A stretch of 64,000 bases of DNA from the human T2T-CHM13v2.0 reference genome, Homo sapiens: assembly GCF_009914755.1 (NCBI RefSeq), contig NC_060942.1; one strand, written 5' to 3'. The notes below the pieces were generated by a model. That model worked only from the letters and a program-made list of their open reading frames with translations, was not told where the DNA came from and did no database searches. Position numbers and translations under genes: made by a program. Positions 1 through 64,000 of the stretch are shown in pieces. Every line of letters starts with the position of its first letter. Position 1 is the stretch's first letter.

Positions 1-19
1 GTGGCACAGAGGACAGGCC

Positions 20-445
<426 letters not shown>

Positions 446-624
446 GCTGGTGTCATGCCTGATTTTACACTGGCTTTTCTCACCCTCTATGACTTTGTGT
501 GGCAGGGTTGCCTTCCCTTTTCAAAAGTGGTGTCACAGCCTGGGCAGACCTCAGGACGGGAATGTGACTCCAGCGAGACACAGAGGTGTGGGACAAATGG
601 CTGCTCCTTCTTTTATAGTTTTAT

Positions 625-1290
625 GTAATTTTTAATGAGGCAGAATTCCCATACCATAAAATTAACCATTATAAAGTGTTCAGTCCACTGGCATTTAGTA
701 TGCTAGACCTGTTGTGCAACTACCATGTCTATCTAGTTCTGAAACATTCTCATCATCCCAATATAAAACCCCATACCCACTAGGCAATCATTCCCCATCC
801 CATCACCACCCCCAGTCCCTGGCAACCACCAATCTGCTTTCTGTTTCTATTAATTAATCTATTTTGCATACTTACAGAAACAGTCATATGTGACCTCTTG
901 GGCCTGGCTTCTTTCCCTTGGCATAATGTTTTTGAGGTTCATTCATTATAGCATGTAGCAGAACTTTATTCCTTTTCATGGCTGAATACTAGTCCATTGT
1001 ATGGATATACCACAATTTGTTTACCCATGCATCTATCAATCCTTACTTGAGTCATCTCCACCTTTTGGCTATTGTCAAAAATACTGCTGTATCTTTTTGA
1101 GTCCTTGCTTGTAATTACTTGGGTGTATACCTGGGGTGGAATTGCTGGGTTGTATGGTAATTCTGTTGAACTCTTTGAGGAGCTGTCAAACTGTGTTCCA
1201 TAGCAGCTGAATATTCTGCATTCACACCAGCAATGTATGAGATTCCAATTTCTCCACATCCCCACCAGCACTTGTGCTTTTTTTTCTTTC
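625..1290 (-). mobile_element. Old L1 (L1MB-like) 3' fragment
   Basis: CCCTGGCAACCACCAATCTGCTTTCTGT...TAGTCCATTGTATGGATATACCACAATTTG motifs; the minus-strand ORF resembles the degenerate ORF2 C-terminus (ELPYNPAIP). Confidence 0.8.
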
Positions 1291-1509
1291 TTGGTTTTTG
1301 TTTGTTTGTGTTTTATTATGATACTGATGACCCTTACTTTTCCTTCCAGCCCTCCCCTGCTCACTCTTGTCTCCCTTTCACTTCAGGTCTAAGTATTAGT
1401 GACTTTACTGGACACTATCCTACATCTCACATGTCTTCCTGCTGCTATATTTGTCCCACTCAACCTCTCCTCTTGGCAACATTGGTCCCATCATAGTGTA
1501 ATGAGCAAC

Positions 1510-1640
1510 AACCCGTGGAAAGAAATGGGCTCATTCCTACTTTAGAGATGAGGAAAATAACACTCAGAGAAGCAAAGTAACTTGCCTGAATAACAGAGCC
1601 ATCATTTAAGGCCAGGCCTTCTGACACCATCCAACCCCTA
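1510..1640 (+). mobile_element. MIR fragment
   Basis: TTTAGAGATGAGGAAAAT...TCAGAGAAGCAAAGTAACTTGCC core; strand refers to the direction this core reads. Confidence 0.55.
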
Positions 1641-2242
1641 GTTCACCACATCAGGGTATTCTTAACCTCCTTAAAATTTTCTGCAAATTTGTATGTGTGC
1701 ATGCACACGTGTGTGTTGCTGGGGAGAGGCCCATCACTTGCATCCGACTCTCCCAGGAGACACCAGCCTCTCACACGCCTCTTTTTCATTGCCCTCCCTG
1801 TTGTGGGTTCCATTTCTCTTTGGGTGAAGAGGGAGAGATGGCTTTGCGCATGGAGGCACTGGTTAAGATGGAGCATAGGAGAGACACAGCTGCAAGGCTC
1901 CCGACCCTACCTTACCCCATCCACCCTGCTCACTGCCTGCTCAGCCCACTCATTCAGTTGCAGGGAGGCCATGCTCCTTCCAGACTGCTGAGCTGCACAG
2001 GGCTGGGCCTCCACACTTCTGTGCTTAGGAAGGATGGCCTTACCTACCTTTCTCAGTGGGTCAGCTTCAGGAAGGGGTTGTGAGCAAAGGTGATGCTTGC
2101 CCAGTGTCCTGTTGCAACAGTGTAGCGGAGCTTGGGTATGCCACAGGAATAGGAGCAGGATTTTGCTTTTCTCAAGTTCAGTGTAGCCAGTCTGTCACTA
2201 GACCTGCTGGGTCCCTGCATGGTGCTGGGTACCAGGAAAGTA

Positions 2243-2243
<1 letters not shown>

Positions 2244-2279
<36 letters not shown>
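2244..2279. repeat. (AC)18 microsatellite
   Basis: Direct read. Confidence 0.95.
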
Positions 2280-2282
<3 letters not shown>

Positions 2283-4950
2283 TATACAATACAGTCCCTG
2301 CCCAGAAGGACTGTTTATTCTACTGGGAAAAGGAAATATGAACCTATTCATGATGGAGACTGTGTAGGGGAAGAAAGACTAGACTATGCGGTGTAGACAT
2401 ACAGACTAGACTATGCAGTGTAGACATATAGACACCATAAAGACATATATAGACAGGTATAAAGTGTGATGCCTGGTGCAGGGTTAAATAAAGTCAATGC
2501 AAAAGGGGTTAGAAAGGAGAGCACTTTACAGGTTGAACCATCTGGGAAAGGCTTCAGGAGGGAGACTTCCCTGGGCAGCTCCAGTCTCTCCTGTGTGCCC
2601 CGGGAGCACATAGCTGGTGACGTCAGTGGGGACACTGAGGCCTGGGGAGATCGAAGCGATGGTGCTGCCTTATTGACTACAGGTGCCCAATGGGGCCTGC
2701 ATGTTGAAGGCAAGCTTGCCAAAGTGTCTCACCAGTCCCCAGAGATGAACTAACTTCCTAGCAAAAAAGCGATGAATAACTATGAAGGAGAGGAATTCCC
2801 CTTATGCCGAGGGACTTTGTCCCTTCTGAAGCCAGAGTAACCAGCCACACCTGTGTCACCAGCTGTGGGCCTAAATTCCTCGGCCAGTCTCACTTTCTCA
2901 CCAGGAGCCTCCAGATTTGCTGAGAGTCACCTGGGGTCTCCCATGGATATCTGGCTCACTAGCCAAAGCCTGTCACTCCCAGGTTCCCAGGGAGTCTGAG
3001 TGCAGTGTCTGTGGCCACCTCATGGCCAGACCAGGAACTGTGACCCCCTTAGAGTCCTGCTGTAGTGGGGACACACTCCATGCGCCAGCCACTGCAGCCT
3101 TCCTGGGATGCAGGTACCACTCAGTTGCCAAGGCTCCCTGCAGCCTGTGTTTCCATGGAGGGACAGAAATCAGAGAAGGCTGTTGCCTTGGAAACCCTGT
3201 TGGCAGCAGTGACTCAGCTGGTCTGTAGCCACCTTCAGCCCTCCAAACCTGCAGGCCTCTGGGGAGATCTGAGCCCTGACGAGGGCAGGCCTCGTGGGAC
3301 AGCAGCCCTCCCTGCAGGCCTCCACCTGCCCACCCCCAGGGGCGCTGAGGCGAGAACAGAAAGCTGTGTTTGGAGTGTGCTAGGCTGGTGCCCAGCGTGT
3401 GCTTGGAGCTCAGTGCATGCGAGAGAGTCCTGAGGTGTGTTTTACCCACAGGAGACACTGGGGAGGTGGTATCAGCCATTCTAGTCAAGCCAAGTCCCCA
3501 GTGCCCTCCTCCCCTATGGCCCAGGCGGGTGCAGAACACAGAAGACTACACGCAGTTGGTGCTTTCACAGGCCAGCCTGTCTGCACCAGGCAGATTGATG
3601 AGTTAAGAGATGTTTGGATGTTCCGGGCCTTTCTCCACCTGCTCACCTGTAGCCCCAGCACATCACAGTTGTGGGGACAGCCGGGGGCCGGGGGAAACTT
3701 TTTCTTTTCCTTCATGCCTGTTATACCTTGCACACCATTCCCCACCCCAGCTCCACCATGCCCCTTGCCTACCCCTTGCACCCTGACCCCTAACATGCTC
3801 TAGCCACAGCAAACTGGCACCACACATGCTCCTAACTCTAGGCCTTTGCCTGCGCCGTGTCAGCCTGGGACATCCTCCCAAATTCCCTGTGCTTGGCCAG
3901 CTCACCTCTCACCTTCCTCCTGCCCCTCGCCCAAGACAGTTCTAGACGCTGCTCCTTGGGGTTCCTGCAACGATCCCTTGTCCCCAGCGGGGCACTTGCT
4001 GCTCTACTGTGGGGGGTGATTATCCCGCCAGACACCGAGAGGGGCAGTTGTGTGCACTGTTTACACCTGGGTCCCAGACCCTGTCCAGAGCCGGGCACAG
4101 AAGTGTTTGGTGAATGGAGAAATGAGCCATCAAATGGGGCTTGGGTTAGCCCCCTGTTCTCTTCCACCCAGGCCTTTGCTGGTGTTTGCAGCTAGTTTCT
4201 CCTCCTCTGGGTTCCAGGGCGCCTCTGGCCATAGGACTTTTATGACACCGATCTCGTGCTGCCCCCAGTGGTGCTCCGGCACCCAGCCCTGTTAGAGGAG
4301 TTTAGGATTTGTTCTAAGGGCCATCCACTGTCTGAGGGCAGGAACCAAAACTGATTTTTTTTTTGGTTCACAAGGCCCAAAACAGAAGAGATGCTTGGTA
4401 AATGTTTAAACAATGAACTAGTTACTCTGAAAGGTGAGATTCGTATGAACTCTGCAGCTGGAAAATGACCCAACTCATGGGACATCTCTCACCATTCCTC
4501 AGTCAATACCAGTAATAATAGTAACTGACAATACTTACTATGCACCGGCCATGCTCCAGCCTCTGTTCTAAGTGTTTGCCTCATTTATTTAAAACTCGCC
4601 ACCACCCAGAGAGGGAGGAACTGTTACCATCTTCTCTTCAATAGATGAAGCAACTAGGAGACCCAGAAATTGAGTAATTTGCATGAGGCTGGGTTGGCTC
4701 CAGAATCTGTGTCCTTAATTAATCACCCTCCTGCCTCTTTGCCTAAACAACAGCAACAATATTAGTGGTAATGAAAGTAGTCATAGTAGTAGCAATATAT
4801 TTACTTCATTATTTATTTTAATTTTGTTATTATTACCAGTATTTACCATTAAACATATGTGTGTATGTTTAAGATATATTTAATGGTAAATACAGATAAT
4901 AATACATACACAAGAAATATACACACACACATTTATAAACAAACAAGCTA

Positions 4951-4953
<3 letters not shown>

Positions 4954-5004
<51 letters not shown>
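4954..5004. repeat. (AT)n microsatellite between MIR fragments (about 4520-4720 and 5040-5280)
   Basis: Direct read; flanking GATGAAGCAACT and GAGGAAACTCA...AGAGAGGTTAAACAACTTG MIR cores. Confidence 0.9.
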
Positions 5005-5006
<2 letters not shown>

Positions 5007-5761
5007 CTAGACTATATATGTGTGTATATATGTACCGTTTACTGTGGGCTGTCACAGTTCTAAGCATCTAAGCACTCCAGATACATTCATTAATTTAATC
5101 CTCCAGCCACCTTAAGATGTTAGACACTATTATCCTCATTTAACAAATGAGGAAACTCATTTGATGAAATGAGTACAGAGAGGTTAAACAACTTGTACAG
5201 GGTCCCCAGTTGGTAAGGGATGCAGCGGGGATTCAAACCCTGGGAGTCTGGTTTCGGAATCTGCACCCTTAAATATGCCAAAGATTCAGACCTCTGGCCA
5301 GGGAGTTGGGGCCAGCCTCTCTGGCCCGAGGGCACGCCCACTCACAGAGGACATGAAGACAAAGCATAGACTATCTGAGTGGGCTTGCTGGACTGACCCA
5401 GAGTCAAGCCAAAAAGGAAGGAAGCCCTATTGGGTTTTCTGCTAGCCCCTGCCAGCCTATGTGACCTTGAGAAAGTTGCTTGGTGTCTCTGTCCACTGAT
5501 CTTCTGTTCAGTGTAATGGGGCAAGGTGGATGGGCTTTGACAGGAGTTGTGATGAGTAAGGAGCTTAGCTTCTCTGCCTGGAAGGAGCAAGGGGAACTCT
5601 GGTTCCTCTCCCACCTCCCTCCAGGTTGGCTGTTGCATTACGGGAGGACCCCCCCCCACACACACACAGCGTCTCTAGGGCTGTTTCCTCTAGGTGGGAC
5701 AGCCCCTGCAGGGCTTGAGGGTGGGCAGCACCAGGTATCTGCTGACTGTCCCTCCTCTCCT

Positions 5762-5830
5762 GCTGGCCGGATGGGACAGGAGGCATGAATGAGCCATCTT
5801 TCCAATGCCTTTCTGTCTTTTCTGGTCCAG
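5762..5830 (+). ncRNA. MIR4743: MIR4743 precursor hairpin (5p about 5764-5786 TGGCCGGATGGGACAGGAGGCAT; 3p about 5810-5830)
   Basis: CTGGCCGGATGGGACAGGAGGCAT pairs with ATGCCTTTCTGTCTTTTCTGGTCCAG. The sequence matches recalled miR-4743, and its 3' end is the intron's AG. Confidence 0.85.
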
Positions 5831-5906
5831 GTGTGGCAAAGGGAAGCTGGAAGATGGGGATGGCATCAACCTGAATGACATCGAGAAGGTCCTTCCAGCC
5901 TGGCAG
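5831..5906 (+). CDS. CTIF: CTIF internal coding exon, 76 nt (phase 2 in, phase 0 out), encodes (G)CGKGKLEDGDGINLNDIEKVLPAWQ
   Basis: Polypyrimidine tract plus CCAG acceptor ending 5830; CAG|GTAGGT donor at 5907. The peptide matches my recollection of the human CTIF N-terminal region and joins in frame to exon 51020-51096. Confidence 0.95.
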
Positions 5907-6739
5907 GTAGGTGCAGGGGCAGGCTCTCTAACAGCCCACCCCCACCCCTGGAGTCCTGATCCTCTTCCTGGACAGGACCTAACCAAAGCACTCCTTCTGG
6001 CTGCTTGTTCCAGCAAGGAGTGTAACCGCCTGTATGGTAGTAATAGGCAGGGCTGGCTACCTGCCATTCTCCAGGGTGTCCCATTGTGATCGTGTGTGTG
6101 ACAGCCTACTCGGTGATGCTGCAGGCCCTGCTGGCAGGCCTGATGTGCCCTAGAGATGAAATAGACCATGCCCTGGCAACTCAGTGAACTTGGAAGTTTT
6201 TGTCCCTTGGCCTGAAACCTCTCTGCAGGTGAAGTGTCCTGTGGTGTGTTCAGGTGGGACTGGCAGGCCTGGAAGAGATTCTAATGTGGCTGGGGCTGTC
6301 TTTAGGCTTTTGAACAGTGGACTTGCCCTGCTGGCCTCCAGGTGTCTGCTATGCTTGCTCTTTTTTTTATTGATTGGGCCTCTTTCCTGGAATCAGGCCA
6401 GGTTCCAGGACAAAGAGGATTCACTCAGTGAATCCAGGTCTCTAGATACTTATAGTGCTGGACTTTTGGTGGAAACAGCAGGAGTCTAGCTGCTCTCAGG
6501 AGTGTGACTGGGCCTGCTGCAGGGGTGTAAAAGCAGTGGACCTTCCACAGTGACTGAGTCTGCCGCTGCCAGTGACCATGACCTACCACCACACTCCACT
6601 GTGCCACCCTTCCCTTCTCTCCTGATTCTTCTCCTGCTATTTTATCTATATCCATTCATCTCTTCCTGGTGCCTTTGCCATTTTGTTTCTTCTCTGTTCA
6701 TGCCTTGGGCCTATCAATGAGAGACAATAGAGCATACAG

Positions 6740-7158
6740 TTAAGACCTCATCTATTTGATTATGATGTGCCTTGGTGTGGTGGTTTTCTTCATGTTTCTC
6801 CCACTTGGGATTTATTGAGTTTCTTGGATCTGTAGGTTTATAGTTTCATCAAATTTGGAAAATTTTCAGCCACGATTCCTCCTACTTTCCCTCAACCCTG
6901 GGGTTCCAATTGTATGTATTCTATGCTTCTTCATCTTTTCCCATGGCTCACCAAAGCTCTGCCTGATTTTTTAAAGTCTTTCTTTACTCTCTTTGTTTCA
7001 TTTTGGATAGCTTTTATTGCTATTTCTTCAAGTTCACTAATATTTTATTCCAGTGTCAAATCTACTGTTAATCCCATTCAGTATATTTTTCATTTCAGAC
7101 ATTGTAGTTTTTATCTCTCGAAGGTCATTGTGGGCTTTTTTAATAAATAAATAAATAA

Positions 7159-7210
<52 letters not shown>

Positions 7211-7960
7211 CTTCTCTTCCTCATGCTTTCTTTTCTGCAGCATATAGAACCTATTCCCAATAGCTGTTTTAAGTCCTTCTCTACTAATTCTGTCATCCAT
7301 ATAATCTCTGAGTCTATTTCTATTCATTGATTTTTCTCTTGGTTATGGGGCATACCTTTCTTTACATGCTTGGTAATTTGATGTTAAATGTCATATGTTA
7401 GAACCTTTACATTATTGGGTGCTATTTTTTTTGTATCACTTTAAATATTTTGGGTTTTGTTCTGGATCACAGTTAAGTTACATAAAAACAGTTTGATCCT
7501 TTCAAGACTTGCTTTTAGGCTTTGTTAGGGTGGGAAGACTTTAGTGTAGGGCAAATTTTGCTCCACTGCTGAATCAATACCCTTCTGAGATTGCCACCCA
7601 ATGCTCTGTGTATTAGGAGGTGTTCCCCCCTGGCTGGAGAAACACAAACTATTTTCAGCCGTATGTGATCTCAGTGGATTGTTCTATCTATTCCTTGCCT
7701 CAGAAGTTTCCTTACACATGGACAAATTAATACTCAGCCAAAGACTTGAGAGGCTAAGATTTCTGGATTTATCTCTGTATGTTGGTCTCTCCTCTTTAGT
7801 ACTCTGCCTTGCAAATCAAATTGTCTTGGACTCCGTGGATTTTGAACCCTGTCATCTTAGCTCATTGAGACCACTGGGCCCTGGACTGCCCTCCCTGTGT
7901 TGCAGACTGGAAACTTTCCAGGCAATGAACCAGGGCACACATAGAGGTCACCTCATTACA
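6740..7960 (-). mobile_element. Old L1M fragment containing a (TAAA)n(TA)n microsatellite at 7141-7201
   Basis: T-rich text such as TTCATCAAATTTGGAAAATTTTCAGCC; the minus-strand peptide EIKTTMSEMKNILNGINSR resembles the L1 ORF1p coiled coil. Confidence 0.75.
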
Positions 7961-7999
7961 AAGAGAAATATGATGACTTTATCACGGAGAAACCTGGAA

Positions 8000-8585
8000 G
8001 GCCCCAACGTGACCAGGTGATCAAGGAAACATCATTAGTGATGGGATGGGTGGACACTATGTCCTTCCTTCCAAGAAAGCATAGCCTGAGTCTGGTTTTT
8101 GGAAATCAGTATAAGGACCACTCTCTATAACTGCTTGGACACAAAAGACAGGGAAAGACTGAGGAAGTCTTCCAGATTGTAGAAGACAGAAGAGGCAAAT
8201 GACTAAATACAACTTGTGTTCCTTGCTGAAATCCTGAACCAGAAGGAAATGCTGACCTTGCTGGGACAGTTGGAGAATGTGATTAGGTCTGTGGGTGGGA
8301 CAGTAGTGTTGCTTCGATGTCAGTTTCCTGACTTGGAGGCGGTGTTGGTCATGTGGGCGAGTGTGCTTGACTTTGAGAAATACACACTATGATGTTTGAG
8401 GGATATGGGCCTGGTGTCTGCAGCGTCTCCTCAAATGGTTTAGAAAGAGATTGATGATAATGGTTTGTAGACACAGAGGAAGAGAAAGGGCAAACATGCG
8501 GAGGTGTTAACAGTTGGGGAATCTGAGTGAGGAGGACGTGGATGTTCTTTGTACAGTTCTTGCACTTTCCTATAAATTTGACAGG
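8000..8585 (+). mobile_element. L1MC-like 3' UTR fragment
   Basis: GGGGAATCTGAGTGAGG...TTCTTTGTACAGTTCTTGCACTTTCCTATAAATTTG, typical of L1MC/L1ME 3' ends. Confidence 0.6.
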
Positions 8586-10046
8586 AAAAAGAATCAATCA
8601 GTAGGGCCGAGGCTGTGATGTATAAGTCACAGGCAGAGTATCAGCTCATGAAACACCCTTTGGGCTGGATCTATATTAAATTATCACTGCTAATGGAAAG
8701 CCAGCCTTGACGCAAGAGAAAAAAGGGTAAGGTACTCGAAGTGACCACCTTATCACTCCATTTCTAAATGCCAAGAGCATTCATCATTGATAGAAGAAGT
8801 ACATTTGAGAGACCCCGATCTAGGTGAGAAACCAGATGCCCCCTGCACTAGGCGGGGTGTTGACCACTCGGTACCCTTTGAGCCAGAAGCTTGGGAGTCA
8901 TGGCTGGAAAAGTAACAGATCTGACGCTTTGTGTTGTTTGGTGACTGTTTCTTCACTCCTCTAGGGTACAAAATGGAGGACCTTTGGTTCCTGCTCAGAC
9001 GAGAAAGGAGAGCTGGGCTGCTGGCTGGGTGGGAGGTTGGCGGTCAAGGGCTTGGTGTCTGGACCCAGGCATAGTCCCCATGGAATCCCAGCCCTGCCAT
9101 TGACTAGCCCAGGAGTCTGGGGCTAGCTACTTACTCGCACTCTGCCTCAGTTTCCTCCTCTGTAAGATGAGGGAAATAACCATATCTACTTTATGGGGCG
9201 TTTGGGAAGATCAAGCACATTCCTTCACTTGAGGTGCTGAGGATGATGCCCAGCGCACAGTGGGTGCTGTGTTGGTCTCTGCTGTAATTATTCCCGGGAC
9301 TCAACAATGCCAGTGAAGCCCCACCTTCTGAGGGTGGACCAGGCTATGGGGGCCCCCTCTGTTAAGAAGAGGAAGGAGGGGGTGATTTCCTGCTCCTACC
9401 CCCAGGTGAGTTGTTTCTTGGTGAAGAGGGCAATTCTGCTGGGCAAAAGCTCAGATGATGAACCTTGGCTCATAGGTTACCAAGGCCCTGGTTGATTCTT
9501 CTCCTATGCGGCCTGACAGGCAGTGGAGACAGATTGGACTAGAGGTCAGAAGAATCCACTTCTGGATGTCTGCCAGAGCCGTGTGTGTGACCTCTCCTCT
9601 GTGGGCCTCAGTTTACTCATCAGCATAATGACACAGTTGTATTAGATCAGAGGTTTGCAAACTGTGAAGCCCTCAGGATTCTCCTGGGTTGCCCCTGGGT
9701 GCTACTGGGGGGAATAGGGAGGCGGAAGCAGCCAGTTCTAGGGGCCCCCACTTGGGCCCACCCAGAACTGTTTGGCTGGTGCCTCTAAATCAGGATTCTA
9801 ACGTGGTTTCATGTAAAGAAACAATCCTACTACTAAACAAACTTTGAACATCATCAGACCAAGGTCCTCTGAGGTTTCACATTCTAGAGTTTTCTTTTTT
9901 TTCTCAAGGGACGGTAAATCAGTGAGAATTCCGGGCTCTCCAGGGCCCACATGTGATGCTAAGCTCTTAGGGGCGGCTGGTAGTGGAGGCCTTCACCCAC
10001 CGTCTCCACCGTCAGGCTGGAGCAGAAGGGCTTGGATATTCGTGCG

Positions 10047-10280
10047 CGCGCACACACACTCTTACACACCATCTATCACACACACGTACACACATACACA
10101 CACCACACACATCAAACATACACATTACATATCATACACCTACACATACTCACTGCACATACCACACACCACACATGTACATACACACATATACACATCA
10201 CACACATCCCTTCACACCCTACACACACATACACTACACATGCACACACATACATCACACACATATACACCCATATATAC

Positions 10281-10311
<31 letters not shown>

Positions 10312-10338
10312 CCCCCACATGTTTCCATGACACACACT
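10047..10338. repeat. Degenerate CA-rich low-complexity tract
   Basis: Direct read; source of the His/Thr-rich spurious ORFs. Confidence 0.9.
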
Positions 10339-10455
10339 TTGGATGTGCTTTGCCCTCAGTGAACTATCAGCAGATGAATCTGAGGCCACGGTGCTGGAGC
10401 TCAGCTGCATGTCGGAACTGCCTGGGAAGTGCTGAAATCTACACTGTCTGCCCAC

Positions 10456-11400
<945 letters not shown>

Positions 11401-13119
11401 AGAATCTGCATTTTTAAAGCATTGTAGGAAATTCTGATTATCAGCAAGAGTTGAAAACTTAAAGTCCTGGCTGATAATGCTCCTGGCTTGACTGCTCCTT
11501 GGAGTATCTACAATTCACTTGGGTACCCTTAGGACAAGGTAGACAGGCTTCTTGATCCCCAAACACAGACTTTTGGTGTTTGAGGAATTTGCGGTCCTGT
11601 GAGAGCACAATGGGATGACTTATCTGAGTTTTCCTAGTGTTCTTCAAAGCCCCTCATAAATAGGGCTGGCTGGTTCACTCGTCTGGCCTTGGGTCCTGAG
11701 GGTCAGCTGGCCTAGCTATTAGCATATGTGGTGGGGACAACTCTTAATAGTATGGACGTGTCCAATGCAATGTGGGATATTTAGGACTCCTGGCCTCTGC
11801 CACTGAATGGCCGTCACTGGAGAGGGGCAGGCATAGTGACCACCAAAAACATCCTCCTACTTCCAGATTCACCTAGGAGATATTGTGCATCCAGCTGAAG
11901 ACCCCCAAATGGGAGGGAAAGCCCACCTCTAGCCTGAGGACCTCCAGCCCTCCTATGGGAGTCTTGAGCCTGTACATAGATAAGCGGGCTTCCTAGAGAC
12001 TTTCTTAGACAAAAATCAGGGCTGGCCTCCCCTCCCTACCTGGAGGCAAGAAGGAAAGAGGGTGACAAAGGGAGGTTGGCCTCAAGCCCATTGCCTACCT
12101 GCCCTCCACTTCTGCACCCCAGAAGAAGAGGGGCATAAAGATCCTACCAGCTGTGTCCCCAGCATGTTCTCAACCCACAGAGGCCCAGACCCCCATCTCC
12201 GGCCCCTTCTGTCCCTGTTCGGACTCCTTAGCAGGCAGGAGGCTTTGTGATGTTCTCAGCACCCTTGCCCAGCCTCTGTCCTGGGCTCCCCCTGCCATCC
12301 TGTGGCCCTGTCAGTCCCTCCCCTGATCTGTTCTGATCTTCCATCTCTCCTTGCTTTCTCACCAGCAGGCGGTTCCCTCTGCCTAAAATCTCACTCAGCC
12401 CTTCTCTGCCTGTCCTTTTTCTGGCTCAGGATACCTCCCCTGATCCCTCTCAGATGCACAGGATGGAGTCCAGCATCCACCTGCCATTTCCCCAGAGCCC
12501 CTGCCCCCATCTCTGTGGCATGGCTCCCACCACGTCGCACCTGCTTACATAACTGCCAGACTCCCTTCCTGGACTCTGGGCTGCCTGAGGGCTGGGCCAT
12601 TTCCTTCAGCCTCATAACCCCAGCACCAGGTGCTCTAGAGTGAGTGCTGCTGAAGAACCTCCTTTCTAGATGTGCTGTTGTGTTGTCTAGAGTGTACAAG
12701 AAAGGCAGGATTTGTGTCTGTCTTGACACTCAGTCGTCCCTCTGTCTCTGAGTTTCTCCCACCACTTCCCAGCAGAAATTCAGCATGAACCTGGTTATGC
12801 TCTTCTCGGTGTGATTTCTGAGACACATTTGTTGTTGTTGTTGTTGTTAAAGAAAACAGGATTTTTCCATCATCTCCTGTATTAGGACACTATAGGCCAT
12901 GGCATAATACTAAACAAACCCCACATCTCAGTGGAATCACACACAGAATTTTATTTCTAACTTTCTGAAATTCTGCTGAGGGTCCAGCTGGTCTCCAGGG
13001 TAGCTCCTTGGGGACTCCAGGGTCCAGGTGGATTGCGTTCTGTGGCCCTGCCATCTCAATCCATGGTATCCAAGTGGCCCTGGCACAGGCAAAGAGAGCT
13101 GGAGGGTCGTGTTCTAGGT

Positions 13120-13313
13120 CAAGCTTGGCCAACCTGTGGCCCAGGATGGCTTTGAATATGGCCCAAAACAAATTTTTAAACTTTCTTAAAACATTATGAG
13201 GTATTTTACAATTTTTTGTTTTAGCTCATCAGCTATCATTAGTGTATTTTATGTGTGGCCCAAGACAGTTGTTTCGGTGTGGCCCAGGGAAGCCAAAAGA
13301 TTGGACACCCCTG
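13120..13313 (-). mobile_element. MER30 DNA transposon nested in an MLT1-like LTR (about 12880-13420)
   Basis: Ends CAAGCTTGGCCAACC and GGGAAGCCAAAAGATTGGACACCCCTG match recalled MER30 termini. Confidence 0.8.
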
Positions 13314-14816
13314 CTGTATGTCTTAAATGCTTTGGCCCAGAAATATCAGCTCCACTCAGAGCCCATTGGACAGAACTAGTCACATGCCCCCGCCCCAACT
13401 GCAAGGGCTGACACTTCTGCAGGGGAGCGGGAAGAAGGGGAGCACATGGCTGTTCTGTAAGCCTCAAGTGCCTCTGCCAAATCTTCCTCTTTCCTTCACT
13501 TGCTCACTTAACTCATCTTCATGGACAAGTGCTCTGCCCTAGCCTTTTAGAGAGAGAGAATTGATCACATAAGATACAGTTCCCCACGAGAGGCACAGCC
13601 TAGTAGAGGAAATGAGACATGCACAGATTACCACATGCATTCAAAGCTGCAAATGCCCGAGCAAGTGCTGGTGCCTTGCCCAGGTCACAGTCCCTGAAGG
13701 GCAAAGTCTGGGTCCTCTCCCAGTACACCCCACCTTCCTCCCCTGTGCTGCTGCAGCTCCTGCAGTCTGGGGCGTGAATGTGTGGCTGAGTACAAAGCAG
13801 AGGGCGCCATGGGCCCCCACACTGAATGCCTGTTGATCTCCTGGGAGCCCTAGCTTATCTCTCAGTGGGTTACACACAGAGCGCATGCCACAATGAGTGG
13901 TTTTAGGAGGTGATGCCTCCACTGGGGGTCAGATGCTGACACCTAGGCGTCTGGCCAAGCTCCTCTCCAGCCAAAGCCAAGGCCCCTATTCCTGGTGACT
14001 CCATCTGGCTGTGTTTCCACAACTGGCAATGAATCCAGGGGTGAGTCTCACTGCAGTGCTGACCTCAGGAACTTCATCTCTGGGGCTGCTGGACTCAGGC
14101 TCTTGGAGCCCCCACAAGGATGTGGGGCAACAGGGTAGACAGTAGGTGTCTGTGTCCAGGGCTCACCCTATACCTCTGTGAACCCCTGCTGCCAGGAATA
14201 GTTCTGCACTCTGAAAAGGCATTTAGTGAGCTAGTTAAGTAAAGGGTCTGTTGGTGGTGTTAACTGTCCCCAAGGTCTTCCTTCCCACACTGGTGGCTGG
14301 AGGGAAAGGAGCAGGTACGCTGGGATAGGAGCTAGCCAATAGCCAGGTTTTATGGCATCCACACCGAGGCATGACATGCCATACAATGGCAGCCTCAGGC
14401 CAGTTGAGACTGACATTGCTCTCTAAGAACACTGATGGGGTGGTGGGGGGTCGGCGGGGGTGGAGTGGGTGGGAGATGGGGGGCAGCAGAAGGCTCTGAG
14501 TACAGGGCCATGGATTCAGGGTTCAATCATGGTTCTCAGTGTTGAAGCCATAGGGCAGGGCGGACACTGAGACACACACTTGGGCTCAGACTGCAGTTCT
14601 AGGGGACCCCCAAATTCCATCCACAAGGCTGGTGTCCTGGTAGCATTTTTGGCATCTCTATCACAGGAGTGGAGGGGTTGGCCAGGCTACCACTCTGTCA
14701 GTGTTGTGGGCAGCCCAGGCCCATCATTAACAGTCCTGCTCTGAGTGTGGCCCCAGTGTTGAGGACTGCTGGAGTGGAGGCCTCGCCAGGATCGGTGGCT
14801 GTATGGTGGTGTGCTC

Positions 14817-14830
14817 CCACTAGAGGGCAC
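14817..14830 (+). promoter_or_regulatory. CTCF consensus motif CCACTAGAGGGCAC
   Basis: 14/14 match to CCASYAGRKGGCRS; binding not demonstrated. Confidence 0.55.
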
Positions 14831-16358
14831 CAGCGCACCACTCTGCAGGCTCCAGCCTGGTGCTTGCTGTGGGAAGTCCCCTGGTCCCAGCGCCAGCAGC
14901 CAAAGGCGTCTTCACCGGCCATGCCTCCTGGTCAGCGCTGCACATGCACACTGTCCTGAAAATGACCCCACTCAATGCCCAGGCCCTTCCTCCCTGCAGC
15001 AAGTGGGAGGATGGCGAGGTGCAAGAGGCAGCCACACTAAGGTGTAGGGAAGCTCCTGTTGGGCCACATGTCCCCTGCTAGGCCAAGGCATGACACTCCT
15101 CCAGAGGGCCCGCCCCTCCCTGGGACCCCTGGGAACACACTGCTTCCAGGAGGGCAGCAGCACGGGGCTGCAGGGGAACACCCACTGGGGTGGGGCTGGG
15201 GGAGTTACAAAGTGTTGGCTTCCGCCCTTGGAAGGATGGGGGCTGGCTAAGTGGGGAGATGGAGCCGCATAATCTGTAATCCATAGTCTAAGCCGAGTTA
15301 ATTTACTAAGTTCTGAATTAACTTGACTAAGTTCCAAGTTAACTTGACCAAGTTCCATGTGAAGGCAAGGGATGAAATCCGAATTGCATATCCTTCACCT
15401 CATCTCTGGTCTGAGACCACCCCCCGGCACCCCCTCCCCCAGGACCCCTTTACTCTGAGGTGTGACTTGGGGAGCAATTTCTCCATGTGTGTGAAGTCGG
15501 CGCGACCAGTGTGAGAAAGACGGTCTAACGGGCATGTTGTCCCTGTGCCCTAGATGGCCCCTAGGTGAGCATTAGATTTCCTCAGGTTCCCGGGCACAGG
15601 GCCCTCGGCGCCCTGCGGAAATGCCACCTCCTTATATCACACAGTGGCCTGGTGCTTTTGTGTCATATACAATACCCCATTGAAAGACGTTGTTTGTTGA
15701 ATTATCCAGTGTCCTGCCCAGGGCTTTCTATCAGGACGTATTTTGGTCATTATCCTTGAATTCTCCCAGACAAACATTATGTCTGCTGTCTTTGGTCTGA
15801 CAGTAGGAACTACATAACCCACTGACTTCTCGTTTTGCCTTTCTCTTAGGAAATTTTGAAACCAAATTCTGTGTCTGTTGGCCGTTAATCATTAGATGGC
15901 TCAGACCTAGCAGGGCCGGCTCCCCTGCCCCCACATTGCTGGCCTTGTCCAGAGCGTGTGACTCAGGAGCCCTTTGCTGTGAAAGGGGCTTAGTGCCCAC
16001 ACAACAGTGGACGCCACCCGGTCAAGTGGGATTTCTGGCCTTAGGGATGTGCCCAAAGCATTCCCCATTGAGGGTCCCCAGAAGGCTCAGGGGACGGAAA
16101 GTGGCTTTCTGGCCTCCTGAGCCTGTGTCCAAGTCCAGCCTTCACACGGGAGACGGCTAAAGGAAGGGACAGTTCCTTCCTCGTTCTTCTGCTTGGCCCT
16201 GGATGATAACAGAGAGATCCTCCCCACTACCTCTCTAAAGAATCCGAGGGACAAATGAGCTTTCAAAATGAAAATCATGGCTCCATGAAATGACACTCAG
16301 GTGTCCCTCACTCCTGGAGGAGTGAAAATGGTGGCCGATAAGGAATGGCCTGGCAGCC

Positions 16359-16372
16359 CCAGCAGGTGGCGC
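16359..16372 (+). promoter_or_regulatory. CTCF consensus motif CCAGCAGGTGGCGC
   Basis: 14/14 match to CCASYAGRKGGCRS, next to a GC/CpG-rich patch at about 16400-16430. Confidence 0.6.
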
Positions 16373-18269
16373 TGCTGCTATTTAGTAATGGGGGTCCTGG
16401 GCGGGAGGCCGGGGCCGCGGCTGGGGCTGCCCCACACTGGGGTTGAAGCCTCTGTAGCCGGGTTCCCAGACCTCCAGATGAGAAGGAGTAACTTTATTGT
16501 TCCCTAGGGCTGTGTTAGCTGTTGCCAAGTCTTCTGGAAACTTCTAGGACATGCTAACTCACAGGCGTGAGGATTAGTAAAGTGCCCCGAGACACCCAGG
16601 AGCAGAGTCCTGAAAACCATGCCCCACCTCGCCTCCCCAGGCCCTGTGCACCGGCGACTGTTGCTCCATGTCACCCGTGGTCCCACGGAGGTGAGGTCTG
16701 ACCTTATTCACCCAGGCCAACATTACGGATCAGGCATCTCTCTGTGTCCCAGGCATTGTCTTATAGCCATTATGGACTGAGTTTAAGTGCAGGGGCTGGT
16801 ACCTGTCCCATAGACGGGGACATGGTATTCTCCTAATGTCCCCTTAGTGAGAATTCAACAAGGAGCGTAATGCACCAACAGTAACACTAGCGAACATTCA
16901 CAGAGTGCTTTCCGTGTTCCAGGAACTGAGAAGGTCCTTGCTTTTTCTAATCTTACCCTCACGTTGTCCCATGGAGCACGTACTGTTATTGACCTCACTT
17001 TACAGACCGATGTCTTTGGTCGGATGTAACCTTCTCAGTAAGGGCTTGTGAACACTCCATATGCCTCCTCATCACTCAAGAATCGTCACTCGATTCTTCC
17101 CTGCAGCGCCTGTCGCATGTTTGCTTTATTTCTTTTGCGTCTGTATTCTCCCAGTGGAGTGTACGTTCCCCTGGGGCACATCTAGGGGCTCATTAAATAT
17201 GGGTTGAGTGACTTGCTCCTGCCCCAGAGGGACTCCCACCCAGCATCTTAGTCCAGAACTTGTGCCTCCACCACAGAGGCTACCATGACTTGAGTGCTGT
17301 CTGAGCTGCGGGCTGCATATACTATCTCTGAAGTCTCACAAATACCCTGGGAAATGTTTATTCTATTATTATTTCACAGATTGGAGAACTGAGCTCAAAT
17401 ACCTTGCCTCAAATCACACAGCTGGGAGAAGGGGGATTGGAATCCAGGCAGCCTGACTCCTCTGGTACCTCTTTCTAAGGAGGGACGATGAGGAGGAAGA
17501 GGTGCTGGAAAAACATTTTCTAATTCCAGGAGACGGTAGTCACGTACAGCAAGTTAGGGGTGAATGTCATTTCCTTAATAAGCAAGAACAAGAAAGTGGG
17601 TATCTCTGTTTTTCTCTCTACTGCTGAAGGCAATAAAAATGGAAAGAAAAAAAGAGAAAAGCCTCTACTGACAGCTTTGAAAGAGAAATATTTTTTTCTT
17701 CTTTTTTAATCAGACAGGTTTGTAGTGGCCTTCCCCATCCCTGCTGGCCCAAGACGCTGTAGCAGCCATCAAGGAGGGGGTCTTACAAACGAGAGCCCCT
17801 TTCCCTCCCCAGCCACCTCCCCACCCCCAAGTGCTTCCTCCCTCAGGACAAAAATAGGCGCCCATACAATAAATGGGACCAGAAGTTCTCCAATCCGTGG
17901 TTTCCTGTCTGAGACCTCCAGGTAGCAGGTCCACTGGGAAGGGGCAGCGTGCTCTGTGAGGCGAGCCTATTTTTATTTTTTGTTATTTGTGAGTCTTTTT
18001 TTTTTTTTTTAAAGAACTGATTATTCTGGAGGTGAAGACTTTTGTTGGTGACAACTGGGAAAGTTCCTCGGGAAGAGGCCACTGTCTGCGTCTAGATGGG
18101 GTTTCCACGCGGGCCTCCTCCTGCTCACTCCATGCGGAGCAGAAGGCAGGGAGCTGGGACTGTGGGCAGCGAGTACTTTCAGGGCTGTGTGGGGCAGGCT
18201 TCAAGGGGCCTGGGCAAGTCTGCCCACCCTATAGGAACACCTCAATGATCCAGGCCACGGCTAGGATTT

Positions 18270-18480
18270 TAGGGATTGGCAAACTGGTCCACAGACCAAG
18301 TCCAGCTCTCCAGCCTGTTTTTGCAAATAAAGTTTTATCAAAACGCAGCCACACCCATTCACTTGCTTCCTGTCTGTGACTGCATTTGTGCCACAGCCAC
18401 TTGCTGTGTGGACCCTATCGCCGGCAAAGCCTAAAATATTGACTATCTGGCTTTTTACAGAAAAAGTTTGCCAAACACTG
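18270..18480 (+). mobile_element. MER58A-like DNA transposon
   Basis: AGGGATTGGCAAACT...AAAGCCTAAAATATT...TTTACAGAAAAAGTTTGCCAA with inverted termini. Confidence 0.8.
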
Positions 18481-21016
18481 ATCTAGAATATAAACAGAAC
18501 AAAAAAGGAAACCTCTGAGAGTTAAAACAGGTGGCAGAAATCCTAAAGCTCACTCACTAGTCATCCAAGAGCCCTTCTGCTTTGCACACAGAACATTGTG
18601 TAATTCACCCAAAATAATTTTCTTCCAGCTTCCATTTCTTCTGCTGTAAAGTTGGGGGTCATATACCTGTTCAACTTACGTTGCAAAGCTGTGCTAAGAG
18701 TCAAAATACAATAAACCAGTTCATATAATGACAGGGATTTTTGAACTTAAAAAACACTCTGCAGATGTGATGTGGCCTCATGAAGTGGTAGTCACATCTG
18801 GAAGCAGGCAGAGAACTGGCAAGCTTGGCAGATAAGAACTGCGCTTGGAGATGGTCCAACAGCTTCCTTCTGTGGGTTTCTTGGCGGGTGGGAGATGGAG
18901 GGCAGGGACTGTTGGCTTTCCCCAGCTCCTCCTGAGACTGAGACCTAAAGGGTGACTGTCTTCCTGCCCTTGACCTTAGACAGAAAAGACTGTTGGGGGA
19001 GTCTTCTGCTCACCCATTTCTCTTTCCTCTTATGTCCTTCCCTCTTTCTTGCTCAAATCTTCCCCCTCTTTCATGGCCCTGTTCCAATTTCACCTCCTGC
19101 ATGAAACTATTCTGGATAAATCAGACCACATCAGCCCACAGAGGTTTCTTGGTTTTTTGGGGGTCTTGATTCTAGGCCAATTTTGAGGTTTTCCCCTTTT
19201 TTATGCCCCTCCATGCATTTGTGCCTCCTGGAGGAGGTAGACCTGGAACTGGGCCTTGGGGGGTGGCCTGGGAGGGGAGAGGGACCTATGGGGAGAAAGA
19301 GAATTATGGTCAGGAGAAAAGGAGGCTGTTGAGAGTGGGGGAGTCCAGGAGTCCTCGAGAGGGGAGACTGTATGTAGGGAGAGCAGTTGGGGGTGGCCCT
19401 GGACGTCTTGGGACCTGACCAAATAGGGACTCAGCCGAATGCTCTCCAGCAAGGAAATGCAGGATGGAAGGAGGATTCAGAAGCCGTGGGACAGGGCCTG
19501 ACTGAGCCTATGCCCTCCTCCTGGAGACCAAGAGGGAGTTCCCAGGATCTCCCTCCAGGCACCAGGGAAGAAGTTTTGTTATTTGTTAGGGACAAAGGCT
19601 AGAGCCCTTTAAAAGTAGGACTTGGCCCCAGTGGAGAGGTCATCTGTCCATGCCCTACTTTGGGCCAGACCATATCCAGAATCCCTTGATGAGTATCAGA
19701 GGGCTTAATCCTTCAGGGAGTAGGGCCTTGAGGCCAGCATGGGACAGGGAGCTGGGACAGTAGGCTCAAAGAAGGCCAGATTGAGGACAGCCTTCCTCAA
19801 GGTCTCAGCTGGGCCAAGGCCATCACACAGACAAAGAGCTGCTGGCCTAGCCCTGCTGGAGGAATGAGCTCAGGGTTGAGAAGAGGCCAGCAGGGGTGCC
19901 CGGTACACAGTGAGCAGGCCCCAGGCTGGCCTGAGTGGCCCTGTCGACGGATGCCCAGAGGCAGACCCACCCTGCACACGTCCACCCGCTTTGATGAATG
20001 GGGCCACACAGCCCGCAGCCTTGCCGTCCCTGTCCTTCAGCAGTTTCCAGGGTCTGGTTTAATCCTCCCACTCCCTGAGCCAATTTGGCGATGCCCTTGA
20101 TGACTTGGGCCAGGCCTGGTTGATTGAGATTGCTTGCCGGTCCAGCATCTTCCCTCCTCTGTCCTTTGTGGAAGGAGCCGCCGGGGCTTGGGGGAAGAGG
20201 AAGGTGTCGCCAAGGGTGTGAAGCATCCATTATTCCTTTATTAGCCAATGTCCCATTTCTGGTCTCATTCTCCTTCCTGGCAGCGGTGAGTTTAGGGGCG
20301 GAGAAGCCCAGTTATTTTAGTTTCCCCCTGCTTCTGTCACTGGGAGCAGTGGTGGTGGAGGGGGCGGGGACGGACAGGGCTACGTGCTCTCCAGCAGGCA
20401 TTTGTGAATGGGCCTCGGCTCCCAGGCTGACCCGCCGGCAGGCGGCCCCCCCAGGACACACTGACTCTTACTGGCTGGAAGGCGTTTTTCCAGCATTGCA
20501 GCGGCCAGGCAGGAGGAAGCTTTCCTCTGGCCCAAGAACAATACCAGGGTCAGCCCAGGGACCTCCCTCCTACACCCTCTTCCTTCCATTGTGAGCTGCT
20601 GCACAATCCCAGGCCCCTCTGTTCTATACAGCCAGGGGGGCTGGGGGGTCAGGCCCAGGAGAGATTCACAGTGTGTGTGACACCGTCAGTGGCTTGCCTC
20701 CACTTCCCAGGCTGGGCCAGGGATCTGGAGGCAGCCGATGGCCAAACAAACCAAGTGAGTGAGTGGCCATTGGGTCCCTGTCCTTTGCAAGGGGCTACCT
20801 CCAGAGTGGGGCCCCCAGCTGGATGCTACCACTCTTTCCCTCCTTTCCCCATTGACTCGTAGCCTGCCAGGGCTGGAAAAGACCCAGAACTTCCACCTAC
20901 AACCCCATTACAGACGAGGAAACTGAGAGACCCAGAAAGGCAAACTTCTCATTGCCTTGCTTAAAAATCCTTCACTGATTCTCAGGGCCTATGGAAAACC
21001 CTGGACTTTCCTTTAG

Positions 21017-21925
<909 letters not shown>

Positions 21926-24617
21926 CCTTACGACCTACTTGCAGGCCACTGGCTTTTCACTACTTCTGGATAGTTCAGGGAGTCACTGACATCACCTTCC
22001 CCTATCCCCTTCTATCTGCTGCTGAGATTTTTGGTTGGTTGGTTTTTACCATTATTTTGCTCAAATGAAGGACAAAGAATTGTGCCCTGTTTGACAACCC
22101 AGGACATGGATTTGCAAATGGTTTGGTGATTCAAGGACAACATGGTCCCCCAGACTCCAGCAACTGCTCCTGTCACTGGTCATGCCTCAGAGGACCCCTG
22201 GGTCCCGACAGCCCTGGGCGGGCCATTGGGGATTAGGGTTTCTGGAAGGCTCATTCCCTTTGCACCAAAGATAGAAACCTCAGCAGAGTCCTCAGTGACG
22301 CTGCGTATTTCCAGGTGGTCAAAGCCAACACCTGGGGTGGAGATGTGGGGGCAACCCACCTGGATGGGGCGAAGCCCTGGGCTCAGTGTTCCAGATCTTT
22401 CCTTCCAGCGCACTGCTTTGTGTGTGTGGCAGATGAACCATCCACAGCGTGCTGGGCAGAGGCCGACAGGGAGAGGAGTTTGTTCCCTGCGTGCAGAACC
22501 TCTGCAGCGGCGGGCGCTGACACCGAAGCACACTGGGTGGCAGGGGGAAGCCTCCCTGGGAATAAAGCAACAAACACAAACTTCTGTCTGCAAAGAGAAT
22601 AATCCAAAGTTGATGTTACATCGACCATAAGTAAGAACAACAAGGGAGTAGCAGGCCTAGCTAAACACGCCCTGGAAAGGCTACATACTGTGGTTGTGTC
22701 CAGAAAACAATTTTGGACTCCAGGAACCCCACAGAAAATGACGGCCTGTCCCTTGGACCCCTGCTTGCAGTGAGACCACTGTCCCTCCGAGCATCAGTGG
22801 TCTCACTTCGAGCAGGGGGCACAAGGGACAGGCCATCATTTCCTGCCCCCGAGCCTCACCCTCCTCCTGTGAAATAGGAGTGCTGGCCTTGCCCTCCTTC
22901 TGGATCCAAGCCTTCACCCCCCTTGCCCACTTTTGGGGTGCTCCTGAAGGAAAGAGCTCTGATTATTAAAGCATTAGATGTAGTCTTGTGTTCTCCAAAG
23001 ACCCTCTTTGTTCCTTTTGGCACCCCACCCCCAAAGGGTTCAGGAGGAAGCTCTGCCTCTAGCGGTCTAGGCCCTGCTCTCTCTCCAGAGTGAAAACCTC
23101 AAGGAGTGTTTTCATTACTCCTGGGGACTTTGGTGTTGCTTTTCGCTGTGGGTTTCCTGGAGTGTGTCTCTTTTGGATCCCAGAGGTCTGCCAGCCTGGC
23201 CGGGATCCAGGGAGGGTAAATGGTGGCTCCTTGTCTGCTGAGACAAGCGTGGCACCACTGTGGCCACCAGCCCTGAAAATTTGGGGCCCAGGCTCCCAAG
23301 CTCTCATGGGGGCCCAGTTGCACCATGAGGCCCAGGGCTGCTGGCCACTAGTTCTATGTTGAGTGGCCAACATGGCCTGGGCTGGGGTTCCCCTACCTGT
23401 GAGGTGCTAAAGTGTCAGGTGGGATGGACACTGCTGTGGCGTGGTGACATTGCTAAGGTGACTATTGGAGCAAATGACCTCAGTAGCCACTTGCACCTCG
23501 CATGCTTTGTGGCTCTGATTAGATCATTCATCTCCAACGTAGTATAATGTGGGGCCACAGGTGCAGGTGGGATTCAGAAAAGGGAAAATGTAGGCTGGGG
23601 CGACCTCATGCCTTCATGGGGAGGTGGGCCCCAAACACTTGAACCATCTACTCATTTTTTATCAAAATAGTACCTGTCTGTAACTTACAAAAATTAAATG
23701 ATACTGAAAGGCCTGTGACAGAAAATAGCAGCTTTCTACCCCCTGCGTCCTCAAGTGACCCGTTCCATTCCTCAAAGCAACTACATACCTTCACTGTTTT
23801 TACTATTTTTTTCTAGTGGTACCACCCTATTTCGAATACAGATATCTAATCTCTAATATTTCTAATATCTAGTATACTATTATTATACTGTTCTTTTTAA
23901 GTATATCAATTCTAGTGATTTCCTGCTGATTTTCTTATTATGAGAGAGAAGAATTTTGTTCTCCTATACTCTGTCCTCTCAATATAGGTATACCGAATTT
24001 TACTTAAATGTTTAATCAGATGATTACTTCATTAACGAATCCTGCTTTCCTTTTCTTTATTTTGCAAAAATTCAGATTCACAGGAAAGTTGCAAAAATAA
24101 CACAAAGAATTCCTATATAGCCTTCACCCAGATTCCCCAAGTGTTCACTTTTTACCATACTCGCTTTATCATTCTCCCTATGTAATTTTATTATTTTCTT
24201 AATTCCTTGAAGAGTAAGTTGCAGACACAGTGCCACTTTACACCTAGATACTTCAGCATGTTTTCCTAAAAGCATGGACATTCTTTTCCATAAATGCAAT
24301 CTAATTGTCATATCAGGAAATTAGCATTGACAGAATACTGTTACATAACCTGTAGACATTTACATTTTGTTAATTGTCCCACTAATGTTCTTGATAGCTA
24401 AAGAAAAAGTTTTTGTTTTTTTGTTTGTTTGTATTTTTTTTTTTTTTTGGTTTAGAACCTATACAAGATCAGACTTTGCTTTTAGTTGTCATATCTCTTT
24501 ATCTCCTCAATCTTTCTTTGTCTTTTATGACCTTGACATTTTGAATAGTACAAGCAGGCCAGTTATTGTGTAGAATGTCTGTCAATTTGATTTTGTTTGA
24601 TGTTTCTTCATAATTGA

Positions 24618-24924
<307 letters not shown>

Positions 24925-24926
24925 GA

Positions 24927-25406
<480 letters not shown>

Positions 25407-26704
25407 TAATAAGTATCTTGCAAGGAGATAGTTGAGACTATGTAAATATACTGTTTCTGCTAATACTTTCACTCACAAATTTTAGCATTCCTTAATGATT
25501 CGTGCCTGAAATGTCATCATGCTGATCAGCAAATAGTGGTTTTAAAAAATTCCATCTACATTTATTAGTTGGCTTTCTGCTATAAAGATCTTTCCTTCTC
25601 TATTTTTCTTTTATCTGTTTATTTATATATGTTTTGGCTCATAGATTTTTATTTTATTCTAAGGGTTATAATCCATTACTATTATTTATTTTGATGCTCA
25701 AATCATCCCAGTGGGAGCCCTTGCAAACTGGCTTCTGTGTGTTTCTAAAATGTCCCCATTATTCTTTGAGCACTTCTTGACTTTCAGGCATGAGAACTTG
25801 TTCTGGGCTTATCTGGTATTTTCTCTGCCCCAGCCCTGGAATCTAGTGTTATCTAAGGAGCCCTGGTACCTTTTAATGAATGGTTCTTAGAAGCCAAGAT
25901 CGGGACCTAGGTGTGCTCATTGCTGCTCGGTTCTCACGTTTTTTTACTCTCTCCTCCCTCATTCCTTGAGTGCCTGGGTTCTCAGGTCACAGCTTCTGTT
26001 ATTCTGCTTCTCCAGAAATAAACTTTGAATCTTTTGCCTGGTGGTGGGGACCAAAGTGTAGTTTCCTGGCTATGTGGAAAGGGAAGGGGACTTGGGGAGT
26101 CTCATATTTAGACTTCGATCTGGTTCTGCTGTTTCCTGCCAACACCTGAGCCTTGCCTCTCCTGGTACCTGGGGCCTGCAAGCTTTGAGTCCTCGGAGAT
26201 TTGCAGCCTCCATCCATGCATTTCTCATCAGTATTCCTCTCTGCACATAACTTAGGTTGCACCTGTCCCCACACTGCCAAGTTGCCCACTCCTCCTTCGT
26301 TTACTTTCTGTCTTTGCAAAGTTTGTTGAAATCTCTTTTCTTGATCTCTGTGCTTATGGGGGTTTACAAGTTTTTGTATTCATGAGAGAGCAGGAGTTGA
26401 ATTAAATGCATGTGGTCAATCCTGTCGAGTCAGAAGTCTAATTTGTTTGGATTTAAATAGTTAGGGAAACAGGAAGAAGGTCGGAAGACTGAGCTCTGTG
26501 TGCTTGTCAAGAGGAGCAACGGGAGCAGATGGTGTCGTGTGGGAGTCGGGGATAAAGCGATCTGTCTTCAGAGTTCAGGCAGGAGAACTGGCTTGTGGCT
26601 GAGCCCTGGACAGGTTGTATAGAGAGGATAAAGGGGGTGCAGGATGTACCTGAATGCCAGTACATAGATTTTTTTCTTTGCTGTTGTTCAAAGAACTCTA
26701 GGAG

Positions 26705-26707
<3 letters not shown>

Positions 26708-26751
<44 letters not shown>
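26708..26751. repeat. (AC)22 microsatellite
   Basis: Direct read. Confidence 0.95.
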
Positions 26752-26752
<1 letters not shown>

Positions 26753-29700
26753 AAGCTTACCAACCAGGAGATGGGCAGAGTGAGCAGAGTATAAGCCCCA
26801 GTCGTCTGAGGGGCCTGGGAAAATCTCTGCTTGGATTCAGACCTTACAAAGATTCAGACCCTACACAAGAGCCACCAGGGCAAAAGTGCTCTGGGACTCA
26901 AGGATAAGGCTCTATTGTCCTCCCCTGCTTAGGATTCCAGCCACACCCTGCCTAGCTTTGTATTTGCCCCTTCCTGGTGGGAAAGACTCTTCCTCAGCAA
27001 GCCTCCAGAGCCCTGGGAGCAGGGCTCTTGTCCGACACCACCTCTGAGACAGCACTGGTACGCTGTTGGAGCTCCATCAATCACAGAACCAGAGAATCGT
27101 TGCTGAAATTGCCAGAGCAAATGTGAAGCCGACTGTGTGCAAAGGTGAGCCTGAAAGCAGCCTCTTCAAATTGCCCTTAAGAACTTGTAAGGCACCAGGT
27201 AGTTGCTGGCACCTCTGTCTCTGCAGCCGCCTGAGTCCCGCTGTCCTTTGCCGTTACTAAGAAATGTGGCCCCCACCCCCAGTGGTAGCCCAGTCCCAGA
27301 AGGTCTCATATAAAGTACAAGCTGTCCTTGCCTTTTGCCAATTCACATTTCAACAATCCACGCATTCTGCAGTTCCTGAAAACCGCTTGTGTAGAACTTC
27401 TGGTAGCTTTAATCTCCTTACTTGGGAGTTCCTGCTCATTTCTGGAAATGTTTAAATAAGCAAGTCTACCCTTAAGGAAAGTCAAGACAGCTTTTCCAGT
27501 ATAATACATTGCATCTTAGTGATAAAGAGGTAGAAACCTCAGAGCTTAGTCTGGTTGAGGCAAGGCCAGTCTGTGCACGGTTTTGTCAGCTGCTCCTCCT
27601 CTCAAGAACACTAAGGCCTGAAGGGCAAGGGCTCTGGGTGCATCCTTATTACCTGGAAGTGCTCCTTTTCCAGCAGATCACCTGCAAGGATTCCTCCTAC
27701 CGACATGTTGTCACCTCAGCCCCTGATGTGGAGGATAAAGCTGGGTATACTTGCGATGGGGCTGGTGAAGAAGAGAGGGTCAGATGAGGGCAGGCTCAGG
27801 TATAGGGGTGCCAAGGATGGGTACCTAGACCAGCCAGAGAGAACACAGAAGACTTAGCTGTCTCACCATGGTGCCCAGAGTAAGGAACAGCCAGCATTGG
27901 ATGGAGGAACAAAGAGATGAAATGTCCTCTGTGCATGTATCTTGAAAAGCACCTAGTCACCATTCTAAACCATCCTAAACACGTCCTTCTAAACAAGGAA
28001 GGCAAGGCTCCCAGTGGGGAAGTGCTGGGCCAGAGGCCACACAGCTCACTCAGCCACTGACTTGGGGCCCAGGGTCCCTTGGTCGCTGGTCTTCCCACAC
28101 ATCCTGTAGTTTCTTTTATAATGAATCCGAATGATTGGTCCTTGTACAAGGCTCACAGGACATCTGTTTAATAATGTATTCTAGAATTTCCTAGAGATCA
28201 GCATCAAGTAGGTGTCTTTGAAAAGGCTTCATCACTAAAGCATCTGCACAGAAAATGTTCTGTAGAGAGGAAAGAGGGGGAGAAAAAGAAAGGAATGACA
28301 ATCAGAGCTGCCTCTCTGTCTCTGCACACACTCCCCTCTCTCATCCAAGTGAGAACTGCAAGACCACATAAGCTGCTAATGGCCGAGGTTCCCGGGGCCC
28401 CACTCCTCAGCCCCGCCATGCCGGGGCACAGAGAGGTGGGGGCACAGAGAGGTGAGGGCTCTTCCGAAAGATGCGGTGGTGTTTGGGGGCCTTCAGACAC
28501 ACCCTGGAGGAGGAGGACTGCCACAGCATCTGGGCATCCCGCACTGGCAGTTGTACCCTGTCCTCATTGTTCTCTGTTCTGCATACTGGGCTGTGTGTCA
28601 GGCCTGTGGCTTCCTTTTTCATCCCTGAAGGAGGCCACTAGCCACATGGCGACTTTTTGCAAATTAGAAAGAGGTGCCCCTTCCTCAGCACAGCCTCTGT
28701 CTGATATTGTCATAAAAATAACTCAAATCTATGAGGACAGAGTGGCCGAGTCACCTCCTGGGGTTGTTCAAAGCATGCAGAAGCAGCAGCCCGCTCTCAT
28801 TTTAAGTGGATTTCACATGCTGCAGCTTGAATTGAAGGCTTGGGTCACTAAGTCATTTTCTAGAAGGCCAAACTTTGAGTTGAGAACCTTTCAGCTACAG
28901 AGAACCCTCCGCTGAAGGGTAATGTCTAACAGCCAAGAAGGCAAGTTTCCTCCATTCTATTTCTTCAGGAGGATGGAGTCACGAGGTCATAGGAGGGCCC
29001 ACCTGAAAGGAGCCTTCATGGTTGTCCATATAACACAGCCCCTTTCAGTCTGCACTGAGCCAAACTCAAGCCCCAGGCCAGCGCAGATGAGCTGAATTCT
29101 CAAGGTTGTTGTGAGTCAGAGGTCACTGTACACAGGAGAGAGATTCCTGCTGTCCAGGAGGGGCTAAGTGCAAAGGTGACTTTCAGGGAAGAAAAGGTCA
29201 CTACCTTCCCCTGCCGCAGTTAACTCTCTGGGCAATGGGTCCTGGGCATGAGGCACTTGTAAAGCTCCCCGAGTGAATCTGGCTTGCAGTCATGGCTGAG
29301 CCCCTCTGCCCTAAGGTATTAAAGACTTATCCCATTTCCCCAGTCTGTGAGATACTTACATCATAGAAAAATAAGCAGTTAGCCAGGACTTGATCCTAAC
29401 TTATAAAACATTAGTTCAGTAGCTTCTGTCATCTTGAAATTGATCATGCCCAGCCTTATTTTCTCCCTGTCCTATAAGAAGGTAGGATTCCTCAGAGCAG
29501 GGCTCATGTCTTCTTTGCCATTGTGTTTCTTATAGGTGACACTCTCTCCCCCATCTCCACCCCACCCCGTCCTTCACCAAAACTCATCAATTTCATTCTA
29601 AATTTTATTTTATTTGGGCGTTTACAGACTCTCCTTCCATCCACTATGGCTTCCCTAACTCCTCCGCTAGTCCTCCTTGCCCCTTGGCTGTTGTGACAGC

Positions 29701-31291
29701 CCCTTACCAGTCTGCCCTGGGTTTGGTTTAAATCCCCTAAATCCAGTCACCTCTAGCATGACCTACAAAGTGCACACATCTAGCTAGTTTCCTGATTTGC
29801 TCCAGCCTGTCCTTGCCTTCCATCACGTGGAAGACAAGCTCCTCTCATGCACGGTCATCCCAATCCAGCCCCTGCATTTCCTTCCAACCCTGCATCCCAC
29901 ATTTTCCCTATCTTGCACCCCATGTAACAGCACACTGGACTAGCTGTGGAGCCCTGAGTACAGAAGGGCCAGGTCTGTCTTCTCCTGGCTGATCCATCAT
30001 GACCTGGCTCGGGGATTGGCTGTGGAAAGTAGTCCACAAACACTTAAGGAACACTCTCTCAGCAGCCCTGGCGCACCCTGCAACACGCACAGGACCCAGA
30101 AGGCATCCTCCCAGAGCCGGAACACAGGAGCCTGCCCCGCTCCACCTCTTCCAAGCTGCATGGACTTGACCAAGCACCTTTACTTCCCCATTTCCTCCTA
30201 TCTAGGATGGAGATAATAAAACCTCCTCCCTGCAAACCACCATCTCAGAAGGCTGTAGTGAGAATCAAGCAAGACAATAATGGAGAAACTTCTTTGAAAA
30301 CAGTGAGGTGCCAGTCAAATCTAAGGGCTTCTGAGAGGGCAGCAGTAAATAGGTATTGCACACGGCAGCTCCTGGGGCCCACTGGGAGCCACTCACCACG
30401 AGCATGGTGCACGTGCCTGTGAGCAGGGCAGACAGAGTGGCTGCAACACAGGCTTCTTCCTTCGGTATTTTTATAAAGGGAATCGGGTGAAGGAAATGTC
30501 TTGGAATAGACAATCTTCCTAAACTCCCCCAAAATAACTTCAGTGGAAACAATTGTAACGTCCACTCTGCCGGCATTGTTTCAGTCCACTGTAGTATGGG
30601 AAAAGTCTCCCGGCATTTCCAACTCAACTGGGAATCCACTTGACTTCCAGACGTCTAGAAACAAAGGGATTGTGCCCAAGGGCCACTCTGGGTGTTCGTG
30701 GCCCTCTGGTGCCGAAGACAATTCCAGGGCCTGTGTATAGCTTACTCTTCCTCTCTCCCTCCCTTTGGGAGACATATTTGCTGAAGGGCTTTGTATTTTC
30801 CCATACATAACTTTGTAGGGGTCGTTACCAAAATAGTTTGTTAGAATACACTTGAGATTCTAGATTTCCCTCCAGTCAGTCACACAGCCCAGTGTTCCAG
30901 ATTCGAGGCCTCCCAATGCTCAGTGACTCTTTGCCACCTGCACCAGATAGAATCAGTCCTCTCCTAAAAGGTCTTTCCTTCTTCCTTTCTCTAGCTGGGA
31001 ACAGGTGCTCATGTCCCCAGTCCTTGTCTGGTCTTCCTGTCTCCCCACTCCTTCTCTTGTGAGTCTGTCCTCCTCAAAGAAATTGTCCAAGCATCTTTGC
31101 TCACTCCTGTCTCCCCTTTCCCTCTCCCTCCCAGACCCAAGTGGTGACACCAGCTCTCCCCTGGCCTGAGACAGATCTGAAGCCCTGGAATGTTTCTTCA
31201 CTCCCTCATCTATTCTTATCCTCCACCGCCCCTCACTTGCTGCCCCAGGTATTCCAGGACAATCCTATTTACCTGCCATTTTATCCTTTTC

Positions 31292-31517
31292 TTCTTTTTG
31301 AGACAGAGTCTCACTCTGTCACCCAGGCTAGAGCACAGTGGTGTGATTTCGGCTCACGGCAACGTCTGTCTCCCGGGTTCAAGCAATTCTTGTGCTTCAG
31401 CCTCCCGAGTAGCTGGATTACAGGCGTGTGCCACCATGCCCAGCTAATTTGTATATCTTTTAGTAGAGATGGGGTTTTGCCATGTTGGCCAGGTTGGTCT
31501 CAAACTCCTGACCTCAG
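31292..31517 (-). mobile_element. 5'-truncated AluS
   Basis: Stops at CCTGACCTCAG; perfect 14-bp TSD ATTTTATCCTTTTC (31278-31291 and 31518-31531) shows it was truncated at insertion. Confidence 0.92.
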
Positions 31518-31612
31518 ATTTTATCCTTTTCAAAAACCTGAGCTTGTTAATTGTCTCACTAAATGAGACTTAAGTTTTTATCTTTGTAAAACAAAACAAA
31601 AAACCCTTGCTC

Positions 31613-31749
31613 AACTCAACTGGGAATCCACTTGACTTCTGGAGGTCTGGAAACAAAGGGATTGTGCCCAAGGGCCACTCTGGGTGTTCATGGGCCACAA
31701 AAAAACAAAAACAAAAACAAAACAAAAAACAAAAAACAAAAAAAAAAAA
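31613..31749 (+). other. Tailed copy of intronic segment 30621-30703 (putative local retrocopy)
   Basis: About 84 nt differing by 5 substitutions and 1 indel from the source, then an A-rich tail at 31697-31749, flanked by ACCCTTGCTC / ACCCTTACTC. Confidence 0.75.
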
Positions 31750-31959
31750 CCACCCTTACTCCTATTTCTGGCTCACCATACACGAAGATCAGTTTCCTTC
31801 TTGCCTGGATCTTGTCCTCTCCACCTCTCTGCCTCTAATTCTCCCATCCATCAAAATCTCTCTCACTTCCCCCTCTTTGTAAGAAGTGTTTCCTAACCAT
31901 TCTGCTGGGACATTCTAGAATCTTTGCTTTCTCAGAACATGGTACCCTGCCTCATTACT

Positions 31960-32300
31960 TCTCAAACTTTAGCGTGCATATGAATAGCATGCAGATCTGG
32001 TGAACATGCAGCTTCTGATTCAGGAGGACTAGGGTAGGCCTGAACTTCTGCATCTCCAGCCAGCTCCCAGGTGAGACCAACGCGGCTGGTCCTCAGACCA
32101 CACTTTGAGTAGCGGAACCCTACAACAATGGTTCCCACATTTTGCTGCACAATGGGCTCCTGTGGAGGGGTGGGTTGAAAGAGACTGGTGCTAGTCTTCC
32201 ATCCCTAGACACTCTGATGTTTTTAGCATGGAGCTTGACCCAGGCATTGGGATTTTAAAATCTCCTCAGGTCATTATACTGTGCAGTGTGGGAACCACTG
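31960..32300. mobile_element. Two adjacent MER5-family elements; a third lies at about 32743-32912
   Basis: TTCTCAAACTTTAGCGTGCAT...CAGACCACACTTTGAGTAG; CAGGCATTGGGATTTTAAAATCTCCTCAGG...GAACCACTG; CAGTGGTTCTC...GCTGAGAGCCAC. Confidence 0.7.
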
Positions 32301-33112
32301 CCTTATTGCATAAAGTGAATATGGCTAAGCCTATTATTATTTCATCTGTGCTTACCTTGTCTCGACCTTGATAGACTACAGCCCTCTCTAAGGCAGGACT
32401 TGGTCAACATTTTGTTTTGAGCATTGATAGATGAACCAACTGATTAGATATTAGGCCCTTACGTGCTTTTCTGATGATGAATCGGTGTTAATGAGCATAT
32501 ATGTGTTGCCACAGAGAAATGTACTAGATATCAAGAGGGAAATAAAAATGGATCTTGGCAGACCATGGTGAAATCTACCCGGTGCCAGCATCAGCGGAGG
32601 GTGGCCCAGGCTGTCCTGTGTGGCAGGCTCCAAGGGCTCTGGGCATGTTTTTGGCCCTTTCCCACCCACAAGAGGAAAAAGAAATTCTACCTCTCTGGCC
32701 TGCTTGTTCTAAAAATACTCACTTTTTCTCCTTTTAGTCTGAGGCAGTGGTTCTCGACCACGTTGTAGACTCGCCTGGGGAGCTTTTAACATCTTTGATG
32801 CCCAGGCTGCACCCAGACCAAATGCATGAGAGTCTCTGGAGTGGGACCTGGGCATCGAGATGTTTTAAATGTCCCCAGGGGCTGTCACTGAGCAACCAGG
32901 GCTGAGAGCCACCAACCTCAGGTAAATGTAACCCCTTTATCCTCATCTCAGGTGGACTGAATTTGTCAGGTCCTTCTATGAAGGAGTGGGGAGAGAGTGT
33001 GAGAAGGCTGGGTACCTATCCAAGGCAGAAAACCAGCACCCAGTAGAGAGAAGGGCCCAGAGAGGGAAGACACTGCTGCCAAATGCGCCAGGTCTCCAAC
33101 ATGTCTCCAGTG

Positions 33113-33317
33113 CAAGGGTCTATCGGCCATGATCCACGCGCCAAGTCCAGCCCTCCATTGGTTTTTATAAATAAAGCTTTATTGGAACACAGCCACACTT
33201 CTGTAGCTGTTTTTGCCATACAGCTGCAGAGCTGAGTCATTGTGACAAAGACCTTATGGCCTGCAAAGCCTAAAATATTTAGTATTTGACTCTTTACAGG
33301 AAATCTGCTGATCCCTG
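33113..33317 (+). mobile_element. MER58A-like DNA transposon
   Basis: AAATAAAGCTTTATTGGAACACAGCCAC...GCAAAGCCTAAAATATTTAGTATTTG...CTGATCCCTG. Confidence 0.8.
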
Positions 33318-36300
33318 CTCTAGAGGGTTGACCCTGCATAGACTCCCTAACTGCAGTTTATGCGTTGGTGCCTATGCGGGGAATTTTTAAAACCACATTT
33401 TGGACTTTGTGTAAATTTTTAGTTGCTCTTAAAACAGAGCAGTGTCCTGGTGGCTGTGCTGACAATAAGTCCTGGTTGGCTTCCCTCACTCAGCTGTTGG
33501 GGTGGCAGGTGCTGCTGCTCCCACCCTCTGGTCCCAAAGACTCTCTTTGGTTGCCCTAGGGTGCCCGGCAGATGTTACTGTTTTCTCTGCAGGCTGTGAG
33601 TCGGGGGCTTGGGAAGCCCCATATCAAAACCTAGTAGATGTAAGAAGTTAGACACTCTGGCTAGGAATGGACGCTATTCCTGCCCAAGGACAATGGATTC
33701 AGGTGAGGAGGGCTGCAGGAGGCAGAGGCTCTGGAGACAGAGAGCAGGGAGGGGATGAGAGCTGCCCTCAGTCAGAGCCACAGGAACCCTGGCAGTGGAG
33801 GATGGCCAGGAAGCGCCTAAAGACTGAGCTTCAATATCCTGAGTCCAGGTTCTCAAATTCTCCGCCATTCCTTCTTGAGCCACCGCTGTGCCCCTGAAAG
33901 TAGGTCAGATCACTGTCTGCTACAGAGCCATGGTGGGAATGAGATACCAACTACGTCAGCAGGGCCACTATTGCTTAGTGAGCCTGCTGGCCAGAACCAA
34001 TGGCTGCCCAATTTAAGACAACCCATAAAGACCTTTTTATGTGGTGCAGACTCTTTAATGCCGTGCATCCACACAACAAAAGCTTAGCACTGCTTTCTGG
34101 GAATGGAACAAGTAATTGAATTTCTGAAATGATAAATTTCACTATAGTCAGAGAGAATGGTACAACCAGTCTCCTTAAAGCATCTGGATTCTCTTGTAAA
34201 ATTAACAAGTTGGAGTCGATTGTCTAATTTACTAAAGATATTTGGAACAGGACTTACAATTTCCTAGTATGCTTAAAATACAGTTCCACACAGAGATTTT
34301 TCTGCATGCAAGCAGCTTTTTAGGAACTCATCTTTGTCCATCTAATCTTTCTTCCTAATTGGAAACCTCTGTAAGACCTTATCCTTTGTCATTTCTGCAA
34401 GTTCCTCATGCTTTTTAAATTTTTGACCACACACTTGTCAGGGAGATCTATTATCTTCTTCTGGTACTGATCAGATTCACATGAAGCAGCACAGCTATTT
34501 TGGAAGCACAGCACAGAATTTGGAAGAAGGGAGAGGGAAGAAGTGAGGTGCTCTGGCACAACCCAGTTACAGCAACCTTGTAAATGTATGCATTCAGTGC
34601 TGGAATTGTTTACAGAGCGAGTGCCCACCACAATTGGGGCTAACCCTTTCTGTAGCTTGTTTAAAGCCACATTCATTATTCATTCATTCATTTGTTCACT
34701 CCATCAATCAGCATTTGTTGAGTACCTGCTATGTGACATTGCTGTGCAGAGTCATTATAATGGGATCTGGGGGTCTATTGCCAGAGAAAGGGAACCCACG
34801 CACACACTTCTGGATGGGCACTCGCTGCCGTCAGTGCTGGGTCTCATGACTGATGCTCTTATGAGCATTCCGCTACGGTTCAATCCTGAGCCTCATGGGA
34901 ATAGGCTTTGATGTTAGAGAACTGAGGTGCCACCCTAGTTCCATTGCTTACTTGCTGCATTTCTTTAGACATGCTGTTTAGTCTATCCAGCCCTCCTTTT
35001 CCTCATTTGTAGAGAATAGATAATCGTAGTACCTATATCTCAGGGCTATTGTGAGGTTTAAATTAGTTACTGTATCAGAAACTTTTCACTCAGTGCCTGC
35101 CTCCATACATTACAGCCCGTTGCTATCATTATGATAGCTCATAATCCATGTAGACATCATTTGGCTCCTTCTATGGCGAGGAGACTTTCTGAACACCTTC
35201 CAGGAAACTGGCATTGCTCAGTCAGGAGAAGAGCGCGTATTTATCGGGCAGGACTGGAGGGGAAGGAAAGAGTTCGCAGGGAACTTCCTGCCATTGTTGG
35301 GCTGTCTCCTCCGCATGTGACTCGGCTCAAAGATGCCCAAGCCTGGTCTTGCTGTCTCCTTTTTCTTTATGTTCTTGCCACTCTGAGGTATCCTAGGAGG
35401 AGCTAGTAGAACCTTTTGAAAACAGCCAAGGAGTGTCACAGATCTGGCAGGTTTCGTGCAAAGGCCCAAGCCGCCTCCCACAGATATTCCCCCTCTCCAC
35501 TTCTTCCCCAGCTGTCAGTCTCATTAGCATCTGCAACGTGTAAGATGCAATTCTGGAGGTGAAGCTTAGGGCTCTGGCATGGGGCGGGGGGCTTAGGAGT
35601 CCCTGGAGTCCCCTAGTCTTTGCCTAGGCTATGGGCCCAGCTGTGATCCAGAGTTTACTTTCACCTCCAGCCCTTTCACATCAGTAGACAGCACAAATCT
35701 AGGGCAGCGAGCCTGTGTCTTCTATAACCCAGTAGAGGCCATTGGATGGGACCCCCCTGTTGGTGCTGACTGGGGTCACAGTTTGGGCTGGCCTACCTCC
35801 TTGGACCCTGCTGCCCATCCATCGCAGGGTGGAACTCCTGGTCTCACCGTCCCGGCCTGTGTTACTTTGTGTGACCCCCGCCAGACATATTGCTCTCTTT
35901 ATGGGTACCGACACCGCTCTTAGTCTGTCTGGCTTGAGCTCTCGGGACCTAGGGTCCACTTGGACCCTTCTCTTTGCAAGCTGATCTGGCTTGAGCATTT
36001 CCCATTTGGGTTCAGCAAACATGTAATCCAGAACTGGCCAGGTGTGTTTCTATCTGTCATCTCCTTTGGTTTTCAGCATCTCATTTAATTCCTACAACGA
36101 AAGGTAGGTATTAGTCTCTCCATTTTCAGGCAGAGGAAACTGAAGCTTAGAGAGGATAAATGAGCAGCATGGGTGCCTGGCCAATGTACCTGCTGCCTTG
36201 CTGTCTCAGAAGTGAGACACTTGTTACACACAGGGGGCCTGTGGAGCTAAGTAGTGGGCCTAAGCATCTGTGGTGTGTTGTCACCATGCAGCCAGTGAAT

Positions 36301-37501
36301 GGCCACCTTTGTCCTCGGAGAGCTTACAGTTTCACTGAGTCCTGGGGGACCCAGGTCTTTGTTACCTTTTCCCTTTAACTGAAGGAGAGCTAGCAATCAC
36401 TAAGCACTGAGCCTTATGGTTAGAGGACATCAAGGATCCTGGCCTCTTGCAGAGCAAGAGATATTGCCTAGTTAAAGGCCACAGACCCCTGGGCCTCTGG
36501 GCCACCAATGAATGCTCTTGGTCCACAGTGGATCCAGTAAGAATGGCCCAACTCTGGCCTGTCAGGACAGTGGTCATCTTAACTTTTTATACAACAAACA
36601 ATTATGGAGGCTCATGGTATCTAAGGCACTGTGCCAGACACTGTGGGGCCTACAGAAGTGAAGGAAGCATGGCTCCTGAGCTCCTGAAAGTTTGTAGCTT
36701 GTTTGGGGAGGCAAGCATTTAAGTAACTATCTAGACCATTCAGACAGCAGGATGGAGTACTAGGAAGTTTGTCCAGTGTGCTGTGTGACCAGATGGATTC
36801 CTTCTCATGGGAACTGGGATCAGCTTTGCATGGCAGGGGCATTTGTGCTAATGGTAAAAGCTGACAGAATTTTAGGGGTAAACAGAAGTGGGAAGATGTT
36901 CCAGGCTGAAGACAAAGCCTGGAAGGAGGAGTGTGTGTTCAGGGATGGCATGGCAGGTGCACAGGGAAAGGGAGGCCCAGATGGTCCTTAAAGATCAGTG
37001 GCTGACCATTCTCCAGTCTAACTCCAAATGCCAGGGCAGGAACCCGGGTATCCTGGCCCCCAGCCCAGTGCTCCTTCTGCTGCATTGCTGTAAATAGAAG
37101 TTTAAAGTGGTTCTCAAGGCCAGAGGGGATTGGGGAGCAATCCATTTGCTGAAGCTTTTCCTCTGGATGGGCTTCTCCTGAGAGATGACATGTGAGGGGG
37201 TAGTGAGAATCTAAGGGATCACCTCCTCCTGATAAGCCAGAAAGCACCTCCACTGTTGGGAGGCTGTGATGCAGCCAGAAATAGTGATCCTGCCGTTGCA
37301 TCCTAGCCCTTGAGTCCATCACCCCAGCCCTGCAGTCCTGCAGTCCTGAAGCACAGGATCTGATCCCCTGAGCCTGGCTCATGCACTCTGGCCTTCCAGG
37401 TCAAGCGTGGGGTATGACCAGAGCCAGGAACCATGTGGCACTGCAGGGCAACTCTCTACTCCTCCCTCCTGAAAGTCAACTCAGTGGAAAATGTAGCCAT
37501 C

Positions 37502-37504
<3 letters not shown>

Positions 37505-37542
<38 letters not shown>
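37505..37542 (+). repeat. Pure A38 homopolymer
   Basis: Direct read. Confidence 0.95.
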
Positions 37543-37543
<1 letters not shown>

Positions 37544-37779
37544 CAAACTCCCCTCTGAAAACCCTATGGATGAAGGGAGCACTTGAAGGGAACACCAAGT
37601 ACACAAGGAGAAAATGACAAAATGCTGCTTTCCTGGCCTCTGCTGCTGGGCAGCTGGGTGATTCAGCTGCAGGGGCTGCCCTCCTGGAACCTGTCGCAGG
37701 AGATGCCCCGGCTGCATGCCAAGCTAGGAGGGCCCAGCAGCTGGCATGGGACTCGCTTCCATCCTGGGGAGGCAACTAT

Positions 37780-37913
37780 GTATTTATCTTATTTTCAGAG
37801 ACTGAGTCTCCTTGTGTTGCCCCGGCTGGTCTCGAACTCCTGGGTTCCAGTGATTCTCCTACCTCGGCCTCCCAAAGTGCTGGGATTACAGGCATGAGCC
37901 ACTGTGTACAGCC
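37780..37913 (-). mobile_element. Alu left monomer (FLAM_C/AluJ-like)
   Basis: GCTGGTCTCGAACTCCTGGG...CCTCCCAAAGTGCTGGGATTACAGGCATGAGCC; no right arm. Confidence 0.85.
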
Positions 37914-38794
37914 CAATTCTCCATTTTTAAATTTACTGGTTTATGAAATTTGAAATGTTGGGCACCACTAATTTAGGTCTACGACTTTATTTAAAGAAAC
38001 TCTAAGCTTCACATATTAAAGACTAAACAGAATAGGAATACCCTATTTGTTTTCTCTCAGCCTTGAATCTTTCCCGATCTTTTCAACCTGGTCATTCTGG
38101 TCTGGCTCACCTGTCCCTTTCTTAGGGAGGACTCTTCTGATGCCCTAATCTAAAGCATTATCCCCTTCCTATGGTTTGGTTTGGTTTTGAGCACACTTGT
38201 TTCTGTTTGAATGACCTTGGTGTTTTTAGCTGCAGGCTGGGGACTGTCATTTCCCCTTGGTAGAGTGGAAGTTCCTCTCTGTGGCCTAGGTCACTGTGGC
38301 ATCCCCAGCACCTAGTACAGCCGCTGGCACCACATAAGCCTCAGCAGAAATGTGTTGCCTGAATGAATGAAACCACGGATTGGCTTCCTGGACGAGGACC
38401 CACGTTTCAACCCTCTGTCCCTCCAGCACCAAGGCTGAGCTGCCCCTGCTGGTTCTCGGTCAGACCTGAGGAGAGAGGTCCTCTCTTCCCCACTCTTCTT
38501 ATCTGTGCTGTGGCTAGCTTCTTAGATACCCCCGAGCCTCCTGGTGCCCGACGGCCCCAGCAGGCTAGTCAGACCCAGTGTCTCAGTCGAGTTTCTTGGC
38601 TGCCGAGGCCTGAAATCTTCAGGGCCTTTGAGTAACATTCTGCCCTTGAGCAGGTTCACAGACTGGCTGGTCCTCTGGGAGACAGGCCCCTCCCTGGCTC
38701 TTCAGAGCCTCCTTGCAGCTTCCCCTCTTCTAGCTCTCTGCCTTGCCCAGAGTCCTGTGATGAGATGAGGGGAGGGATTGGGAAGTGCCAGCAT

Positions 38795-38836
38795 GGGGCT
38801 GGGGCTGGGGCTGGGGCTGGGGCTGGGGCTGGGGCT
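38795..38836 (+). repeat. (GGGGCT)7 hexamer repeat
   Basis: Direct read. Confidence 0.95.
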
Positions 38837-39434
38837 GGAGCCGGGTGGTGCAGGTCTGTGTGGAGGAAGCTGAGGTTGCAGGGACTGCTTTGGCCCAAGA
38901 GTGTCCTGGACACGGCCTGGGAGCTTAGCAGGTGGTTAGTTGATTAACACAGGTATGACCACATTCTAGGATGGTTTTGGGGTTTGGGCGGCTGCTTCCC
39001 AGCAGGTGCACAAAGACCACAGACGCAAGTGCTTACGAAGCCTCAGGTTGGAGGCCTTCCTAGCCCAGGGGTCTCCACATGCAGCGGGGCATTCTTGAGC
39101 TGGGCTGTCGACATGCCATTCATGCCCAGTCATCTCATTTAACCCTCGTAACGGTCCTCTGATATGCGTATGCTTCTTTATTACCACCATTTTTTAGGTG
39201 AGAAAACTAGAAGCTTAAATAAGGTAGGCATTGCTGCCAGCTCCTGCGGTAAGTGGCAGTGACAGCATCTAGCCAAAACGTTTGATGCCTGATCTCTGCT
39301 CAGGGCACCTGGATCTGCATTGCTGCAGTCCCCCAGCTCTCCAATTCCACGTGAGCACACTCCACACTGGCTCGGCAGATACTGAGAGGCAGGTCCTGCT
39401 GCTCTCGCCTTCACTGTGGCCTCCTTATCCATGC

Positions 39435-39786
39435 TGATATGGCTTGGCTGTGTCCCCACCCAGATTTCACTTTGAATTATAATAATTGCCACGTGTCAAG
39501 GGCTGGGCCAGGTGGGGATAATTGAAGGGAGATGGTTTCCTCCATGCTGTTCTCATGGTAGTGAGTAAGTTTCATGAGATGTGATGGTTTTATAAAGGGG
39601 AGTTCCCCTGTACATGCTCTCTTTCTGCTACCATGTAAGATGTGACTTTGTTCGTCCTTTGCCTTCTGCCATAATTGTGAGGCCTCCCCAGCCATGTGGA
39701 ACTGTGAGTCCATTAAACCTCTTTCCTTTATAAATTACCCAGTCTCAAGTATGTCCCTATTAGCAGTGTGAGAACAGGCTAATACA
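39435..39786 (+). mobile_element. THE1-family (THE1C-like) MaLR solo LTR
   Basis: TGATATGGCTTGGCTGTGTCCCCACCC...GGCTAATACA with TG...CA ends and a perfect 5-bp TSD CATGC (39430-39434 and 39787-39791). Confidence 0.92.
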
Positions 39787-42700
39787 CATGCCTGTGGCCT
39801 CTCCAGCCAGCTGTGACCTACCAGGGCAGACAGCAGGACAGTGATGAACCTGTTCATTCATGTGAGGCCTTGGAGGCTTCCCCCCGGCACAGCGGGGTAC
39901 ACCTCAGAATCTTAGCATGGCTGCGCAGGTGGTTTAGGCAGGGGCTCCCTCCCTGCTACCCACAGATGCCCCTGCCCTGTGCGAACGTGACTACTGCTAG
40001 TTTGTATAATGAGCTGCAGCAGAGTGTGCTCAGAAGAAGCAGAGCAGAGCCCCTCAAGCGTGGGCCGTGCCTCTCTCACTCTAACCTCAGAGCCTCTGTT
40101 CACTTCGAAGGGTGACCTCAGGCATCCCTTCCTCCACAGCTCCTTGGACCTTGGATGTTCTTCCATTGTGACTCCACTCAATTTGCGTGTCCCTCTTCCC
40201 CAGGGCCCATGCCCCTCTTGGAGACAGAGGTGGAGTCTTGTTTTCCTGTGTCTGTGCACACAGCATGCTCACAGGGCACCGTGGGCATCCTCTGAGGGTT
40301 TGTTGAGCATCACTCCTCTTCTAGAGTTGGTTGATGCTTCAGTTCTATGATGGTCTTTGAACCTCCTCAAGTACATAAAACTCTTCACAATGTTGCCCAC
40401 TTCTCAACAGTTGTCATTTCCCCCTTAGAGGCCAGAACGCAAACATTGCTTTGCCTTCTCTTGAGCTTGCTCTCTAGAGTTCTTGAGGCTCTGGGTCTTA
40501 TCTGTGCCATAGACACACCACTTCATGAGGGGCCAGGACACAGGCCATATGTGTCTCATCATGCCCAGGTGGTTTTTTCAGGGGCTGCAGAATGGAAACT
40601 CTCATTCCTCATGGCCCTTTGTACCTCTCACATTTCTTGGGCGTCTTTCTGCCCCTGGTCTGCAGCAGCTTGAAGGCATTGCCATTTTCAGTTCAGAAGT
40701 GTGTCCAGGACCCTTAATAGATATCCATTATCCAGGGAATGGAGCATGTCAGTCCACTCCAGTTCCATTCTCTTGTGCGTGTCCCGTGTCAATGAGCAGC
40801 ATGAACACCATGAGCCTAAGTGGCCTGTGTTCAAGTCTTTCCTGGGTTCATGACCTGGAGAAGGCCCGTAGCCTTTTGGTCCCATTTGGTCTTCGACACA
40901 GAGAGTCACAGTCATCCTCCAGTGCCTCCGTCCCCCAGCCCCCAGTGCACACAGTGCACTCCCTTCAGTGCACTGTGCTGGCTGCAGAATGGAAGCCTGA
41001 CAATGGTAGTTGAAGAAGTGGCATTTTACTAATTGTTTCCTGTACATTTTACCCTCTATAATGTAGAAACAATCTTCTAACACTTCCCTGTTGGTCCCTA
41101 GTCCCTGTTCTTTGCATCAGTGTCCTCACCTATTTTATCTGTTTATTCAGAAATTAATAAGTAAATGTCATTTGTATTTGACATTGCCTGGTAGATTCCT
41201 CCTGACATGGCTACCCGTGGAGGGCAATAAGGGAGGGGCCATGTCTGCTTTCCATGACTTCCTGGATATAATAAGATCAGCCCCACTGACTCCTAAAGTT
41301 GTATCATGTTAAATTATTTAGGACTTTTTTGGTTGCAAGCGACAGAAACCCAACTCAAAGTATTTTAAACGTAAAAAGAATTTGTTGGCTCATGAAATCA
41401 AAGAAAGTCTTAATAGTGTGGCAAAGGAGGTAGGAAGAGCAAATATTTTCATCCTCATTTTACACAAGAGAGAGGAGAGGGCAGAATGGGATATTAAAAG
41501 AATGGTCCATGGTGATCCAGGCTTAGCGACAGCTAGGATCCGGGTCACCCAAAGGGTGTGTGCAGTTTATTATTCAGGACTCTTTAGACTGTTACAATAA
41601 GAAACCCTGTTGGAAGGAAAAGGGAGAGAGGGGTGGTTATTCCCTTGGAGCATCCAAGGAAGTCTTGCCCATTCCAGCGACCCAGCCTCTGGAACCGCAG
41701 TGCTGTGCAGATGAAAACCATCTGGATATAGGGTGCATGTCATAGGCTCTCACCCACAAGGCTACCCTGCGCAAAATATTCACGTGCACTTTTAAGGGGG
41801 TCGTGGAATCCACTGAAACCTGTCCGGGGTTCCTGAGTGAAGCCCTTCTTCTAGAAAAATGTCTAGCTCATTGTGTAGCTAGCCTCTGGGATAGTATTGA
41901 GAGCAGAGCTTTTCAGAATGGGTAGAGTTTTAGGTTCACGCCACAGGGCACCAATGTGTGGCAGGTGGAGGCAGGATGTGTGGGGTGCCAGGGCTCAGCG
42001 GCAGCTTCCAGAAATTCCATGTTTACTTTTATTGTCTATGATTTTATATTAGAACTTCAGCTAAGGTATTGTTTTTAAAAGGATCTCTGCTGATTAAAAA
42101 ATAATAAATTAAAAGTTAGAAAACCACAAATTTAAGCATGGGTGAGCCTGCCCACCCCCGACTTTCCTTTCTGAATCAGGTCAACTTCTCTGAATAGCTG
42201 TGCAGCCTAGAGATTCCAGGAATTTTAGAAACATTACCTATTTATTTCTGCTTGGACGTGACCCACACATCCTGCCCACGTGGAGAGAGACCTTGGTAGG
42301 ATAACTTCTTAGAAAAAAAAAAACATGAAAAACCATGACCCCCAGCAGGAGGAAGCCTCTGCTGTTAAGACAAGCTTATTGTCAGAGGAGCTGTGCTTGG
42401 GATTTTTATGGTCCTTTAATCAAGTGCTGTGGTTCCTTTGTATTGTTCACCCCTTGGGATGTCTACCCAGGTTGGGGCTAGAGATGATGGGAGTCTGCAA
42501 GTCCTGAGCTAGCAGGGTCTGGACTTGGCCTGAGGATCTGCCCTACCTCCATGGGGCTCATGCTCTCTGGGTATGCCCAGGGAGTGACAGAAACCTGATG
42601 TAATCAATATAGAAGCTTGTGAAGAAGAGGGGGACTGTAGCTTCCAAGAGGCCAGGGCAGAGTGGATATCCAGGCACTGTGGGGGCAGACAGGTGATCAG

Positions 42701-43859
42701 CTGGGAGGGAGCAGGGTTGGAGCTGCAAGGTGTGCCTGGTGAGGAGCCCGGTGTGGCCACCTCCTGCCTGGGACCTCCCACCCCTTCCCTGGCCTGGGCT
42801 AGGATCCCCACCACTGCACGGCTGCACCACTTCCTTGCAAAGACAAGCATTTAGTGTAGTTGTTTTTAACAAAGCAGGAGGAAGACTTTCTTGTGTCTGT
42901 ATAATGCTTTCTTCCTTTTCAAAAAGCTGCTGTATGGGAGAGAGAGAGATAATAGACCTAGAGATAGTTAGGCTTGGATGATTTCTATCAGACCTAGGTT
43001 CGTGGTCAGGGGTCAGAGGTCAAAGATCATGAGACTGTCAGGAAGATTTTCCTTGAAGGTTAAGTGGGCATTGGATTCTATGAAAGTGCAGGCCATGGAA
43101 TTGAGCTCTGCGGGGCACTTCAAAACCTCATTGGGGCAGGGGCAGCAGCCCGGGGACTCCCCCTCCACCACCACCACCACCACTCCAGCCTGTGGAGTGA
43201 AGGGCAGGGTGGGCTTGGTGGCCAGGAATACCCCTTTCTGGAGAGGAGAAGGGAGGCGAGCAGGTGAGCCTGCCAAAAGGGCTGTGGCCAGGGTCATCTC
43301 TGGGGTTACAGCAAGGATATGCCAGGCAGACACAGGAGGCTGTCTGAACCAGTGCCTGCCAGACGCCAGCTCTCCCACTTCTGGGCCTGGGGGGAAGCGT
43401 AGTGGTCACTGGGAGGGACTGCCTGTCTCTGAGTACAGAAATGAGGGAGGGACTTGCTCTTGTCCACTCCCTCTTGCTTCTAGAGGCCTGGGGAGCATGG
43501 CGGAGCACCACGGGGTCTATGGTAGGGTGGGAGAGAGCTCTCTGATGCTCCTGGGGGGTTGGCCTCCCATCTCTGCCCTGGTACCGTAGGCCATGTCACA
43601 TCACCATTGGGACCATGTGCCTCAGAGATGGAAGACACAGGCTTCCTGCTAACTGGTTGGGCCTCTGTGGGCAACTTCTTTGACCTCACTAAGCCTTCTC
43701 TTCCTCTTCCATAAAAATGGGCTGGATATACAGTGGAATTACCTGGTGAGCATTCAACATATACAAATTCAAATCTCAAATTCAAATTCAAAATTTGGCA
43801 AAGGAAATATACTCAGAAAAATATCCCTCCCAGCCTGGGTGATTTTGCCCACCACTCCA

Positions 43860-44255
43860 CCTGGGTTAGTTTCCCGGGGCCGCCATAACAAAGGACCGCA
43901 AACTGGGTGACTTAGAACGGAAACTTCTTGGCTCACTGTTCTGAAAGCAGAATTCCCACATCAAGGTGTCGGCAGGGCCACACCCGCCCTAAGATGCTAG
44001 GGAAGGACCATCGCTCCCTTCCAGCTTCTAGTAGCCCCTCAGCTTCTTGCAGTGTCCCCCCAGTCCTCACGCGGCCTTGTTTTTACAAGGACATCAGTCA
44101 TATCGGACCGGGGCCCCACACATGCACATTCCAATGTGTCCTCATCCTAACTTAATTACACCTGCAGTAGCCCTCTTTCCCAATCAGGCCATTCAGAGGA
44201 ACCAGGGGTTAAGACTTCAGCGTAAGAATTTGGAGATCACACTTCAACCCATGAC
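43860..44255. mobile_element. MLT1-family LTR
   Basis: TTAGTTTCCCGGGGCCGCCATAACAAAGGACCGCAAACTGGGTGACTTA...GGGTTAAGACTTCAGC. Confidence 0.75.
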
Positions 44256-44587
44256 ATCATCCAGAGGACCCTTGGTTGGGGAAGGAGGAAGCATGGGAGA
44301 GAGGCACAGGCCCCTCAGGGTGGGCACATCTCGGCCCCATGTGAGGACTGGGTAGAGACAACAACTTTTACACCAGAGGCCCCTAAGTGCATGCTGACCA
44401 CCTCGGCTGGCAGGCAGTGGTGGAGACAAGAGCCTTTTCCAGCCTCTGAAGGAATTGGTCTATGCTGGACAACTGGTAACTCCACTGTGGTCTCCAGGGA
44501 AGCAGGTTCATCCTTCAGGGAGGGTGGGGTAATGGGTGTCCACGGGCACAGCCTGACCCATTGCTGACGGCAACAGCAGTGCATCAT

Positions 44588-44965
44588 CTCACAGTCTAGA
44601 GGTGTTGGCCGGGCTGCGCTCCTTCTTCCAAGGCTCTAGGGGAGGAGCCTTCTGCACTTCTTCCCAGCTTCCCGTGGCTGCCAGCAATCCTTGGCACTCC
44701 TGGGCTTGTGTCTGCCTCACTCCAAACACTGCCTCCGTCTTCACATGGCCTTCATCCCTCTGTGTCTCCTCCATCTTTCTGTGTTCAAGTTTACTTCTCC
44801 TATAAGGACACCCATCGTTGGATTTAGGGCCCAACTAAATCCCACAGGACTTACTTCATCATAACTTGATTATATCTTCAAAGATTCTATTTTCAAATAA
44901 AGTCACATTCACAGGTGCACGGGGTTAGGACTCCAACCAGTCTTTCTGGGGAACACAATTCTACC
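44588..44965. mobile_element. MLT1-family LTR (MLT1C-like), partial
   Basis: GGCTCTAGGGGAGGAGCCTTC...GGATTTAGGGCCCA...CAAATAAAGTCACATTCACAGG. Confidence 0.75.
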
Positions 44966-46911
44966 TCCTGCGGAGGGTGAGGAGGACTTTACAGATGGGA
45001 TCACACCAGGACTTTACAGATGGGGTCACACTGTGGTCAGCATCACCAGCAACGGTCCTCGGAATGCCAGGGCTTCACCTCTGCCCAGGGGCCCAGCCCA
45101 ACTCCCGGCACTCAGCCCATGATGCTGCTGCCATCGGCCTGCCGGGTTGAGGTTGTGGCATGCCCTCTTCTCCTCTCTTGTGCCTTGTCAAATGCCTTAG
45201 AGCTCCACTCAACTATCACCCACCTGGCAGAACCTTCCCTGACTCTTCTCCCAAGAAGTCCTCGGTCCTTCCTATGGGCCGCCAGAGGCGCCCGTTCAAC
45301 TTCAACTATCGCACATGGCACATATCAGCTTCTTTGTTTGTGTTCCCTTGAGTTCCCCTAGGCCTGGGACAGAGTCTTATTCTCCTGATATTCTCCATCA
45401 GGTGCACTGTTGCATGGCGGGCCCCCTACATTTGTCGAGTGAGAGAGAGACAAGGGTGGATGGATGGGGGCATGGGTAGGTAGATGGACGTCAAGTGTTA
45501 CCTGAACAGAGAGGTCTTCCCTGACCCCTCCACCCGTCCCTCTCTCATCCCCTTGCCCTGTTGTGTTTTGCTCCATAGCAAAACATAGTCCTTTATCATA
45601 TGATATACTTTGTTGCCTCTCTCCTTTCATTAGAATATGTGCTCTGTAAGAACAAGCATATTGCCTTTCTATTTCAGTATTGTATCCACAGTGCCTGAAA
45701 CAACAATATTTATGAGATTGCAGGTGCATGGAGGGATGGGTGGATGGAGGCATAGACGGGTGGGTGGCTGGGAGCCTGTTGCCTAGGGGAGGTGTGTCAC
45801 TCCTATCACAGTGTCAGCTGGTCACAGAGCCACCCGGCACAATGCTTTCTGCTCACTGTTTGTTTTGCCCTCCCTCCCCATCCCCTCACCCCCAGATTCA
45901 AGAATTATTATTTTTTTATGGCTGTCATCACAGGGCAAGGCCTCGCACTCTCTGCCTAGGATTATTAACTATCTGGGGCTCATGTTCTGGGGCCAGAGCT
46001 CTGCTGGGCCTGCCCTTAATCCCTCAGAAATACCCACCACACTGGGTTGTGAGATACCAGCCTCAGCCTGCCCTGGAGTGGGCTGATTTTACATAACATG
46101 TTTTTGCAACCAGAGCAATAACATGCCGCCCCTCAGTGTCATGTCTTCTGCAAGCACTGACCTCAGGACAGGAGTGTATGTGCACGTGTGTGTTCCACGT
46201 GTACTCTGCCGGCGCTGCATGTGGAAGGAGTATTAGCTTCCCTCCATCCCTGGAGAGGCTTGGTTTATATAATCTACTTGTCTCTCAGGCCCATTTAGTT
46301 ACCGGAAGTGGTCAGATGTTAGACAGACAGGGAACTGCAGCCAGGTCTCAGAGCTCAGGGGAGAATGGTTCTCATGCAGAGAGGTTGGGGAAAAGCAGGC
46401 AGGGCCTGGTGGGTAGTCCCAGTGTGCTACAGAGGCACATCTGACTCAGGTAGACCAGACAGCCAAAAAGCCAGCTGGGAAACCCAAGGGCTGGTTCTCT
46501 CATGTGGGGAGTGCAGGAGGTGGAGGGGATACTTATACCTGGACTGATGTCTACATGGGGCCCTTTCAAAGCACATAGTAGAAGGATTTGCTGAGCAAAG
46601 AATTAAAGCAAAGTCCACTGTATGTGCTTTTAAAGGATACATTTCCCATTTACCATTCAAGGGATCTATCCTTTTTAAAAAGCAAGGAGAGGTCTTTGGT
46701 CTAAAGCCAGAATACTATCTCCCCTGGCCAGGCCACCAGAAGCAACAACTTATACTTTTTCCAGATTTCAGGAACGTATTGGTCCTTCCTGTCATTGGGT
46801 GCCACTTGTCTTGGACATGCCACCTTTTCCAGCCGCATCTTAACAGATAATGTTTTAGGGCAGCTGTTTCCTTGAGATTAACTGGTGGGGGGCACTTTTC
46901 ATTTTGATTGA

Positions 46912-47050
46912 TCTTCTCTTCTTCTCCTCCTCCTTCTTTTCCTTGTCCTCCTCTTCTTCTTCTTCTTCCTCTTTCCCTTCTCCTCCTCTTCCTTCTCCTT
47001 TCTTCCTCCTCCTCCTTCTCCTCTTCCTCATTCTCCTTTTTTTCTTCCTC
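46912..47050. repeat. Near-pure polypyrimidine (CT/CCT/CTT) tract
   Basis: Direct read; source of the Glu/Arg/Lys-rich minus-strand ORFs. Confidence 0.9.
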
Positions 47051-47104
47051 TGAACACATGCCATTCCCTCTACCTGGAATACACCACCCCCAGATACTTT
47101 TTAC

Positions 47105-47580
47105 CTTTTTAATTGAGATATAATTTACATACCATGATATTCACCCTCTCATAGTATACAGCTTAGTGGTTTTTAGGGTATTCACAAGGTTGTGCAACGA
47201 TCACTACTGTCTAATTCTGGAACGTTGTTATCACCACAGAAGGAACGCAGCATCCCTTAGCAGTCATTCTTCATTCTTCCCCTTCCCAGCCCCTGGCAAC
47301 CACGGATCCACTTTCCATCTCTGCAGATATGCCTATTATGGACGTTTCTTAAAAACTGAAATCATGCACTCCGTGGTCCTTTGTAACTAGCTTCTTTCCC
47401 TGAACATGATGTTTTCAAAGTTCATTCATGTTGTAGTGTGGCTCAGAACTTCCTTCCTCTTTATGGCCATATAATACTCCACTGTATATATGTACCATAA
47501 TTTATTTATCCAGTCATCAGTGGACGGGCACTAGGTTGTTGCCATGTTTTGGCTCTTATGAACAATGCTGCCCAGACCAC
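47105..47580 (-). mobile_element. L1MB-like 3' end fragment
   Basis: TTTAATTGAGATATAATTTACATACCAT...CCCTGGCAACCAC; similar to 625-1290. Confidence 0.8.
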
Positions 47581-48377
47581 TCACATATTACCTTACCTCT
47601 CACCAATGACTTTAAAGAAGCTCTGCCAACCTGCATGAGCTGCACATCTGGTGACAGGTTTGTGACTCAGTACAGACTTTCTCCTTTCTTCTGCTGGCCT
47701 CACACTTGCCCCCTGTTAACACCCAAGTGTTCTTGTTTTGGGAGGAGTGTAGGCAGCACCCTGAGTTGTATGTGTCTCTTGGTACCAGCTACCATCTTGA
47801 GTTTGAAGAACAAGATGGCTGATTTTGAGGGGTTCTCAATGGAGCTTGTGTCAACACAGTGCCCCCCATTGCATGCAGGAGGAGGTTCCCGGTGCTGGAA
47901 GTTCTATGTAAAAGGCCCCAGGGAAGGCAGTAAGGTCCATTCACTTATCCACCTAGATGCCACATTGAGGCTGAGGCCCCAGGTGGCCTTATACATAGGA
48001 CCAGCCCTCTATAGCCCTGGCCTGGATTGTTCCTGGAGAGGGAGGACCTCAGAGGGTGCAAGGCTTTGTTCTGTCACCTCTGTCACTTTGTTCCACTCAT
48101 TTTTCGCCTCACTATAGTCTTCCAGCCCCAGGCCAAAAACAGCATAAAATAGAGCTTCTCCATCCTCCCCCAGCACACCACCCTGGACCACCAGGCACTG
48201 TGCAGATTCTGTCTTCCTTCCATGGCCTGAGCTTCCCATGCCCTCCCTCCCTGCAAATCACTTCCTGCTGGACTCTTTTCCAAGGCTGGGGGCTCCATGA
48301 GGACAGGTGCCTGTGCTGCCTTGTTTGTCCTGGCACACTCAGCCCTGAGCAGAGTGTCAGGATCACAGGAAAGATAA

Positions 48378-48655
48378 CGATGATGATGATGATGATGGCA
48401 TCGATGACAGTGATGATGACAATGAGGCTTACTATGTACCAAGCATTATCCTATGTTCTTTACATGTTTCGGAACTCATTTAATCCTCACAAGGATTCTA
48501 GCAGCCAGATGCTATTATCTCCATTTTACAGATATGGAAACTGAGGCACATAGAGGTTAGGTCATCTGCTCAAAGTCACACAGCCATCAAGAGGAAGAGC
48601 CAGGATCTGACATTCACAGTCTAACTCTAGAGCACAGGCCTCTAACCACTGTCAT
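48378..48655 (+). mobile_element. MIR preceded by a (TGA)n repeat
   Basis: CTCATTTAATCCTCAC...CCATTTTACAGATATGGAAACTGAGGCACATAGAGGTTAGG; strand refers to the direction this core reads. Confidence 0.8.
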
Positions 48656-50174
48656 GGTTTATACACATACACTACATAGATGTGAGTTGTTCTGGGATGG
48701 ATGGATGGGTGGACACAGGGGACCTAACAGTGGCTTCATGAGAAGCCCCGAGTGGCCCGGTATGCCCCATTGAGCCACACTGAGTCTTGGGACAGGGTTA
48801 GCTCCCCATGGCTGCTGCCTGTGTGCAGGTAAGGAGGCCAGGAGGTAGGTTAGAGCCCAGGGCTGGAGGCCCACACCGAGGAGGCTGGCACCCCCTGGGC
48901 TCGTGTTACACTAGGGGCTATGGCCAGTTCCCTCTGCCCGGCCTCAGAGCCGAGATCCTAGTCCCTGCCGCCGCCGGTAGGGAGCCTCGGCTTCCTGTCC
49001 ATTGTCTCCTTGGGGCACACCCGGTGTGTTCCTGAAGTGACCTGGAGAGGCAGGGAGGGAGGGAAAGAGGGAAGGGGGCCAGCCCAGAGCCTAGTCAGGG
49101 TGGGAGAGGGGAAACGAGAGGGGAAGACTTGGTGTTTTTCCTTATTTGTGTTTTGTATTAAAGAAAACAAATAATATCCTTTGAGAAAACCATTAAACAA
49201 AGCACATCCTAAGGCCCCAGAGGCCTATTGTGGCTGCCTGGAGCCCGGAATTCATTCATGCTTTCTTGGCTAGATTGTTGGAGGCAAGAGAGACGGGGGT
49301 GAGAGGAAAGGATTGTTATTAAAATGTATTTTGAAATGTGTTGCTCCCTCCCTGCACTCAATCCAGTCCAGGCCAAGTGGCCATAACTCCAAGGTCCCTG
49401 TGTCCTCCTGAGTCTGTTGTTCTCCCATTACCTCTCTGGGAAGCTCCCCAAAACTGGCCAGTCCCAGCATAGCCAGGGTGGTCAGTTTCCCCCATGAGCT
49501 TGGGGGCTGAGCCCCGTGAAGGCAAAACAGTGGGACCCTCCTTTATGGAACCTGAATCCCGAGGGCTGCATGTGCCCCACCACAGGGTGTAACCCACAGG
49601 ACTATGATCTCTAACTCACTGTGTGGCCACTCTGGGCCTTGGGCTCCCTGCCTGTAAGGTGGGGAGTGGGCCAGAATAGACCCCCTCTGACTGCTCTCCA
49701 GCAGCCTGGACCCTGTGGCTCCCTGTCATCCAGCGCATGCTCAGGTCGCTGCAGGTGGGTGGGAGTCACACTCAGGCTATGGCCTCTGCATCCAGGCCTA
49801 TACCCAGGTGTCCCAGGTCCAAGCCAGACCACTCCCTCCCACTTGACTCCAAGCCTTGGTACCCCCTACTCCACCCCAGGCCGCTCATAATGGAATGGTA
49901 GTGCATGGTGGTGCTCTCTGCCATGTCCACACCAGAACACACTTTTCTGTTGGAGGAGGGATGGGAAGAGGTGGTAAGAGCAGAGCTGGCCATCAGCCCA
50001 GCTTGTGCAAATAGCTCTGCCTGTGATCCTGCATTTGCAGGATCTGCCCTGGGTTGCAAATAGAGGGTCTCTCTCCAACCTTGATGTAGATGTAGAAATA
50101 GTTGCTGTCATGATGACAATACGCAAAAGACTATCCTTAGAATTTTCCCCAGTTCCTCCTTTAAAGTTGAAAAA

Positions 50175-50400
50175 GGAGCCTGGGCAACAAAGTGAGACCC
50201 CATCTCTGCAAAAAATCAAAAAACAAGCCAGGCGTGGTGATGTGTGCCTATGATACTGGCTACACGGGAGGCTGAGGAAGGAGGATTGCTTGAGCTCAGG
50301 AGGTCAAGGCTGCAGTGAGCCGTGTTTGTACCACAGCTCTTCAGCCTGGATGACAAAACAAGACCCTGTCTCAAATAATAATAATAATGATGATAGTAAT
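50175..50400 (+). mobile_element. 5'-truncated AluJ with (AAT)n tail
   Basis: GCCTGGGCAACAAAGTGAGACCCC...GGAGGATTGCTTGAGCTCAGGAGGTCAAGGCTGCAGTGAG (J-type diagnostics). Confidence 0.88.
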
Positions 50401-51019
50401 GCTGAAAAAGTAATTTAGCTAATTCCATGTTTTCCTAAATACTCCCTAGGCAATATAGGGAAAGAAGATCTTGGGTAAAAATTTCACTGGGGGTGCCTGG
50501 ACTAGGTTTAGGAGACAAATTTCCTCTTCACAGGGCTTAGGGTTTTCAGGCTTCACCTCCTTGGTCCTCTAGCAGCCCAGAGAAGAAGGGTAACATTCCC
50601 ATTGTGTTATGGAACTTGTGCTTAGAGAAGTAACTTGTCCTGGGATGCACAGCCAGTGAGCTGCAGAACCTGGCCCCAGCTCTGTTGCTCATTTTCTGCA
50701 AAACCTTGAACCAGCTTGTTCATCTTTCCAGATTTGAATGTCTCATCTGTAATTCAAGGACTTGGACATAATGGATTCTAAGGTCCTCATTGTCCCTACT
50801 GTTCTTTGATTCTGTAATTCCAGCATCACTGCCTGGTAGGAAGTTCATTGACTCTACTGTTTTTCCTTTTTCAGTCTGGATTTGGTGGTTAGAGTCTAGT
50901 CTCTCCAAACTCTTGATGTCTTTCTGTCTTAGATGCTGGTGTACTTAGTGCAGTCCCAGAGGTGCTTTGCTCTCTTTCAGGAGTTACTAATGATCCCCCT
51001 TCCTCCCCCCATGACACAG

Positions 51020-51096
51020 GGCTACCACCCGATGCCCCATGAAGTGGAGATCGCACACACCAAGAAGCTGTTCCGCAGGAGGAGAAATGATCGAAG
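51020..51096 (+). CDS. CTIF: CTIF internal coding exon, 77 nt (phase 0 in, phase 2 out), encodes GYHPMPHEVEIAHTKKLFRRRRNDR(R)
   Basis: Branch-point-like TACTAAT at 50985-50991, C-rich tract, ACAG acceptor ending 51019, AAG|GTAGGA donor at 51097. The peptide continues the recalled CTIF sequence directly after ...LPAWQ. Confidence 0.95.
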
Positions 51097-54000
51097 GTAG
51101 GAGAGACTTCGTCGTGAGCTTTGGGTTTTCCTTTCCTGCTTCTGCCATCTGTAGCGACGTCAGCTTTGGCCTGCATTTCGCTTTTCCCAGTCACCAGCTG
51201 ATCCTGATGAGATGGGGTTGGTGGCATCGTGGGTTGGTTACTGGCTGGGGATTCCCCAGGGGCAGAGTGGCGGCTCCACTTCTCTTGTTGGCCTAGGGAT
51301 TGGCTCCCTTCAGGCGTTTGGCTGAGAGCCCACCATCACCACTGCCTCTTCCTGGGGGTCAGGCAGTGACCAGGCTTTGCAGTTCAGGAGGAAAAATGCT
51401 GTTTCCGCTGACCTCAAAGCAACAATAGTGGTCCTCAGAAAATAGGACTGGCTGGCTGTGTGTTTTGAGACATGGCCTCCAGGAGGCTCCTGGAGCTCAC
51501 AAGTGCAAGAGTATCTGTTTTCCTCCTCCCTGGTCATTGGGGGTTGTCCCTCATGCGTGCTGGCTCTGCTGTCACAGGCAACACACAGATCAGCAATGGC
51601 ACATGCTACTGCTCCCAAATTCCTGGGGGAACCCACTTAAACTAAGGCAGAAACCGAGATCTCCTGTGGAGCTCAGACTCCCGAGTGACAATGGGGCCAG
51701 GAAAGGGGCAATGAGGTAGCCCTGGATAAGAACATGCAGCTGAAATTGAGCATCCTGGGAATGTGTGCATTTATTTTCAAAAAGGCTTTCTTATAAGGGG
51801 AGATCTTCAAGATATATTTTAAGTGGAAAAAATTCAGGTGCAGAGTAATGTTTCTTATGTGTGGTCATTTATGCAAAAGGGGGAGTTAGAGTATATTTTT
51901 TGCTTGAACATGCATAAATTATTTCTGGATGGAAATACCAAAAAAAGAACGAACAAAAAGGCTTATGCCTCAGGAATTAAAATGAGGTGTTCCTCTATAG
52001 GGAATATATTCTTAGATAAAGATGACGGCTTTTGGTTCTACCTTTAATGAACAGAGAATGTTCTCTGAGGGCCAAGAAACAGCCGGTGGACATGCCTTGC
52101 TCAGAACCCTAGCGGCGCCTGTGCTCAGGCTGGCTGGCCACCTCCTTAGGCTGAGACCAGGGTCTCTGATCCTTCCCTACGCATGCACACCCTGAATAGG
52201 GATTATTAGGTGGTGACTGCAACTCTCAGGGTGGATGTAGGCCTGGGTGCCCAGACTGCTTTGTCATCCACTGGTGGATTAAGTGGATCTGAACACATTC
52301 ACAGAGGATGGCAAATGTATAAGTAGCTTGGGAAGAAGGCAGTGTCCTGGCTTAGAAATCAGAACCACCAGACACTTTCTGTAGAAGCACCAGGCATCAA
52401 AAAGGAACACTGAGCAGGAAGAGGTGGACCCAGGCCTGTTCCTGCCTTGACCAGAGTACAGTTTATCGCATCGTGTGTGCTGCCTTTTTGCTGTGCAGCA
52501 TCACAGAGGCAAATTCCTGGTTTCTGGGTTCCTGGTAGAGGGAAGAAGGAGGCAGCACCCCTCAAGGAGGAATAGGGTTCACAGGGGCCTGGGAGGTGTC
52601 AGAGAGAGCAAAGGCTTTATGTCCTCTGCCTCTGGCCCTGTAGTCTCTGATGGCAGGGAAGACCCAGAGTGTGTGTCTGGGAGGTGTGGAGAGTCCCCGA
52701 GCTTCCTGATGAGAAGTCACCCTCTGCCCCACCTCTCTGCGCCCAGGCAATGGCAGGCTGCCACCCAGCATCCAGGTCAGCCTGCATGTCCATTTCTGGG
52801 CCAGGTCACCTCACTCAGCAGGAAGACCCTGGACAGTGGCAGGCCTCCGGAAAGCAGCAGCGTGACCCAGGGATGTAGGAAGAGGAGCGCGGCATGCAAC
52901 GGCTGGGAAGCCGAGCTTCCGCTGAGCTGCGCTCACATTCACCAATGTCCGGGTTAGGTCAGCACACCTCCCAAAGGATGTGGACGGGCCAGGGTCCAAA
53001 GTGAGGCAATAAAGATGATTAAAGGGGTGGAAAGTATGTCCTGTGAGGAGTGCTGGAGGGCTGGGGCCAGGGAAGAGGAGGCCGGAGGGAAGGAACATCG
53101 TGCCGTGAAACTCATGAAAGATTTATACGGAGAGATGAGGGGCCGCTGCCTCCATGTCCACAGGGACCCAGACTAGAGGAAGTCAGCTTGGATGGAAGAA
53201 CAGAGTTTTCAGCTAGACCGAAGACAGACTTATGGAGCAAACATCTTGACCATTTGGGGCAACACTGTGCAAGTCAGAGCAGCAGCCATGCCTGAACACA
53301 GAGCGTGTGCTCGTCGGGGCGCCCCGCTCTAATTCCTCTTCTAGATGCGGTAGAATCCGTTACTCACTCACAGCCTGGAGCTGTCGTGGAGTCCTCAGGT
53401 GATGGGGACTTTCAGGAGGAAAGCAGGCAGCCATATAGTTTAAGGACCTTTTTGTCTAAAAGCAGGGGTCTCCTGAGTCTGTTTTGGGAAATCGTGGGAT
53501 TCTGCCACCCAAAGAGCCGCTGCAGAATATTATCAGGTGACCCCTAACCTTCCCAGCTAATGACCCATAGTAGTAGCCTTGCTAAGTGTCAAACCTGCAT
53601 ATTTGACCTTGGAAGTCCATACTTGTGTGCAGCAGGTTCACCTTCCTAATATTCTGGGCTTAAACTACACTGGGAGGGGCTTGCATTTCCTGGGCACGCA
53701 TGGTGGCAAAGGGAGAAGTGACCAGAATCAGATTTGGTGGACAAAGGGCACAGCCAGCATCTGTGCCATGCCTCTGATCTCCCCCCACCATATGAAGGGA
53801 AGGGGCCAGCTGTATCCCTCTGGTGGCTTGGTGGCTCTCCTTGGAATGGAGAGGAGTCTGTGGCTTTCCATCTTCCTGCAAAGTGGCTGGAGTTGGTGTC
53901 CGATAGCTGCAAACTCCAGGCAGCATGAGCGTGCTGCTGAAGCTAGGAGCATGCAATTTCCCACAGCCTGGAGCAGGGATTTTCAGACTGGGACCTAAAG

Positions 54001-56517
54001 TCCTAGGCTTCATCAAAGTCTGTGTCCCATCCCAGTTCCAGCTGCACTCTCAGGGGTTTTTGTGTGCCTTACTGCTTTTATTTTCCACTTGTTTAAGTCT
54101 GAGGCTGTTAGCAAGCTGAATTATATAGCAGTTTAGGGACATGCCCTGGAATTAGGAGCTGGATGGGAATCCCACCTCCTCTCCTCACTCACCCTATGAT
54201 CTTGCCAATTACATCACTTTTGAAAGCCCTGTCCCTTCTTCTACAAAATGGGTTCACTAGTCAGGGAGCTGAAAGGAGCTGATTCTAATAAAGCACCTAG
54301 AAACACGGTCTTAGTGTTGGCCCACTCTGCAGGTCAGAGGGGGTCCTAGGTGCTCAGGAAGGCTTTCAAGGTAAGTGTGGAGCACAGGTGTCTGCAGTGA
54401 GCGGGGAGCTTTTGTCCTGTGATTGTGGCAGCAAACCCGGAAAGCCTTGCCCTGCATTCCCTCCAGGGGCGGGCCGCTAGGATCAATTGTTCCTTCCCCT
54501 GGATCCACTTTTAAAGCCCTACCCACACTGTCAGAGGGGGCAGAGCCTGGGCTAGCAGGGAAGGAGGCCCCTTCAGAGTGGTCACCTGCAGACTCTGCTC
54601 CTGATGCCATGGGCTGCGTCTAGTGAATTGTGGATGTCTTTTTTCCATTTTGAAAAAAAAAAATTAAGCTCATGGACAGTTCAAAGGTTTCCTCAAGAAT
54701 GTTCTTGACATTTGAACAACTAGTAACCACTTGTTTGTTTTTGGAAGCTAAGAAAAGACATTTGCTGATTTCAGACAAAATTATGCATTTTGTGACATAA
54801 ATGTGCTAAATGAGTGTTCCACGCGTTCCTCAAAGAGCAGCATGCCTTCTGATGCTCTGGCCCCATGCAAGTTGGAGACCTGTTGCTTGGAACGGGGGCT
54901 GCTAAGGCTCGTTCCCCCCCTTTTCTCAAAGCTTTCTGCCCAGAGCACATAGACCAGAAGAGCAAGCTCACTAGAGGGCTGGAGACCCGGCGCACTGCCC
55001 AAGTTGACCCTGAGTGAGGTCCCTCACCGCTGGGGAGGATATTTTCTCTCCCCACCACACCCTGGCTGCATTTAAGAGATGAACACATTAAGGCAATGAA
55101 TGGATGTTGTAGCCTGAGCTCCCTGGGAAGCAGGCTCTGGGACAGTGATTATCAGCAGCTGCTTTTAAAGGCATGCCTTTGGTGTTGATACTGGTAGAAG
55201 ATCAAAAGAGGAAGTGGTATCAGCAGAGAGAAGTTGGGCTGCAGTGCAGTCTTAGAGAGTTCTGAGCCTGTAGGGGAGGTTCTGAAGTTGGGCTGACTCT
55301 TTAAGAGCTGTCCCAAGATGGGGTAAAGGGGCAGGCCTTGATACCTCCATGTCTGTTGGTCATCAGGCAGGGACTGCCCAAGGAAGGGAGCGTTACCTTG
55401 GGCGGGGCTGCGCTCTTTGCCCAGAGCAGTTGTCCTAGGGGTTGGCAGCTGAGGGCTGTCTGCACAGCACTTCCAGCAGCCGGGAGGCAGTGCCCCGCTC
55501 CTGAATGTGTATCACAGCAGACACTGCAGTGAAGCACTGTTCAGTTCTCCTACTGGGATTGGTTGGGCTGTACCCTGTGCCATAAGCTGTGCCCGAGAAT
55601 ACGGGAAGTATAGGGTGTGGCCCCTGCTCTCGAGGGCCTGAGCTGTAGCTTGCACAATGGTGCCTTGACTCCAGAAGCAACCAGAACGCTGTGCATGACT
55701 GTCAGTCATCCACGTGTTAACAGGGAGGAGGCTTAGAGAAAGCAGCCATCCTGGGAGATGCTCCAGAATGCTTCCTGGAGGAGGTGGGGCTTGAACTACT
55801 AGTGAGACCTCCAGGAGGATTTGGGAGATGGGAGGGTGTTGGGATGAGAGGAGCGGTGCTTGCTGCCTCTGTCCTGTGATTGACCGTGACTGTGGCTTGG
55901 TGTCCTCTAAATGCTCCTCTGCATCTAAGCAGGCTCTGGAGCCAGGGATTCCCCACATCCCCAGAAGTCGTCCCCACATGGCTCCCTAGAAACAGAGCCA
56001 TGTGGGTGGTGCTCACAGCGGCCACCACCCCCAATTGAACTACATAGAAGGGAAAAGCCACTGGAGCCTGCCAGCTCCAGATGATCCCGCCCGACTGTCA
56101 GCAATGTCAGAAGACCCTGCAGGCTCCAAAGCCCGGCCTCTTAACCATCAGAAGAGGTGGCTAATGTAGGCATTAGTGGTCCATCGCACCGTGCCTGTGC
56201 GGCCAGGGAGACAAGAGAGCCATTCTCCAAATTAATTTGTTTCATTAAGTGAGGTCTCGGAATGGTTAATTTACTCCATGTGCAAAGCAGATTGAAAGGA
56301 AGAAGAGAAAAAGACCTTAGCCAGCCCAGCTAGTGTCAGATGGCTCCGCAGGACTAGAGGCAGGGGAGCGAGCCATCCACCTGGCGTGCGGAGTGGGCCA
56401 CATGCTGGACGTTGCAGGGTGGCCACAGCCTACAGCAGCGCTTGCTGCCTCTGTCCTGCGATTGACCGTGACTGTGATTTGGTGTCTTCTAAATGTAGAA
56501 CCAATTAAGAATTTTGG

Positions 56518-56905
<388 letters not shown>

Positions 56906-57136
56906 TCAGTCATCAGATTGGATTTTTCAAGCTCTCTGTAACATCATCTAAGTCACTGATAAAAACAAACAGGACATATGGAACTTTGTGAATAGACTAA
57001 AAAGCACTCAATTATATACTTTAAAGGAGTGAATTTTGTACTGTGTGAATTATATCTCAATTAAAAAAAATTTAAAGAATAAGGCAGGTCCCAGGATGAA
57101 GTGATGTGGCAAGCCTCTTGAAACACCCCTTCAAAA

Positions 57137-57442
57137 TTTTTTTTAGCAACAGGGTCTTGCTCTGTCACCCAGGCTGGAGTACAGTAGTGCAATAATAGTT
57201 CATTGCAGCCTTGAACTCCTGGCCTCAAGCAATCCTCCTGCCTCAGCCTCTTGAGTAGTTCTAGGGACTATAGGCACCCGCCACCACACCTGACTAATTT
57301 TATTTTTATTGCTTGATTGATTGGTAGCGATGGAGTCTTGCTATGTTGCCCAGACTGGTCTCAAACTCCTGGCCTCAAGTGCTCCTCTCCCGTCAACCTT
57401 CCAAGTAGCTGGGATTATAGACACAAGCCACCATACCCAGCT
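57137..57442 (-). mobile_element. AluJ
   Basis: CAGGGTCTTGCTCTGTCACCCAGG...CTCCTGGCCTCAAG J-type text. Confidence 0.88.
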
Positions 57443-57686
57443 ACCTCTTCAACCTTGATATTTTCAGGGTTCCCTAAATGTGTCAGGCTAGTAACTGTTT
57501 CAAAAAAGGACATAGATTTGGTCTGGCCATGACTTGGTCTGTGTGAACCTGTGCTAGCTATTAGTGGTCACCTTTTTTCTTCCAAACCATCTGTTTGGCA
57601 ATCTCTTTTGGAGAAATGATATCCATATTTTTCCAATTTTTGAAAATTAGACTGTGTATACCTAGCTACAGTCTCTAACACTTTTG

Positions 57687-58178
57687 TTGCATTATTCAGA
57701 GTTTTCCAGAGAAACAGAACTGATAGGATATATTGAGAGGAAGAGAGAGAGATGTATCATGGGAATTGGCTCATGAGATTATGGAGGCCAAGAAGTCCCA
57801 CAGTCTGCCATCTGCTGCAAGCTAGAGAACCAGGAAAGCCAGTGGTGTAATCAACCCAAGTCCGAAGGCCAAGAAACAGGAGCATGTATGAGGTTCCCAG
57901 CGTGACCGTAAGCATACCATGTGTTACAGCATGGGATGTCCAAGGGCAGGAGAAGATGGATGTCGCCACTCAAGAAGAGGGAGTGAAGTCACCCCTCCTC
58001 TGCCTTTTGTTCTGTTTGGGCCCTTGGCGGATTGGATGGTGCCCATCCACACTGGGAGAGAGATCTTTACTCAGTCTACTGACTGAAAATGTCCTCATAG
58101 ACACACCTAGAAATAATGTCTTACCAGCTAACTGGGCACCCCCTAGCCCAGTCAGGTTGACATGAAATTAACCCTTAT
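57687..58178 (-). mobile_element. MLT2-family (ERVL) LTR
   Basis: TCCAGAGAAACAGAACTGATAGGATA...GGAATTGGCTCATGAGATTATGGAGGC...CAGTCAGGTTGACATGAAATTAACC. Confidence 0.8.
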
Positions 58179-58899
58179 ATCTGTTCTCCAGGATTCCTCA
58201 GACATGGTCAGGGGCCATTTATGACCTCATGTAAAGATTTCTTTTACTCCAATCAATATCAATATCGCCCCATTCCCGAGGCATGAAGGTGAGCACTCAG
58301 AGCACCCATTGCTCTCCGTGGAGTCTTCCAGGCCCTCAGCGTCTGACAGATGCGGCAACTGCAGCTGCCTTTTCTGGGCTGGTACCTGTTCTCTTGCAGA
58401 AGGCAAACTTGGAGTGGGAGAGGTCTACTTTCTTTTTGCCACCTCTTAATTCTACGCTGTCTGCCCCATCAGTAGCCTCATGTGTCCCTCTGACTTCTCA
58501 CTCTCAATACGAAAATATGCTTCTAGAATTGTCTTTAATATTTTTAAGCCCCATTCCTTGACACTGCTGTGGCTTCTGTATCCCAGGCTTTGATGGTCAT
58601 CTGTGACTACAGGAGGCCCCACATTCCTTTTCACATGTGGGCTCATGGGCAAGGACTCTGGGGGATACCAAGTGCCTCTCGACATCCCTCTCTTTAAGTC
58701 ACAGCTGCTATCTGGAACTTGCTGCTCCTTTTAGCACCTCAGAACACTCTACCAGTCATAGAGTCCCACATCCTACAAAAATGACCAGGTCCCCCAGATC
58801 TTGCCCACCGGGAACTGATGAGGAATTAACCTAGTCGGAGTCCTATATCTATACATCAGCTCATTCACATGAGTTGTTAAGATAGCTCTTTTGGAAGTG

Positions 58900-59545
58900 C
58901 AGTCCATCCTTATTACTCATTGATTCATATTTGCACATTCGCCTACTTGTAAAACTTATTTGTAACACCGCACTCAATACTCATGGTGTTTTTGCAGTCA
59001 GTCATTGACACACAAACAGTGAAAAATTTGAGTTGCCTGACCTGCAAGATCCCAGTCCAGGCCAAAGTAACACTCTGCCTCCTTGTTTCAGCTCTCATAG
59101 TATAAGCAAGCACCCTTCTCATGGTTCTGTTTACTGCCATGTTTTTCACATTTTTGTGCTTTTCCTTGGTGAATTTGCTATTTTAAATGGCTCCTAAACA
59201 TAGTACTGAAGTGCCGTCTACTGTTCTTAAGCGCAAGGAGGCTGTGATGTGCCTTCCGGAGAAAATGTGTGTGTTAGATAAGCATCACTCAGGCATGAGT
59301 TATAGTGCTGTTGGCCGTGAGTTCAATGTTAATAAATCAACAATATGTATTAAATAAGGTTTCTTTAAACAGAAACACATACAAAACGAGGTTATGTATT
59401 GATCCAGTGGTGAAAATGTTGTGACCAGAGGCTTGCAGGAACCAAACCCCGCATTTCCCCTAGGAGTAATAGTTCAGTATTCACTAATTCAGTATTTGCA
59501 GCAACTTTATGGAATGCAACTACCATAAATAATGAGAAGTGACCG
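58900..59545 (-). mobile_element. TcMar-Tigger non-autonomous element (MER82-like)
   Basis: Imperfect TIRs CAGTCCATCCTTATTA / TAATGAGAAGTGACCG; internal text matches recalled MER82. Confidence 0.75.
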
Positions 59546-61607
59546 TACTTGCTCTTTAAAACAGAGTAGAGAGATGCTGAAGATAAAGAAGTATGTTGTA
59601 GGCAACAGGATCTTAGGTCTGAGTGATTTATCTTGTTCGTGTGTGGTGGTAGCTTCGCTAGGGGATGAGATGGGGACGGGGGGGATGCTTCTTCCAGTGG
59701 TCATTGTCCTGCATGGTTTGACTGAGCCTATCACTGCTTCATTTGCACCATGCTGGGATGCCACTGTTGCTGAGGCCCTCGCAGACAGCTCAGCCCTGCA
59801 GTGACTGTCATTGCCATCCTGTCATCCGAGCCCAGGGACCGCGAGACAGATCTATGCTCACTTTGCCCACGGTTTGTCTTTCCATCCCAGCAAGGAAATT
59901 GCCCTCATTAAGTCCCTGCTAAAGATAGATAAGAAAATGGGACAGGCAAACCCCCACCTGGCAGGCAGCCCTGTCAGATTCTAAGCAAAATGAGTCAGAT
60001 AAGAATTATTTTTAGGATCCTTCTCCTCCTCCCTCACGCCCACCCCCAAGCAGGCTCTCTCTTGAAAAGAAGAGCAGCTCATTTCTTCAAGCCAGATGTC
60101 CAGGTCCATGCTTGATTGAAATGGAGCCCCTGATACACCCAGAGAAAGCCCCACGCTTTGTACAAATCATGATGGTCCCAATAATCCTTTGCACAGTGCA
60201 GCTGCCTCAGGCCGCACTCCTGGGCAGAACAAGCTGCAGAGAGTGGCCCTGTTGAGGCTGGCCCACAACTCACCCATGAGGGATATACCTTCCCCCGATC
60301 CCCATGCTCAGGACTTCCTCCCAGCATCACACTTCATGGGAATACAAGGCTCTGGGGGTTCTCTCCCATCGGGACCCACATCCACGCGGGGGACAAATGG
60401 GTAAGAAAAGAGGTTGCCTACAGCTCATTTTGGCAGAGCCCTGGAACCCCCTGTGCCCACCAGGCAGTGGGCATCCCCTAGTTCTGTGCCCACAGTTGGA
60501 GAGCAGAGTACTACTCTTTCTCGATCACAATAATCCCCTTTTCCCCAGCAATTAGAATTCCTTCAGACCCCTTAAGCCCTAAATAGCAAAGGGAGACCCA
60601 ATGACAAGAAAGGTGACTGAAGAGGACGTAGGGGCACATGTCTAGTTACCTGCAGGACAGGAGGGCTGCTCCCTGAGAAACTGGCCCTGGAGAGATAAAT
60701 GCCATTTCCCCAAGGTCTGCGTCTAGGATGGGACGTAGAATGGACGCCTTGGGAACCAGCCACCCAAGCTGGTTTCATTCCTCCTCAGAGGTCTAGTCTC
60801 TACTGAAATGCTAGGCATTTGAGGATTGGCTCACAAACACTAACACCCAACCCTTCATTCCTCTCTGGAGCCCCAAGCAACCTGGCCTCTGGCACCAAGC
60901 CAGCCCAGCCCTCCCCGGGGACAGTGTGTCTGGTGGGCAGCCCAGGCCCAGGGCGAGGCTCACTGGCTTCAAGACGAGCTCATCTCTCACCAGCCAGGGG
61001 ATCTTGGGCCCTGGACAAACCATTCTTCTTATGTCCCCAAGGACACCATTGTGCAGACTACAGGGATGCCATTAGATGCCATGTGATGGCAGATACGAGG
61101 GAAGTCCTGACCCTGTGTGCGGCTCTGAGTCTAACCTCAGAGAACGTGCATCCCCCCCTCTCTGTCCTGACACTCACTCCTGTGCAGGAAGAAAAGAACA
61201 CTGGACCAGAAGTCATGGAATCTGGATTTTCATACTTGTGGTGTGGTTCAGAGCAATTCTCTTACACTTTAAGGGTACACAGTTTCTCAGCTATAAAATA
61301 GGGCTCTGATTTCAGCTCTACAATGTATTAGAGAGAGTGCGAGGTGAAGATGAAAAGGGACACTTCTCAGGGATATTCCATTCCTTAACCATGGGATGGG
61401 AAAGACAGTTCTGAAAGACATGTTGGAGGCTGGCCAGGGCTTTCAGTGCAAATAACCAGTGTCTCGTGTATCTTCAGCTCAGCCCATGTGCCCTGTCCAG
61501 AAGGTTCTAGAAAGGCAGCCATGCCTGCTGCCCCTGTGTATATTTTTCCTTCCCCAGATCTGGCACACAGTCATACTAGGCTAAGCCTCATACTCCTGGC
61601 CCTGTGC

Positions 61608-61921
61608 TTTTTTTTTTTTTTTTTTTTTTTTGTGAGACAGGATCTCACTCTGTTGTCCAGGCTGGAGTTGCAGTGGCACAATTATAGCTCACGACAGCCT
61701 CGACCTGCTGGGCTCAAGTGATCCTCCCACCTCAGCCTCCCAAGTAACTGGGACCACAGGCACGTGCCACCACACTTGGCTAAATTTTTTATTTTTTATT
61801 TTATAGAGACAGGGTTTTGCCATGTTGCCTAAGCTGGTCTTGAACCCCTGGCCTCAAGCAATCCTCTCACCTCAGCCTCCCACAGTGCTAGGATTAAGGG
61901 CATGAGCCACAGCACCCAGCC
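61608..61921 (-). mobile_element. AluJ
   Basis: Poly-T, both arms, CTGGGCTCAAGTGATCCTCCCACC J-type text. Confidence 0.9.
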
Positions 61922-61963
61922 TCTCTGTCCTCTTGAGATCGTATGCTGCCCAGGACCGCAAGA

Positions 61964-62251
61964 TTCACAGGTGTAAGTACCCAGCCATACCTGTTGGTGC
62001 TCACAGGTGTAAGCACCCGGCCGTACTCATCGGCACTCACAGGTGTAAGCACCCGGCCGTACCCATCAGCGCTCACAGGTGTAAGCACCCAGCCGTACCC
62101 ATCAGCGCTCACAGGTGTAAGCACCCGGCCGTACCCATCAGCGCTCACAGGTGTAAGCACACGGCTGTGCCCATCGGCGCTCACAGGTGTAAGCACCCGG
62201 CCATACCCATCGGCGCTCATAGGTGTAAGCACTTGGCTGTACTCATTGATG
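61964..62251 (+). repeat. 36-bp minisatellite, 8 copies, consensus CTCACAGGTGTAAGCACCCGGCCGTACCCATCAGCG
   Basis: Units start at 61964, 62000, 62036, 62072, 62108, 62144, 62180 and 62216; 12-aa periodicity in the ORF track. Confidence 0.95.
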
Positions 62252-62737
62252 TAGCAGGCTGTGCATCCCACTGGTTCTGAGGGTCTTTTTCGCTAGACTC
62301 CCAGGCAAGCCTGGCCCACCCTCTGCCAAGCCTGGATGTCACTCAGCAATTCACAAGCACTTCCAGAGCACTCACTGTATTCAGGGCACCCTTTAGCTCA
62401 TATAGTCTTCCCAATGACCTTAGGAAGGAGATGCTATTTTTATTTCCAATTTACAGATGAGGAAAGTCACTAGTCCAGAAAAGTGAAGCGACACAAGCAG
62501 CCTGGCTTCCAGGCGTGTGCTGCTAACAACCCACTGCTCTGGGACCCCCTCCTTCCCCATCTGCAGACTCAGCTTCCGTCTGCTGGGCCCCTCCCTGGCT
62601 GCCTCCTACATACTCCCCCTGTTAACCACCTGATCAACTCACATGCACGGGGAGCTAAAGACGGCATGGTCCTCTTTGGGGTGAGGGGGCTGTCATGTCA
62701 AATGGACTAGGGGAGGGCTGCTGCCTCATTCAAAGGG

Positions 62738-62764
62738 ATGAATGAATGAATGAATGAATGAATG
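62738..62764. repeat. (GAAT)n, probably an L2 tail remnant
   Basis: Direct read. Confidence 0.8.
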
Positions 62765-64000
62765 ATGAGATTTCAGATGAGACCCTCAGACAGGGTCACC
62801 CACCCTCCCACCTTCTCCCCACCTGCACTAGGTCAGTCCTGCCCATAGATTACTTTCCTTGTCTGGATGATTCATGAATAGACATATTTAGGAAGCCCTC
62901 GAAACTGACCAGGGATTTCCCAGATTGTGGGGACCCCACTCGATGAGCACCCAGAGGGAAAGTTCTGTGAGTTCTGGAGTGGTGGGCAGCTCAGGGGGTG
63001 GGGAGGCAGCCCGGCCAGAGGAGAGCTTCCTCCAGCTGTTGGCTCCCCTGACTCCCAAGAGGACAAACCCAGAGCATGAGGGTGCCTTTCACTCCTCAGG
63101 GCTCCCCAGGAGAGACAGGGGCACAGGTTTTAAAAATACCAAGGAGCTTTCCTCCTGGGTCGGCATTTACCCTGAACTCCAAGAGTTATTTCTGAGTCTT
63201 CCCAGTAATTTAATTATAGCCATTTATTCCAATGCATGTGTTTTGGGGAAGCCAAGGTGGCCTCTATTACAGTTTGGAATATTTTGGGAGGCCTTGGTTT
63301 CCAAAAGTGATGCAGGGACTCAATTAGGCAAGACACCAGCAAACAGAAATAAAATAGCTCAAGAAGATAGGCCCTCAAGTTCCCAGAGGCGATGCCTGTA
63401 CTTAGCACCCACGGGGGAAATTAAGATGAAGTTGTCCCCTGGGTGCTTGGTGTAGTCATCTCTGTAGCAGCAGCATATGCCACCTTCTCCATGTCTCTAA
63501 GCACCTGCAGGGATTTCAATGCCCTTCAAATTATGGGCTGGATGGGGTTGCCCATTCTTTCCAAGTAGGCCTGGACAGATGAACAGCCTGGGCACCAGGA
63601 TTTAGGTCCCCCTTGTAGGTGGACACAGACTCACCAACAACTTGTGGGATGGCATTATCAAACAGCTTCTAACCTTTCAAATAGGCCTTTGGAATCCTCA
63701 ACTGGTTCGCGCTCCCTGACCCCCTGCTCCTTGTAGATGGCCTGCTCCACCTGCCCTCAGCTCTGTCCCCACCTACCCTCCCACCCACTGTCTTCACTCG
63801 CTGTGCTCTCCAGACCCCAGTCTTCTCGCTGTTCTTTGAACAGGCCTGTCTCTGTCCTGCTCCCAACACTGACCAGCCCCTGTACCTCAGTCCCTCTCCC
63901 TTGCCTCTTGTTCCTGCTGGCCTCCTCTGATTCTGCAGGTTCTGCTGACTCCTTCCTACTCCTCCACCCCTTACTATTCATGGCCTCATTCATCCTCCCT

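What the first reader, a model, noticed from the sequence alone, without database searches (positions are those of the whole stretch)
30620..31761. Apparent local retrocopy: unique intron segment re-inserted 1 kb downstream with an A-tail and TSD
Seen: 30621-30703 (AACTCAACTGGGAATCCACTTGACTT...GGGTGTTCGTGGCC) recurs at 31613-31696 in the same, CTIF-sense orientation with 5 substitutions and 1 indel. Three of the substitutions fit CpG decay (CA versus TG at one site, CG>CA at another). Only the second copy is followed by a roughly 53-nt A-rich tail, and it is bracketed by AAAAAACCCTTGCTC (31598-31612) and AAACCACCCTTACTC (31747-31761) in an A-rich TTTGT/AAAA context. Established: tail plus TSD plus an A-rich nick site are hallmarks of L1 ORF2p target-primed reverse transcription. 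Inference: an intronic CTIF RNA with a discrete adenylated 3' end near 30703 was reverse-transcribed back into its own locus. No AATAAA/ATTAAA lies just upstream of that end, so the tail may come from decay-type oligoadenylation of a processed RNA. I do not recognise the segment as a known repeat. Cis-local insertion is unusual because retrocopies normally land elsewhere in the genome.
Basis: partly seen in the sequence, partly recalled or inferred. Interest (0 to 1): 0.8.

Follow-up and report, generated by a model that had tools for sequence, protein, structure and literature searches.

The report
Short local duplicate with retro-insertion hallmarks
An 84-base piece of a CTIF intron was copied about 1 kb downstream and carries the marks of a LINE-1-type insertion; short nearby duplications are already known to be common, so only the mix of "nearby" and "A-tail" is unusual.

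Summary
30620-30704 recurs at 31612-31696, same strand: 79 of 85 bases identical ungapped, or 5 substitutions plus 1 indel. These are the only two copies found in the 3.1-Gb genome.

Only the downstream copy has three insertion marks:
- a 53-nt A-rich tract (46 A, 7 C)
- a flanking direct repeat, CCCTTGCTC / CCCTTACTC, each preceded by A-rich sequence
- a TTTT/A-type nick site

The segment matches no RNA family or tRNA. No poly(A) signal precedes its 3' end, and no LINE-1 lies upstream on the + strand.

The LINE-1 hallmarks are real, with a flank-repeat chance of about 0.002. An RNA intermediate is not shown.

"Landing next to the source" is not rare for short duplications. Pace et al. 2009 described 824 repair-made duplications with donors under 5 kb away. 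I found two tail-less examples nearby. None of their 39 inspected proximal cases had an A/T tail, so the combination here is the odd part.

Best reading (0.6): a LINE-1 nick and poly(A)-primed cDNA, completed by copying a template held at the locus, either CTIF-sense RNA or the DNA itself. Main rival (0.27): pure DNA repair at an older A-rich tract. Primate empty-site alignments would decide; none were available.

The parts
30620..30704 (+). Donor (source) segment in the CTIF intron. It has no tail and no flanking direct repeat.
   Evidence: The best local match between its own flanks is a 6-mer. Together with the copy it is the only genome match.
30680..30704 (+). 7-bp G+C-rich hairpin (11-nt loop) whose 3' arm ends exactly where the copied stretch ends.
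   Evidence: MFE and centroid structure of 30620-30704. Its link to the end point is inference.
31583..31592 (.). LINE-1 endonuclease-type site. The top strand reads TTTGT|AAAAC, so the bottom strand reads TTTT/AC.
   Evidence: Read. The consensus 5'-TTTT/A-3' is as given in PMC5110952.
31588..31612 (+). 5' copy of the target-site duplication: a 16-nt A-rich part (31588-31603) plus CCCTTGCTC (31604-31612). The last C is shared with the donor (1-nt microhomology).
31613..31696 (+). Inserted copy of the donor, CTIF-sense, 93% identical.
31697..31749 (+). A-rich tract (46 A, 7 C), now an AAAAAC-type microsatellite. It is read as a poly(A) tail plus the A-rich part of the 3' duplication copy.
   Evidence: An exact 17-nt copy of the 5' A-rich part lies inside it at 31713-31729.
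31750..31761 (+). Non-A part of the 3' duplication copy: CCA plus CCCTTACTC, which matches the 5' copy in 8 of 9 bases.
   Evidence: On the + strand, 19 places in the 64-kb window match the 9-mer at up to 1 mismatch, and only these two lie within 29000-34000.
31292..31517 (-). A separate, 5'-truncated antisense Alu between donor and copy, with a perfect 14-nt duplication (31278-31291 and 31518-31531). If it arrived later, the original donor-to-copy start spacing was about 752 nt.
   Evidence: Rfam Metazoa_SRP hit at 31298-31444, minus strand, 54.8 bits. Repeat family D4. Alu families.

Best explanation
This is a LINE-1-type target-primed insertion whose payload came from a template held at the locus itself.

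Proposed steps:
1. ORF2p endonuclease nicked the bottom strand at TTTT/AC (31587|31588).
2. The T-rich 3' end primed reverse transcription on a poly(A) stretch, which gave the A-tract.
3. A second nick about 25 nt downstream gave the flanking duplication.
4. Instead of a long cDNA from a distant RNA, the event was completed by copying 84 nt of the CTIF-sense strand lying about 750-990 nt upstream.

Three routes give this product, and I cannot separate them:
(a) A chromatin-retained CTIF intron fragment, ending at the hairpin at 30704 and oligoadenylated, is picked up by ORF2p in the nucleus.
(b) Reverse transcription jumps early from a poly(A) tail to the free 3' end of such a fragment.
(c) The reciprocal DNA end copies the nearby DNA by strand invasion.

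I put about 0.4 on a local RNA (a plus b) and 0.2 on DNA (c).

Shown: the two-copy duplicate, the tail, the flank repeat, the nick-type site and the lack of a poly(A) signal. Inferred: L1 involvement, the nature of the template, and every step listed above.
For: - The tail and flank repeat are present at the copy only.
- Flank-repeat chance is 358 of 200000 random positions.
- The nick site fits the 5'-TTTT/A-3' consensus cited in PMC5110952.
- The donor is unique, with 2 of 2 genome candidates being the donor and the copy. The target flanks are also unique. So the A-tract is not the tail of a recognisable older retroelement to its left.
- None of 16 poly(A)-signal hexamers lies near the donor end. 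A normal mRNA-type 3' end is therefore unlikely, and a processed or captured end is needed.
- Both routes to tails on non-polyadenylated nuclear RNAs are proposed in print: an early template switch from a poly(A) tail, or ORF2p recruiting polyadenylated RNA in the nucleus, in one scenario at an already cleaved target (PMC4476161).
- Templated insertions and template-switching reverse transcription at L1-made breaks are reported experimentally (PMC11702581, abstract and figure legend).
- A chance landing within 1 kb either side is about 2 kb / 3.117 Gb = 6e-7 per event, so proximity needs a cause (inference; genome size).
Against: - No outgroup sequence was available, so it is unknown whether the A-tract existed before the insertion.
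- The C interruptions have the same motif on both sides of the insert (31588-31604 equals 31713-31729). That also fits an old microsatellite split by the insert.
- In Pace et al. 2009, 0 of 39 inspected proximal duplications had an A/T tail of 5 bp or more. A tail-bearing proximal class, if it exists, is rare.
- Junction microhomology is only 1 nt (5') and 0 nt (3'). This gives no support to an internal template switch.
- The + strand fold of the segment is ordinary: z -0.83 for the donor and 0.01 for the copy.
- No data show an RNA end at 30703/30704.
Confidence: 0.6

Rival explanations
1. Pure DNA repair-mediated proximal duplication (the 'RD' class of Pace et al. 2009), with no L1 and no RNA. 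A break in or beside a pre-existing A-rich microsatellite was patched by strand invasion into DNA about 1 kb upstream. CCCTTGCTC would then be either a short duplication from staggered ends or filler templated from the right flank.
For: - Length (84 nt), distance (992 nt) and unique donor fit the class: 824 human cases with donors under 5 kb away, mean 162 bp. 6 of 39 inspected had duplications of 4-21 nt, and fillers ran to 68 nt (PMC2671141).
- Two further two-copy, tail-less direct duplicates lie nearby: 55852-55913 / 56434-56495 and L025:3415-3581 / 5411-5577.
- The same AAAAC-type motif flanks both sides of the insert.
- DNA-capture insertions (NUMTs) tend to sit next to A+T oligomers (PMC3467031).
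- The end of the copied stretch at the 3' arm of a hairpin could mark dissociation of the nascent strand (inference).
Against: - 0 of 39 inspected proximal RDs had an A/T tail.
- A/T-rich tracts of 20 nt or more cover only 0.69% of this window, ours included.
- The left flank is unique sequence, so a pre-existing 50-70-nt A-tract would have no retroelement body.
- If the duplication is the 25-nt stretch, its right copy must have grown from 16 to 53 A-rich nt while the left copy did not.
- Microhomology is 1 and 0 nt, whereas 31 of 39 RDs had 2-9 nt.
Confidence: 0.27
2. An ordinary trans retrocopy: a free, adenylated CTIF intron fragment mobilised by L1 like any processed pseudogene, which landed beside its source by chance.
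For: The same hallmarks as the best explanation. Intronic and intergenic RNAs are known templates of class 1 insertions.
Against: - The chance of landing within 1 kb either side is about 6e-7 per event.
- With roughly 1e4 such events in the genome (my recalled order of magnitude, plus about 400 extrapolated), about 0.01 cases are expected genome-wide.
- There is no poly(A) signal.
Confidence: 0.03
3. Orphan 3' transduction: read-through from an upstream + strand L1 or SVA, polyadenylated near 30704 and severely 5'-truncated on insertion.
For: It would give a unique-sequence insert with a tail and a flanking duplication.
Against: - Apart from one 12-nt run at 17643, the run scan found no + strand A-rich run between 15 kb and the donor. 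A looser whole-window scan found none of 20 nt or more upstream of the donor except an (AAAT)n tract at 7142-7163.
- 0 of 80 + strand open frames of 70 aa or more in 1-30810 hit an L1 protein family. The single hit was a sub-threshold DUF7836.
- Among the scored genome matches to 14000-30619, 72 of 73 fall in three Alu-sized intervals. This is weak evidence, since only 39 of 15520 candidates were scored.
- There is no poly(A) signal, and locality would still be unexplained.
Confidence: 0.03
4. Both copies belong to a multi-copy repeat family, or the donor is a small-RNA gene (snoRNA, pre-miRNA or tRNA-like) and the copy is its retropseudogene.
For: The size (84 nt) and the sense-intronic position resemble snoRNA or miRNA retrocopies.
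Against: - Only 2 places in the genome match.
- ARAGORN finds 0 tRNAs.
- Rfam at E up to 10 gives 11 matches in 29500-32500, none reaching its gathering score. Three weak ones touch the donor or the copy: NEAT1_2 E 9.6, bantam E 1.7, Six3os1_3 E 3.8.
- The + strand fold is ordinary.
- Dfam itself was not available.
Confidence: 0.02

Closest known systems
Class 1 templated sequence insertions (Onozawa & Aplan; PMC5110952, parts 1-2 read)
   Same: Both are unique, non-annotated intronic sequence inserted with a flanking duplication of at least 5 bp, an A tail and a 5'-TTTT/A-3' site. Both are attributed to L1 ORF2p acting on non-L1 RNA.
   Different: That class has a cryptic poly(A) signal 10-30 nt (abstract; the body text says 10-20) upstream of the tail, and its donors are distant. 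Their screen used junctions between different chromosomes. Here there is no signal and the donor is 992 nt away.
Repair-mediated proximal duplications, 'RDs' (Pace, Sen, Batzer, Feschotte 2009; PMC2671141, abstract, sections 6, 7, 14 and Table S1 searched)
   Same: Both are short (here 84 nt) copies of a unique donor under 5 kb away on the same chromosome. Both are of primate age. Some RDs have short duplications at the junction.
   Different: 0 of 39 inspected proximal RDs had an A/T tail, and most had 2-9 nt of microhomology. This case has a 53-nt A-tract, an L1-type nick site and at most 1 nt of microhomology. The locus is not in their Table S1: it has no CTIF or KIAA0427 entry and no coordinate beginning 4444-4449. 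That position is my approximate, recalled hg18 conversion. Their method needed the acceptor to lie inside an annotated transposon.
U/poly(A) snRNA pseudogenes (Doucet et al. 2015; PMC4476161, passages)
   Same: Both are non-polyadenylated nuclear RNA copied with an A tail, a flanking duplication and an L1 site. They are explained by an early template switch out of a poly(A) tail, or by ORF2p recruiting atypically adenylated RNA in the nucleus, in one scenario at an already cleaved target.
   Different: Those donors are abundant, defined snRNAs with many dispersed copies. Here the donor is an anonymous intron stretch with one copy, next door.
snoRNA retroposons and tail-on-precursor microRNA retrocopies (PMC1687206; PMC7692494, passages)
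   Same: Both are intron-derived RNA of about 70-150 nt with the tail attached directly to a processed 3' end and no poly(A) signal. TRAMP-like adenylation is proposed for them.
   Different: The donor here matches no snoRNA or miRNA family and has no special fold. Those retrocopies are dispersed.

Membership tests
L1 ORF2p-mediated (class 1) templated insertion | Target-site duplication of at least 5 bp flanking the insert | tested here: met
   CCCTTGCTC and CCCTTACTC abut the 5' junction and the end of the A-tract. Chance is 358 of 200000. An A-rich part precedes each copy.
L1 ORF2p-mediated (class 1) templated insertion | A-tract at the 3' end that is not templated by the donor | tested here: met
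   53 nt, 46 A and 7 C, absent after the donor. Whether it was added at insertion or was already there could not be tested.
L1 ORF2p-mediated (class 1) templated insertion | Insertion at a 5'-TTTT/A-3' site | tested here: met
   The bottom strand reads TTTT/AC at 31587|31588. The exact start of the duplication is ambiguous within the A-run.
L1 ORF2p-mediated (class 1) templated insertion | Poly(A) signal 10-30 nt upstream of the tail in the donor | tested here: not met
   0 of 16 hexamer variants occur in 30560-30760.
L1 ORF2p-mediated (class 1) templated insertion | RNA intermediate | not testable with these tools
   There is no intron within the 84 nt, and no expression or 3'-end data were available.
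Repair-mediated proximal duplication (Pace et al. 2009) | Unique donor on the same chromosome within 5 kb, insert of at least 50 bp | tested here: met
   992 nt apart and 84-85 nt long. Only two copies in the genome.
Repair-mediated proximal duplication (Pace et al. 2009) | No poly(A)/poly(T) tract at an end of the insert | tested here: not met
   A 53-nt A-tract lies at the 3' end.
Repair-mediated proximal duplication (Pace et al. 2009) | Microhomology (2-9 nt), filler or deletion at the junctions | tested here: inconclusive
   Microhomology is 1 nt (5') and 0 nt (3'). Deletion and filler need an empty site.
L1 3' transduction (orphan) | Source L1 or SVA upstream of the donor in the same orientation, and a poly(A) signal at the donor end | tested here: not met
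   The repeat scan scored only 39 of 15520 candidates, so that part is weak.
Small-RNA retropseudogene (snoRNA, miRNA, tRNA, Y, U6) | Donor matches a described RNA family or folds like one | tested here: not met
   Rfam: 0 of 11 matches reach their gathering score. ARAGORN: 0. Fold z -0.83.
Interspersed repeat family | More than two copies in the genome | tested here: not met
   2 candidates, 2 scored. Dfam/RepeatMasker was not available.

The most novel reading that the evidence does not exclude
A germline-fixed L1 target-primed event used as template a CTIF intron RNA still tethered near its own gene, 0.75-1 kb from the nick. That would be natural evidence that ORF2p chooses or switches templates in the nucleus by physical proximity. 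It would also mean some 'proximal duplications' in primate genomes are RNA-mediated rather than DNA repair products.
Probability: 0.35. Interest if true: 0.6.

Novelty: new variant of a known kind. Interest (0 to 1): 0.4.

Why it matters
As a single old event in an intron it has no evident function. It lies outside the annotated enhancers and CTIF exons.

Its value is as a test case. Short proximal duplications are credited to DNA repair, and tail-bearing insertions to L1 acting on distant RNAs. This locus mixes the two signatures. If a census found more such cases, biased to the sense strand of germline-transcribed genes, it would show that L1 machinery can copy RNA or DNA held at the target site. 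Part of the proximal-duplication class would then need re-assigning. If not, this is a repair duplication that happened to fall in an A-rich tract.

Tried and rejected
- **Repeat family.** Rejected by the genome search.
- **Paralogous empty site.** The target flanks 31519-31960 match nothing else except six A-tract hits, so no pre-insertion site could be rebuilt from a paralogue.
- **Small RNA gene.** Rejected. The minus strand of the donor folds better than shuffles (z -3.3, 1 of 200). However, the tail orientation excludes a minus-sense template, so I did not pursue it.
- **Orphan transduction.** Disfavoured.
- **Cryptic exon.** A splice-acceptor-like tttcag at about 30580-30585 and a G|GTGCCG at about 30709/10 do not coincide with the copy's ends (read).
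- **Longer duplicate.** A shared 7-mer CTTACTC lies 37 nt past the donor end (30741-30747) and in the 3' flank repeat. It does not fit any simple model and may be chance. My rough estimate of about 0.2 was not computed.
- **Survey of proximal duplicates.** Only 264 kb could be examined: the window plus 200 kb. Of 17 proximal pairs, 3 survived the copy filter. The survey is too small to give a rate of tail-bearing cases.
- **Literature.** Searches for cis-local retro-insertion found no paper describing a retrocopy within about 1 kb of its source. This covers only the held open-access library.
Full report
**What is there**

The window lies in a 45-kb CTIF intron; the gene table puts the flanking exons at 5831-5906 and 51020-51096. 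An 85-nt stretch at 30620-30704 recurs at 31612-31696 on the same strand. Ungapped, 79 of 85 bases match, and the starts are 992 nt apart. Homology stops sharply at both ends, and alignment with 60-100 nt of flank adds nothing.

Two sub-strings of the segment each occur exactly twice in the window at up to 3 mismatches. Shuffles expect 0.06 and 0.00.

The six differences are 4 transitions and 2 transversions (K2P 0.075). The only two CpGs survive in the upstream copy.

**Not a repeat, not a known RNA**

A search of the whole 3.117-Gb assembly with 30560-30760 found two candidates and scored both: the donor and the copy. The tool warns that its counts are lower bounds for common repeats. Here the first look itself found only two.

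- Rfam at E up to 10 over 29500-32500 gave 11 matches, none reaching its gathering score.
- The only strong match is the Alu between the copies (Metazoa_SRP, 54.8 bits, minus strand).
- Three very weak matches touch the donor or copy (E 1.7-9.6).
- ARAGORN found no tRNA.
- The + strand fold is ordinary: z -0.83 for the donor and 0.01 for the copy. The minus strand folds better (z -3.3), but the tail orientation rules out a minus-sense template.

**Insertion hallmarks**

Only the downstream copy is followed by an A-rich tract. It spans 31697-31749, 53 nt, with 46 A, 7 C and no G or T. It is now an AAAAAC-type microsatellite.

The 9-mer abutting the 5' junction (CCCTTGCTC, 31604-31612) recurs as CCCTTACTC at 31753-31761, 3 nt after the tract. 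In the whole window, 19 + strand positions match that 9-mer at up to 1 mismatch. A match within the first six offsets of a random position occurred 358 times in 200000.

Each 9-mer is preceded by A-rich sequence. The left one starts at TTTGT|AAAAC, so the bottom strand reads TTTT/AC. That fits the 5'-TTTT/A-3' preference quoted for L1 ORF2p (PMC5110952).

The donor has no such flank repeat; the best match between its flanks is a 6-mer. A tail, a flank duplication and a nick-type site are therefore all present, and only at the copy.

**The donor's 3' end**

None of 16 poly(A)-signal hexamers (my recalled list) lies in 30560-30760. The copied stretch ends exactly at the 3' arm of a 7-bp G+C-rich hairpin at 30680-30704.

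No L1 lies upstream on the + strand:
- Apart from one 12-nt run at 17643, the run scan found no + strand A-rich run between 15 kb and the donor. A looser whole-window scan found none of 20 nt or more upstream of the donor except an (AAAT)n tract at 7142-7163.
- 0 of 80 + strand open frames of 70 aa or more hit an L1 protein family.
- Among scored genome matches to the 16.6 kb upstream, 72 of 73 fall in three Alu-sized intervals. Only 39 of 15520 candidates were scored, so this point is weak.

Orphan 3' transduction is therefore unlikely.

**Locality is the key, and it cuts both ways**

For a free RNA mobilised in trans, landing within 1 kb either side of its source has a chance of about 2 kb / 3.117 Gb, or 6e-7 per event. 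With roughly 1e4 such events in the genome, about 0.01 cases are expected. That event count is my recalled order of magnitude, so this is inference.

Short nearby duplications are, however, a described and common class. Pace et al. 2009 (PMC2671141; abstract and sections 6, 7, 14 read) reported:
- 1136 unique duplicons inside human transposons
- 824 with the donor within 5 kb and 753 within 3 kb
- mean length 162 bp for the proximal group
- attribution to strand-invasion repair of double-strand breaks

Of 39 proximal cases they inspected, none had an A/T tract of 5 bp or more. Six had short duplications, and 31 had 2-9 nt of microhomology. Of 29 inter-chromosomal duplicates they inspected, 17 had tails, and 12 of those also had duplications.

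I found two further examples near this locus:
- 55852-55913 / 56434-56495: 62 nt, 90% identical, 582 nt apart.
- L025:3415-3581 / 5411-5577: 167 nt, 93% identical, 1996 nt apart.

Each body has only two copies in the genome, both pairs are direct, and neither has a tail.

The survey covered only 264 kb. Of 17 proximal pairs, 3 survived the copy filter, one of them the finding itself.

Being close to the source is therefore ordinary for DNA-level duplicates. Having a tail plus a flank duplication is ordinary for L1-mediated copies. The combination is what is unusual.

**Weighing the readings (inference)**

A pure repair duplication would need one of two things.

- An orphan A-rich tract of 50-70 nt already at the target. 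A/T-rich tracts of 20 nt or more cover 0.69% of this window. The left flank is unique sequence, so no retroelement body accounts for such a tract.
- A 25-nt duplication whose right copy later grew from 16 to 53 nt while the left did not.

It would also need the 9-mer repeat. In its favour, the same 17-nt AAAAC-type string lies on both sides of the insert. DNA-capture insertions such as NUMTs tend to sit beside A+T oligomers (PMC3467031).

An L1-initiated event explains the tail, the duplication and the site in one step. It still needs a local template. Print offers routes for that:
- An early switch out of a poly(A) tail, or ORF2p recruiting adenylated RNA in the nucleus, in one scenario at an already cleaved target (PMC4476161).
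- TRAMP-like tails on intron-derived RNAs (PMC1687206).
- Tails attached directly to microRNA precursor ends (PMC7692494).
- Templated insertions and template-switching reverse transcription at L1-made breaks in cell models (PMC11702581).

My odds:

| Reading | Probability |
|---|---|
| L1-initiated with a local template (0.4 local CTIF-sense RNA, 0.2 nearby DNA) | 0.6 |
| Pure repair duplication | 0.27 |
| Chance trans retrocopy | 0.03 |
| Orphan transduction | 0.03 |
| Repeat family or small-RNA gene | 0.02 |

**Age**

Six differences in 85 nt, three of them CpG-linked, suggest roughly 15-35 million years at primate neutral rates. The rates are recalled and the interval is wide. The intervening 5'-truncated antisense Alu (31292-31517) has a perfect 14-nt duplication. 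If it arrived later, the original spacing was about 752 nt.

**Compared with what is known**

The locus works like a class 1 templated insertion. It fails two of that class's usual features, the poly(A) signal and a distant donor. It fits the proximal-duplication class in size, distance and uniqueness, but fails that class's tail-less character.

Pace et al.'s Table S1 has no CTIF or KIAA0427 entry and no coordinate beginning 4444-4449. That position rests on my approximate, recalled hg18 conversion. Their method required acceptors to lie inside annotated transposons.

My searches of the held library found no description of an L1-type copy within about 1 kb of its source. Subscription journals are not covered.

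**Verdict**

This is a variant at the meeting point of two known kinds, of moderate interest. Primate empty-site alignments would settle it, but none could be reached here.

Noticed in passing
window 55852-55913 and 56434-56495: A second short local direct duplicate: 62 nt, 90% identical, 582 nt apart, and only two copies in the genome. It has no A/T tail and no evident flank repeat. The downstream copy lies 23 nt before a + strand Alu. It looks like a typical repair-mediated proximal duplication.
   Followed up: yes
L025:3415-3581 and L025:5411-5577 (G000 contig 18, about 113 kb upstream of the window): A third proximal direct duplicate: 167 nt, 93% identical, 1996 nt apart, tail-less. Its body has two copies in the genome. 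The upstream copy abuts a high-copy repeat on its 3' side.
   Followed up: partly
window 31775-31777: The annotated minus-strand lncRNA exon 31777-31860 (LOC105372107) has its GT donor 14 nt from the 3' flank repeat. The insertion's T-rich complement therefore sits at the very start of that intron.
   Followed up: no
window 30741-30747 versus 31755-31761: The 7-mer CTTACTC occurs 37 nt past the donor's end and again inside the 3' flank repeat of the copy. It fits no simple model and may be chance.
   Followed up: partly
window 61929-62282: A tandem array with a 36-nt period (at least 7 overlapping 138-nt copies, 67-90% identical) lies directly after an antisense Alu at about 61600-61926.
   Followed up: no
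window 18411-18464 and 33250-33303: A 54-nt direct pair, 83% identical and 14.8 kb apart. It is probably two copies of an old interspersed repeat. Its copy number was not checked.
   Followed up: no
window 30620-30704, minus strand: The reverse complement of the donor folds much better than shuffles (-34.2 kcal/mol, z -3.3, 1 of 200) while the + strand does not. The predicted lncRNA runs on that strand.
   Followed up: no
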